A stretch of 64,000 bases of DNA from Marsupella aquatica (lineage: Eukaryota; Plantae; Marchantiophyta), in assembly GCA_973895155.1 (NCBI GenBank), contig OZ316894.1, positions 2,124,457 through 2,188,456 on the forward strand, given 5' to 3'. A program made the translations under genes and the position numbers. The number at the start of each line of letters is the position of its first letter. Positions within the stretch are counted from its first letter, which is position 1. This document shows, in pieces, positions 1 through 64,000 of this stretch. The notes below the pieces were generated by a model. The model was not told the origin of the DNA. It was given only the letters and a program-made list of their open reading frames with translations, and searched no databases.

Positions 1-900
1 TGAACAGGCGTAGCGGTTGTCTACAACAGATAGTTAGGAACTCACTATTCTTTGTCTACGTTGGAAGCGATTGAGCGCTGATCCCAGAAGAAGTCTAAAT
101 TCCACATGCAGAGTTGCTGCTTCTGACATTTCCAACTTGTCAGTCATTCACATTATTTGTACGCCTGAGAACCTTCCACATGCTTGTGCCGGGCTCATTC
201 ATGCTTTCCCATCGTTCTTTTCCGTCGTGTTGATGTCATTGTTTGTCTTCCAGTGAATTATCATTGTGAGATGCTTTAGTTTCTCGGAATCCTTTAGTGA
301 TTGTGGATGATTGAGCTCTGCGTTGTGTCCTGGTTTGTCTCTATTAATGATTATTATTTACGAAATGGGTTGCTGTCTAGTACAACCAAGATCAAAGTCA
401 AATTGCCCGTAGTGTAGTATGACTACCGAACGACCTATGCTACATATATTGGAAGCACCTACGATAGCTCTCTACCATAACAGCTAGACCTACGTTGAAT
501 GTTTCGAAGCGATCCAGGAAACCTTTTCAAACACTCCAGCGTGAAATAAAGTATTGCAGGGCTTTGCATGGAGATCCTGCAGCACAACATGCAGGATGGC
601 CATGCTCTGGCCGGTTCTAGACACCACAGAATAATTCAGCACAACATGTAGACTATATAGTACTTGAGGAAGAGGACCCTGGAATGCTATTATGTGTTAG
701 AACGTACGGCAACGAGGGTCGTAACACGGATTCCATCGCCAATGTAGTCTGCAGCCTACTTCCAGGACTGTGGAGGATAAATTATTTGACGGCCGCAGCC
801 TTGTTTCGAATTGGGAATTCGCTTCCTGGTACTCTAATCTCTTCGTCGGAGTGAATCTCAACTCTGATTGCGCACCCTCGTAACACTATTTCCATCAATT

Positions 901-1003
901 CTTTTCATTCACAAATCGGTGAACTGTCAAAAGCAATTGGCATGACTTGTATTCTTTTCATTCACAAATCGGTGAACTGTAAAAAGCAATTGGCATGACT
1001 TGT
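901..1003. repeat. Tandem duplication, 2 x ~50 bp (period 53)
   Basis: cttttcattcacaaatcggtgaactgt(c/a)aaaagcaattggcatgacttgt at 901-950 and 954-1003. Confidence 0.9.
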
Positions 1004-1122
1004 CCCCCCGCTTGCCCTCTGTAACTGCGGAGAGGATCGACATCTCTTTGAATGGGTTACATTTCAGGTGTTTGTTTCGGAAGCGTGTTCGTCATTGGGT
1101 TAGGTTCTGTAGTGGAACAAGA

Positions 1123-1272
1123 GAAAACCAAATGCTATCCCAGAACGACGGAATCCCACCCCACTCTACACGAGGAATTATGCTACAGTCAGAGAGGAAA
1201 ACCAAATGCTATCCCAGAACGACGGAATCCCACCCCACTCTACACGAGGAATTATGCTACAGTCAGAGAGGA
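1123..1272. repeat. Perfect tandem duplication, 2 x 74 bp
   Basis: gaaaaccaaatgctatccc...gctacagtcagagag starts at 1123 and again at 1197. Confidence 0.95.
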
Positions 1273-1969
1273 GCTCATACCACAGGTACATGTAGCACCA
1301 CCTTTCACTTCTGATGAAAGTAGACATGCTGAAAATGAAGCATTCCACGGAATGTCATCAAGGCGAACACTTCTAGACGACCCAATAGAATGCAAGACAT
1401 ACGCTTCACTTTATCAGAGATGCCACAAAATCATGGTCGTCACAGGCAGGTTGAAAAACAGCGAAGGAATTCATAAATGTTGACAGTCTAAAATTACCTG
1501 CCACGTTCATCACCTAATAAAATCTACAGTAAATTCCTATACTATTCATTGTCATCCATAGGGTGGAGACATCCTTTCTATCACCTCCAACCGGATGGAG
1601 AAGAGAATGAATTGAGATTGCGTCCCTTGTGTGCCAGTAGTAGCTTGGAGATCCCCAATACTGACAATTGAGGGGAATTTGGACAGATTTACATTGACGC
1701 TAAAGATGCCTGAATTCTGAGAACTTTAATTAAATAAAGGGCCAGCCTCAGTTGCAGAACGTAACGAGGAGCGCTAGCAGTTGTGCTTGACAGCATCACC
1801 GAAGAAGAGATTCTCATACAGATCTTCAGCACAGCTCACGATCTGTAACTGTAGGGCTTCCCTTGCAGCTCCCGGTGGACTCCTTCTGGTCTCCAATTCG
1901 AAGATATCAGCCAGAACGATTCATCGCTGGCAAGATCTATTTTCAGCAGCAAAGACCTAAACGTAGCTA

Positions 1970-4820
1970 CTAGACTTTGATGTGCTCTTCGAAGACCTCC
2001 ATATGCTCGGGCTCCAGTGCCATGACAAGGTTGAGTCCACCATCCTGCGTGCCGTTGGACAGCAGCAGGACAAACTCCACTAGAGGAGTAACGATGGGAC
2101 CTGCGTAGATGGGCTTTCCCCAGCCATAATCGATGGAATAAAAGGGCATCTTCCACCAAGCACTGAGGAAAAATCCTCCGAAAAGCGCCGGGATGCCTTT
2201 CCTTGTCTCCCCCCAATCAAATGATGACCTCACGTAGTCATCAGTGACCTGAGCAATAGCCTTTTGAATCACCTGCACCGCCTGGACGTAGGTGTACTTT
2301 TTTATTTCGCTGGGGATTCCTCTGGCGCAAGCAGAGTATACTGCATTTCCAGCGAAGTGCTTGGGAAGTGGAGGAATCACCCTGCTGCGGATATCCACCG
2401 CAAACAAAAGGTTGAACGGAGTCTCCGGTAACTCCACAGATTTCGTCCTGGCAAGCCAAATGTGGGCTGCTACGACCTCAAATGTCGACACTCTTTTAAT
2501 GACTCCTCCCTCAAGAGCTCTCTTCTTCAGGGTGTCAATATCCGCAGGAGTGAAAGGGAACGTTTTGGTGACGTGGGTCGAAATATTTTCGAGCTCCATA
2601 AATTCCTTGTCCATCTCATCAGGAATCGAGAAGGGAGAAACACCGGCATCAAGGCCGGGAATATCATCGGGAAGCTCAAAATTTTCGGGATGATCGTATT
2701 TCACGATGGGGGGATCTCTTGCTTTCAGAGATGACCTGTCGTAAGTGGGTGTAAACAGCAGGCCCTCCCCTCTAGCGATGGAAGTCCAATTGAGGAAGAA
2801 GTCAATCGCTCCTGGCCCGTCAAAGAGTGTATGGCTCATCATAATACCCATTGTGTAGCCCCCACATTTGAAGACTGTGACCTGTCATAGAGAAGGTACA
2901 CAGTACGTTGTAAGTTGATCTCCCATCACAAGACAAGAAGAGAAGAGAAGAGTAGAGAATAAGATGCAATTTTTTGGATGTTCACTCGAGAGGGCGTAGA
3001 CCGATAAAACAGCAGGCTAAGAGGTTCTCTCATCGTGCTTGCACCTGCTCAACGGTATAAACATCATTGATCATTACATTTCAGCTCTCCTGCCCTCAGC
3101 GTTTCCTTACCCTACTTCTCAATTGGCAGAACACAACCAGAAAATAGCACATGACTGAAGTCCCTCACATACTTCTTTTTCAGATTCCTCCATTCACTTA
3201 GCTCTTGACAAATGTTGCGACGTAGCTGATCAGATCTGACATCATCTATTCCCTGCCCTTACAGGACACGAACTTAAGTTATCGCTGTTTCCTTGAATCG
3301 TACCACATCAGGCCATAGCTCATTCTCCCGGACATATGGCAATGACAGAGACTTGGGACAGCACGACGGAGGCAGATGGTCCTATCCGGCTGAAGTGGAG
3401 ACGCCGATATCTGCCACCAGCAATGTAAACTATAACTGCCCATCCAACAAGTCTCCAGGTGGCCCAAGGAAGCTCTGTAGATCAACTACTCCATTATACG
3501 AATACCACTCTCAGCCGTTACCTTCATCCACGCCCCTCACATTCCTTACTCCTTCGCAAACCCAGATCGTGTGAGAGTAAGGGCATCCATCCTGATGTTC
3601 CTAAAATGTCAAGGCTTGCAACTTCTCACCCATCGAAGAAGAGACAAAAGTAATAGCCATCTGCCAAATGAACATAGCTACTGCAGATCTGCAATTCCAT
3701 GAACGGAGCTAGCTCTGGGTAATGAAGGACTCCACATTTGCATGTATCCTATCCTATCCATTCATCCTTCGTCTAAATGCGCTCCTGGGCACACATTGTT
3801 CAGACACTGTCAGCCCCTCAGATCTGTTGTTCCCAACCGTTCAGGAACTACGACTGTAGGTGAGACAAAGACACGAAGCACCATCGTCTCGCTCAACGGA
3901 ACACATACAAGCTACATCGTGTCATTAACCTTGAAGGCAGTCTAACGTGCCATTAATGTCAAGCAGACATCAAAATAAGAGTGACAACTCTCAATCTGAA
4001 ATGCACAGTAAAAGTACTGGCTGCACGGTTCCAGCCCAAGCAACGGGTGAACTAACTGCATTGGGATCTACCTACCCCCTCACACACTCATGCCCCGAAC
4101 AGGGAAAAGTCGACGGCAATGCGGCGTTGAAGCCCCATCAACGCACGATCTTCAGAGAGGGTCCTCACCTTCAATGGGGACGGTGAAGGCGCAACCCAAA
4201 CGAGTCACAATCAGAAACGCGACAAGTCCAGGGAGTGTGACCCATTCCATAGAGAGGGCCATCACATGAGGCTCTGATTGGAGCATGCAGAGGATTTGGG
4301 AGATTGAAAAGACATGTGAGGGACGAAGGAGTCAGAGCAATGCGAAGCAAGAAGCAAAACCCACCTGCACGGCGAGGAGAGGCGTATCCAACGCACTCGT
4401 GACGTTGAGGAACTTGGTTGGAACCAACTTCCTGAAGAGGGGGTTCGGCTGGACCACATCGCCCAAATCGGAGATCCTGACATCGCTAGTGCAGTGAGTG
4501 AATTGGGCTCCAGTCCTGTTGAGGTCAATCTCCAGCCTCCTGCTGCCGGGCCCCTCCGGCTTCAATCTCCCGGTCATGAAATGGTATGGCACCAGAACCT
4601 TGGCCAGAGACTCCTTCAGCGTCTCCACCAAGTTATCCACAGGCTTGCTCGGATTGGGCGGGTAAAAATACACCGTCTCGACCGGGATCACCAAGCACTG
4701 GTCGATGTTGCTCAGGAAGAGTCTGCCGCCTGGAGTGGGCTCTGCTGGGACGATGATCGCCGTCTCCCCCACTTTTGAAATCTTCAGATCTGTCACCACC
4801 GCCGGCCCCTCGGACCCCAT
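1970..4820 (-). CDS. BAHD acyltransferase, omega-hydroxypalmitate O-feruloyltransferase (ASFT/HHT)-like; 2 exons (4820-4365, 2881-1970), ~455 aa
   Basis: ATG at 4820, LFLSNIDQ...VETVYFY N-terminus, catalytic HxxxD (HTLFDG) and DYGWG motif. A phase-0 GT-AG intron follows the conserved Q (LLAVQ|VTVFKCGG), and the exon lengths 456+912 keep the frame. Confidence 0.93.
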
Positions 4821-5382
4821 CTTGTCAAAATCTCCTCTCCTCCTCACGAGCTGAGACTCGCTCCCTTAACAGCGAAGCTGCCTCTCTCTTCGTCCTCCTC
4901 ACCCAAATGCTCCAAACTGAGAAATGGCAGAGCTACGTGACCGATTGAGTGAGCTCTTGCTCTGTTCTCGTCACCTCTACCTCTCACTCCTCCGTCCTCT
5001 CCTTCTCCTTCTGTTGTTGCTGATGTGCTGTTTGTCCGAAGCTCTTGGATCTATCGATTGAAGCCTAGGACGAGAGTGGGGACATGGCAAGCTAATCAAC
5101 AACCTGTGCGCACCACCACACCGGGCTGGCAAGCTCAGCTACCACTACCGTTGGACGTTTAAAGCACTGTCAGAGATTCTGCTCTGCAAGGTACACAACA
5201 TCAACTGCAAATATACTACTCCCCCACTACTCCACCACAACGCCCGTTTTGATCACACCACACCTCCTACAGCAATTGCCAATCTCGTCGGAATCTCTCG
5301 TCCTGCTCCTCCCTCTTCTCCTCCTGTTCGTCTACTGTAGTACACCTTTTGCTGCTTCCTTTGTTCCTCCCTCTCTTCGCCT

Positions 5383-5478
5383 CTCCACTCCACTCCACAC
5401 TCCACTCCACTAGTCTCCTCGTCTGGTCTAGCCTGGTCTGGTCTGGTCTGGTCTGGTTTGGTCTGGTCTGGTCTGGTC
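5383..5478. repeat. Compound pentanucleotide microsatellite (CTCCA)n + (GTCTG)n upstream of the BAHD gene
   Basis: ctccactccactccac... followed by gtctggtctagcctggtctggtctgg... Confidence 0.85.
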
Positions 5479-8052
5479 GTGCTCCATCACCATGGGGCTC
5501 CACTTTTAATAAGTCCACCATACGACTACTGGAGTGGCCAGTGACTGCTCGTGTACCAAAGTAAACCGATGTCCCAATTTTATAATTTATTTGTTTTGTT
5601 TTGGAGTGGATGTGCTAAACTGATAATAATTATTAGTTTTGAGCCATGGGGAACTTTGCCTTAGAGCAACTAGAACAGCACCACCCACTGGTGGAAAGTC
5701 TTTGGCCGGGGAAAGCTGCCTCAACTTTAGAAATCCAAATAGAAAAATATGGTGTGGTCTGGGCAAAAGGGTGTGGCTATTCACTATTAGGGCATCTCAA
5801 AGTTCAGTAACTTGTGAGTTATGATTACCGAAACAATCCGTATGGACTTTGAAATCAGTGTTCCCCAAATTTTTGTTTTTGTTTTTGTTCCTAACAGACA
5901 TCAATAAGACATGGTCGTTTTGTTTGTAACAGACATGGTCGTTTGGTTTGTAACAGACGTCAATCAGACATGCCATTCTAGTTTGACCCCCCCCCCGTGC
6001 GCTTATTGGGTCTTTCACGTTTGGGATGCGGCTTTTCTTCTGTAGTGTGAACAAAATGGCATCTGAGAAGATTCCAAGCTTGACTTTAGTACCTTCCCAG
6101 AATGTTAACAAATTTTGGGTGGCAAAAGCTATTTCAATTATTAGAGTCCTTAAGTCAAATGTTGTGATCCATCCTCGCATCATCTTTTGCATTCGGGGCC
6201 ACCAAAGGCCCTTTCTACCAGTTGTAGGAATTCTATTAAATGAATATAAAGCTACAGTAGCTTTCCCTGCCCAAACCAGTTGCACAGCTTGTTCAAAACT
6301 GGGCTATGGCCAACTGATGCTTGCTCGACAAACTCGAATCCCCTTAAAAAAATAACCATTATTGGATTGTGGGCGATGGCCAATACACGAGTACAAATTC
6401 GAAGCTGTGTGCTAAGCTTCGAATGTTGAGAGATTCCCTTGTTTCAAAAATACATAATTTCACAACTTGGGTAGTCACACAGTCGTGGTGGCAAACGGGC
6501 CACAGTTGACTGTGCAAGGGTGCCGTAAGCAACTGGGCTACTGCATGCAGTGCGGATCAACTGCGTAGGTCTGCTCCTGTAGATCCAAACTCAGTCAGAG
6601 GGACGGCAGAGAGGAAATCGAAAACGGATTCGAGATCGAACATTGTCGAGAAGAGTTATGGCGACTTTGTCGTCGATGCTCGTCCATTTCATACTAACAA
6701 AGCTTTACAATTGCCTCCAATTTCAGCTCCGTCCATCGACACAAGTGGACATTAGAGATGCGGGGAGAGCTACAAGGTCGCAGAAGCTAGATTGACTCCG
6801 ATTGATTTGTGTAGGGTAATGGGCAGAGAGAATGATGCTCGGAGCCTGATGCTGCAGATCTAGTGATCTACTCTCGGATCTGTTGGTCCACCTTTTTTGC
6901 GTGTTTCCGTGGGCAATGGGCCCCCCTTTGACTCTTTAATGCTCAACTTATTGGTAACGTTTTCATTTCAAGGGAGAGATTCAGACTCGGATCTGACTGA
7001 TGAGATCCAGAAGTTGAGTCGGGGCGGAGTCGGGTCCGAGGGCAGAGAGAAAACAATTGCGCGTGCCTGGTGCTTGCCAGCCAGCCGGCCAGCCAGCAGC
7101 GACGGGGCCACTGTAGCTGCCATTGGAGCTAACCAGCCATCAACCAACCAAGCTCTCGCTCAGCTGCCTGCCTTGATTCGCCTCGGCCCACCATATTCTC
7201 TGGAAAGTCCAGAGAGTGGATCACGAAGTTGGATGAGACATTACTTCACCGCAATTACGCAATAGGAAGACTTGGGGGAGGAGCTCTGTACACTCATTAA
7301 CTGCCGCCATCATCATCTCGCTCGCTCGCTCATCTCTTCTTCCTCATTCCTCGATGGCTCAATCCCCGCCATTGTTGCCCATTGCTGCTGCTCACGACTC
7401 CGTCCACGACCTTTTAAACTATGCATGTGGGCCCATACTTTCGAGATCCCCAGCACCACAGATACGTTGTAATGCGAGTGAGGAGTTCTAATTACATGAA
7501 GTGTGCAATTCAAGGCGTGCTCTGCTTACACGACCTGCCAAAAATTGGGTTGGACTCTTCGCACTAAAATGGATGTGGGCCATGCTCTTTTGATCCTGAG
7601 TAGAGTTATGTTGGGAACGAGGATAAAGTGCTTGCTCGCCCTTCCAATTACATGTCATCTCATGTGGAAGGTTGTGCAGTAGCTAGGAAGCAATCAAGGC
7701 TGGCTTGGCTTGGCTTGGCTTGGCTGGCTGCCTGGCTCTTTACTACTATGTACAGTCTGGACATATATTTTATTCCATCTCGGGCCTTTTCTCTGGACAT
7801 ATTTAGGGTTCCATCTCTTTCTTTTTTTGCCTTGAAACCCAAAGCTGACCCATCCATCCAACAGAGTATAGACAATCAACTCTCGAGCATGCACCTCTGC
7901 AGGGTAGCACACAGGGGAAGTCATACCTAGAACTAGGAGGGAGAGAGAGTTGGACCAGAGCCCCAAAGAGGACGAGCCAAGGGCTCTGGAGAAACCAGGA
8001 CTCCCACCGCTACACCCCCACACACACATTGACCCTCCACAGCCCTTGCATG

Positions 8053-8118
8053 TGGACGGTGTTGAACCTGGTACCTCTCTGTTCTAGGCCCATCCCCTCG
8101 CCAACTGACTAGAGCCAG
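8053..8118 (-). mobile_element. tRNA-derived (SINE-like) head
   Basis: The minus strand reads TGGCTCTAGTCAGTTGGCGAGG...GAGGTACCAGGTTCAACACCGTCCA, giving A-box-like and B-box-like (GGTTCAACACC) motifs at tRNA spacing without a good cloverleaf. The 3' extent is not defined. Confidence 0.45.
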
Positions 8119-9048
8119 TTGGTTTATTCTATCTCTTTTGGTTACTTTTTTTTTTTTTTTTTAGCCCAGGCAATGAGTATTATGTACAAGGTTCTTGAGG
8201 AACTCATTTATTGTTGCCTATTGGGTCCCGCCATTCAATGTTGTGCTTTATCAGGCTTTATCAGGCATCCCAAGGGTATTTTCCCTGGTATACCCTTGGG
8301 ACAGTTGCCAGTTCATCCCTCACAATACACAGAAAAATAACCTAAGGATGGGTCAATCATGGCATTTGCTGCAAAACGCATTTATCACAACCGCTTGGAT
8401 GGGTAGAGCATCCCTAATCTTAAATAAAAAAGGAAAATTTTCAGCATCTTCTCCTTCACACAAGGTGACATTCAAAGGCCTAAAACTTACCCTGGTCAAA
8501 ACCCTTGCTTACATACCACTGAGTCTAGGGTCATGAGTGGGGCCTCCCAACAATCTATTGCAATTCACTCCCTCATTAGTACAGTCAATTTTATTAACAA
8601 GAACGAGATGGGAAACCTAGGTAGCAAAGGTCCATTGAAGACAGAGGGTGCTTCCCAAATCTATAACATTGCCATCTAACAGAGAGCACCAAAAGGGGAG
8701 AGGGAATCTCAAAGGCAGGAGAAACAATAGAGGGGAAAAAATCAGAGAAACACCCAGGAAGAAAAAAAACCCCAAATCCTGAGAGTCCACAACAACTACC
8801 AAAAAGCCTAAAGCCTATCAAGAACAAAGTGAAATGTTTGGTCACAAACTGGAGGCTTAAAGTCTGGATGGACTGGGACTTTTTCCATGAAGCCCCAATG
8901 GACAAGACAAACCTGTATGGACTAGACTCAAACACAGCTAGGGATATGCTTGGGTGCTGTTTGTCCCCGTTCCATCACAAAATTCAGGACACATGACATG
9001 AAAGATGAATGAAACAGCAGATCTCAATTTTATCATGCATCTCATAAA

Positions 9049-9583
9049 TGTCATGCCGAGGGACAGTGCCTCCTGTGCACATCGGTATGTCCCTCGCATG
9101 CCCGCTAGGTATGTAGTTAGGGCTAGTGTACTACTTGAGTTAGTGTCATGTTCTTGTAGCGAGTCTGGGCCGTTCTTGAAGCAAAGGTGTTTGTTAGTGT
9201 GATGCCTGGACCCGGTCCTACTTAGGGCATGTTTTTCTTTGCCGTTTTTCAGATCTTCTTGAATCGCTGTTGACACAGCTCAGACAGTGCTTGTCGGTTC
9301 CGTACACGGGATTCACACAGTGATTCGTTAGATGCTCCTGGCCGATCTTGGCATCCTGCCGGTTTTCGATTCGATTTCAGTACAAATGTTTCTCTTACGC
9401 CTCTTATATACAGAGGTTTACACCTCCACTACGTACATACCACCTCAGTTGCTTTTTCTTGGCACTTGTGAATGTGATTGGACTTTTTCTAAGGATGTTG
9501 GTTGCTAGCAGCTTGCACATATGCATTGCCGGTGACTTGTATGTTTTTGATACACTATGGCTACGATACTATATGTCACGACA
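9049..9583 (+). mobile_element. Solo X-Y terminal unit of the adjacent retrotransposon family, opposite orientation
   Basis: TGTCATG...CACGACA ends with a 4-bp TSD TAAA (9045-9048 and 9584-9587). It aligns over its full length, with scattered substitutions, to the reverse complement of 10377-10916. Confidence 0.93.
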
Positions 9584-10376
9584 TAAAGGCTAACCTCCAT
9601 TTCAACTAATGGTTTCCCCTTCTCTCTTAATCCACGATTAGAACCTCCTTTCTCTTATCATATATTTGTAAATGTTATTTTGGAAAACTGGCATAGCATA
9701 TGGGAAGCACCCAAGCAAAGCTTAAAAATTTGTCAAATGCAGAATAGAAGAGAACCCCACTTATTATTCAACTGATTACTACTACACGCCAGTAAGTCAG
9801 TTGCCAAAGGTCAAGGTAATGGAAATTTGATTTTGGAAATCTGCATACTTAGCATACAGGAAGCTTCCCAAGCTTCAAAAATTGTAAAATGCAAAACATA
9901 AGAGATCTCTACTTCTTATTTAACTGGTTACAGTTACGTTAGAAGTACACTTGTTGGCAATGGTCAAGGTGAGTCAAATACTCCATTGCCATGGAGTAGG
10001 AAATTGATTGTTGTTGATGAACATTAAAGTCAGTTGAATGGCATGCCCATGTGTAAGGAGCAATTACAAGAACAACCCTATGACCAGTTATTTCCAGGAT
10101 TTTGCAATTAGATTTCATCAGAACTGTCCATATCAAGTCCACTTTGGCTTTGCATGAGAGTGAGTGGTCACTTAAACAAGAAATCTGTCAACCTACCTGT
10201 ACCTCTCAATCCTACATACAGTACCTCTCAATCCTACATGGACCGAAGTGGGTCCCCAAAATTCTTATGTGGACAAAATTTAGGCCACCTCTTGAGGTGG
10301 TACTTTGAAGGAACGACTCTCATCCTGTAGGTACATTATTAGATGCACTGCCTGAACACCTTTTTTGGTGAGGGGG

Positions 10377-11096
10377 TGTCGTGACATATAGTATCGTAGC
10401 CATATAGTGTATCGAAAACATACAAGTCACCAGCAATGCATATGTGCAAGCTGCTAGCAACCAACATGCATAGAAAAAGTTCAATCACATTCACAAGTGC
10501 CAAGAAAAAGCAACTGAGGTGGTATGTACATAGTGGAGGTATAAACCTCTGTATATAAAAGGCGTGATAGAAACAAACGTACTGAAATCAAATCGAAAAC
10601 CGGCGAGATGCCAAGATCAGTCGGGAGCATCTAACGAATCACTGTGTGAATTCCGTGTACGGAACCGACGAGCAGCCTCTGAAAAACTCTGTCTCACAGC
10701 GATTCAAGAAGAACTGAAGAACGGCAAAGAAAAACATGCCCTAAGTAGGACCGGGTCCAGGCGTCACACTAACAAACCCCTTTTGCTTCAAGAATAGCCC
10801 AGACTCGCTACAAGAACATGACACTAACTCAAGTAGTACATTAGCCCTAACCATACCTAGCGGGCATGCGAGGGACATGCCGATGTGCACAAGCGGCACT
10901 GTCCCTCGGCATGACAGCTGTCGTGACATATAGTATCGTAGCCATATAGTGTATCGAAAACATACAAGTCACCAGCAATGCATATGTGCAAGCTGCTAGC
11001 AACCAACATGCATAGAAAAAGTTCAATCACATTCACAAGTGCCAAGAAAAAGCAACTGAGGTGGTATGTACGTAGTGGAGGTATAAACCTCTGTAT
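10377..11096 (-). repeat. 3' repeat block Y1-GC-X2-Y2 (element orientation)
   Basis: The Y copies (178 bp) differ at 1 position. X2 (362 bp) differs from X1 at 4 positions. The 2-nt GC spacer is at 10917-10918. Confidence 0.95.
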
Positions 11097-11103
11097 CCCC
11101 CCC
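11097..11103 (-). other. Polypurine tract (G7) directly abutting repeat Y1
   Basis: The minus strand reads ...GTCTGGGGGGG|ATACAGAGG, ~32 bp after the pol stop codon. Confidence 0.7.
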
Positions 11104-11135
11104 AGACCACAGCCAAAAGGAGGGCTGAAGAAAAG

Positions 11136-12673
11136 TCAGATAGCACGTGGAGCACAGGAAGGGCAAAACCATAACCCTTCTGGCACCTGGGTAAGTTCAG
11201 GCCGAAGGCAGAAAAGATGGTACCCTCCATTGCAATTGTCACACAGCAACATCTGGTCAGCATCATCAATTCGCAAACACACTTTGCAAGGGTAGTCCAC
11301 AGGTGGAATCCAAGTAGAAGTCACAATGGTGGGATCTAGGTTAGGCAGATGACAAGGGGCACAATTCTTGGCATTGTCAGCAATTGTGCGCCCATCTGCC
11401 CCTTGTAACTCTAGCACTCCAGACGGTCGAATAGCTTTAACCCTGAGAATAGTATGACTGGTAGAGGTGTCCAGGGTGTCGTTAGCTTGCCGCTGCAAGT
11501 ACACAAAATCTCCACATCAAACTTCCTGACCTTGGGCTGAAAAGTGCCCCCTCGTGTGTGTGCATAACGCAGTGTGTCCCTGTGTTGTGCAATGGCCAAA
11601 TTCTCCATGGCCATGGGCATAACCCTCCTGAATAGGGCAGCCCTCTCAGAGATCACATCAGACCAAGTCACAGCTGAATCCAAGTCCACCACCTGAAGCA
11701 TGTGAGCAGCAATAGCAGAAGGTGGAACTGGGTGACGACCAAACAACAAGAAGTAGGGAGAAAAGTTAGACAGTGATGCATGTCTGGACATCCTATACCC
11801 CATGGCAATGTAGGGTAAGGCCAGGTCCCAATCTTCCTTGTTTTTGGTGAGGCAGATCTTTCGAAGACCCTTCTTGCATGTCTGAACCATGCGTTCTGCC
11901 AAGCCATCTGCCTGTGGGTGATCTCGTGATGTCCGGCGATGATCAATGAGGGCCTGATCAAGCAGCTCCTGGAACTCTCCTCTAAACTCTGAGCCCTGGT
12001 CAGTGAGACATTCTGCACAAGCTCCAAAACGACTAAGAACTTGTTGCAGGAATGCCTGGCTGGTGCTACGGGAGGTCTTATCCGGCAATGCCACAAGTTC
12101 TATCCACTTGGAGAAATGCTCTATCATGATCATGATGTAGAGATTACTCCGAGACGTGAGGGGTAATTCTCCAGCCAAATCACATGACCAGCGATAAAAC
12201 ATGCCCTGAATGGGGAGTGGATGAAGTGTGGGTTGCCGAGATGTGAAAGAAGTCCTCACCCTATCACACTGTTCACACCGGGCAATAACATCTCGAACCT
12301 GGCCATGCATGCCTCTCCAATGATAATGAGGGACCAAGAGGCTGTAAGTCCTCTTAACGCCAAAATGACCAAGCTCAGAATGTACCTTACGGATAAGGCC
12401 AACCCTCTCATGAATGGGTGGAACCACCACTTCCTTGTCTGGCAAGCAGCGCACGAGATGATCTCCCTTCCACAAGTAGCGCTTGGACCTTTGCTGAATT
12501 CAGTCTCTCTGGGCAGCAGTAACATGTGTGGGGTACTCCCCATGCTGCAGAAATCTCAGAGTGTCGCTGTCCTCCCATATGTCCACCACAGGTTGGTCAA
12601 CAACATAGCATGGCAGCAAAGCAAGATACGTCGATGCATGAAATGTAGGCAGGATGGAAACCTGGTCAAAATC
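11136..12673 (-). pseudogene. Integrase (HHCC zinc finger, DDE core) with C-terminal SH3-like segment and PHD finger; disrupted
   Basis: VHSELGHFG...CEQC, WSCDLAG, LTDQGSEF, HPQADGLAER. PHD CKVC...LLCDNCNGGYHLFCL...WFCPSC at 11154-11288. In-frame TGA at 12500-12502 and a frameshift near 11510 (FDV[G]DFVYLQ). Confidence 0.92.
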
Positions 12674-14216
12674 CTACCGTGCATCTGAGGAATCATCAGA
12701 GGCAATCAAAGGGCTGCGGGACATAGTGTCAGCATTTTGATGTGTCACACCAGGCCTATGAATTACCTCAAAATCATACTCCTGGAGTATGAGCGCCCAA
12801 CGAGCAAGCTTGCCAGTAAGCTTGTCGTTGGTCATCAACCACTTCAAGGGCTGGTGGTCGGTGTAGAGAACAAACCTGGTCCCATAGAGGTAGGGCCTGT
12901 AATGTATGACAGCCCACACAACAGCAAGGCATTCACCCTCATAAGAAGAATAATGACTCTCTGCCTGATTGTTGCTCCTGGATGCATAGGCAATGACGTA
13001 CTCTTTACCTTCCTCATCATGCTGGCCCAGAATGGCACCAATCCCAAGGGCACTCCAATCTGTATGTAGCACAAAGACCTTGTTGAAATCAGGTCTTCTC
13101 AGCACCGGGTATTCTGAGAGCTTCTCCTTCAAAGTGGCAAATGCTGCCTCAGCATCTGTACTCCATGTCCAAGTCACATTCTTTTTCAACAAAGCATACA
13201 ATGGGTGTGCAATGGTACTGAAATCTTTGATGTAGATCCGGTAGTAATTGCACAACCCAATAAAACTCCTCAAAGTGTGAACATCGGTAGGAGTACGTGG
13301 GCATTTCCAAGATGGATACCACCTTGGCCCAGTGAGCCATGGTTCCATTTGGAAGAATGCGATGCCCAAGATATACTACTGATCTGACAGCAAATTCACA
13401 CTTCTTGGGGTGTATCTTTAGGTTCACCTTCTTAAGCCTCATGAATAGCTCCTCAAGGTCAAGTAGATGCTGGTCAAATCCTTTGCTGTGGACCAACACA
13501 TCATCAATGTAGCATTTCAGAAACTCAGCACCTTGAAGAACCTGGTCCATGACTCTTTGAAAGAATATGGGCGCATTCTTCAAGCCAAATGGCATCACCA
13601 ACCACTCCCATAGTTGGTTACTGCCATGGAAAGCTGTTTTCTTGCGGTCCTTTGCAAGCAGCAAAATCTGGTTAAAGCCTTGCCTTAGATCCACAAGAGT
13701 GAAGATGTCTGAGTCTCCAATGCTGTCAAATAGCTCCTCTGACCGTGGCATGGGGTATCTGTCCTGGGGTGTGACCAGGTTCAATGGCCTGTAGTCCCCA
13801 CACATGCGCTTCTCTGTCCACAATCCACTGGAATCCTTCTTTGCTGGCATCACTGTAGCTGCCGCAAAATTTGATGTAGATGGTTGAATAAGACCAGCTT
13901 CATAGAGCTCTTGGCACCTCTCATCCACCAGCTGCCACTCATGCTTACTCAAACGGTGTCTCCGCCTGAAGATAGGTGTTTCATCAGCCAACTCAATGGA
14001 GAACTGCATAGTCTTGCACTTACCCAAGTCCTTCATAGAGAAAGCAAACACATTCTCATGCTTGAGGAGCAAATTCAGCAGCTGGTCCTTCTGTCTTTTA
14101 CTCAGGTGGTTGCCCATGATAAATGTGTAGTTGGCAACACTAGGAATAGGACCTGATGTACTCGTACTTGAAGAGCCATAAGTGCCAGCCTCTCCACTGT
14201 CCAAGCTGCTAGCATG
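12674..14216 (-). pseudogene. Gypsy-type reverse transcriptase + RNase H; disrupted
   Basis: RMCGDYRPLN, VDLRQGFNQI, MPFGLKNAP, YIDD; RNase H LHTDWS, YEGECLAVVWA, YTDHQPL, NADTMSR. Frameshift near 13295-13298 and TAG at 12674-12676. Confidence 0.95.
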
Positions 14217-14469
14217 CTACTGATAAGGTGATGAGGCCTCTCCAAGGCCTGCTGTACCTGCTGATCCGAAGTGGTCCACACCATGAAACTCAGAAATAAT
14301 GTCAGCCGCATTACAAGGGACCTCCTCCCCCCCAACACTTGGACTGAAGTGGTGAGTGTTGGACAGAGGTAAGTGCACCTGGTCTGGATGCCATGCAGCA
14401 GCACTATGGAGTGGTAAGGCTGGAGCTCCTAATGCTGGAGGAATGTACATCTGAAAAAGGATACAAGTG

Positions 14470-15413
14470 ACCAGAAGCCAAGTGAGAGCATTGAGATCCA
14501 TTACCCTGCCAAGTAAAGCATTCCTGGCCAGCCTGGTGATTTTGGTGTGACCTGTAGTACCGGGTTGGAAGCCCATAGCCCGTTCTCTCTCCTCAGGACT
14601 AGGTTCATCCCATGTACCGGTAGAATGTCGATAAACCAGACCAGGACCATCACCCTGAAAAGCATGTGCACCTAGAAAGGACACAAATGTAGGCCAAGTA
14701 GCACGGGGTTGTTCAATGGTATTGGCTGGATACCAAGGTGCTGGCTCTTGCCGTGTAACTGGTTGGCAAGAACTGTCAGGATCCAAAATCTGGTCCACTG
14801 TAAGGTTAGTGTCCCTGGATGTGTGGTGAAGAGCCATCTCCAGCAAGGAAGGTGGTGCAAGGTTAGTCCAAAAGTTACGAAGACGATGTGCATAAGAACC
14901 ACAGTGCACTGCATCAATGAGAAGGGGTGGTCCCAAGTAGTGCTGGACCACACTGAAATCCTCTTTGACCTGTGGACGCTGGTCAAACTGAGATGGAGTA
15001 TTCTCAATGATATAACCAACAGCAGGATAAAGGGATTGAGCCCAGGTGAGAATCTGAACCAATGCTGTGAAAAGGCCAGAACGAGAATCATGTAGTCCAG
15101 CACCGTGACCAGCAGCTAAAAACCCTTGGCATTCCCAACCAGCTATGATCAAATCAAGGGAGCCAAGAAGGGTTAAGTGCCGGTGCTGGACAAGCTGGAT
15201 ATCTGGAGGAAAGAAAGAAAATGCAGACTTCCATGCACTGTGTGGAAATTGCTGAGAAAATCGCTCTGAAAATTCCAGCAGACGGGATTCAGCCACTTGC
15301 CTTGCACCTGGATCAATATCCACATAGATGTACTGCTTCACCACCATGCCAGACTGTAGGAGAGCTTCCAGGCCTATAGAAATGCCACCAAAAAGCTCAA
15401 GCAATGTAAGGCC
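14470..15413 (-). CDS. C5 cytosine DNA methyltransferase domain (DNMT3-like) inside the polyprotein
   Basis: Motifs in canonical order: I LLELFGGISIG, II YVDID, III PDI, IV DLIIAGWECQG, V RSGLF, VI IIENT, VIII AHRLRNFWTNL, IX ERERAMGF, X RLARNALLGR. They lie in the uninterrupted ORF 14217-16541. Confidence 0.92.
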
Positions 15414-15749
15414 ATCTGAAGGAGGAGTCCATGTAACTGGTGCGCTCAAGATTGGGGCTATGGGTTGTCCATGATGCTGCCCAAGGTCCTCAAATTTGTG
15501 CAATGCAGCCACCAAAGGTCCTTGGGCTGCTTGGAGCCGTTGTACCACCTCTGGTTGATGATCCACGTTGCTGGAAAGTGCTGCTACACGTGCAGAAGCA
15601 TGTGCAGTAGCCACCTCATCCTCATCCTCCTCAATCCAATCCTGCAATGGGTGGTTGACATAGGTAGCTGTGTGCACTGCTTTCAACACACAGTGGTGAG
15701 CCATAGGGGTATGGGCACCATGCAAATCAAGTGGAATGTATCCCAAGTG

Positions 15750-16140
15750 TGAGCCATCCGTATGCCAATCAACTCTGTAGTATGCATGCTCATGCCAGTT
15801 GTCAATGGTAAAACCTGGTGGGAACAAAGCCTCCTGGCCAATGAGCACATCATACGTAGTGGCATTGGTAACCAAACATCTGACTGGGAAATGCAATTCC
15901 TGATCTGTACCTCCATTAAAAGTGAGAGTGAGTAAAGTAGAACTCTCACCCAGCACATCCTCCACAGTGCCACTAGCAGTCCGAATGTGCCACCTGGATG
16001 GCTGTAAATGATCAGTCAGCAGTCCCATCTTCTTGGCAAACTGAATGCCCAAGATTACTGGTTGAGCACCTGTGTCTAGCATGACCACCTGAGGAGTGTG
16101 ACCCTCCAACTTGACTGCTGAATTCCTATTGTCAACAATG
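15750..16140 (-). CDS. Retroviral-type aspartic protease domain
   Basis: VMLDTGAQPVILG (DTG at 16068-16076), flap IRTASG and YDVLIGQE. Confidence 0.85.
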
Positions 16141-16583
16141 GCAATGGTGGTGGAAACTAAAGTCCTGTCACTAGGCACCACTTTTGGCAAATGATGAGGT
16201 ACCTTGTGAAGGGAGTTAGTGTCCACGGTCTTCCCACTCAACAGCATAGCCAGGAAAGATGGAGCAGCATGACCAGAATCAAGTGTAGCTCTGGTCACAC
16301 AATCTGCAGCAATACTGTCATCTCTACCACTGGAAATCGGTACTGGGATAGCCAAACCAGTGGAAGCATGCAATGGAGAAGAAGAAGGTCCAGTATTAAC
16401 ATGAGATTGGACCTCCAAAACCGGTGTCACAGGGGCTGATGAAGAATGCAGTGAGCCCTCTAGCGCTCTGATGACAGCTCTAGCATCCAGCTGTAAATCA
16501 TGGCAACTGAAAAGTGGAGTGGTAAGAATCCTTTGTGCCATACTGGAGGTGAAATGCTCAAGCAGCTCAGGAAAAACAACTCC

Positions 16584-18527
16584 CTATGAAATGTCAGCAG
16601 CACCTGGTGGTGGAATGGATGTAGCTGCAGCTCCCTCCCCCCTCGCCAACAAGGTGCGCTCTTCAGCAAGTGTGAGTGGCTGAAAAGATTGGGGCATGAC
16701 AGCCCGAGCTCCCCTGGCTCTAGTCATAGGACCAGCAGCAAGACCATCAGCTTGTACAATGCGGCGTGTGGGAGCAATACGGGAGGCAGCACTGGCCTGC
16801 TGGTAAGCAAAATAGGAAGGGCAGAATGAATCTGAAAATTCTGCTGTAAGGCCAGGCTGTGTAGCAGAGGACAGCACACACTCACCCATATGAGCATCAA
16901 ATGGCAAGCCATAGAAAGAGCGGGGTAGGGGTGCTGAACTGTCAGTGGTGCCTGGGCCAGGGATGGGTTGCACGTGACCAGCCGGTTGAGAAGGACCAGC
17001 AGAGGCAGTGGACTTGCCTTTGATGTTGGCAAGTTGGGCACGTAATGACTCAACCTCATGAGTCAGAGACTGGAGTTGAGTTGCCTGTGCGTTGTGAGCC
17101 TCCTTCTGAGCTGGTTGCTTCTGTTGCTGCTTGGGCAATTTGTTAGCACTGGATGCTTTGCCACTGGAAGGAGGAGCAACGGATGCTGTAGGAGCCCTCC
17201 TAGCTGGTGGGGAAGTGGAAGCAGGAGCAGGATGAGTGGCCTACTGTCGTAGCTGCTTTCTCTCTAGGAATTTGGCAAAACAAACTGCCTCCAAGTGGCC
17301 CACTTTCCCGCAAAAATCACAAGACAGGTCCTCAACAACAATATCACATTCATTAGCCTTGTGATTGGGGTTACCACAGTAGTTGCAAGATGGCAGCATG
17401 AGAGCAGCATGGGCTGGCTTGGTCTTGGAACCATACTGTGGCACACGGGAAGGGGTGGCCAGTGTAGGGGCAGCAGCCTGGTACCTGGATCGCGGTGGAC
17501 GCGCAATACTGGCCTCATAATGTGCATGGGCCAACTCAAGTTTCTCAGTAGTGTCATAGACATTGAGCAGGGTGTAGCTGTCTCCAAACTCTGAGAATAC
17601 TTGCTGCAACACTTGCGAATGGAGAGCTGGTGTGCCCTCCAATGCGCGAAGATAGCGATGAGCAGCTTCCAGGTCAGTGATGCTCTGGGTGTCTTCCTTC
17701 AGCTTGAGAAGCCGGCGATACAGCATTTTCAATGTTTCATCGCGCTGCCTCACAAAGGTGGCCAACTGCATGATTTTATCAGCACTCTTGATTGGGAATT
17801 CCAATTCAAGAACCTGGAAAAACTCAGCCACTGGATCAGGAAAGGCAGGAGAATCAATGGTGGGATAAATGCCTGATGTAGCCTGTGCCAAGACAGTGGG
17901 AGTAACTGGTGCAGTGGTGGGAACTAGAGTAGGAGGGGAAGTGGCAGGAGCAGCAGCATGGGCTGCAATGGCATTCTGTAATGCCAGTTGTGAGGCAGCC
18001 GCAATTGCAGTGGCATATGCAGGGTTAGGCAATTGTGTGACAGCAAGCAGCCGTTGAGAGTGCTGCTCATACACATCCAAAGCCTCGTGGTGCACATACC
18101 TGGCTAGCTGCTTAAATGCAAAAGCATTTGTGAAATTGCTGCCATACTTCAACTCCAATTCGTAAACAACAGTGTAGAAAGTGGATTTGAACTCACGCAA
18201 AGAAACAGTGCCTGGCCGCCCGCTGAAGCGTTCAATGTGGCCAGATGAGTGACTGGCGTCCATGCTGTATGTCGGTGAAGCAGGAACAACCACGGATGCA
18301 GAAGGGGTAAATGGCAATGAAGTGATAGCAGGCTTGGGAGTAGTGGTGAAGCGACCGCCAAATGGAGCAGAAGGATTGCGTGGTGTGGGTGTTGCTGTTG
18401 TCTGTGGACGTCGTCGAAATTGCCGAGACTCCAATGAAATTGGCACCAATGGTCGTGGATCACTCCGTAAATGGTACCTGGGTGTCGGTGGCGATGTGCT
18501 GCTACCTCCTGGCTCGTCGGCTGACAT
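16584..18527 (-). pseudogene. Gag with two CCHC zinc knuckles and a low-complexity linker; in frame with pol but broken by TAG codons
   Basis: IERFSG, RQRDETL, CNYCGNPNHKANEC and CDFCGKVGHLEAVC. ORFs starting at 18527, 17138, 16541 and 14204 share one frame, separated by TAG at 17241, 16584 and 14217. Confidence 0.88.
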
Positions 18528-19189
18528 GCTGCATGCTCACCTGGGTGCCAATGGGAAAGAAACTGACAAGAAAAAGAAATGGCAGCCCCAAGGCTAGGAA
18601 ATAAAACCCACAAAGGAAACAAACAATGCGAGGCAGAAATGGGTAGAATGTGTAAGCACGGAGAAACCGTCACCGGAGAAAAAGGACCCTTAAAACCACC
18701 AAATTTTCCCTTGTCGCACTTACCTATGTGTATACATAAGCAAAGCAAAGAATAAGGGAAAACGGGCCCCTAGAACGTGAAAGGAGGGCCCCCTTTACGT
18801 GTATACCTCGGGCCCCTTGTGGACCCGGAAACTGGCAGCAAAGGTATGCAAAAGTAGGTGGGACGGTCGTCGCACGGCGAAGGAGCAAAAAGACCAAAAA
18901 CTAAAAGAAAAGGACCCCAATTAAGTGTATACACACGGGGGCGGGGCGTCGGCAGAAAAATGGTCATAGTGGGGACCGGCCGCGGTGCCCTATGCACATG
19001 CCCTCATGTGAGTCGAAAGACTCTGCAATCGTCGCGCAGCGGACGAGCAACCATGGGGAAAAAGAAACAGAAGAAAAACGGCTTTGGCAAGGGCGAAAGG
19101 AAAAGACGAGACCCAAGGCGAGGCGAGGAAAAAGAAAATGGGCCTTTAAGTGCTCGAGCCCTGCACAGGGCTTTGCGCACCCTCCCCCT

Positions 19190-19510
19190 CCTCTAATGCT
19201 GCCTAGGGCCTCGTGCCTGGCAGGACTGTGACTCCCGAGAGGAGGGAGTCGAATGTACTCCCCCTCTAATGCTGTATTGGGCTTCGTGCCCTCTCTTGGC
19301 AGTCTCGCTCCTCTCCTGCTCTAATTAATGCCTCATAGGCCTTCGTGCCTGGCAGAAGGACTCCTGTGGGAAGGAGTCGTATGTACTCCCCTTCTCCCTC
19401 CTGTTAATGCAACATGGGGCTGCGTGCCCTCTCTTGGCACTCGCTTCCCCCTCCCCTCTTTAATGTGTCATAGGGCCTCGTGCCCTCTCCTGGCACTCGC
19501 CCCCTTCCTC
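19190..19510. repeat. Degenerate tandem array (~5 units of 55-80 bp) in the retrotransposon 5' leader
   Basis: Recurring taatg...gggc(c/t)tcgtgcc(t/c)...ggca units, alternating between two variants. Confidence 0.75.
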
Positions 19511-20112
19511 TCCGTGGCTTGTGTTCGGCTCCCCCTCCTCTCCTCGCGCTTGTGCTCCTGTTCGGCTCCCCCTCGCGCTGAATTAAATGCTGGCCGAGAT
19601 GCTGGCAAAAGCAAGGGAGGAAGAAAAAAACACCGAAGGGAGGGCGCGCGGCCCTATGCGCGACCCAGGGGCAATGACGAGCCCCGCATGTGTATACACA
19701 GGCAGGACGGGGAGGCCGGTAGGAGAGAAAGAAAAACGTCCGGAGTGGGTAACATGGGCGTGCGGCCCTATGTGCGTGGTCGCCCCCTTGGCCGTGTGCA
19801 TACACAAAGGTGCGGCCTCTAGCTGCCAGGCGGCAAGAAAAGAAGGATCAAGAGAAGGGGCGAAAAGGCCCCCCTGAAAATGCAAAACCTCCTGGAAAGT
19901 GAGAAGCGCTCCCCTCGTCTCCTCCTGTGTGTACTCCGCTGGTCCGCAAATTTAAGTGTATACACATAAGTGATGTGTATACAAAGAAAAATCTAACTCT
20001 AACTCCATCACTAGATTTTTCTTCAAAGAAATTGCGCTGCTGTCGACGGAAAGTGTTGACCGTCGCGAGCAATTGAGAAACACAGCGTTTCTGATCTTCT
20101 TCCCTTCACTCG

Positions 20113-20128
20113 TCAGTTCTTCTTGAAT
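20113..20128 (-). other. Putative self-priming primer-binding site
   Basis: Perfect 16-bp inverted repeat of 20274-20289, located at the 3' edge of repeat X1. No TGG tRNA-type PBS is present. Confidence 0.75.
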
Positions 20129-20488
20129 AAAAGGCGTGATAGAAACAAACGTACTGAAATCGAATCGAAAACCGGCGAGATGCCAAGATCGGCCGGGAGC
20201 ATCTAACGAATCACTGTGTGAATTCCGTGTACGGAACCGACGAGCAGCCTCTGAAAAACTCTGTCTCACAGCGATTCAAGAAGAACTGAAGAACGGCAAA
20301 GAAAAACATGCCCTAAGTAGGACCGGGTCCAGGCGTCACACTAACAAACCCCTTTTGCTTCAAGAACAGCCCAGACTCGCTACAAGAACATGACACTAAC
20401 TCAAGTAGTACATTAGCCCTAACCATACCTAGCGGGCATGCGAGGGACATGCCGATGTGCACAAGCGGCACTGTCCCTCGGCATGACA
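20127..20488 (-). repeat. 5' terminal repeat X1 (362 bp)
   Basis: Direct repeat of 10555-10916 with 4 transitions. Confidence 0.95.
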
Positions 20489-23400
20489 GGGGCCATGTAA
20501 ATGGACCTGCGGATTAGGTGTGATAAAACTCAAGTGGCAGTCATTTTGTTTAACCCCCTTAAGACACTGGGGCTTAGATGTGTGCCAAACAATATCAAGG
20601 TCAGTTCAATCAATCCCAAGACCATGGGAGTTTGAAGACTCCCATTCTTGCCCTGAAGACTCGTCTTATCTTGTCATTGCCCTCCTGGGTATTGAGTGCT
20701 CAAAACCTCAATACAAGTAGGATGAAAGATGCTCAAAGAGTATCCACCTAGTAGCATTCAGGGAATTTCTTATTCTCTCACAAAATTGCAGAGCAGTGCC
20801 CTGCTGGTAAGGTGAAGGCTGCTCTCTATTATCCAATGGCCAAGATTTGTTCATCCTGTGGAAGCATTATAACTGGGTATTCCAATAGAATTTGGAGTTA
20901 GTCTCAATCATAATTCTTGGTAATAAGTACATAAGACGAGTACTCCCCACAACTTGCTTGTTTCCAACTACTTTAAAAAATGGGCTTTACTGGACTGCCA
21001 GTTTTTGTGGTCAAGTATCATGACTTGCCATCATTTTTAGATTATTACTACCATGCCACTCTTTTCATCGCTGCTTCAGTAACTCAACCCTTGTTAATTA
21101 GCAGAGATCCGATCGCCACATTGCATAATCTGTTGGACCCATCACCCTTGGAGCAGGGCATTGGGAGGTGGGCGATGGGAACCATCAAATTGTCAATGTG
21201 ATCATCTCAGGGCTACAAGATCTCTTGTGGTTAAGAAGGGTTTAGTGGCTAAATTGGGACAAAAAAGGGTACTATTCTAGTACTTATTCTAAAAAAGTGG
21301 CAATTTAGGAAAGCGCAGTCCAAGATTCTATTTTAATAAGGTGCAGTAGCAGTCATATCCAAAGGCTGCCCCAAGAAAAGTCCATTCCAAAAGTGTGGGA
21401 GCTTACTGTCCATTCATAGTGCAGATCACTTGCAAACTGAGCCGAGACTGATGACATTTCCCACCTTCCCACTTGAAGGCAAAAAGGGTTGTTAATACAT
21501 ACATTACAACGGTGGTTGGATTGGGTGCCAGGCTTTTGTTTTTCTCAACTGATTTGCGATGGGCCTTTTTCAAGGAGACCTCGAGTGAGACTCACCCAAT
21601 ATTGAAATCTGTCATCTTCTTAAAGAATTATTATTACACCTTGGTTGTTGGAGTGTCATGACAATAACAACAGGATGGTGGCATTGCTAGTTCAACTCCA
21701 TCTTTTGTGAGTTGGCTGGAGCGATGTCTTCATAGTTCAGATTCTATTGCCCAATATTCCAGTCCTTGGGTGTCATTGTAACTATGGAGGGGTCATATAT
21801 CAGGTAGCACGTTATTTATGAGCCTCAAATAAAATTATATGACACAAACCATATACTGTAGATGACACATGATATTCTTTAATTTAAAACCCTGTCATTT
21901 TCACTAAATTCTTTACAAGTCGTCTCAATATTGTTTAAAGAAACACAATACTTTTTGCAAGTCTTGTCCTGGTATATACAACAGAGTACTTTATGTCCTA
22001 ATTACAAGGAACGGTCCATGTCTCAATTTGAGAGAAAGGGGAGGAGTTAAATACTACCTTCTATACCCTTCCTCCCCGTCCCTTGCTGGTAAATGTACAC
22101 CAAAACGGGTTAACATATGGTGTACTGTGGGCATGTGCCCAGGTTGGACAGATTTTCTACACGACCATAAACCTACTCTAATGATGTTGTTGGGTCACTG
22201 AGTGCTCCTACCTGTCACTCTGCTTTCTAATCTGCAATTACAGGTTCCCATCTTTGCATGTTTACACTTGACAGCTTGCATTACACTTGCTTCAGCCCGA
22301 GGTAACTCTGCATGGGCTCGATTTGAGATAATTACTCTACGTAAAGTTGATTGAGAGATAATTAGTCTATGTCCACGTTACCGAATCTCCACTTGCAGTC
22401 CACTCACGTCAATAGAAACGAGATTTTCTCATTTTCAGTTGTGTCGCATCGCTTGCTTTGTTTCACCCGACAGTACTTTTGGACACAAGCTTAATTAGCT
22501 TCCCTACGTCCAAAGGGCTCAAAAGGATAAACAGTAGGCCGTGTTTAAGTGCACTGTTCATAAGTGCATTTTGTGTTTGAGCACTTATAATTGCAAATAT
22601 ACTTATCCATATTCACTGCCTAAAAAAGACCGAAACTCACTTTAAATGAATAAGTATAATCGCAATTACATATGGGACTGTCTCAATGCTTGTGTGTTGG
22701 ATATTATTGTCACTACTAAGTTGGTGTTTTGGCAGTTTGGAATATAGTAAGTGATGTTGAGTGGAAGTATAGTCGAGCATAAGTTACATGACTGAACAGT
22801 CAAATGCTGCAGGGGGATTGGTGAGTCAGCCTGGCAACTAGATTTGAAAAATTGTGCAAGATGTTGGGAGAGTGATTGGGATGGGCACCGACAAGGTGAA
22901 CAATGGCACCTTTAGGCCTATCTCATGGTTAAAGAAAATGTCACCATAATCAAACAGTAAGGAAGGTTTTGCTGGAGAGACATTTGTAAACACATCATGA
23001 TGAAGAAAGAGAAAAATCACATGCTATAATGTTTAGATAAGAAATTTCATAGACATGTTTAGAAAGTATGACTTGCACTAATCCATCAAATATGATTAGG
23101 TAGTAGCCAACCAGTGCATTAGAAGTGCAAACTCTTTGATGTGTGCATTTCTAACAAAACATTTGTACTGCAAAGTGTTCTGCACTTGAGGCTATAGGAT
23201 AATTTTACCTATAAATGCAAAATTGATCAAGCTTGCACTTATGACATAGTGTAAACCATGTATAAGTGCACAATATGTGTCTTTCAAATTTCATGCACTT
23301 ATGCATGGCTGTAATTGCATTTTGAGATTGCATGAAATTCTAGCTGAGGAGAGAGCAGCAAATCGGACCTTCTGTTTTTGGGCCCCAGTGCCCATGCCCA

Positions 23401-24923
23401 ACGACTCTCCACCTATTATCCTGCAGCTTAACGTGGGTCCTTTTTCCAGTGTAGCCGTGCACTTAAGTTGCTGATTTTAAAGGGAGCTCCAAGTACGTCA
23501 TTCTCGAGTGGCGGTACATAAGTGGATTGTGCTGAGCTCGGTGCTGATCGAGGTCCATGCATAAGAAGTCTTTGGGAGCGTTGCACTTTTATGTGTCAAC
23601 TATTTGAGGACTTTTCACTGAGCTTAATTTTTAAGATTTCTTTTTAGCGAGAGTGACCCTGACACCTTGTGTGAAGGAGAAAATGTTAGGGGAAAAGTCT
23701 TTATTGTATTTTCTAGATTCATTTTTGACCATCAGATCTCCCTGTATCTAAGGATAACCATCAGATTCTGTGGCAAGGTGGGAAATTTGCTTATAAAAAT
23801 GGAAAACAAAAAAACTAGCAAAGACTTTTCGGGGAAGTGAAAGCTGTTATGTCTGTCGCACTTGTCTCCTCCTTTATGGGTAAACAACTCCATATATGCC
23901 ACTGCCAAAACAACAGGAACTCCAAACCTGGAGACATGATCTCAAAAGCCAAAAACCCAATAAAGGGAAAGTAAAGGGGAAAACCCCAAGAAGACCAGAG
24001 AGGCCCAACAAACCAAGGAGAATCCCACAAAAACTAAAACAAATTACTAAGAAGCAACAACAAACTTCTAAACAATTGGTTTTTGTTTACAATTTTTCTC
24101 TAGCTTCAAGGAAACTTGCAAGTCTGCCAAGAACCAGATGTACAGGTCTGCCAAAAAAAATATTTACAGTTGGTAGGGGTGTTTAAAAACTTGGGGCATC
24201 TTTTTCAAAAGTGAATCATCCTTCCAAAAGCCAGTCAGTGTGAATTTAGCGTTTAAAATAAGGCAGCATCCATGGAGTTGGGCAAGACATAACTTAATCT
24301 TCTCAACATGCTTTATAATATTCTGACAATTAGCATAGGTTTTACAAGTACTCTAAAATGTTTTGTAGGTCAGGTTCAGAATTTTAATAATTATTGAATT
24401 TTTGCACTGTGATGGCTCTAAGGAAATATGCCTGCAGCAGTATCTTTACCAGGAACCTCGCTAATAATTGGTCCCACCAGAAGAAATCCTAAGCAAATCC
24501 CTGGTCTCCTCGATCTACCCAGTTAAGTTTCTGTTCAGGAGTAAATTAAAAACATTATATATAACATTGCAAAAGAAACTCAAGAGCCAAATGGGGAGGC
24601 AAGATAACAAGGGATTTTCTAAGTAATTTGTGCATGAGCAACTACTTATCACGGTGTGAATGTATAACTCTTAAGAACCAGTTTACAGATCACATTTCAG
24701 TCAAAATTGCAAATAGTGCTATCAAACGTGTTTGAACATTTTGTGTTAACCCATCTCAACTTTGGAAATCCATGCTTCACAGCAAACCTCTCGTCCATCT
24801 AGACCTAATATTTGAGCATCTTGATGTAAATATATAGCATTTCAAAGAATACGTGAGCTTAAAAAATTAAAACAATAAAATAATATGTAGGTTACTGAAA
24901 AAGAATTATAATATCGTGAACGA

Positions 24924-25115
24924 GGACGACACTATGGTACGAGCAACTCCTTTATTAGTCCTGTCAGTATGAATGTTCTCTCCAGGTATCTGCTCACTCA
25001 AGTACTCAACCCTCCTTTCCATGGACGACACTACGGTACGAGCGACTCCTTTATTAGTCCTGTCAGTATGAATATTCTCTTCAGGTATCTCCTCACTCAA
25101 CCCTCCTTTTACATG
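24924..25115. repeat. Tandem duplication, 2 x ~95 bp (period 99)
   Basis: ggacgacacta(t/c)ggtacgagc(a/g)actcctttattagtcctgtcagtatgaat... at 24924 and 25023. Confidence 0.9.
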
Positions 25116-28100
25116 GCCAACTGGCCTTTACATTATTGAAATTTTAATTTTGACACATCCACCAGCTGTAATGATGCTGGACATAACTTTTCCGTGCACT
25201 TGTCTAGTTTTTCGCTGGACTAAGTGTACTGCCCTGGGTTCCTAATAAAACATCCAATATTGAGAAAAAAAACCTGTAGGTTAATGGGGTAATGCTCAAC
25301 CTCGTTGAGTATTTCATTTGTCCAGGTCCAATGCTATTGGTGTTGCTTTATTGCAATGCAAATCTGACCCAATATATAAGGGCAATACAATTCTCGGCAA
25401 TTTTCTGACCCAATAGCAATAAGGCAATGTCACCTTCAATGGAGGTGTTGAATGGAGCTGCAATTTTAGCTTATTAGCCCCAGAGTTAGACTTTTCATAG
25501 GGGAACATTATTTCAAGAGCCAAATAGCGCTTTTGACTTTCTATGGGATTCTCTATTGGATTCTGGTAGGCTATGATCCAGTGGTACTCTACAGCTTGAT
25601 TGCTTGTATGCCAAAAAGAGCTTGCAATTTCCTTGTCTGCTGGGTTTGTGTTTTGCGAGCCCATGCTTCATACTCTCAGTAAGCATCACTGTTGGAGTTA
25701 CTCTTAGTGAGCACGAGTCACAATTCTAGCCACAATCCTTCGTTCATTAACTATGTACCACTGTTTTTTCTAGACTCCTGGCATGCATAGGCGCTAGTCT
25801 CCTTGCATTTCCTTGTTTGAACTTACAAACTCTCACTATATCTTCATATGGCCTCCGGATAAAGGGAAGATGTCTTGTGCATGAAATGTTTTTCCCTCCT
25901 CAGTCCTCACCTTTGCTTTCTGCTAAAAGACTTATTAATATATATATATATACTTATTGGTTTGTCTTGTTTCATCGTGAGTTGCCAACATGAAAAACAA
26001 ACAAAAGGACTACAGTCAGAATATTGTATGTCTTATCTCATGAGAGGTCCTGACTCCTGAGGTCTTCTTGTGGAGGGGCTTACTTTCATTGGCCTGATAT
26101 CACATGCAAGATTAGTCTAGCACATAACTGGTATGAAGTTTAGATATAACATGACATTTACATGATCTAGTACAGTCGATGCCAAAGAGAATAATTTCTC
26201 CTTGTTTTGTGAGTATTTAGGCTGCATGATATTTGACGTGGTACATACTGTATTAGAGGTTGACTTCGCCTCATTATTGCAAAAAGGCAATACAATTAGA
26301 TCATTGATCTCTTAGCGTGGAAGAGTGATCCTCGTCGTAGAGCATTGATTGGGCATAGCATTTGTGACAAGATGTTTTAGGCATAACTTTAGGCAAGATC
26401 AAAGGGCTTGTGGGACCACTGTAGATAGTAAGAAAGTTGGAGTTGTGGTGGTTAGTTGAGATGTTTTGAAGATTTTTTGAGAGCTTTTTGTTAGGGGAAG
26501 TGGCTGAAGGGAAACCCCAAGTTAACCAGTTCCTAATCCGGCCAGAGAGCCAGCAGGAGAAAACCCTTCATGTTATTGAAAGGCAAAAAAGATTAAGGTG
26601 TTGAATGGAGGTCAAAGTGATCTCGAACTAACCTTCTATAGACCGCGCTAAAGATGCAACATGAAGATGACAAATAAAAGGAAGAACAATTTAAAAGCCC
26701 CACAAGAGCAAGCAGCGCAAGACAAACATTTACAAGACCAGGCTCATGACAAACCTACATGGTCACAACAGATTGAAAGATAGAATATATGAGATAGTTT
26801 AAAATACTTTCTGGGACATTTTCAATAGTACTATATCCCACAATACATTTAGTCTAGGGCCCACTTTGTTAAACCCAACAATAATATAGTCATTAGAAAT
26901 TGGAAACCAAACGAAAATAAAGTTACATCCTGCTATCGCATACTCCAACGAGCATGTGCACATTCTAGCTCACCAGATAATGAACCAACTACAGTAATAA
27001 TCTTTTAATTCCAAAACTAAAGCAGAAAAAGAATAATGACCTACCTCTCCTAGTACTGTCAAATCAAAATAATGAACGACATTATTTGTTTTGGACACGA
27101 TATCTTAAATATAAACCGCGTAAATGAATTCATATGCGTTCCGGGATGTCCTGTACATACGGTTCTAACAGTATCATGCTTGCACTTATCATATGGTACA
27201 GATAACCATGGTAGCGATGTTAGCCCATCCGGAGGATTAATTAACCGTACTTTAGACTACAGTCCCTGCTGACTCTAATCTAATGATGTAGTTGTTGAAC
27301 GGCACTCAGTCCTTGAGTTAAATTAATTAAGCAGGTCGTTGTTTGACCTACCCATACCGCCATACGGCCAGCGAGGGCAGTGCTGACGGCGACGGTGATT
27401 GCATGATTGTGCCATCTTTGAAGCTGACTGTGGCCTTAGATGGCTTTGCCGGTGGACTGGGTATATTGGGAAAAAATAACTATAAAACATTTGTTGTTAT
27501 AGTAAGAGCATGCTGATCAAAAAATTAAGAAGATTTTTAGCAGAGGAACACGATCTTTCTGCTAAATTAAAAAGAATGACCAAGCTACCTCTCGATGATG
27601 GTATTGACCACTTGAGAGGTTCATGCAATGCATGGTGCAGAGCAGTGCAATTGTTCACCTTTAGCTTCTATATAATTATTATCTGCAATGAGTGATTGCC
27701 TGGATTGTGGACAAATACTGCACTTGGTGACCTTTAGCTTCTAATGAATGGTGGAGGTGGGTCCAGGGGTACTGCACAATTCATTCCATGGCTTACCATC
27801 TCTTAAGGGTCTTCTCTGTTACTGCAAACTTGGTTAATTTTTTACTTGTTTAGCACAAAATTTGCAAATCTCTAATTTGATTTCTCCTTAGTTGTGGCTA
27901 CGAACCAGATAATAAGGAGTGATGGCACATACTAATTTAATAATCAAAATTTAAGCATTGAAGGATTTTAAGAATTTCAGAATCAAGTTTGTGAGTGTGC
28001 AGATTGAGAAAAAGAATCTGAAGCCTAGATGGACAGAGCTTGTGAACCATACAAACCCCATGGATGGTTTCCAATTTTTTTGATAAGCAATGATATTTTC

Positions 28101-30120
28101 AAAACATTGGCAACTTCTGTTAAGAGAATTGAGAGAGCTTTGAATTGCCAAAGATGCATGACTGTCTTGTTTTCTGTCTCACCTCACTCTCTTGTGTGAT
28201 ATGTATCATCTGCTTTGATCCGACAAGGTCAAGAAACTCCTTTTCAGGGTTTTGGCAAGCGTCCATCTGAGAATCAATGAAAAGCCAGATTAATTAAAAC
28301 GTTTTGGGGTTCTTTAAGATTTAAGCCTCTTACGATGAAACTCAAAACAACAACAAAAACTTAGTAGGAAATCACCATGGAAATGAGGGGAATCAGAAAT
28401 CTTGTACCATGTACACATATTGTCACGTGAATTTATCTCAAGTTTTAGATCTTTAGGCATGTTAGTCACATCATGGTTTGTTTCTTACAAATCTTACTCG
28501 AGTTTATGAAATTTCATCACCTTGAAAATGAAACTTTATGAGCTTGAAAAAAATCCAATAAGTGTTAATGAGGCTCTCCAATGTCATGAATAAATTTTTA
28601 CGGCTAAATGTGCACTAGATGGGTCAGTCTGTATGGAGCCAGAATGAGCACTTTTTGGATGTGTGGCTTGTGTCATTTCAACTTTGTAGGGTTTTCTTAG
28701 AGTGGAGTAAAGCAGCCCTGGCTGACCGTAAGCCATGTTTTCTGGCCAAGGTTAGCGCGCAGGAGTCTTCCCCAAACTTTGGTCATGCACATACCTTTTC
28801 CAGCAAGCATGGCCCCACTCCAATCAGTCACCATCTTTTTCTAAACAATTGGATTGCAGTAGGGACTAGGTTGTTGGTTTTAGGGCATGTAGACAAATTC
28901 CTCTTCGCGACACTCCTATGGGGTTATTTCTGGGAGCTTCACCAGGCTTGCTGCTGAGTTGGGCTTTAGCTCTTGTGAATGTCTTTCTAGGGGACTCTTT
29001 GGCTTTTAGGCTCATTCATTTCCTATTGTTTTCTCTTGCCTTTGGCGTCCTGTCTTCAGCTTTCACACTTTTTGCTCTTTGGAGACATAAACACTAAATT
29101 ATGTCAATGTCACACATGCGAGAAAATTGTATTTTCTGATAATTATTTTATAGTTTTTAAGTACATTGCCACAATCCAGATGTTTGGATTTATAATACTG
29201 CCACGGTTTGTTTTTACAAAAGTGCCACAATTTTGTATATAACTCCTCTGGTTACCTTGGGGAACTTGTCATCCATATACAAAATCATGATATTTTTATA
29301 AATACAAAAAAAATATGACACTATTATCAATTAGAACATCTTTAGTGGCAAAGTACTTAAAAGCTGAATTATTTTAATGTCACTTTTTTTTGCCTAATTA
29401 TATACTTCAGCTCTGACTAATCTGTCCCCAGAATCAAAACCGCCCCATGTGATTAATGTTCCCCCCAAGCAAAATTGATTATGAATCCGTCATCCATTTC
29501 GTATTCGGGTCCAGTTGCCATGATTGTGACAACTCACTATTGGCTAGCCTTAACCTGGGGCCACCCTCCTTGGCCCCCCTTCCCTGTTGCAGGGCACACT
29601 TGCAAGTTCAGGAGGGGCACAAATATGTTGTTTTCCGCTCCACACTCCCCTGACTAAAACCTAACACTTTTGGCCCTCGTTTTTACTCAGGAAAATGTGC
29701 AGTGGGGAAAGGGAATGGGGCCATGTGGGGGTTTATAGTGACAACCTATACAAGTTTATACTGACCCTAATATGAAATGGGGGACGGATTGATAATTAAT
29801 TTGTTTTGGGGGCACATTAGTAATATAGGGTAGTGTGGGGAACAGGTCAATAAAAAGCTGTTACACACTTTGCCATTCCTTTAGTCTAAACCTTTCTCCT
29901 CCTTTGCTTAAGGAAAGTAATTCTAGCTGGCTGGGAATGATCAAATGGTCAACATCATGCAAGTTCTCATCATCGGACAGTAAGTTGTCATTGTCGGTAA
30001 CTGAACCTCAACACCCTCTCGCAGCCCTTCATCAGGGTGGGAAGTGGGCCAGGCAGCCAGGTGGCGCCAAAACAAGAGACCCAACTTAATGTTGAGGGTT
30101 AGTAAGGGTGTTGTGGTGAG

Positions 30121-30505
30121 GGACTGGCAAAGCTTGGATGGACTTGCTCAGAACATTTAAACTGACTCAGATAACATTGTCTACACTTTTGACTGAAATG
30201 TGAATAGTAAACTGTCCCCTTATTGTTTGCAACCGGTTTCAATTTCATTACTGAATCGGTTTCCTCGGCAATTGGATGACTTGACGACCTTCAACCCGGA
30301 AGACATCATGCCATTACTCTGAATCACCATGACATCTTGATTATTTTCTCCCCAAGGTAATCAAATTCATCAGCTATGATCTGTGACCAGTTCTTTTTCT
30401 GCGACCAGTTCTTTTTCTGCGACCAGTTCTTTTTCTTTAGAGTGTAAAAGCAACAATTGCATTATGCAGTCTATGGGGATGGGTAGGGACAATGTCTCCG
30501 ACCAT
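30121..30505 (+). repeat. Dispersed repeat, copy 1 (contains an 18-bp unit x3 at 30385-30436)
   Basis: Colinear with 63063-63410 (ggactggca.agcttggatgga...ctcagataacattgt.tacact.ttgactgaaatgtga...catgccattactc...ggatggg.agggacaatgtctc). Confidence 0.8.
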
Positions 30506-30680
30506 CTGGGCTGTTGAACAATTGCATGTAACAAATATTAGCTCTCAGATTTGTGAGATGCAGCGTTGAGCCTCCTGGGATCATTCACGAGTCTCTGTTG
30601 TGAGTAAAAGCTCTCCAAAATACAAACGGATCCTCTTGAGAGCATTCACATTTCACAAGTTTCGTCTAGACGCTATTATC

Positions 30681-30818
30681 AAAAATACAAACGCAAATCA
30701 AGGGAAGGACTTAAAGTTGCAGTAAATGACGACAGTGCATGAGTACAGAAAAATACAAACGCAAGACAAGGGGAGGACTTAAAAGTTGCAATTAATGACC
30801 ACATTGCATGAGCACAGC
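30681..30818. repeat. Diverged tandem duplication, 2 x ~68 bp
   Basis: aaaatacaaacgcaa...aaggg.aggacttaaa.gttgca...gcatgag.acag occurs twice. Confidence 0.75.
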
Positions 30819-32928
30819 AGTACCGTGGGAAGGTGGAAGGGATGTTACTTTCCAGTGCCGCAGGATCAGAGTACTTTCGTACGCATAGCTTCTATGTGGT
30901 ACGATATATATTATTTTGATCTGGGAAAACTCATGCGGTGATGTACTATGACACGATGATGACTTTCGCATTTTTGCAGAATAAAGTACTATACTCCCAT
31001 TACTACTGTTCGGATGATTTCAATTCATTACTGCAGTCGGTACTTTTGCTTTGATACGTAGATTTGGTGGGAATGTCTTTTTCTCCCTTGCATACAATCT
31101 CTGTGGATACTGTAAATTGGGAACCAAAACGACCATTCTTTGAGGAACCCACAAAGTGAATGAGCCACAACAGCACCATCTCCAAACGTGCCATCTCAAA
31201 AAGAGACAACAACTAACATTGCCTACCGACTTCAGAAAAGAAACTGAAAGTCTACCGATTTCAGAAAGAACAGAGACAACACCATCATTGTGATGAAAGG
31301 ACAGTTCAACTAGATAAGAGTACACTGGGAAGAAACTTCCGGTGTGAGGGAAGGGGGGTGTTGTAGTGATCAGGGGACTCGGAATTGAGAGTGTTCCCTC
31401 CACAAAGGTTATGACGAGGACACAAACTAATCTGACCACCAACCTTTCTCATAAATTGTGGACAGAAACAATCATGATTTGTGTTGCACAGTAGAATTCA
31501 TAGTCAAATGACAAGTTTCACTGGCGAGTTTCAGCCTCGTCTGAGTTCAATTAGTTCAAGTTCTTAGAGAAATTTCGGGGAGGTTCATTGTGCAATTAAA
31601 GTAAAGTGGTGCCTTGCTGCTCTTCAGGACAGTTTGCCGATTCAGGGAACTGATCCGTGTTATGCTTGGCAGCATCCCATTCGACCCACAATGTAATATG
31701 ACTCGCTGCCTGTCTATTCAGATGCATCCCGGTATACACTTATTGCAGATTTTAACACTGGGGCAAATACGATGCGAAGGATACATTCTCCGAAGGACGT
31801 TTTCATTCTTTCGCCACCTAATCCCCAGTGCACTTCCGAATATAAAGATTCCTGGAGCGTCCAGATGTTCCCCACATCTTTCCCACTTCAGCCCTCGTAC
31901 TTGACTGCTGCAAGCTTGTAGCTATGAGTCTGGTGTAACCAGGAGTACATAGATGCAACAGGCCCTTAAAAAAAACACTTCTGGAATACCAGAACACAAG
32001 CGGAAAGTCACACTAAACAAATCAACCAGAACAAAGCTTGAACTACCGGTAGGTACATCGAGTGCACTTTTATTACTGCTGCCTCGGAATGAGCATTTGA
32101 GTAAAACGTCCTGATCTCCCTTCTGCCCAAACGATTACTAACGATATTGCAAAATCATGGAAGTAGTCCACTTTTCACGTGCCATGTTGAAGAGGGGCAT
32201 CCATGTCCTCCAAACACAACACTTTATATGTTGGTGGGGACCAACGTATGTATTCCAAACAAGATGGCCTAACAAGATGCTACCCCCTAGCTCTCTTAGC
32301 AAACCTCACTGTGACAAACCCAATAGCCTTACCTCTGCACCAAAACATGAACTCAAAACCAAAGAGTAATATCTTGGAGAAAGACTACTGCTGCTCTGCA
32401 TTATGTTGAAGGATTATGGCAATGGGTCTTAACTCGAAGATTAAATGAATAATGAAACATACTTTATAAAAATAGGTTGACTTGCACAAGCTAGGTCGGC
32501 CAGTAGCTTAAATAAACAAACGAGCTCCTAATACACAAATTTGGAGAAAGAATGCCCCTGGGAGAGAGGGACGTCGTCAGCATACTTTAAGCGGATAGCA
32601 GACATGCAAAAGTATGTTATTTACATTATTCCCTAGCAGTTGACGCTTAAATCAAATCTATGAACACTTGAATTCCATTGACCCTAACCAACACTCGTAC
32701 GACAATTCTGGATGGGCCCCCGCTGCTCTGAAATCCAGCCAATTGGTGGAATGGCCGACTGGACGAAATAATTGGGTACATAAAGGGACTTGTGGAGGTC
32801 GAACCTCTGCAGAATAAAGGCAGCGAATCCCGGAAAACTGCCGTTGGCTCCACATCCCAGTAGCTCTTCATTATGGCTCCTTCTACTGTGATCCTTGCGA
32901 AACGTGACTTTGATAGTCACTCAAAAGG

Positions 32929-35900
32929 TCAAACGTCTCCTTGTTTTACGACAAGAGTGTATGTTTTGGGTGGGCCAGAATATCTGCGAAAGAGGGCAAC
33001 TGCAAGTATAGCGACGAACGCTACCGTGGTGGTGACCCAAAAGAACCCGACTCCTGAATGACTCAAGTCTTCTCCACCTATAAGCTGCAAGCAATCAACA
33101 ACAGCGTCACTAACTTCTAACACTAAGGCCAGAAGTAATCAAACACTTCAGCTACGAGTGGGTCTTATAGAGCAACCTATTTGAATTTGGCTCCTAGTGC
33201 TTCTATAACATCTTATCTTAAAAGTTTTGGTAATTTCTTAATTCTAAATTTCAGATATTTTTAGAAATTTTACAAATTCCTTTGGTAATCCTGGGACTAA
33301 ACACCACAATTCACCACGTTTCGGAAGTTCAGAGTTCTGGACAGCATCAGCCCCTTAAGCAGGCAGATTTCGGTACTTTTTCCCATAATTGCCAAGAAGA
33401 AGAAAGCAAACTTCCTAAAACATTCTACGAAGAGTTTGGAGTGAAAAAATACCTCTTTGTATTTCAAGACGGCAGCAGCAATGTCAGCAGCCGTTCTGTT
33501 ACCATTAACAAAAATACCATCTTTTGTGGCCACTCGAACAAGTGACCTGCAATCTGGATTTTGAGTTCTCCTTCCTTGAGTAATGAGACACTGCCCATAT
33601 GTTCCAATAATTACATCATTGATGGGCTTTGCCTCAGGATCACATGACTTTCTGACCACTTCATCGCAAGGAAAAGTGAGATTGGAGTCAAATTTATACT
33701 GAAAGAGAGCCATCCGGACAGCGTATGCCACCTGTTTACATGTCCAACAGAAAAGACTCAGCAAAGCAGATCAGCATGACCAAACTCAAATGCTTTCATA
33801 TCGGTCAAGTCTGAACACGACACAACTCAGGCATATCAAAGCTCGGATGTAGGTTGGCAAATTAGATTACAGCAAATTCCTCAGCACTTTGACATGTGCA
33901 TGGTAGAATGCAACCCAAGAGAGCTTCTACGTGAAATCTTGTGTGTCGGTTAAATGTGGGCAAAGCTGAATAGTTCGGCTACCAAAAGTGTACCATCCGC
34001 TGCATAACATTTACTTTAGTGCTCTCAAACATGTATTCTTTCTCATTGCAAAAAATGTATAAAAAAATGAAAAGAACTTCTATCATTGGCGCTGTACTCT
34101 GCCATGTAAGTACATAATTCCTGCGTTGGAACTTGGTTGAGTTTGATTGGTCTGTGTACCTCGCTCTGGCAACCACCAGTCAAATTCTTGTATTGATCAA
34201 CAAAACACTTCAACACCTGAGCATGACCATCTTCAGCTTTGCTTACACCACTACAGAACTTGTTGACATCTTCTTTGCATTCGGTCCTGACCCGCACATC
34301 TAATCGGTAGTCTGATGCTTGCCTGGCTCCTTGCAAGTCTACTTCAATCTTGCAAGCTACTCCCATGTTTATGCTCTCCAAGTTCAATTGCAGACACTTG
34401 AAAGCTTCTCCATTAAATGGAGGGACCTTTGGACAAAAGTAGTTTATCTCTGCCAGCCACGACAAACATTTGTAGTCCTGCGTTAGCCAGTGACGTAATA
34501 TAACAACCCTGCTGTGATTCCGCATCAAACTCCTGAGACCAATTGAAACCCTGATTTGTTCAAACGATGAGAGTACAACTAGACCTTCATTGCCAAAGTG
34601 GTTCCTTTGTGAAGGAACTTTCAGAAATTCTTCGTTACCAATTCTCTAGAGACGTCAATCCGGAAATACTTTTACTGAAAGGAGAAGCACTTGGTCAACC
34701 ATATATTTTTCATGATGGCAACTAGATGCAGAGCAGAAGTACCTGTTCCGCAAGCATTCATCAAGGACGGAGTCAGCCTGATATCCGAGGCCTGCAAAGG
34801 CAACAACAACACACCCTTGTGCGCATTAAATTCCATACATTACTAACTACTTACTATTTGGTGACACGAATCATCAATTGGGTCGGTCAACTATTGATTT
34901 ATTCTCAATAGGTGTCTCCACTGCATAATGTCGAAAAACTTCCTGGATCTGACAATGTTTACAGCGTTTCCTCTACATTGGAGCAATATCTGCAGAACCT
35001 GTTGTATTAGCTTCCACACGAGCCGAGAAATTTTAGGGATGTGACCGGGTTTCATGTATGGGCCTGGATTCACTTGAATATTGGACCCTCGTCCTCACGA
35101 CGCACCCTCGCCTTCTCCAAGATTCTGGGAGGCCCTACCTGACACAGGGTCGATGACAACCCTCACCCTCACCTGACCAAACCCGTGACCATTCACCCCC
35201 AGTTTTTCAACTTCCACCATGAATTCCAATGATCTGGGAAAGAAAGTGGACGATAATGAGGGTGGGGTGAGGGCGAGGGATCAATGGATCCAGGGCCTAA
35301 TAAAATAATTTACTCCAGGGTCTTGGAGAGTCACCTCCATCATGCTGAAGCGGAGCTCCTCATCCTTGCACTCGTTTTTCAACTCGTTACGGTGTCGCCG
35401 TAGACAAGCAAGAGCTCTGCTGTGGTCATTACTTCTCCTCCGTTGACAAAGCTTGAGGAGGTCGTCCTGACATGCCCGTTGGAGAGGTATGTTCAAGTCC
35501 TCGTTCTTCGACTCCTTAATCTCAAATGAAACAACATCCTTTTTGCAGTCTTCTGACGAAAGTTGGTCTACTTTTTCTTGTAAACATTGCAAAACAACTC
35601 CTCCACACGGCTCGAGTCCCTTGCATTTCTCCGGTACTGGGCATAGAGTCTTGACATCCTCCTGACAGTCCTTGTAGATCCGGTAATTCAATCGAAAGTC
35701 TGTGAAGTAGAACCACTTTGTCAGATGAATATTAAATGCTTTTATGAAGAGTTCAAAACAGCACAGCGATAATACCAGTGCTCACAATGAAATGTTGCCA
35801 CCTCGTTTTGCAAGGTTTGCTTACTTAATTTTACACACTTTTTAGGTTACGTAGCACTCATTAACCAAGGAAATACCTTTTGCTGACTCTACTTGGTCAG

Positions 35901-38900
35901 CAACAACTTCCGTTCTGCAGTCCGTTCCCATCTCTGGGTCATCAACCTTTTCCTGAAGACACTCGATGGTTGCTCCCCGGTCTGCACATTCAACGACCAC
36001 ATATCAAATATTGGATGTGGTTCCTACACTGCCCAATGACTAGACACTCCTTGTAAATTTTGATGGGGCTAATCGACGGGTCTGCCTGTGAAGTACACCG
36101 AACTGATCAACACTTCCCATTCCCATGTGCTTCAAACTGGAAGACTCTGAAGAAGAAGAGAAGGCGTGAAGAGGTCCGCATGTGAAGAAAACAACTTTTT
36201 GCAATTTCTATTTCTTACCATGTGGAAGGCCTTGACAAAACTTTACAGTTTCCACCACACATGTTTGTTTCATTGCATACTTGTAGTCAATATCGCCTGA
36301 CAAGCGCCACTCCTGTACAGACCACGTATTGCTTTGAGAGCATGGATGGATAAAGTCCAGGGAGGCCCAGATAAAAAAGGACTTCAAGTAATCGAAATTC
36401 ACCCAGCAGAGTGGACAGCAAATTAGAATTGAAATCTGTACATGTGGTTCCAACTTTGAAAGTCGCCTAAGGTCAAACTTCGAGGTGAAATCCTTATGAA
36501 ATTGCACACATGGAAACAGGAATACGAAAAGAGAATGTTCATTTTCGAGTTGCTCAACTCCGGCAACACAGAAACAAGGCTCAACTATATGCTATCCGTT
36601 GAACTGTTTCGAGTCTGAAGGTTCACCCAGCGTTGCCATACCATAGTGAATACGGCAGCACGACATTTATTATCCAGCTGCTCACGTCTAGATTGCAGAC
36701 AGGATAGCACCTTGTCATTTTCAGTCTCCTTACAGAACTTCTGCTTGTTGGCTGCATCCAGAGAAGACGCATTATGGAGCTAGAGCCGAAGAAAGTAAAG
36801 TTAAGAGTTTCAAAAAGGAAAATAGCCCTGAACATCAACAGTAGTAGCAAGCGCATGCCTTCCATTCAAAACACGTCCCTTAAGGCTAACTGAGAATTTG
36901 CTCAAGCTTACCTTCACAAGATTCTGAAAATTCCTTGTCAAAGCGATAATCTTCGGCTGCTAAAGCAAGAAGCTTGTGAACCTCATTCTTGCACTCATCA
37001 TGGAGGTTTTCTCTGAAGTCTTGCAAACAGTGGATAAGTTTTGGCTCATCATTTTGGGCAGGTGCTGAATCTTGATACTCTGCATTGCATATCTGGGAAA
37101 CAAGGCCGGAATATCAAAAGTAAGGTCTCAGGTGGAATCTTCATATAAACAAAACATGAGACAGTAGAAGTCAGCACAACAGCGGATAACACGGAGAACC
37201 ATGGATGACACAGTAAATTGTAAGTTAAGTGGTTGTACCAGCTTTATGTCCTTTGCACATTTCGCATTCAGTGTGGGATTTAGGCGAAAATCTGCAGACC
37301 TTCGAGCTAGCATTTTATCAAATTCTGTCTTGCTGTGAAACAGTACAACAAAAATGATTAATTGTATTCCACTTGCATTATAGCCACAATAAATTGTATC
37401 AATAAAAGACATTTTTATTGCCTGGAATATAATCTTTTGTGCAATCAATGATAAGGCATGGACGGAAGTAGAATCGTTCTCAGAGTATTTTCCTTCATGC
37501 TAGGGATAGATGTAACCGACATAAGAGGACGACATAGCGAACATTGTCAAGTGGACAGGGAACTAGCCCAGCAAATCGTTTGTGAATTAATGCTATCATG
37601 AATACCAACCATTCAGCTGGGAATTCCGGTTCAAGCCGATGGCTCTCCAAGCAGTCTTTCACTCGTGCTTTCCCAAAAAGCACGTCTCCACAAAATTTCT
37701 TCTGGGCAGGTAAACATGCTGAAGAACAAAAGTGGATATCAGCTAGCCGACCAAATAATAATCAATTGCAGATAGCATTAAATTACAATAAATATAGCTT
37801 CTTGACTTTGCGCCACACCTTCACGATCAGATGAGTATGGGGCCCCAATGGACAGTAAGTACCCAACCCCATCACTCAACTCTGGACGCTAATACACCTC
37901 GACCCACCTTGAAAAAGCTCAGGATTAAGACGAAGGTCGTCTGCATTTTCTGTCTCCTGGCGAAAAAGCTGGGCTTTGCAGTTGTAAGAAATCTCCTTAG
38001 CGTGCTCCCTCTGCAGCCCAAGATGAACATGGGTCAGATACTATAGACATACGTTCCTCAAAACTAGGGAATGATACAGGAACGATGTAACCAAACCGCT
38101 CAAATTCCTACAATGTAACACGACCAGGCCCCTAGCCACCGGGCCTCCTGGGAGAATCTCATTTTTTATGTGCATCGAAAGCACGAAACTTTTCACCATA
38201 GACTAGTCCTGTTACTGACTCCCAAATAAGCATCTTCCACTCAGTTTGTTATCATTGAACTAAACCAATATTGAATCTTTCACAATGGTACAGACTAGAG
38301 GTGGACTGTGAGCGCACTAACCAGACAGACTTGTACTCGGCCTTCACCAGGTTTGACTCCCTTACAAAAAGTTGCAGCATCCCCATGACACTGTTGGCTC
38401 AGTAAAGGGTCCATTCTATAATCATCAACCGCATCTTGCTCGGCCACAAAAATTTCATCCTGGCATGATTGAGATAAGCCATCTTTGGCATCCCTGCAGC
38501 AGCGAGATGAACACTAGTATTGTTACTTCAAACCAAAAAAGTTCCCCAACAAAAGAACGAATTAGTACGATCTCGTCGAATTCGAACAAGACCAAAAGAG
38601 CCTAAAACAATGCAAAGGTATTGTGAGAACAGGAAATTTCGGGTAACAGAATTGTCAACCGAAGCAAAATCCACTATATAAGAGAATTTCAAGAAAGGCC
38701 CACCTCAAGCAACCGAGGACTCCTCCCGCGAAGAAACTACTGCATTTCTCCTTAATATCTTTCTTACATGCATCCTCTGCGGAAACCCAAATTGAATGAT
38801 TTGTCACGCCGCAGACAAATTGAACAATGCACGTTGCCAGTCACAACGTAAAGTATGTGATTAGGGTGTCTAGATGCAAACTCATGACGAGCTTAGTAAA

Positions 38901-40696
38901 GTCTCTACTGAGGTTTGTGGTTGAGTCCCGAATCATGATATAGAAATCCGACGACTTACCAAGCTTCTTATCCAGAGAGGCTCTGGAGAGCGCAACCTTC
39001 GTATCTCGCCACTCCTGCTGGCAATCCTCTGAGACTGCGTAACCAGATACATGTGCACCGCAACTTTAATTCCAACATGACAGCTCTCTCAGTATCTTGC
39101 ATCACCTACTCTAAAATGCAGCTTCTCCTAATCCCAGGAACGAAACATTCCACGTTAGAAAATAATTGGTTATAATGCTTACCATCCTTGGCATTCTCAC
39201 TTTTCATCGTCTTTGAGATGCAGTCGAACCCACTCTCAGATTTTAGGTTGCAGAACTTCTTAATTTCGTCACTGCATTTACCTGAATTTACCAGTTGCAA
39301 AACCTCATTAGCGTACACGCGATTCTATTACAGTTGTGATTGCAATCCTCTTTTCTTGAACACCATACACCATTTATTTCGATCGCCTTGGAAAGTATGA
39401 TTTCACAGCCTGGAATACCATGTTAAACGTTTTTCTATACAGCCTTTACACTGCAATATTGATAATGGACGAATCTCCCATAGTCATATCAATTCAAATG
39501 ATCATTAGTGTCCGGCATGAGCAAGAAGCTCAGTGATCCAGAGGTTCCTCTCAGAATTCTTTCACGAGTAACATTCAACTCAGGTCCTTCAAAATCCGCA
39601 CTCAACAAGAACGTCCAGGGTACAATCATTCTTTTGAAAGGCAACCCAGCCAGCACTGCAGGTTAGGGGGCACTTTACTATGACCTGTTCCTTCCCTGTG
39701 ACTTCAAATTCCAAATGCTTGTACATCAAATGGCCTAGTGGCTCTGCGAGAGACCATAAGTTGGCACTCCACAACCAGAACGTTGCACGAACAAACGAAT
39801 TCATCAACAATTCAATCACCGCGTCAAGGCCGTTCAGGCATGGTCCACTCAGAGACCGGTTCACTATCGATGACCAAACCTCGACATTGACCCACGTTTG
39901 ACGTATTCCAGGAAAATGGCCAAGGTATGAACGGAAACTCTCATTGTAGCAAACGAGTGATGTATTTCCCGTTGTTCCCGATACAAAGTTTAATGAATCC
40001 CCTTGATGCATGATTGGGCTGTAGGGAGTCGGGAAAACCATGACTCCAAGGAACAATAAGGAAATGTCCATCCTTCAATCGAACACACTCACAGAACTTC
40101 AAGATGTGGAAAACGTGTGGGTCCCAGAATATTAAATGATGGGCGTCTCCTCGACTCGGACACAAAGTACGGTGAACGACACATATCCTTGCTCCTCATT
40201 TCCGGCTAATAAATCGATGGGAGTGGCAACTCATGAGGTAATTCACTAAGATCCCTTTCTACAAGATGCGGTAGATTAAGGCTCAAGTCATGTACAAAGG
40301 CACACAAGTAACACAGAGCGGCTGACTGACTATGTGATAGATCTTTCCGGACGATGACGTTCATAAGTAGCCTCAATCGATCACTGACTGGCCGACCACC
40401 TACACCATTCCCTACAGAATCTCGTGTGAAATGGGATCACTACCTGTGGAACTGAGAATGGGATCGGGCCTAGGAGTACCCCCTGAGGAAGTAGCATCCT
40501 CTGTCTTATCATTCCCTGTAGTAGGATCCGCTGGGGTACCATCATCGTCCACACCGGCATCCGCTACATCATCTGGATTGGCGCCCTGAGTCTCTTCACC
40601 AGCCACAAACGCCACATTATTCCACAGGACGACCGCCCCGATGAAGAAGAGGAGAAGCAGCTGAGATTTCCATAACCTCTGAGATTTGCTCCTCAT
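32929..40696 (-). CDS. GLG1: Golgi apparatus protein 1 (GLG1/ESL-1/MG160)-like type I membrane protein with Cys-rich GLG1 repeats; many exons, not all boundaries resolved
   Basis: Exon 1 (40696-40444) has a signal peptide and acidic linker. Repeated D(F/Y)RL...C..D....C units: DFRLNPTLNAKCAKDI, DYRFDKEFSESCE, DIDYKYAMKQTC, DFRLNYRIYKDCQEDVKTLC, DYRLDVRVRTECKEDVNKFC. The last exon has a TM helix and short tail ending YTLVVKQGDV*. Confidence 0.85.
35060..35297. mobile_element. MITE-like inverted-repeat element in a GLG1 intron
   Basis: Left gggcctggattca...attggaccctcgtcctcac...caccctc pairs imperfectly with right gagggtggggtgagggcgagggatcaatggatccagggcc. Non-coding, ~240 bp. Confidence 0.5.
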
Positions 40697-41755
40697 TGCT
40701 CCCACCCACAAATCCCTCCCTCCACTACACCAAATCAATCGCCAACTCCCCGATCCGACTCTCCACGACCGACTCCTCACAGATCCGGGCTCTCCTTGTC
40801 CCGCCAGAGCCGTGATCGCTCCGTACTAGTGCGCCCCCTACAATGTGGCAGCAGCTTCCTTACTAGCAATGCATGACCCTCTTCTTGAACCCAACCGACC
40901 CCGAAGCTGGGTGACCTCCTCAATTAAAACAACACTACGGTGGTAGATCGGATGCCCCCAGATCCGTTCCTAACTTGCTGTGAAGTACATCGTCATCAGT
41001 CTGCCCTCCCAGATCCACAAATGGGAAGATTGAAAGGCCACGGGAGAACGAAAGAAAGAGAGAGGTGGATTGGCACTCCAATGATGGTATCAACTTACAG
41101 CATTATGAGGGAAGCCTGTACTACTACTGGCAGCAAATGTTTTGGGCAAACTACTACTCTGCCCCACATGTTGGCTGGAGGAGCAGGGAGGGCGGACTGG
41201 AGCAGGCATAACAGAATGGTCTCTCTTGTCTGTGTGTGGGCCGTGGGGTGACATGACAGAATCGGCTCATGACGAGGTGGGTCTGGGTGTCTGAGGAGTG
41301 AGGAGTAGATTGTGTGTGCCTTGATTGTGAAGCAAGGGAGCTGCCGATTGTTCCCAAGAGCGAAGAGAGTGGACAGGGACTGAATCAATGGGGCAAGACT
41401 GCGGAAAAGCAGGATTGATGTGAGTGACAAACCACAGCTTTGCAGACAGGCAGGCTGGCTGGCAAACGAGGAGAGAAGAAGGCTTGGGGGGGGGGGGGGG
41501 GGGAGGGGCTGTCATCACCACGACACCACCAGCTACTGCTACTTCTCTCCTACTCTCCTCCTGACAGCGGTCCAGAGGACACTCTTTTTGGGTGGTTTCA
41601 CTTTTCAACGTTCAACTGCATGAAAATTGAAAATTGTGATGCGAGGAACTCAAACCAGAACTTTAATCTTTCAGTCCAGACACAAAAAGAATCTGGACAC
41701 ACTAGAACTGGCCACTTGGGGGTGAGTGGACTGTTATATATGAAGGCACTAATCC

Positions 41756-41800
41756 GGGTTGGGTTGGGTTGGGTTGGGTTGGGTTGGGTTGGGTTGAGTT
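41756..41800. repeat. (GGGTT)n microsatellite
   Basis: Eight perfect GGGTT units followed by gagtt. Confidence 0.9.
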
Positions 41801-44591
41801 AAGTGTCATCTCTAAGTTAAACTACTCAAGATTTGAATAGGGGCTGGAACTACCAAAAGGAGGGTTTTGGGATGTGCTTCGCTCTAAGTGACCAGAAGTT
41901 CTGCTGGAGCAGAATGGACAACTTTGAGTTTGAAGCAATGTCGCACCCTGACCTCAACCAGAGTTTCATGACCCAAGTTTTGTCGGTCTGAGAATTACAA
42001 TTTACTCAATTTTTGGGGGTCAGAGGATTGATCATCCTTCATTTCACCAAGTTATTTTCTAATAGTATTGTCGCCCCATTTCTGTTGTTCTAACTTAAAG
42101 ATCTCACAAATGCTGCAAAGACCCCAGAGCTTTATTTCCTTAATTTAGCAGGAAGGATCAAGGACCCAGCAAAATTTATTCCTTCATAAACACCACACTG
42201 GCAATTATACAGTTCAGGCAGAAAAAATGACAAGCTGTAGCATACTTTTGCTATGCACCATTCCAAATTGGCAACATTATGCCCTTTGAGCCATCCAAAG
42301 TCCAGTGAGGCAAGCAACATGGAATAAGGCCCTAACAGTATCCTGGTTTCCTAGAGACAAGAGGAATTCTAGCTGTTGAATTTTCTCTTTGCTCAAGCCA
42401 CCTTTAAGTGACATCAATATGTCAGTAGCATGTAGAACCACAAGTAGTAGCATGTAGAACCACAAGTGTTTGATATTAACGGATTGTTTTGACAGCCAAT
42501 CCATCAGGGGCTTCAGGCACCTTCTTTGGTGTCATTATTATGTAGCCAAGTGGAAGTGGAGTTTAGTCATGCTTTCAGGATTCTCTTTCCCTTTTGTACA
42601 ATCTCGTACCTTCTCTTCAAATGGAAGTTTGACCCAGTCACGCCCTCATGCAGACCTTGCATGCAAATTAATTACTCCAGATGCCACACGTTGTCCGTTC
42701 AGTCCAACAGTAGCGAATTTGAAGATTCATATTCTTCTTTCAATGCAAACTTTAAAGGTATTGTATATTTCATTTCCTTAACCTTTGGTGGAGCTTGTTA
42801 ACCCCATCACTTATCACTCACCCATTTTCATTGAAGCTCTGTTGTCTTGTTGAACTTGAATATCAATTGTGCAGTCAGTCTTTCCCTGGCGGCCTGGCTG
42901 AGTCTGAAAGTTCAACACAAAAATGAGTGATGGGAGCCACTGACACTTCATAGTCAAGACTGACAATTGATAGAATACTCACCTTTGGTGCAGAGATCTC
43001 AATTATTGAACTAAGGTCATGAAATCTCAGAAAGCGAAGGTTCAGTTGGATGTTCACAAACTTAAGGAGGTCATTTACAAAAACGACGCATCATTTCCAA
43101 CAAATCACAAGGTCAATTTATTGGTTCTAAGGAAAAACTTAAAAGAAAGTTAAGGTCTTTCCAATCCAACTTTGAGAATTGTAAGAAAAGACAAGGGTTA
43201 AAATAAAATGTTGGATTAAAAAGGATAATGAATTCTTTTCAAATTTTTTCTTTAGTTTTAGGGTGACCCAAGCTTGGTGGACTCAGAAACTTTATAGTAT
43301 CACACTCAGAACCTTACAATGCCATATCTGAAGATGTCATGATTCTCCCTAACTTACTTTCACTCTTGTAGGTTCAAGTTCTGTCCACCATTTCAATCAG
43401 TCAGACAGAGTTGCTTTTATAAAAAGTCATCAATGTGATCTAAAAGCCTGCAAAGTTCCTTGCATTTGTGGCGATGTTAGATTCATACCTGGCCGACCCC
43501 GCCTCAAATTCCTTGATGAGTTTAAAGTCTTCTACTCTTAGTCATTTCCTTTGATACCAATCATATTGTCAAATATTCCTTATGATCTCTTCATAATATC
43601 TCTAATACCATAGTCAAAAACATTTTAATATGCACTGCCAAAATTTCTATCCAAGATGTGTCTCTCCTTGTCTGACTCAATCTATCGCTACCTCAAGATC
43701 CGGAAGCTTGGTGGAGGGAGAAAAATAGAATGAACCCACATGATGAGATGGGCGATGGATGGGAGGCTCAGAACAAACAAATTCAAAGGTGTAATGTAAT
43801 CTAGACCTTGCAGAGTAAGTGCACCATAATATGAATGTCTATCTGGTGTCATGGCTTTGTATGTTTCTCTTTCTTTGATTGAGTTGACAAGCACATTGAT
43901 TGTTGGTAGGCAAATCAATTAGTGGGTGATGAAGCTGGCTATATGGTGAATCCACCTTTCAGATTTTGTCTTATTCAAATTTTGTGTTTAACATTTTTAT
44001 TTTAATGTGACTTAACTAGGTGAGTCATTTGTATTAATTTGATTTTGAATTAACTTTTGGACCCCCTTTTAATTTAGTGAACTTAGAGTATTTTGAATGT
44101 ATTCAATTCCCCCCATAAATGTTTAATCTTTCTTTTTCAATCACTCCTTAGTGAATTATCTTTTTTCAATGAGTTTTAACAATGTGCACATTTGGTGTAC
44201 TAAGTTCCCCTTGTGGTTTCTTTTACAAAATTTATGATTTTAATTGAATTGATTGTCATTACCTAGAAGCAAGTGAAAATCTGGATGTGCAAAACTCTTT
44301 AATATCTTTGTACTTCCTTGGTCATAATGTGCTTTTCTTTGCATGTGTACTATGTAATTCACACTTACAACAGATATTGATTTCTTGGCATGTACCTAAT
44401 TCTTTGATCATAAAACAAATCAAATGAATTACATATCACTACAAAACAAAAATAGAAACATGTTCCAGGATGAACATGCTATACTATATGGGGCGTTGCT
44501 TAGGTGACAAGAGAATAAATCAATAATGTAGACTGAGTGGCCATCTTCTATGTTGTTCCTGTCCTTCTTTAGGTTGGAACTTTAAACAACA

Positions 44592-44662
44592 TGGACCGGT
44601 TAGGAATCGAACATAGGACCTCCCGTGTACATCGTAGTGCTCTACCACTGAGCTACAGGCCC
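44592..44662 (-). pseudogene. tRNA pseudogene / tRNA-derived retrocopy
   Basis: GGGCCTG TA GCTC AGTGGTA GAGC A ... GTTCGATTCC ... CCGGTCC A. The D arm, A box and B box are intact, but the anticodon and T stems are mismatched. Flanked by an AACA direct repeat. Confidence 0.7.
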
Positions 44663-45427
44663 AACATGTATGCATCCATCATCAGTTCGAGTGTTCAAAA
44701 ACTTCAAACAACTGGTGTCTCTTGCACTTTAGACATTGAACACCTGGTTTCTGTTGCACTTTAAAGGGCTCAAACATGTACTATTGTGATGGATTTTGCA
44801 ATGCAACTATTCAACATGATGTTCCATGAAGAACTCTGGGCAAGTTTACAACTATCAATTATTTCGCAAATAAGAAGATTTCCAATGGAGCTTGAAGCAC
44901 CCTAATGCCTTTCACAAGGCTACCCTCAAGTTACGTCAAGGACAATGCACAAATGGGAAACAAATAAAATACGAGCTTCACTGTTGCTATAAGTCTAAAA
45001 AGATGTGACTTCTTCAGGGCCACTTCATCAACGTAAGGCATCTCAAACTTGTTTATTTGCTTGTCCTTTTCACATTTCATGCTACCTACACAACCCCCAA
45101 GGCAGTCTGCGTGCATTGTGGAAGAATGTGCTATGTTGTGCTATGTTGATATTTCAATCAAAGTAAGGAATGGACACAAAGTCCTGCAAAAAACAAACTT
45201 ATGATAAGTGAAGATCCACTTTTTGTCAGGCAAATGCCCTTTAAAGAGCCACTAGCCATGACAACAACCTGGTTCCACAGATATAATCATTTTTAGTATT
45301 TTTTCCTGAAAATTGTGGAACAAAGTCTCATGGTAAAACCAAATATACACATACTTTTTACAGAAATAGGCCAAATAGAGTACAAAAGAATAAACAAGAG
45401 AGGTCCCAAGTGGACAAAACCAAACGC

Positions 45428-45518
45428 AAAAGAAGTGAGCAAAAGGAAACCCTAAAAACCAAGAAAGAGAAACTAAAAGAAGTGAGCAAAAGGAAACCCC
45501 TAAAAACCAAGAAAGAGG
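45428..45518. repeat. Tandem duplication, 2 x ~45 bp, in the 3' region of the RLE element
   Basis: aaaagaagtgagcaaaaggaaaccc(c)taaaaaccaagaaagag occurs twice. Confidence 0.85.
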
Positions 45519-45578
45519 AACGAAAACTACCGCACATGGACCGAGGTCCTCATCATACCTAGCAAATGTGGCAACAAG

Positions 45579-46202
45579 CTAGTGGTCTACATCAAGTGTC
45601 GAAACTAGATCGGCAAGTGGGACAGGAATGTCCTCTAGGGGGGCTAGCCGTTGCGGAGTCACACTAGCACCCACTGTCAGAGATCGACGATAGACGACCC
45701 GAGCTTGAGCACGCTGTAAGGTGATTGAAATGCGTTGGCGAAAGTGCGTGGTCAAAACAGATAGCGGGGGCCCGGTGGGACCCATCCGGCCGTGAACATC
45801 CCGAGCAGCTTGGCGAAGAAGCCCGTCGAACTGATGATGGAGACGCCCAAATATCTCAAGAGCAAGGGGCAGGAAGCTATCAGATGAAGCTCGTGCAGCA
45901 TATTTGGCCTCCTTTGTTGTTGCTGCTCGTGATGCTGCTGCCCCTGCCGTTGTTGCCGCTGTCCCAATGATGTCTTGGCGCAATGGGTTTGCCACCACTA
46001 CATCTGCCAAAGTACGGTGACCTTCACGGACCATGGTAAGATCCACCCGTAACCGCTGTGATGGAGGACCAGGTAACTCGAGCACCACCTCCCGCCGCGC
46101 GCAGACCAAAGAGCCAGAGAGAACCTGAGCAGTCGCATCTCTCACAGCGTCGTGAACAAAAGTGATTTCGCCGCCCAAACTGCATCGAAGAAGATGGACA
46201 TC
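45579..46202 (-). mobile_element. 5'-truncated non-LTR retrotransposon fragment: restriction-like endonuclease (RLE) C-terminus, CRE/R2-like
   Basis: HLLRCSLGGEITFVHDAVRD (end of the CCHC knuckle plus the RHD-like motif), RREV, RVDL...ADVVVANP, KEAKY, FLPLALEIFGRL and RISITLQRAQA. Confidence 0.8.
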
Positions 46203-46957
46203 ATAGTAAAGGAGAGTAATGTGAAAAAGGAGAAGTCTTGGACTATTCTCCTTTTATATGGCCAGTGTTGGTTTAAGCCATCACAGCCCTCACAAAAATT
46301 TAGATTATTTATTTCCTTCTACGAGTCACGGGGACCACATTAAATACTGTCTTTAGTGACTTGTGATGTCTTCGGTCACTGCCGGTTGCCTGACCTCCCC
46401 AGTGCTCCTGTCAGGGGCTAACCTGGTTATGAACAACGCATTTGGGATGAATAGTCTCCCACCCCATACTGGGTCGCTCCTGTGCTGCTCCTGGGAGTTT
46501 CACGGGTGGGTGTAGGATGGGTAACCCTCCCATGGTTACCCAATAGATGGTACATCTAACGGCCCATGTGATCCCATGTGATGTAAGGGCCAGGGTTTCC
46601 TGATCGATCAATCTAGCGTATGTTAGAAGCTAACTATGAACGGTCCAGATCATAGGATGTGGGGCATCGATGGCTGAAAACATTGAATGTTTAATCGATG
46701 GCTCCCATTCAGCCATAGTGTAGGTGATGAACGGATGCAATGTAGATTAATTTTGAAAATGTTATGTGTGGTAGGTGATATACGGCTAAGATTGCCATGT
46801 ACTATATTGACGCCTCAGATTGCCCACGGGAACTGGTTCAGAAGCGCGGAGTTCAATTTTAAATTTTTGCTGTTGTCACCAGGTTGGTCATCGAGGCCAT
46901 ATCCGTAAGCAGATTCATCACAAATCAACGACAATCATAGCAAAAATTGGTGCAGAT

Positions 46958-47689
46958 ATGGCCAGAGGAGGAGGATCAACACTGAAGGAAGTGCAGCAGG
47001 CAATGAGGAATGGCGATGCTCGCACATTTCTACCAATGAATGGTTACATTGTCAATTTTGAAGCTCCTAATCCATTTCCTCGGAAGTTCACGTACCTCGC
47101 TTGTTCTGAGTTAAATGAGTACAATGACACTTGCTCTAAAACTGTCGAAGGACCCAAAAAATGTGAGCATGGATCATTCGAGAGTGGAACATTCATTTAC
47201 CAGTATAGATTTGACGTATTTTTTGTGGATGGTAGCATCGGGGAAGACTGTCCACCCCTGCGTGCTACCGTGTTTGCAGCTGGGAGGCCATTGCTCGAAA
47301 ATTGAACTGCTACCGTTGTGAACTTCATGGAGGAGGAAGCCCAGACAACTTTCATTCATCGCGTTATCGATAGCATTCCATTTGTACAAATAGTTGTTCG
47401 AGTATCAGGCGGTTGTGCAATTATCCAGCAGTTGGCAGTGCTTCGCCTACCCAACAATTTGGGTCGACGAACCTTTCGTTCAAAACCTAAGCATACTATC
47501 TCTCGAAGCCTCCGCCAGCATGATGACACGGCTGCGGAAAGCAGCCCCACTACGAGTACTTTGGTTTCCCTGGATCCGTGCACAACAAGTTGTATTACAG
47601 CATACAACTCACTGCGCGGCAAGGTTGAAAATTTGAAAGCCACCGTGAAGGAGATGGAGTCCTTGTTTAAGGCCACGGAAAGCGAATGA
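46958..47689 (+). pseudogene. RPA1/RPA70 C-terminal OB-fold (zinc ribbon)-like protein; one in-frame TGA at 47303-47305
   Basis: FTYLAC...CSKTV...CEH...YQYRFDVFFVDGS...ATVFAAGRPLL resembles the RPA70 DBD-C pattern (YxAC..C.KKV..C..C..YRY.L...D.TG..TAF..GE.LLG). The ORF at 47318 continues in the same frame. Confidence 0.6.
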
Positions 47690-48330
47690 AGGGAAACGCA
47701 CAGACTGTGCTGGCCATAGGTCATTTTGGTTGGCTTCAAGTCCTGTATTTGTTTTCATTCCAGCATGCGAGTGGCATACAGCGCATAGTGACACAGCATC
47801 GCGGTTTGGAAGCCGTGAAACGTAGGGTGAAGGATGTTCAAGATTTCTTTGATGTCCAAATGTTTTTTGAACAGCTTTTCTTATGAGTATTATTACCTAC
47901 CGCGAGCATTAATTTACAGTTTACGTGACTCTGTTTTCTTCGCATGTCAATGTATTCCATGGAAGTTTTTGTGTCTCGATGGCTATGGTGTGTACTCTTT
48001 GTATTCAGTGCCAGGGAATCCAAGCATTGTGTTCTCGCTCCCGTTTTTCATATGTTGTTTGGGCCATCGTCATTTAGCTCTGCCATTCAATGTCGCGCCG
48101 CCTAGGGTTTTCTCAGATTCTCATGTTAAATCTGCCGCCATAGCAAATCCCCATTTCAACCACAGCCTGCCGAAGATGCAGCTGACAACCGACAAATCAG
48201 GAGCAATTTCAGCCAACTCTTCTTAGTGCACATTAAGGTGCGGGCGTGCTCGTGAGTTCTATCGCCCTCTCGACTCTTTCATTCTCCTAACTCCAATTCT
48301 GTGAGACGTTTTGGTTTTCCTGCTCCTATA

Positions 48331-49637
48331 ATGTCTTCCCACCGGAGTTCTGATTGTGAAGATCGTTTGGCTGTCGAGGGATTCCATTATACAAAGGTTA
48401 AAGATCGAATTGGGTACCACCGGTTTTTTGTGTGTGCTATGGGCTCTTGCAGACGGAAATATAAGTATGTACGTAGGATTGAGGAGCATGTACGACTCCA
48501 TTTCTTTGAGAAGCAGAACTATGAGTTATGGCGCGACCCACTCTGGAAGGTGACTGCTAGAGTGTCCGATATGTGGAAGCTGCGGAAACTTTATGTGAGA
48601 TCATGCATAAATGCCAAGGCAAACTTGGCGTACCCAGTCCGACCATCACCTCCAGAGCCTGGTATAACACCTCCGCTCATCGAGGTCATGAAAGAGACAG
48701 CTATGGTGGACATGAAGATGGACGCTTGGCACTGCCTCCTAGACAAGGTCCATGCTCGGCAGCTGAGAGTGCTCCTTCGAAAGGCAGGGAGGAGTAACCT
48801 GATATCTGAATGGCAAAACCGTGTACACGTCTCATTGAATACTGACACTGATGCAGACATTGGCAGCCAGCCATACTTTGCGCACCTACACTTGAAGGTG
48901 GCTTGTGATGCTTTGGGATTCCTGACCGCCCACAGGTTCGAGGAGATGGATCATGGTACCAAGGTAATGCTGAGGAAACATTCTGACCTTGCTCTTTTGT
49001 GGATTGATGCAAAGCAGAAGTTGTTGCAATGGGAGGCCAGCGGTGAGCTTCGACAACAGAGGGTGGCTGCCCAAACAACCTATGAAAAATGGAAACGAGA
49101 CCACAAAGTTAGTACATTACAGAGGATTCGCGATAATTTTTATGCTGCACATCGTGAAGCCTTCCCATCATACTCTCACGAAACTACAGTGGAACATGTA
49201 AGTCCGCTGCAACCTTACTCACCCACACGCTCAGCTCATTCTGTGTTTTGTTTTGTATGTAAACCCTGTACATGTCATCTGTACCAAGATATGCATAGAC
49301 GGTGATTCATTTATCCACAATTTTGCAGGGAGACCTGGAGGTCGACATACACGACGAATCTGATGGTTCTGAAGAGGCCGATTATGATCGTGCTCCCCGC
49401 CCCTATCGACCACCAAATGACCCAACTCGAATGCGAGAAGAAAAACGACTTCGGGAGGATGAGGCCCCAGTCTTGGACGACGCACTCGATGATGTGCTTG
49501 GCACATTTGAGAATCCTATTGACTTGACAAACACATCGTTGCCATCATTGAGTCCACTTGCAGGCGTAGGGACGAACAGTCGTCCACGTACTAGAGCTGT
49601 TGTATTGCAGCAGAGTAGAGACTTACAAAATGTGTAG
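48331..49637 (+). CDS. Unknown ~391-aa protein with an N-terminal C2H2 zinc finger; 2 exons (48331-49197, 49329-49637)
   Basis: C-x4-C-x12-H-x3-H (CAMGSCRRKYKYVRRIEEHVRLH). The gtaagt donor at 49198 and ttttgcag acceptor at 49328 join in frame. The acidic tail contains PIDLT. Confidence 0.65.
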
Positions 49638-49787
49638 AATGGTTTGTAGAGTAGTTACATTGAGTTCCAGATTTGAAGGATGAACACACATTGCGCTGTT
49701 TACAACCATTGAAAACATTATTCAAAAAGTATAGCTTCAAAAATATTGTACTCTCGTCTTCTTTTGACTACAGATCTGCACCTACTT

Positions 49788-52700
49788 CTATTCTGCATGG
49801 GAAGCTCTTGCCGAATGAAACAATGCTGAGGCTAATGCAAATTGAGTGCTAAAAACATCATTGGTTGGCGGGATGTTTTCCAAGTTACATGTGCTTGGCC
49901 ACGGGTTCACTGCATGACATGGACGGATTGTTGGCACATTACAATCTAGGATTCCCAACCCCTTTTGACAATCACCGGAGCCTGAACCTTTGTCCACCGA
50001 TATTTTTGTGTCATCTCTTCGAGTCTTGCACTTTGCCTTTGCTGGAGCTTTCTTTGCCTTCAGTGGAAACGGGTTTCCATCTTGCATAATTGCCACCCTT
50101 TGTTTAGTTCTACGGATTGATTTTTCTCCTGCCGTGTACTCTTCAGCTGCTCTCTCCAGGAACTGTTGTGTGGTCTCTTTAATGACCATCTCCTTCTTAA
50201 ATGGCTTTGCCATGCCTTCCGCCTTCTCCACTGCCATCGCTTCCTTCTCTGATGCCAATTTCCGTTTTGACAAGGGCCTCTTCCGTCCTCTGTAAATGTT
50301 GTCCACAAAGCTCAGGTGTCGTTTTTGAGTTCCGTCCGCATTGACCTTTTTGAATGGCTTCAATTGCAGACTTCGTGATGACTTCCCTTTCTTCACATTC
50401 CGCGCCATGATGTTGCACATGTCATGTTTCCAATTCTTCAATTTTGTCATTGCAATACTGCGGACCGAAGCGTCCCCATTGCAAATTCCCAGTGTCTCAT
50501 GTACGACCTTTGTGAACTCTTCGTCTGTGGCAATCTGCAAGGATTCATAAGTGGCCTCATGTGTTGACTCTTCAATTGCAACTTGGGAACCTTCGCCTGA
50601 GTCCATGGGTAGGGTGATGTTGAAGCAGTCTGGAAGCTCAACTTCCTCAAATACCTCACCAAATGCCGGTCGCTCAAATGTGGAAGTTGGAGCTACCATG
50701 CTGCCAAAGCGAGTTCCAAAACGTGTCAGAACCTCTATTTCAGACATCCCCTTCATACAAAGAAGCTTAACCTGATGTTTACAGGTGTTGCCCTGGATGG
50801 AGCTGTCACAGCTGCACACGCAATCCTCATTGTCGTAGTTCTCCAGAATGTGAGGGTCGGTCGTTGGCTGCGTCTGGGACCGAACCATAGCTGTTGCACT
50901 GTCGCTGAAGAATGTCACATCCGAATCAGGAATTGTTCTCGCTTTGAGTATTGCTGACCACACATAATCCTCAATGTTTTTGTTTCTGACCCTTCCTTGC
51001 CACTTAATACAGGATAAACACCAAAAAAAATGCTCAAGCTCATTAACCAATTGCCTCACAAGCCACACAACCTTTCTCCCAAGCTTGAAAGGTTTTTCTG
51101 TCCTCAGGTGCAATTTTAGAGTAGCATGCCAACGCTCCACTGCTCCATTAGTGTCCTGGTTGGCATGCTTAAACCTCCTGAAGTTCCTCACCCACTTTTC
51201 CACCCGGTGGTGCCATTCCTTCTCATAATAGCCAACAAACTCCCTATACTTGCCCTTTCACCTTTCCATGAAATCTGTGGACATCTGAACAGCATCTGCA
51301 ATACGACAATGAAATAATTAGGAGAATGATTTTGACAAGATGGAATCATTTATAATCCACAATCAGCTTTGCTACAGCTGTGAATGTGTTTATGTTGTCT
51401 TAGTACACTGCAAAGTTCTTTAAGGATAGGGTACCTGATAAAAGTGCTCCCATTATCTGTCCCAACTCCTTATTCACCTCTGCCCTTGAAACAGGATCTT
51501 GTATCTTCTTCAAAACCTGTTTGTATTGGGCACGCCGGACATGCCACAAACATAATACAATTGGGACTCCTGGCCATAGTGACCTGCCATAAAATCCCAA
51601 AACTCAACTGGAAAATAAATGTGGGGTTCAGGAAGACTGACATACTTCATAAAACGCTCATTTGGTGACCAGGGCCTCCAAATAGGGGTATTTGGGCCGT
51701 TGTGAAGCAAAAGAAACAAAGGGATCAGAAAAAGACAAAATGGGAATAAGTCGAGGAGGGGGGGGGTGAACTTAAAAAAGTGACTTCATATTTGAGTTAA
51801 GGAGGGGCCATTCACCCTAGGGGGTGAGTTGGGGTTCAGACTGACATACTTCATAAAACGCTCATTTGGTGACCAGGGCCTCCAAATAGGGGTATTTGGG
51901 CCGTTGTGAAGCAAAAGAAACAAAGGGATCAGAAAAAGACAAAATGGGAATAAGTCGAGGAGGGGGGGTGAACTTAAAAAAGTGACTTCATATTTGAGTT
52001 AAGGAGGGGCCATTCACCCCAGGGGGTGAGTTGGGGTTCAGGCTGACAAACTTGATAAAACTCTCATTTGGTGACCAGGGAATTAATTATACAAAGGGGA
52101 TGAACAAATTAATATAAAGGGAACTATATTATACAAAGGGGAACAAATTAATACAAAGGGAACTACAAAGTACAAAATTGGAAGAATAACTCACATCAAT
52201 GCATTGTGCTCTTCATCAGCACAATCAACAAGAAATGCTGAAGGCATCCATGTGTCCTCCAACTTGAGCACCTCGGACCTTGTTCTTTCAACGGCACCTT
52301 TCACCACTGTGAGCACAATCCGGAGATCTGCTTCCGCCTTAGATTCCGTCAAAGCCCAACAGGTTGGGATCCCATTTTGCCATTCATCATAACACAACAA
52401 CGTGTGAAGCTCGTACTGCATAAATGATACAAAAGTTTAGTGTTACAATGGCTCAAAATTAGTGACAATGAACAATTACAATACATTGTTAAATGGAAGA
52501 ACCAAGGGATATGACATGAACGTCAGGGGCAGGGGTACTCACCCCATATTCATTAGTGCCAAAGGTGCCATCCAATGCAACTGCATTGTTATGACCAAGT
52601 GTGGCCATTTTGGTCATCATCCACTGTGTGGCAAAAACAAAAATGAAAGGAGTTTTGGCGTAGTCATCTGGCTCCTGGTAAAACAACACAGTGCATCCAT

Positions 52701-53577
52701 TTGCTTCCACCCACAACTTCAAACCAGTGGCATCATCTGAACTCCAGTTTTCATATTGGCTGTTCACCTCCCTTTGGACATTGTGTATGTCCTTCAGAGA
52801 TAAGCACATGTCTCTAGACCATATGACCTGCCCATCATCTGCTGGGTGGTCCCTTCGATACTCCTGCCTGAGTTCTTCTCTGTGCATTTTCGTTATCCCT
52901 CTAGGGGACACCCCAGTTCTGAGCAGCCTCTCAATACTCTCCCTCAGGTCAATCGAGATTCGTGGAGCAATGTGTGCACAATGCTGTTTTGCTGTAGGGT
53001 CAAGCAAACCATGACAAATTTGGTCATTCCTATCCTTGTGATCCTTGAAATGCATTCGTAGGAGCACATCATGGGGTCGCTCTATATACTTGAATATAGC
53101 TGTGAAATGCCATCTACATCCCCTTCTGAAACTTCCACCTGTTTCTGTACTTCTTCTGAGCGGCACTTCTCCTGTATGCTGATCTTTCCTACAAAGTGCT
53201 AATGTGGGTTTCACATTCGCCCTCTCATCTCTCGGACCATAACTGCACCAGTACCGAACCTCAACGGTGCCATTGGATTCGTTCCTGGTTTCTGTGCCTT
53301 GGACTTTGAAACAGGTGTTGAAGTTCGGCCTGCTCTCCTCACCCTTGAGAAAATCAACAAGTCTCGACTTCGGTATCCATGCTTCGTTCTTGAACCAGTC
53401 CAATTGTTCACAAGCAAACTTCCCAGGCTCAGGTACCTGAGTTCGGTCACATTTGAAAAGGCGATCATGTGTACGTTTATGCCATTGCCCTTCCATTGCC
53501 ACAACGATCCTTTGGTGCTCTGCCATTGATACCTCTGCAACCGACAGAAAATCACCGCTCAGTGTTATTGATTCCAT
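49788..53577 (-). pseudogene. MULE transposase with SWIM zinc finger; ~4 exons (53577-52543, 52415-~52196, ~51583-~51434, ~51296-49788); premature TGA at 51258-51260
   Basis: RRGCRWHF (WRKY/GCM1-like), ALDGTFGTN, FLVDCADEE, LCLWHVRRA, TNGAVERWHATLK, and SWIM CSCDSSIQGNTCKH. Confidence 0.9.
51637..52080. repeat. ~203-bp tandem repeat (2 full copies + 1 partial) in a transposase intron
   Basis: ctgacatacttcataaaacgctcatttggtgaccaggg... starts at 51637, 51841 and (diverged) 52043. Confidence 0.93.
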
Positions 53578-54186
53578 TCATAATCTGGAATTTAGATTGA
53601 TCAATAGCATTCATGCAGTATTACAATTTCATCGATGGATGCGTAAATACCTCACTTCACTGAATGCGTGACTCTGAGGCTGACAATTGCTATTGCTCAG
53701 GTCTGCAGTACATTCGCACATGCTCCTCCATTTTGCAGATTCATCGCAACATTCGTACAAATGTTCCGTGTGCAAATCATCCGATATTTCCTGTGGTATC
53801 TTTCCCGCCATCTTTCATACACTGTGCGTGCTTTCCTCAGGTTAAGTTTATTTGCGGGTGGGTTTTAGACTTGCCGGCTAACACTGTTCATGACCCGCGA
53901 ACCATATAACCGCGGTTGAACCCTTCACTTGGAAGCAGCGATTGTCAAATGTCCGTTCCACCGGCTGGAGCCGGGAGCCGGTGATGCTTCACTAGCAACA
54001 AACCACACTAGACGACATGTATTGAATGTCATACACGTTACTCGTCGAAGTGAATGATTATTTGCTCCCGTTGAATGCACCATTATTGATGGCACTACTG
54101 CGCTACAGTATACCGTGGGACAGGGGGGCGGAGGGGGAGTGCTCCTACCCTCTGCCCCCTGCCCATGGGACCCGCCCCGACACCAG

Positions 54187-54617
54187 AGGGTTTAGGGTTT
54201 AGGGTTTAGGGCCTTGCAGAAGATTTAAACTTTCCCAAGAACGCTTTCACAATCGATGTGCTCTCGTTGTGAAATGCGACTTGGATAGAAATCGGATTGC
54301 GGAGGATTGGATCGCATCCACTTCGTCGAGACTCCCGCTTTACGAGAAAAAGCTCGGGAGGAACGGAGGTGTTTGGGCGGTGTGATTTTCTGGCCTCGCA
54401 ACTGAGGTGGCGCCTGCAAAAACGGAGAAAAATCGTGTTCAATCAGACCCTGTCGCTCCTTTCCGACATGCACTGCTTTGATCGCTGCAAGGTGCTGGAG
54501 ATGTGGTCGTGCCTCAAGGTGATCGAGGTGTGGTAGGTCTGTAAGGTGATCGAGAGTTCACTAACTAAGAGTAATGAATTCAATTTCTGGGAGGAGGGTT
54601 TAGGGTTTAGGGTTTAG
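54187..54617 (+). promoter_or_regulatory. Two short interstitial telomeric (TTTAGGG)n tracts / telo-boxes upstream of RCL1
   Basis: agggtttagggtttagggtttaggg at 54187-54211 and agggtttagggtttagggtttagg at ~54595-54617. Telo-boxes are known in promoters of plant ribosome-biogenesis genes. Confidence 0.65.
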
Positions 54618-54981
54618 GAAACGAAGTCAAGACATGCGCAGGAAGGTTTGGCGTAGGGCTCGACTGGTAAATGCTTCGTCTGGATCCATATGATTTCATT
54701 TTGTGGACAAGAACTCAGGGTAGATGATCAATCTTCCAGGTTCTAGAACTTGTGGACTTATGGCGGACAAGAGAACTCCTCCTCGGCAAACGACTTAATA
54801 TTTGGTGAATTGTTTTTGGACCGTGTACTGGAATCGGACAGGGGCGGCCATGACTTGACGGTCAATGGATAGCAGAAATGAGGGCTTCAATGTCTAGGAG
54901 CCACTGTCGGTCAATCACAGAAGCAATGGATGAAAGTTGGAGATATTGATTGCATTGCTCTCGAAGTTACATTCCGCAGGA

Positions 54982-57573
54982 ATGGGAGGAGAGACGTTGA
55001 GGGTTAGGGGATCGCAGCAACTGCGGAAGAGGCTGGTGTTGGCGACATTGGCGGGATCTGTATTGAGAGTGGACGACATTAGAGCCGAAGATGCTGCACC
55101 GGGCTTGCGTGATTATGAAGCATCCTTTCTCCGCTTGCTGGAAAAGATTAGTCATGGTTGCGTGGTCGAAATAAATGAGACTGGTAGGTTTCCTGGGTCT
55201 CTCTGTCCACTCATATGCTTTCCCTTTGTCTTGTTCACTCTCTGCATATATCTACTCATTCGATTGTGCCTTCCCGAATGTTTAGTTCGCTCTCTTCCCA
55301 TCTTGCTCTCTCCGCTTGCCACCCTTTATATATTCATGCATTCATTTCAAAAGTCAATCAATGCGACGGGGTCTCCTACATCTGCCTCGCTATCTCTGTT
55401 TTGTTTTTTCCGCACATGATGGGCGAGATGATGTTTCATCAAGATATCCATCCTAGTCCTCGGACAGTAAGGAAAATGGAAATAGCTGATCCCCAAACAG
55501 TTCTTGCATTCTTCCGTAGAACAGATTTTATTCTACTGTGGACTGGTTTACAAACAGACGAGCTGTTTCTATATATCTCTCTATGTTAATGTTTTTCTCC
55601 TTCTGCGCATTTTGAAGATTCTAGCCTCGGTCTGATTGCGCTTCTCAGTCCTAAACGTTGAAAAATGAATTTGCCTCCACTCGCTGGGATATGTGATGTT
55701 CATTACGGACTTTCACGCTGGGTTCCCTTCAGAGCTTTAGCAAACTCGGTAAAGTAGCTCGTCTGTGGGATTCATGCGTAATTTTCGTGCCAAAGAGAAC
55801 AGCAGGATTGGATCTAAAGTGTAACAGTATTAATTTCTCAGTCCTTTCTCTCCTTCCAACTTTTGAAATCTTTGACTGTTGTATATGTCTGGTGGGACAG
55901 GTACTAAGCTGAAATATAAGCCAGGGATTCTGGTTGGTGGTCGGAGTCTGGCACATGATTGTGGTGCTAGCCGTTCACTCGGTTACTTCCTTGAACCTCT
56001 GGTTGTATTGGGGCTCTTTGGGAAGGCTCCCCTTTCCATCTCTTTGAAAGGTTTGTCCACCTGACTAGCTCTCAAAAGTTTCTTCCAGCATTGAAGCTTC
56101 TCGTCATGCACAGGTTTTTTCGGCAGTGATTTATTGTTCCGACGTGTTTAGGCCCCCTCTTCCAGTGTCGAATTTTAAATATTTGGTGACTCATGGCAAT
56201 GACAGGAATCACAAATGACACACACGACCCTAGCGTGGATACATTTAGGAGCACCACTCTGCCTATTCTAAAGCAGTTTGGAGTGGACGTTGACCAGCTT
56301 GAACTCAAAATTGTCACTCGAGGGGCTCCTCCATTTGGCGGTGGAGAAGTACGCTTGAAAGTCCCAATTGTTTCTGGAAGCCTATCGGTGAGTAGCACTT
56401 ACGTTCTGTACATTGCGTTTGTGCAAGAAGTATGCAGTAAATCGCTTTGTTAGTCCTAGTTAAGATCAATTTTCTTTCTTATCAGGGTTGTCTTTGAAAC
56501 CTAGAACATACACTTAACTGACTGTTAGGTTTTGAATCAGTTCCCTCGATTCCACAGCTCTTTGATGCGTCTTCTTCAGGTAGTGGACTTACCAGGACAC
56601 AGATTCTCATAAGGTTGTAGTGCCTATGTTGCAGGCCGTGACCTGGGTGGACGAGGGAATGGTTAAGAGAGTGCGAGGCACAGCATACTCAACTCGTGTT
56701 TCCCCTCAAATGGCGAACCGAATGATTGATTCAGTTCGAGGGATCTTTAACAAGCTGTTGCCAGATGTCTACATCTTTTCTGACCATTATACTGGTCACG
56801 AGTCTGGAAAGTATGTTTTGAAATCAACCCAATTGCTATGCTACCCAATTAGTTCTACAGTGTAGGTAGGAGTGCTATGTCCGCGGCAGTGATAGTGACG
56901 ATGAATGAATGTGTTGAGGATCCGGGATTGGTTGATGTAGGGTAAGGCCTTCTTTTTCTTACAAATTCTTTTCAAAGTCTCTTTTGTAGTTTTAGATGAT
57001 GTGAATACTTGCTGAACTTGACCTGATTTCACAAACAGGTCGCCTGGTTATGGCATCTCCTTAGTTGCGGAGACAACGACCGGTTGTTTATTGACTGCCG
57101 AAATGGCTGCAAATCCTCTGCATCACGATTCTATTGATGGGGATGAAAAGACAGGTCCCCAGTTGCCAGAGGATGTTGGTACTCAAGCCGCTTTGGGCAT
57201 GCTCGAAGAGATCAAGCAGGGGGGTGTAGTGGATTCAACGCATCAGGTATGTGACAATTTATTTCCCAGCAAATGAATCCGTATTTGGGTCTGATGCACG
57301 GTAATAGTGTCCTCTACGTTCTATGGTAGGATGTTTAACAACATGTTTTTCTTTGTGTCGCAGGGATTACTTTTCTTGTTGTGTGCTCTCTGTGCTGAAG
57401 ATGTCTCGAAGGTACGGGTGGGTAAATTATCACCGCACGCCATTCAAACCCTGCGACTTCTGAAAGAATTTCTTGGCGTGCAGTTTAACATCAAACCTGA
57501 TCCTGCCAGTAGAACTGTGATTTTGACTTGTGTTGGTAGTGGATACAAAAACTTCTCAAGGAAGGTGCAGTAA
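54982..57573 (+). CDS. RCL1: RNA 3'-terminal phosphate cyclase-like protein; 6 exons (54982-55183, 55901-56050, 56206-56387, 56635-56810, 57039-57246, 57364-57573), 375 aa
   Basis: GSQQLRKRLVLATL, PGLRDYEASFLRLLEK, GITNDTHDPSVD, RGAPPFGGGEV, SPGYGISLVAETTTG and GGVVDSTHQG. All introns are GT-AG and the exons total 1128 nt. Confidence 0.95.
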
Positions 57574-57911
57574 TCCGTAGTTTGATAGTCTTTCTAGGAA
57601 GGTGCTACTTTAGCTGGTGGATAAATACAGAGTCTAAATTAGTAGGGGTTAGAAAGTTTTGCCAATGTATAATACATGCAACAAGAGAGTAGATTCAGTT
57701 TAACATCAAAGCTGATCCTGCCAGTAGAAATGTGATTTGACTTGAAAAGTTCTTGTGTTGGTAGTGGATACAAGAACTTTTCAAGAAAGGTGCAGTAATC
57801 CGTAGTTTGATAGTATTCTAGTAAGGTGCTACTTTAGCTGGTGGATGACTACTGAGTCTAAATTAGTAGGGGTCAGAAAGTTTTGCCAATGTACAACGCA
57901 TGCAACAAGAG
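57481..57911 (+). repeat. Tandem duplication (~215 bp) of the RCL1 last 30 codons plus 3' UTR
   Basis: cagtttaacatcaaa...gaaggtgcagtaatccgtag...catgcaacaagag starts at 57481 and 57696. The second copy has indels. Confidence 0.9.
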
Positions 57912-58932
57912 CAGATTTATCCAGATAATTCGGGTCAAGATGTCAAATGGAAACTTGCCAGTGAACCGGAAAAGCAGGATGTTAGTCTGGAGACAACAAA
58001 GAAAGGACATATTCAATGCGCAAGTCAGGTGAACGGGAAGGGGCTTATAATTCACTTCCGAATGAAAGTGGTAGTTTGGTTTGTAGTTATCAGTAAGGGG
58101 AGGCTATCCCCACACGGATGGATTATTTTTCATATCATATACAATTTCATCGTACAATTTACGTTCTCATGTGTGCTACATCTATTCCCAATCATGGAAA
58201 CCTTTGTTTGTCATCATACTGAGGGCCCTTGTTAAATGTGTTACCGGAGATTTGTTTTGGACATTTTAGAATGATATGAAGCGGATTTGTTAACAGCATT
58301 GTAGACATCCGATCAGCAAGTCACCTTAGCAATTTCCAGCGAGTCTACGAGCCCAGAAAAAACTTGAGGATTAGGATGAAGAAATGTGATGGTGGTTGTA
58401 TATGTTCTTGACCTCGAGTGACCTTTGACGATGTCCGGAAAGACAGCGAAGAACGGTGATGATGGTTGTATCAAATTCTAGCTGAAGGGACATGCGATGT
58501 CACATTTTAGATAGAATCTACCCCAGGTGTATACCATGGAATTGCACAGGGATGCTGGACTTCATAATTCTATCGCACATTACAAATCGAGAGCTGATTG
58601 AACGAGCAAACTGTGTAGATGAAGAACTGAATGGGATTTGTTACCCTCATTTTTTGGCACTTGCAGCAAAATCATAATCAGTAATAGAGACTGACTCAGA
58701 TTTAGCAAAACCGAAGCTGAGAGTCCTTGTCATCCAGTGACAATCGAGCTTCTCCGATTCAAAAGTCTATTTCCCTGCAAGTTCAGGCAGATTAAACTCG
58801 TACCAAGCTATGCATGTGAGGGGCAATTGCACTAGTTCTATTGGGATCAAATGGGTAAACCAAAAATATACATTCTGGTTAATTTTACCTACAAAACCAA
58901 GTACATCGTCAACTCTTGGCGAATCAATGTAA

Positions 58933-61900
58933 TCATTGCGTCACAGGTGGTTTGTGCTGGTGCTGCCATACTACAGTTAGCCCAAATCCCATCAATGACA
59001 TAAGTACCGTCTGCGGAATCATACAAAGCAAACAGACAAGAACTAATTAGTAGACAGTAGGTTTTGAATGCAGATTCATGAGAATTATGTCATGCCTTTC
59101 CTTGAACCAAATTAAACATATGTTCCTAAGTGCTAAAAAGGCCATGCAGGACACGAACAAATTGACTGCTAAACGCAAAAACAGGTTCATTTCTTGCTGT
59201 CAGGGTTGTGTCTTTAGCTCGAAATAAAATTTTAGTTAGAAAGGTAGTGGAGTGTGGAAAGGGCTGGAGAGTGTAGTACTGAGATTGCTGAAGGAAGGGC
59301 CACCAGTGGATCTTCAAAGAAACTGTTCGCCAACGCCAGTCCCAAAAGACTACTTTGCATTCCTGAAAGGACCCGTTCTCCATCAGAAATGAAGTGATGT
59401 TCGGGGGTGTCATGGGACTGACGAAACCTATCATTCTTTCCAAAAGTGAATTCATGGAAATGCAAATCACTGTAGGAGGTTAAAAGATGATAGTACCTGT
59501 CTCAAAAGAGATTGTTCTAGCAAGCCCTTCCAGATCTGGTTCTGAAGGAAATAACACCTTCGTCATATAATATCCCGTTATGAAAGCCAAGGAATGAAAG
59601 ATGAGTATTGGAAGCACGAGAATAAGTCCAAACTGAGACTTTAGAGCCTTGATGTTAAGGGCCAAAGGAGCTCCTATGCAGCAGCAGGTCACCAAAACTG
59701 AGCAAAGCGGTAGAAATGGTCGAATCAGGTTCGAAATACTGGGAAGGAATCTGCCATCGACAGATCATTGGAATAATGTATTAGTGAACGCTGTGATATT
59801 AGGCACTGTAAAGGGGAAGTATTCGATTGGATTATTTTAGGCAATCCATACTTGACAATGTTTCTTTAAGTGTAGTTGGGAAATGGGTATCTACAACAAG
59901 GGCTTCACAAAAGGTGATTAAAAAAATACCACTGTCTGCCACAGTTCTTAACGTCAAATTCGATATGGATCAAATGATACTGAATGATGAAATAAGGTTG
60001 TCATTGATATCCAGGGTGTACAGCCAAGAAGTCAAGGGAAATCAGAGACACCTACCGGTTCAAAGAGAGACCAGCAGCAATGGGTACCACCACTATCTGC
60101 GTTATACTAGCCATCATTCCAAGTACATTGACATCTAATCGCTTGCCCAGCAAAAGATGTGAGAGAGTTGGTGTTACAACCACTGCTGTTATGGTAGAGA
60201 GCGCTGTCATGACGATACTAAGGGGAGCCATGGAAGGATCAACTATGAACGTGGCGTAATTTGAGAGCTGAGCACCACTCAAGCATGCAACCAATAGTAT
60301 TCCTGAACCTGCGGCAAGAAAGAGTCAGGAGAAGTGTTTAGAATAGAAGTGCTTCCTTCGATGACAGAGAACTTGTTCTAGATATGAAGGTGGGTTTCAT
60401 ATTAAAAGTGGAGCTCTCCAAGAAAATTCTATCATAAAAACGATGTACCACTCGCCCAAATCACTGCCACAATGCGGAGTGAAACTGCAAGCCTGTCACA
60501 GAAAGATAGAAAATTCTTTCTCTTCCTTGAGGTTCCATCCAACACCGAGACTCAAACAGAACTTAAAGCATGTCAGGTCACCTCCAGATTCCTGATAAGG
60601 TTATGAAAAGGATCTGAAAGAGTGAATCCTGCCCTCAAGAGTGTGACGTACCTATTGCACTTGGAAGGTGAAGCATAGACACCGCAAAATACGAAACCAG
60701 TACACCTAAAATGGGTTTCACGAGAAATTGACCAGCATATCCTGCAACTAGCACTGCTGGCCGCTCAATTGCGTGTAGGAACGATTTGGCATTTAGATTG
60801 ATCCCAACAGCAAACATCAGAAAACCTAAGGCGGGTGCATAATATCTGCAAAATCCCATCCCCACGGCGCACATCAGAGAAGCTGAGGCTGGTGCATGAT
60901 ATCTACGTACAAAATCCTCATCCCCAACATTTCTGCGATTAAATTACCAGCATTTTCAAATAACGGTCAGGAAGTTCCAATATTCAGGCTTTTAGAGTGT
61001 TTCAGGGAAGAAGGAAGAATTAACATAGAATACAGTCGAAAAAAGGATGTTGGACCTTGTGGTAAACCATGTGAATGAAGGTGGAAACACAAAAGCCAAT
61101 GTCGTACTTGCTACGACCGCGTATGGAATAAATGAATTTGCATTTTTCAAGCCCTTCTGCAGAATCTCCCCGATAGAAGTTTTCCTTTCGAGCTGGAAAA
61201 GTCATGAACCACGATCAGATGGCTAAACTTTGCAAGTCAACAGACAGTGTTGTAATTTCTTTTAATATGATCAGTATGGGAACTAACCGGTCTCAAACCC
61301 AAAGGACAAGGTTTACCTGCTTGTCATCAGCAGAAGCTGCTCCCGGCTCTGTGCTGGTGCACCTGATGCTCTTTCTTTCACGGGCATCTTTCACAGACAC
61401 TTTTCTTGATGTAGCTGCCACAATTCTTCCAGGACGTCGTATAAGAAACCAGAAAGATATCAAAGAAACTATGCCCGTCGTAAGTGACGAAACAAAGACC
61501 ATCTAAACTGAGGGTGCACTTTTGAGATAGACATTCGAGGAAATCATTCGTACCAAATCCAGCAGCCTGGGCGGGGATGAGCTCGACATCTCGCTTGCAC
61601 ACATATCTGAAATTAAAAAAGGATCAGCCACATCATCAACTACCAGCTTTTACGACAGCAAGCTTTGGACGAAACATCAATCCAATATAATGTCTACACA
61701 GAGCAAACTCTGTACTGAATACTTCCACATATCCTGTTCCACACACGCCGCCTTCAGAAACAGCCATCCAAGTAGGGAAGATTGCGTCATTGACGAAGAT
61801 GAGAACAAAAAGAGGGTCACATAGATCTCTAAACACAAGAGTGCCAAACTTGCTAATCACCAACTAAACCCGTGCTCTTCACAACCCATCGAGTCGCTGG

Positions 61901-62202
61901 TGGTCCCAAAATGTGCAGTCTCGAGAATATCAGATGGGAAACTAAACTTGGAGTGTCATTAGAAAGCCATCACTAGACTAAAATAATCCAATGATTGACG
62001 CAAATGGAATACAAACCCGGCTAAGAATTCCCCTGGATAATGTACAGTGCACTCACTTGCCTGCTGCTGTTGTTGTTGGCAGAATGTATACTCGACTGTT
62101 CTCGAAACCCCGCGAACGCTCGGAATGAAAAGCCAAAGGAGCCAATGGCGGGGACATCTTCCTCCCACAAAAGACGTCGGGCACCCGCAATGTCAGCGCC
62201 AT
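58933..62202 (-). CDS. Bile acid:sodium symporter family protein, BASS5/BASS6-like; multi-exon, N-terminal exons uncertain
   Basis: NANSFIPYAVVASTTLAFVFPPSFTWF, YYAPALGFLMFAVG, SGAQLSNYATF, RTISFETGMQSSLLGLALAN and last exon TVLMSLMGFGLTVVW...* (59010-58933). The ATG at 62202 is tentative. Confidence 0.88.
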
Positions 62203-63062
62203 GTCTGGCTGCTTCCTGCGTGATCGACTGACAATAATCACACAAACTGTCACAAACCGAAAAATGATCGGCAATCGCGCCCACATTACTCTCTAGAGAC
62301 CAAAAACTGCGCGTCGTGGCGAACTCTGCAGAAGATCTCCAGTCAACGATATGTTCCAAGTAATTAGGCGCTCGGCACACTATTATTAATCACCGCCCCA
62401 TCAATCCAATCAAACGACGAAATCGAACGATACGAAATTAAGAAAAAAGCCTCCTCAGTGAGAAATTCCAATCGACGATTACACAAGTCCGAGGAACTTC
62501 AATCGCAATTCCGAGAAACTCAGACAGCTCAGACGAATCTCGGGGACGAAGGGATTCAGAAGACAGAAATGACGACAACAGAAAGGATCGTTTTCTTCTT
62601 TCTTCTATCGAGCAAATTGTAAACATCTCGTGAGATCTACAAATACCGAATTCACAGAGCATAGAGAGAGAGCTCTAGACAGACAGAGGTGGGAAGTTTC
62701 GTACTTCGATGATTCCAAATTTCCAATGTTACACAAGCAATCCGGATTGGGGAGCTTGCCAGTAGTGGGTGTTGCGAGTCCTAGGCCGGAATTCCTTCAC
62801 TGCTTAGAATTCGTGGGCTTGATTGATGAGTACCGAACCGATTTGCAAGGGAGTGCAGCTTTCGAGAGATCAGGGGGGAAACATCTCAACAATGTGAAAC
62901 AAACAACTGGGAATTTTTTTCGTCGACTAGACTTTGGGCAATGAGGTACTCACGTGAAAGAATGACGGTGACTCACACTGTGAGCTGTTTTCTATTGAGA
63001 AGAAACTTGAGAAACTAAAGCCAATGCCAGGATGGACCTCCACTTTGTGTATGAAGCCCAGA

Positions 63063-63410
63063 TGGACTGGCATAGCTTGGATGGATTTTCTCAGAACATT
63101 GAAATAGACTCAGATAACATTGTTTACACTGTTGACTGAAATGTGACCTGTAAAGGGTCTCCTTATTGTTTGCAGGCGGTTTTAATGACATTATCTAACT
63201 GGTTTCCTTGGTAAGTTCACAACTTGACTACTTTCAATGTCATGCCATTACTCAGGATCATAATGACATCTTGACTATTTTCTCTCCCCAAGGTAGTCAA
63301 AGTTATCAGCTGCAATCTGCGACCGGGTCCTTGTTCTTTTTGGTGTAACAACAATGATTGATTTACGCATACCATTGGGATGGGCAGGGACAATGTCTCT
63401 ATGCATCCAG
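63063..63410 (+). repeat. Dispersed repeat, copy 2
   Basis: Colinear, diverged match to 30121-30505. Confidence 0.8.
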
Positions 63411-64000
63411 GCTTTGTATTGAAGTGCAATGGAGGATGATTTTTAAGCTTTCTCCTTCTTTCTTTCCGAGGGGCAAGTGTCACGTCGTGTCAAGGGGAGG
63501 AAGCCAAGAACAGTCTTTAACTCAAACAGATTTACAAATAGCCATCTGATTTGGCTGATGGGGTCCATGGCTAGGTGGGACTCTGGGTAATGGAAAACAA
63601 AAAACTTGACAAGATTTGCCAAAAATGGTGAAGGCTGTTTAGAGAGGTGAAATCTAGGTAATTTTGTGACTAGAAAAAAGGCTTGTGCAAGGCTCACAAC
63701 TCAATTTAAGGAAAGCGAAATGGCTACAAAAGTGTATTTAGCGTGTTGGTAAATTGGCCAAATTGGGTTGTATTATGGACAGATCCAAGGTGATTTGACC
63801 ATTCATTTGTGCATTGGTTCAACTGCTCTGAATTGAAATAGGGGCAAAAAACGGCCAGAAAGGCTTTGTAATGTGCTTACTTAGCTCTAAGCTCCATGGC
63901 AAAAGAAAAACAGATTTACAAGTAACCCCAAATAAACTATGTGGCAAATGTGGTCACGTTGCCATTCCAACAATAACGACCACGGCAGTCTTCAAGTAAC

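Follow-up and report, generated by a model that had tools for sequence, protein, structure and literature searches.

A Ty3/Gypsy-type retrotransposon with split repeats in Marsupella aquatica, and a proposed integration route through a palindrome inside its LTR

The window analysed here, a 64,000-nt stretch of Marsupella aquatica contig OZ316894.1, carries on its minus strand (10377..20488) a retroelement whose repeats are divided into two parts, X and Y. Read in its own orientation, the element is arranged as CCCC, X, internal region, Y, GC, X, Y, CCCC, with the following features:

20489..20492, minus strand: left target-site duplication (TSD), CCCC in element orientation, from sequence comparison
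20127..20488, minus strand: X1, 362 bp, beginning with TGTCATG (integration end), from sequence; putatively distal U3, R and U5
20274..20289, minus strand: predicted self-primer and putative transcript 5' end, 16/16 complementary to the primer-binding site (PBS)
20113..20128, minus strand: PBS of the self-priming type at the X1/internal border, from complementarity
17241..18536, minus strand: gag-like frame with a CCHC zinc knuckle (Pfam E 0.0023), kept in relatives
16584..17240, minus strand: in-frame middle polyprotein segment, no informative Pfam family
14217..16583, minus strand: aspartic protease (PF13975), then a C5 DNA methyltransferase-like domain (PF00145, weak)
13149..14216, minus strand: reverse transcriptase (Pfam E 4e-29)
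12674..13375, minus strand: RNase H (Pfam) in a different frame, broken in this copy by stops and frameshifts
11411..12499, minus strand: integrase, H2C2 and DDE core (Pfam), the second D and the E separated by 34 residues
11136..11516, minus strand: integrase C-terminus with a PHD finger, different frame (Pfam E 8e-13)
11097..11103, minus strand: G7 polypurine tract (PPT) adjoining Y1, from sequence, kept in three families
10919..11096, minus strand: Y1, 178 bp, ending with CACGACA, from sequence; putatively proximal U3
10913..10922, no strand assigned: palindrome GACA-GC-TGTC, two integration ends set back to back around a 2-bp spacer; predicted to be cut by the integrase
10555..10916, minus strand: X2, 362 bp, from sequence
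10377..10554, minus strand: Y2, 178 bp, blunt to X2, ending with CA (integration end), from sequence
10373..10376, minus strand: right TSD, CCCC, from sequence
9049..9583, plus strand: solo X-Y belonging to this family, inserted independently, TSD TAAA at 9045-9048 and 9584-9587

The two X copies (X1, 20488-20127; X2, 10916-10555) differ by four mismatches and the two Y copies (Y1, 11096-10919; Y2, 10554-10377) by one. Y1 and X2 are separated by GC, X2 and Y2 abut with neither gap nor overlap, and the G7 tract lies immediately 5' of Y1. The termini are TG and CA, and the TSD reads GGGG on the plus strand, a 5-bp duplication being excluded by the fit. All of these elements of the earlier note (coordinates, blunt X2/Y2, GC spacer, ends and 4-bp TSD) were thus recovered from the sequence. 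The solo X-Y shows 91.5% identity, the same blunt join as the 3' block and its own 4-bp TSD. Among read contigs, from runs that may include the source sample, one crosses the flank/Y2 border with zero differences and others bridge the X/Y and PPT/Y1 borders; no single read contig across 10200-11400 was found, so that the reads do not directly exclude a misassembly of this copy.

The order of domains, protease, reverse transcriptase, RNase H and integrase, is that of Ty3/Gypsy and recurs in relatives, and the best PDB match of the integrase is Ty3 itself (E 4e-30). Its D-E spacing of 34 residues, one less than in Ty3 and PFV, was found in 168 of 169 matched proteins (278 examined), and an ESM Atlas search returned generic integrase clusters only. 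The methylase match is weak, with a Pfam E-value of 4e-4 that lies below the cut-off, and homologs carry PF00145. As had been proposed, the enzyme is a DDE integrase (Pfam rve and H2C2) and no recombinase accompanies it: none of the 28 frames of at least 100 aa over the element matched a tyrosine recombinase family in Pfam. A chromodomain at the integrase C-terminus gave no Pfam match either, the PHD finger being the only domain there. Two complete direct LTRs around an integrated element were seen neither in the window copy nor at any of 80 metagenome loci; since such LTRs are expected only in the putative cDNA, the element is a variant Ty3/Gypsy LTR retrotransposon, and the window holds a broken but young copy of it.

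The 80 loci, most of the examined copies coming from one old family, include 12 (11 distinct) with the arrangement X..Y-nn-X-Y and 8 with X..Y, and none with XY..XY or YX..YX. An exact 4-bp TSD borders 7 of 11 full copies, 5 of 8 X..Y copies and the one solo, with a 3/4 match in five more, so that 10 of 11 full copies reach 3/4 or better; none of the copies tested has an exact 5-bp match. The expectation that the layout would be family-wide with 4-bp TSDs was therefore borne out, and the 0/80 count of copies with two complete X-Y LTRs contradicts a one-off rearrangement. The mirror form, X-Y-nn-X..Y, was absent from the 11 full copies (2^-11 = 5e-4 under equal use) and from 22 left ends, which indicates that the 5' LTR site is preferred. 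Y follows Y-nn-X in 28 of 30 ends, and beyond the other two (L047, L050) lies unrelated DNA, perhaps the trace of a break whose repair failed. Distances within and between elements give a weak signal: X1 has its own X2 as nearest copy in 7 of 11 elements (one tie), and for Y2 the own Y1 is nearest in 4 of 11; the distance to the own partner is smaller than the median of other elements in 11/11 for X and 10/11 for Y. A viral contig collection yielded no relative, by protein or by palindrome pattern.

The sequence CACGACA-GC-TGTCA is identical in the window element, in family 2 and in family 3 (55% integrase identity), the last of which has the same 3' repeat block, whereas the remaining X and Y sequence cannot be aligned between the window and family 2. 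Judged by BLAST ends, the Y-nn-X spacer is 2 nt long, being GC or its transition derivatives in 28 of 30 cases. The PBS-like site of the window is a perfect reverse complement (16/16) of X positions 200-215, the best of 2000 shuffles reaching 13/16. In family 2 the corresponding match is at least 11/14 in 18 of 19 loci, just downstream of a TATA-like box, and in locus L082 primer and site match 13/13 in a sequence unrelated to these. The primer and its target thus covary across the window, family 2 and L082, as would befit a self-priming PBS. In L082, Y-GC-X-PBS lies in one piece, but the contig is circular, its ends overlapping by 127 bp. Since the PPT precedes Y and the covarying PBS follows X, the LTR of reverse transcription is likely to be Y-GC-X, and the positions of both signals speak for the earlier suggestion to this effect.

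The X/Y join behaves differently from the borders used in replication. It had been described as constant, yet among 27 distinct copies it is blunt in only 11, lacks 2 nt at a shared AT in 6, carries 1-2 extra nt, PBS-like, in 4 and is otherwise altered in 6; the PPT/Y1 border shows no indel in the same comparison. One join contains 137 nt from upstream of the PPT, plus the PPT, and in four loci (L030, L034, L037, L072) the join is altered next to intact X1/PBS and PPT/Y1 borders of the same element. Such inconstancy favours fresh end-joining: the join looks like an end-joining scar, of the kind that ligated raw cDNA ends might leave, and that part of the earlier interpretation is supported. 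The tree of the 27 copies is poorly resolved, with a long branch for L057, and requires 12 changes of join label, where shuffling gives 13.9 on average and a value as low in 23 of 200 cases. Only 1 of its 24 branches is starred, and three join classes coexist in that single starred clade. The class with 1-2 extra nt does cluster, as is to be expected of an inherited variant (4 of 500 shuffles).

The reading we favour, with somewhat more confidence than doubt, is that the integrase bypasses the cDNA ends and cuts the CA-GC-TG palindrome in the 5' LTR, probably after ligation into a 2-LTR circle. For this element the cDNA, the circle and the cleavage are all deduced from DNA sequence. Transcription would start in X1 and end in X2; the RNA 5' end, folded onto the PBS, would act as primer for the minus strand in the manner of Tf1, with plus-strand synthesis primed from the G7 PPT, giving a linear [Y-GC-X]-internal-[Y-GC-X] molecule whose ends lack TG and CA. 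The integrase would bind the 5' LTR palindrome, plausibly since this reaches the double-stranded state much earlier than its 3' counterpart, and host end-joining would connect the end of X with the start of Y. Nicking after CA on both strands would then produce 2-nt GC 5' overhangs, resembling normally processed ends, to be inserted 4 bp apart. The X..Y copies might derive from 1-LTR circles, from cutting at both sites or from Y1/Y2 recombination and, having no 3' R, would be dead ends. A bare circle offers two equivalent sites, for which the mirror form would be equally expected; its absence calls for an added bias towards the 5' site, for which the timing of double-strandedness is a plausible source. 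The earlier proposal, in which the circle was simply opened inside one LTR, has to be amended here, because a random choice predicts the mirror form.

Ligation after integration would explain the scars at the join just as well. Linear cDNA could be cut at the 5' LTR palindrome and both new ends inserted, the raw X/Y break being repaired by the host with no prior circle. This alternative, possible although we hold it to be rather unlikely, gives the same product with the same variable join, makes the circle step unnecessary and would account for the two Y-nn-X ends that lack Y2. It implies, however, a double-strand break at every insertion, yet nearly all Y-nn-X ends continue into Y and the TSDs are retained at 3/4 or better in 10 of 11 full copies, and it requires the same unexplained bias for the 5' site. 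Less probable still, and in our opinion doubtful, is a route resembling that of PAT/Ngaro, in which the RNA spans X1 to Y2, the join is inherited, Y-GC-X serves only as splint or template and the DDE integrase uses the TG...CA ends. The A..B-A-B layout common to DIRS-group elements (PMC5890265), the clustering of one join class and the rarity with which Y2 is nearest to its own Y1 point in that direction; against it, the PPT preceding Y1 and the PBS following X1, which covaries with its primer, amount to standard replication that never copies Y2, the four altered joins lie beside intact borders, and three join classes occur together in the starred clade. That the copy is an ordinary element with two X-Y LTRs, rearranged once or misassembled, as the lack of a single read contig over the whole 3' repeat block might suggest, is very improbable given 11 distinct, independently assembled copies with the layout, the 3' block in a family of 55% identity, intact TSDs and no locus among 80 with two whole LTRs.

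In elements of the PAT/Ngaro/TOC type the B/A junction is the integration site, as proposed here; these are tyrosine-recombinase elements, whereas the window element has a DDE integrase, a 4-bp TSD and an LTR-type PBS and PPT. DIRS-group elements are not known to have a DDE-type TSD. The A-coding-B-A-B layout is common to the PAT/Ngaro/TOC type and the window element (PMC5890265). The same 2018 paper bears on the earlier opinion that this layout was undescribed for Ty3/Gypsy, for its Fig. 4c legend gives the repeat structure of KnitGypsy-Dnmt3 from Klebsormidium nitens as 'same as that of a DIRS retrotransposon'; the split-repeat layout in Gypsy is thus not wholly new. Like the window element, KnitGypsy-Dnmt3 combines Gypsy domains, a cytosine methyltransferase in Pol and DIRS-like repeats, whereas TSD, PBS, PPT, palindrome, mechanism and PHD finger are unmentioned in the available text (PMC5890265). 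K. nitens proteins are 51-58% identical to the window integrase, and the species name does not appear among the 40 methylase matches listed (433-1379 aa), so that a place of the window methylase in the divergent Dnmt3 clade of the K. nitens copies is no more than possible. No described mechanism for the layout was found in a literature search, Repbase, theses, figures, bioRxiv supplements and subscription journals lying outside it, and the layout is unmentioned in the available portions of PMC6839031, PMC7197481, PMC9977147, PMC8557442, PMC8226300 and 10.64898/2026.05.21.726589. Gypsy-7a_cRei has a PHD finger and 'LTR subparts', a split layout not being evident in the accessible text (10.1101/2022.06.16.496473).

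A PBS complementary to the element's own repeat, and not to a tRNA, is shared with the Tf1/Sushi and Tcn1 chromoviruses, from which the window element differs by a PHD finger in place of a chromodomain match and by its split repeats (PMC6317226). That survey required two TG/CA LTRs and, in the portion available, does not mention PHD fingers, so that split-repeat elements would have been missed. Internal cleavage of the palindromic 2-LTR junction by HIV-1 integrase (PMC1905944) and of the 2-LTR circle junction in foamy virus (PMC1180852) has been described; according to the available text the palindrome there is the ligated end junction and the route a side one, whereas in the window clade every LTR carries the palindrome within itself, the junction made by ligation would be left unused and what results is the usual form of the family. 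Among bacteria, a DDE transposase takes abutted-end junctions with a short spacer as its substrate for integration, and copy-out/paste-in IS elements (ISCth4/IS256, IS911, IS30) share with the present case the DDE enzyme, the abutted-ends junction, the short spacer and the TSD, cleavage being here a prediction (PMC7780238). They are, however, bacterial DNA transposons whose transposase makes the junction anew in every cycle (PMC7780238); in the window element the junction would be copied by way of RNA if the model holds. Ginger1 resembles the window element in its Gypsy-like integrase, TGTNR ends, 4-bp TSD and, in one family, a PHD finger, and differs in its 40-270 bp TIRs, CCGG/CCGT TSD and lack of a reverse transcriptase, the window element having a reverse transcriptase and no such TIR or target preference (PMC2836005). 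As TGTNR is described as general to Gypsy (PMC2836005), kinship with Ginger1 was reduced to a lead. Programs that recognise LTR elements by two whole LTRs would probably overlook this clade, with its methylase and PHD finger, in bryophytes and algae, and an integrase that inserts circular donors via a short site could interest genome engineers.

For LTR elements, 2-LTR circles are normally considered a dead end, and whether they or internal palindromes are real substrates of retroviral integration is an old open question, the evidence there pointing to a side activity. In the present case an internal palindrome appears to be the normal insertion route of an entire retrotransposon clade, which would open the question to a direct test using a single integrase and a short oligonucleotide. 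Such a clade would link LTR elements with DDE integrases, recombinase-bearing retroelements with split repeats and bacterial IS that integrate as circles. To a broader version we give an even chance: that in an old green-lineage Gypsy clade the integration ends have moved to a pre-encoded palindrome inside U3, that 2-LTR circles are the obligatory substrate and that the integrase settles on the 5' LTR site while reverse transcription is still under way. The clade so delimited is self-primed, has a PHD-tipped D(34)E integrase and often carries a DNA methylase. If this version is true, the clade would be the retroelement counterpart of bacterial paste-in transposition.

Sequence comparison agreed with the earlier note on the arrangement and coordinates of the window element, which carries a repeat split into two parts (copies X1/X2 and Y1/Y2) and is flanked on both sides by a CCCC target site duplication (TSD). 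X2 and Y2 touch with 0 gap and 0 overlap, X1 and X2 differ at 4 sites over 362 bp, and Y1 and Y2 at 1 over 178 bp. The internal region encodes gag with a zinc knuckle, protease, a C5 methylase-like domain, reverse transcriptase (RT), RNase H, an H2C2-DDE integrase and a PHD finger, the coding region of this copy being interrupted by stops and frameshifts. None of the 28 frames of at least 100 aa in the element matched Pfam tyrosine recombinase families, in line with the claim of a DDE integrase and no recombinase. The nearest named integrase is that of the liverwort Calypogeia fissa (88%); a bryophyte host is probable. The element and its neighbours are as follows:

20488 to 10377, minus strand: CCCC, X1-internal-Y1-GC-X2-Y2, CCCC
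11411-12499: integrase of the element
19194-19507: part of the element's long 5' leader, with imperfect short direct repeats (about 73%, 54-166 nt)
9049-9583: solo X-Y, a second insertion (91.5% identity, identical blunt join, separate TSD TAAA)
1970-2884 and 4332-4865, minus strand: Transferase-family (PF02458) gene in two frames, upstream of the solo copy
34043-35781, minus strand: PF00839 cysteine-rich repeats in frames
48256-49305 (plus), 49788-51257 (minus) and 52489-53577 (minus): long ORFs of 349, 489 and 362 aa, with nothing in Pfam at E 0.001
30118-30512, 63061-63413 and 24679-24723: dispersed repeats (74-88% identity, with one of the pieces in inverse orientation) that probably represent a different transposon family

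The 3' block is covered piecewise by contigs from four sequencing runs, no read contig spanning it entirely. One passes the flank/Y2 border with 0 differences, and others bridge X/Y and the border between the polypurine tract (PPT) and Y1; the best-matching runs may be the source sample itself. In two runs, loose contig ends at 10555 carry CTTCTTGA, the reverse complement of the start of the primer binding site (PBS).

An alignment-based scan of metagenome contigs confirmed at least 553 relatives, the best 80 of which (68-83% identity), designated family 2, were typed for layout using natural X and Y pieces from three loci as probes. Among these best 80 loci, 12 (11 distinct insertions) present X..Y-nn-X-Y, nn being a 2-nt spacer, eight present X..Y, and none shows XY..XY, YX..YX or X-Y-nn-X..Y; the left end is not visible in the other 60, among them 5 of the 20 with full 10 kb upstream. 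Right flanks were compared in 65 loci (54 distinct), with 26 ending in Y-nn-X-Y and 28 in a single Y. In L047 (from 3985 onward) and L050 (from 4841 onward), Y-nn-X is followed by unrelated DNA and not by Y, and L050 has an inverted relative 300 bp beyond that end. Exact 4-bp TSDs flank 7 of the 11 full copies (3 more match at 3/4, 1 has none), 5 of the 8 X..Y copies (2 at 3/4, 1 none) and the one solo copy, with no exact 5-bp TSD among the full, X..Y and solo copies checked. The prediction that full copies would mostly be X..Y-GC-X-Y with 4-bp TSDs was borne out by these 11 distinct insertions, with no copy having two whole LTRs. The methylase keeps its position in 14 of 16 long family-2 loci tested. 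A third family (55% integrase identity) consists of two contigs, L081 and L082, which are probably eukaryotic despite being binned with a cyanobacterial genome; L081 reads PPT-Y-GC-X-Y-flank. At the protein level, RT-RH-IN-PHD polyproteins belonging to the clade occur widely, with named matches from Klebsormidium, Haematococcus and a Chrzof1-labelled alga. In proteins P0127-P0157, distant methylase homologs (35-44%) occur alongside RNase H, integrase and PHD, often with the RT match missing, which suggests a different Pol position for the methylase in some families.

In standard LTR replication, the PBS and PPT borders define the cDNA product. We infer from the sequence that the product here is Y-GC-X-internal-Y-GC-X, whose ends would lack TG and CA, and Y2 would never be RNA-templated. 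The proposal of Y-GC-X as the reverse-transcription LTR is supported by a G7 tract immediately before Y in all three families and by a covarying PBS after X. Taken together, the last two bases of X and the 14 past X1 match X positions 200-215 perfectly in reverse complement (16/16), the maximum in 2000 shuffles being 13/16. Family 2 shows pairing of at least 11/14 in 18 of 19 loci, at a constant position some 30 nt past a TATA-like box and with two compensatory changes relative to the window pair, while L082 pairs at 13/13 with a different sequence in the same arrangement. Such a PBS, complementary to the element's own X repeat, follows the self-priming pattern reported for the chromoviruses Tf1/Sushi and Tcn1 in the relevant passages of PMC6317226.

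The TSD-bearing TG and CA ends meet within the Y-GC-X repeat as CACGACA-GC-TGTCA, with a palindromic core, GACAGCTGTC. This stretch is identical in the three families and is the sole part of the repeat alignable between the window and family 2. The spacer is 2 nt long throughout, as judged from BLAST ends; its letters, counted over 30 rows with a pattern that fixed the length and with two row pairs representing one insertion each, are GC (10), AC (9), GT (6), AT (3) and other (2), as expected from decay of GC via transitions. The integrase would nick after CA on both strands, and the predicted 2-nt 5' overhangs would be those of ordinary 3' processing. Of 278 proteins examined, 169 could be matched, and 168 of these have 34 residues from the second D to E, written D(34)E; this spacing is one residue below Ty3 and PFV in a profile alignment and is possibly diagnostic of the clade.

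Contrary to the supposition of one constant junction, the X/Y join varies across copies. Among 27 distinct copies of family 2, only 11 have a blunt join; 6 are short of 2 nt there, at a shared AT, 4 have gained 1-2 nt and the remaining 6 show other changes, with no indels at the PPT/Y1 border. One insertion with an exact TSD, represented by L072, L076 and L078, holds in its join (L072 11905-12040) 137 nt of upstream-of-PPT sequence plus PPT. This insert is 18% diverged from the internal copy, X1/X2 and Y1/Y2 of the same element differing by 17% and 11%, and may have been left at the cDNA end by a plus strand primed too early. Two-LTR circles that carry junction nucleotides arise by NHEJ, according to PMC7197481. 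In a poorly resolved tree of the join classes (27 copies), one class clustered. Taking both possible orders together, internal cleavage at the palindrome combined with fresh joining of the raw ends is very probable.

In a 2-LTR circle that is free, the two palindromes are equivalent, and opening at the 3' one would give the mirror form, X-Y-nn-X..Y. The observed form fits the proposed opening of such a circle within one LTR, but the absence of the mirror form from 22 left ends (17 found by pattern and five further that the pattern missed) argues against random opening. By pattern over the 80 loci, 17 X copies are followed by the PBS, none of them preceded by Y-nn, and 30 are preceded by Y-nn, none then followed by the PBS; with equal choice of sites, 0 of the 11 full copies is expected with p = 5e-4. 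Either the 5' LTR site is therefore preferred or mirror copies are quickly lost, which may occur by X1/X2 recombination to X..Y. For a 5'-site bias, the preferred candidate reason is timing: the 5' LTR would be double-stranded after the second strand transfer, with the 3' LTR still about 9 kb of plus strand short. Regarding order, the sequences are compatible with ligation of the ends before or after insertion, and we favour the former, since 28 of 30 Y-nn-X ends are clean, as is almost every TSD. We thus lean towards joining of the raw ends into a circle followed by internal cutting and insertion; that these come first, with the host joining the raw ends later, seems rather unlikely. L082 (1-9285) is a circular contig with one Y-GC-X repeat, contiguous Y-GC-X-PBS and an intact-looking domain order; being circular with a 127-bp terminal overlap, it would be either a 1-LTR circle or an assembly that has collapsed.

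The layout had been thought undescribed for Ty3/Gypsy elements, which proved incorrect: the Fig. 4c legend of PMC5890265 gives KnitGypsy-Dnmt3, a Klebsormidium nitens Gypsy element with a cytosine methyltransferase, a DIRS-type repeat structure with Gypsy domains, as in the window element. The section on this element and the Fig. 4 legend of that paper state no mechanism. Our search of the openly accessible literature found the name in PMC5890265 only, and no paper that it listed described the integration route. Gypsy-7a_cRei, active in Chlamydomonas lab strains, is credited with a PHD and "LTR subparts" in 10.1101/2022.06.16.496473. In summary, the split-repeat layout, noted once before in print, is real and recurs throughout the family as a non-canonical product of integration in this Gypsy clade, for which the mechanism set out above is a candidate.

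Follow-up and report, generated by a model that had tools for sequence, protein, structure and literature searches.

A Ty3/Gypsy retrotransposon of a liverwort with a DNMT3-fold methyltransferase domain and rearranged end repeats

Introduction

What is a cytosine methyltransferase doing inside the polyprotein of a liverwort retrotransposon, and how would an element whose end repeats are not ordinary long terminal repeats (LTRs) enter its host genome? Both questions are raised by a stretch of 64,000 nucleotides from Marsupella aquatica (contig OZ316894.1; hereafter the window), in which a first-pass annotation had noticed a C5 cytosine DNA methyltransferase (DNMT) domain in a retroelement. The annotation pointed to precedents in dinoflagellates and a charophyte, and the accessible text of de Mendoza et al. 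(2018; PMC5890265) bears this out: it describes retrotransposon-borne DNMTs, KnitGypsy-Dnmt3 in Klebsormidium nitens and SymbioDIRS-Dnmt3 in a dinoflagellate, and regards DNMT capture as particular to the lineage of K. nitens. For streptophyte retro-DNMTs, the de Mendoza report is the sole source cited in the accessible portions of a 2026 preprint and a 2025 paper, and according to the accessible text of a review (PMC6338049), land plants such as tracheophytes lack methylase-bearing transposons. The openly accessible literature covered here gave no account of bryophyte or chlorophyte retro-DNMTs or of a Gypsy route with permuted LTRs. The fusion of a DNMT to a Gypsy element is already known from K. 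nitens; what is new is the anatomy of the ends.

Results

The element and its surroundings

The host is a liverwort, likely a leafy one, because the flanking exon of a BAHD acyltransferase is closest to Calypogeia fissa (87%), with 65-69% for Marchantia and Riccia and at most 56% for named vascular plants and the remaining matches; the first-pass annotation had already placed the locus in an embryophyte. Host genes are found at 1970-4865 (-), 33297-40825 (-), 54934-55419 (+) and 60635-60943 (-), namely a BAHD acyltransferase, a Cys-rich GLG1-like gene (PF00839), and RCL1-like and bile-acid-symporter-like exons recognized by eye. Fragmented open reading frames (ORFs) at 48256-53577 with a weak SWIM finger match (E 0.018) are likely a MULE-type DNA transposon, and a dispersed repeat (30118-30512 and 63061-63413, with 74-88% identity and a brief match in inverted orientation at 24679-24723) is possibly a small non-autonomous element. 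By eye, and without Pfam support, a 224-codon ORF at 45579-46253 (-) resembles the C-terminal portion of a protein from a non-LTR retrotransposon.

The element at 20488-10377 (-) is almost certainly a Ty3/Gypsy retrotransposon of the KnitGypsy-Dnmt3 kind, with a DNMT3-fold domain in its polyprotein. Its domains run gag, protease (PR), DNMT, reverse transcriptase (RT), RNase H (RH), integrase (INT) and PHD finger, which includes the gag-PR-RT-RH-INT order and the DDE integrase characteristic of Ty3/Gypsy. Pfam found no tyrosine recombinase, the enzyme that marks DIRS, PAT and Ngaro elements, among the ORFs of the element, and target duplications are present. The termini are TG..CA, and the duplication of 4 bp lies within the usual range of 4-6 bp. 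The element is nevertheless a structural variant of Ty3/Gypsy, as it does not have two complete direct LTRs at its ends: the repeats noticed at first reading are real, but they are arranged as A-coding-B-A-B. This split layout, the self-primer and the PHD finger had escaped the first-pass annotation. The features, all on the reverse strand except the last, are the following:

10377-20488 (-): whole Ty3/Gypsy element, A1-internal-B1-GC-A2-B2, termini TG..CA
20489-20492 (-): 4-bp target-site duplication CCCC, left copy; right copy at 10376-10373
20127-20488 (-): repeat A1, 362 nt, starting TGTCATG, with 4 differences from A2
20276-20287 (-): predicted start of the transcript, whose first 12 nt would form the self-primer (A position 202); the start is deduced from pairing
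20115-20126 (-): primer-binding site immediately following A1, able to pair with the self-primer; a tRNA-type TGG is absent
18528-20114 (-): 5' leader, with short degenerate GC-rich repeats at 19194-19509
16584-18527 (-): gag region, two CCHC knuckles (17387-17346, 17321-17280), stops at 17243 and 16586
15804-16115 (-): aspartic protease (PF13975, E 1.1e-6), DTG at 16079-16065
14470-15413 (-): DNMT3-fold C5 cytosine methyltransferase, motifs I-X, catalytic motif E-C (profile, phmmer, AlphaFold model, fold match)
13293-14216 (-): reverse transcriptase (PF00078, E 4e-29), YIDD at 13511-13500; stop 14219 before RT, frame break at ~13293
12749-13075 (-): RNase H (PF17917, E 2.7e-39)
11512-12499 (-): DDE integrase with HHCC finger (PF00665, E 1.5e-13); D 12184-12170, D 12004-11990, E 11902-11888
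11139-11288 (-): PHD finger at the C-terminal end of Pol (PF00628 on relatives), severed in the window copy by the frame break at ~11511
11097-11103 (-): G7 polypurine tract, directly before B1
10919-11096 (-): repeat B1, 178 nt, ending CACGACA
10913-10922 (-): palindromic B1/A2 junction GACA-GC-TGTC, putative integrase attachment site
10555-10916 (-): repeat A2
10377-10554 (-): repeat B2; the A2/B2 join (10555/10554) corresponds to the predicted joined cDNA ends
9049-9583 (+): solo A+B unit, 91.5% identical to A2B2 and derived from a related copy, TG..CA, 4-bp duplication TAAA

The window copy is dead, with five stops (17243, 16586, 14219, 12676 and 12502) and two frameshifts (~13293 and ~11511). 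The insertion is nonetheless young on an evolutionary scale, since A1+B1 and A2+B2 differ at just 5 of 540 sites (0.9%, all transitions), in keeping with the divergence of about 1% noted at the outset. The recent activity proposed on this basis thus applies to the family but not to this copy. Similarly, the DNMT was said to lie in frame in the polyprotein, fused between PR and RT. It does share a single 788-codon ORF with the aspartic protease (16583-14217, -), and its position is as described, but the polyprotein is broken, and stop 14219 falls between the DNMT and the RT. A fusion of DNMT and RT in one frame is seen in relatives (DNMT-RT-RH in P0121, gag to INT in P0308, and also P0001 and P0137), and P0122 has gag-PR-DNMT in one protein. 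Thousands of contigs from the runs of three organisms cover the whole element including the DNMT, a contig depth that does not equal copy number.

Two further observations concern the element at large. Differences between copies over 10555-20126 (run X1) include strand-biased transversions, with 21 G>T and 19 T>G against 5 C>A and 2 A>C. In the integrase (12004-11888, -), 35 positions separate the second Asp from the Glu, both in the window and in all 36 relatives matched; in retroviral integrases this spacing is one position longer.

The methyltransferase domain

By fold and motifs, the domain is a whole DNMT3-like C5-methyltransferase. The motifs occur in the normal order (I 15404-15372, IV 15140-15123, VI 15008-14997, VIII 14891-14862, IX 14591-14568 and X 14525-14499), that is, not permuted as in DRM, and the nearest solved relatives are DNMT3A, B and C. 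The completeness of the domain and its DNMT3-like motifs VIII-X, as noted at first reading, stand: the peptides had been quoted correctly, all landmarks are present, and an alignment-based AlphaFold model (pLDDT 95.5) matches DNMT3A/B (E 2e-19, TMq 0.70). The proposed check with HMMER against PF00145 was less clear-cut. The 788-aa ORF gives a weak match (E 4.4e-4) whose 20.2 bits stay below the curated cut-off of 22 bits, although many homologues of the domain carry PF00145, DNMT3A is the top phmmer match (E 3.6e-6), and a profile of the family recovers DNMT3A with an E value of 1.3e-24. That profile scores DNMT3A at 89.7 bits, DRM at 53-59, HhaI at 42 and DNMT2 at 34; phage methyltransferases reach 70-85 bits, the best of them (83-85) almost level with DNMT3A, and a host DNMT3 is therefore no more than a candidate donor. 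The ESM Atlas yielded only generic C5-methylase clusters, and IMG/VR only weak phage methyltransferases for the DNMT and no match for the integrase, hence no DNMT-less relatives that share the repeats.

Motif IV reads G-W-E-C-Q and so departs from the Pro-Cys catalytic dipeptide. Among 85 aligned homologues the residue before the catalytic Cys is Glu in 35 and Pro in 50, and so the E-C form is a family variant. Counts of motif IV taken from the metagenome loci are skewed by the search pattern and were set aside. The catalytic columns are kept in nearly all of the same homologues (C104 in 84, E146 in 85, R186 in 81 and R188 in 79). At residue 108 of the catalytic loop all 85 share one residue type, and the window copy alone has a non-conservative change.

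Distribution and selection

Homologue searches returned 224 and 93 proteins, with Calypogeia, Sphagnum, Marchantia, Closterium, Chlamydomonas eustigma, Chromochloris and Monoraphidium among the named hosts, and Klebsormidium nitens GAQ93235.1 and Scenedesmus came in addition from cluster look-ups with 20 selected proteins. No tracheophyte is named among these matches, and the tracheophyte part of the statement in the review, as its accessible text gives it (PMC6338049), stands. The profile used for the representative search included flanking RT, RH and INT columns, and its 984 matches at 1e-30 are not a count of DNMTs; all 127 new proteins taken from that list do hold the DNMT domain. The best 80 of 386 metagenome matches are Sphagnum-like by similarity and keep the domain order of the window.

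The place of the DNMT in the polyprotein is flexible, because it is found in three positions: after PR in a fusion with RT, as the last domain of gag-PR, and between RH and INT. It follows the protease in proteins with streptophyte names and lies in the RH/INT interval in those with chlorophyte names. Trees of RT-RH and of the DNMT (36 elements) both part the DNMT-before-RT from the DNMT-after-RH arrangement (support 85 and 91). The suggested comparison of the two trees thus recovers this split, with a patristic Spearman correlation of 0.68 and 13 of 33 splits in common; the deep branches are poorly resolved. In a rooted 56-row tree the after-RH group branches from within the after-PR group, on a weakly supported backbone; a branch with 100/99 support has 48 retro rows on one side and 8 phage rows on the other. 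The 56 rows comprise retroelement domains and phage enzymes other than those that score 70-85 bits.

Could the domain be a neutral passenger, captured once by the window copy or its near kin? At least one stop is present in the DNMT of 52 of 52 distinct moss-type copies, as one would expect of a passenger. The moss-type copies, however, are decayed in RT as well; dN/dS among them is 0.34 for DNMT and 0.35 for RT, values that are inflated because the copies have decayed. Between the window and moss-type loci, dN/dS is 0.09 for DNMT, in line with 0.11 for PR and 0.06 for both RT and INT, with dS near saturation. The domain also ranges from chlorophytes and Klebsormidium to bryophytes, and motifs I, IV (here P-C), VI and VIII are kept in 9 of the 9 Marchantia retro-DNMT proteins examined. 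The low dN/dS and the motif conservation in Marchantia refute the passenger reading, to which we gave very little credence. The sequence comparisons instead indicate a DNMT domain that is family-wide and under purifying selection, neither confined to this copy nor neutral, two of the outcomes that the first-pass annotation had named as fatal to its proposal.

Marchantia gag-PR-DNMT proteins are 93-97% identical to the reference and have near-intact ORFs; in Marchantia polymorpha they carry the annotation of ordinary genes. The P0133 cluster (Mp4g09160, MpVg00370, MpVg00540, Mp5g06330, Mp5g06860 and Mp2g17920) consists of retro-DNMT ORFs annotated as hypothetical genes; several members lie on the V chromosome of Marchantia, and their gag-PR-DNMT stops short of RT.

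End repeats and target duplications

The repeats of the window copy follow the scheme A1(362)-internal-B1(178)-GC-A2-B2. Repeats that are 99% identical misassemble easily, and one locus (L018) has two copies in a tandem or nested arrangement, which might suggest that the split repeats are an assembly error or the product of nested or tandem insertion. We considered this highly improbable, and it is refuted by recurrence. The full layout is found at 8 distinct loci and further partial independent ones, with target duplications, and it recurs in contigs of four runs and, according to the accessible text of PMC5890265, in Klebsormidium. Five other loci have the form A-internal-B. The 4-bp duplication is exact in 10 of 15 complete insertions (the window element, the solo unit, five of the eight A-B-A-B loci and three of the five A-B loci), has one mismatch in 3 and is absent in 2. 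The solo unit lies 0.8 kb away from the element and is inverted relative to it; recombination of A1 with A2 in a sister copy would fit its structure.

The spacer between B1 and A2 measures 2 nt (GC, AC, GT or AT) in 14 of 14 distinct, cleanly called loci, by inspection also in L083, and in the variants from runs X1-X4; around it the palindrome has a constant CA-NN-TG, with transition variants of GACA-GC-TGTC. A G-tract precedes B1 in all 19 rows that have a B1 (the window and 18 loci, duplicates counted). The A2/B2 join is more varied. In 13 distinct moss-type insertions it is blunt in 7, shares an overlapped AT in 4, is three bases short in 1 and contains a tract G in 1; in the liverwort runs it is nearly invariant, with a single 1-nt variant at ~1.4% of depth (X2, X4). 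The mirror form, A-B-GC-A-internal-B, is seen in none of 26 distinct left ends (moss-type loci and the window). The 3' ends of L033 and L083 show B-A, with B2 not detected.

A predicted self-primer

In the window, 16 bases pair between the putative transcript start in A1 and the site that follows A1, against a 95th percentile of 11 and a maximum of 15 in controls. Of the 25 left ends that were scored, 18 pair at 11 or all 12 of the primer positions (L041 and L043 probably represent a single insertion, and L051 is unscored). Primers of the liverwort and moss types differ at two positions, each matched by a compensating change in the binding site, and in a sister subfamily (run X4) the 12-nt site is kept while the sequence beyond it diverges. 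We infer self-priming as in Tf1, which primes itself from its first RNA bases according to the accessible text of PMC7175516.

Discussion

A proposed route through an internal palindrome

We consider it probable that the element integrates through its internal palindrome and not through the ends of its cDNA. The primer site and the G-tract set the reverse-transcribed LTR as B-GC-A, with the TG/CA pair only in its interior, and the integrated form would therefore be a circular permutation of the cDNA. The transcript would begin at ~20287, and its first 12 nt, as the pairing and the Tf1 precedent suggest, would anneal after A1 and prime the minus strand; the plus strand would start at the G-tract before B1. 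The linear cDNA would then have B-GC-A at both ends, running AT..AT, with no terminal TG/CA. Cleavage by the integrase is predicted at CA/GC/TG of the left unit, the two bases being lost, and insertion would create the 4-bp duplication that is observed. The two free cDNA ends would be joined, either before insertion as a 2-LTR circle or later by repair, to give A-internal-B-GC-A-B, and the heterogeneous A2/B2 join of the moss-type copies is as end-joining predicts. Cutting at both sites, or recombination between B1 and B2, could yield A-internal-B. A symmetric 2-LTR circle would produce mirror copies in equal number, and since none was seen a bias towards the left site must be assumed; it may arise because the left unit is double-stranded long before the right, or because methylation shields the later site. 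Cleavage of a palindromic LTR-LTR junction has a parallel in the foamy-virus integrase, as described in the accessible text of PMC1180852.

The layout could also result from a different mode of replication. The left ends show a single permutation only, and the A/B join is near-invariant in the liverwort runs, as would be the case if the join were inherited. In PAT/Ngaro-type replication the RNA extends into B2, the junctions are copied from a template, and the full circle is the precursor. The A-coding-B-A-B layout is indeed that of DIRS-type elements in the accessible text of PMC5890265. However, the primer site and the G-tract are placed exactly so as to define an LTR of B-GC-A, the join variants include copies whose terminal AT is overlapped and one with a G from the tract, and the element combines a DDE integrase and target duplications with no tyrosine recombinase. 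Even on a PAT/Ngaro-type route the integrase would have to cut CA-GC-TG, and we regard such a route as unlikely. Integration through the palindrome remains our preferred reading.

What the methyltransferase may act on

Made within Pol and hence present in the particle, the methyltransferase might mark the cDNA. We lean slightly towards newly made cDNA as its substrate, with methylation at CpG, because of the place of the enzyme in Pol, its conserved catalytic residues and the activity of SymbioDIRS-Dnmt3, which methylates CG in yeast (PMC5890265, accessible text). Base composition is no proof of self-methylation. CpG observed/expected in the window is 0.29 in the coding part, 0.49-0.64 in host DNA and 1.03 in repeat A, and in six moss-type loci the flanks (0.15-0.26) lie below the coding part (0.32-0.40). 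Since the moss-type flanks are the more depleted and repeat A is not depleted at all, we rejected CpG depletion as a sign of self-methylation. Leaders in these loci (L015, L033, L034, L042, L074 and L078) have ratios of 0.73-1.11 against 0.15-0.26 in the flanks; leader and repeats there retain CpGs within a CpG-poor genome.

The enzyme may instead have another job: it could mark the insertion site or host DNA, act on element RNA, or bind DNA without turnover, perhaps aided by the PHD finger on the integrase. KnitGypsy-Dnmt3 gave no methylation in yeast, a result its authors call inconclusive in the accessible text of PMC5890265, and its inactivity there would fit such a role, as would the E-C motif in place of P-C, the lack of a clean CpG signal and the three places that the domain occupies in the family. 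However, the catalytic Cys, the Glu and both Arg, kept in 79-85 of 85 homologues, fit cytosine catalysis, and the fold is of the DNA-type DNMT3, far above DNMT2 (89.7 against 34 bits). We therefore think another job less likely and continue to favour the cDNA.

Taken as a whole, the locus is probably best explained as a dead element of the KnitGypsy-Dnmt3 kind, whose enzyme likely methylates CpG in cDNA and whose integrase is predicted to cut at an internal palindrome. More speculatively, and with considerable doubt, one may picture an old green-plant Gypsy lineage in which the attachment site moved away from the cDNA ends into an LTR palindrome, all insertions are circular permutations of the cDNA by an obligate cut at the junction, and the methyltransferase marks the cDNA, thereby sparing one of two identical sites as the template of the following round.

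Comparison with known systems

The closest known system is KnitGypsy-Dnmt3. According to the accessible text and the legend to Figure 4c of PMC5890265, it shares with the window element the Gypsy domains, an intronless DNMT3-like domain in Pol, purifying selection and DIRS-like A-coding-B-A-B repeats. The K. nitens protein GAQ93235.1, taken to be a copy of it, has the DNMT right after the protease (35% identity over 327 aa, E 2e-54) and, as retrieved, contains no RT. The two elements differ in host, K. nitens against a liverwort, and in the catalytic motif, P-C against E-C; for KnitGypsy-Dnmt3, termini, a target duplication, a primer and a PHD finger go unmentioned in the accessible text of PMC5890265. 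Whereas capture is treated there as specific to the K. nitens lineage, relatives are found here in chlorophytes, Zygnematophyceae and bryophytes. Liverworts and mosses have the family in abundance, contrary to both a Klebsormidium-specific capture and the absence from land plants stated in the review, and as Marchantia polymorpha is a model with methylation mutants, retro-DNMT function becomes testable. SymbioDIRS-Dnmt3 likewise has a DNMT3 domain in Pol with RT and A-coding-B-A-B repeats, but, by the same accessible text, it is a dinoflagellate element with a tyrosine recombinase, in contrast to the DDE integrase and the 4-bp duplications of the window element.

Tf1/sushi and the plant Tcn1 chromoviruses resemble the window element in Ty3/Gypsy domain order and in self-priming from the start of the RNA (accessible text of PMC7175516 and PMC6317226). 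They have an 11-nt primer and a chromodomain, in contrast to the 12-nt primer, PHD finger, permuted LTR and methyltransferase described here. Troyka, a further candidate, has ordinary LTRs in the accessible text of PMC12440569 and is unrelated. In the 2-LTR circle of foamy virus, as the accessible text of PMC1180852 has it, processed ends arise when the integrase cleaves the palindrome at which two LTRs meet, much as we predict for the window element. The foamy-virus palindrome arises by ligation of the ends, whereas the LTR unit of the window element itself contains the palindrome, and no other site would be usable. If this is true, integration at an internal junction would be a natural example of a pathway under debate for retroviruses, and LTR retrotransposons of this type would be overlooked by standard LTR finders. 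Finally, Gypsy-7a_cRei and REM1 of Chlamydomonas combine Gypsy domains with a PHD finger; for Gypsy-7a_cRei, the figure legend consulted in PMC9940879 mentions "LTR subparts" and lists no methyltransferase, and the legend to Figure 6 there has the element active in Chlamydomonas laboratory strains. If it shares the layout of the ends, Gypsy-7a_cRei offers a ready system in which integration can be tested.
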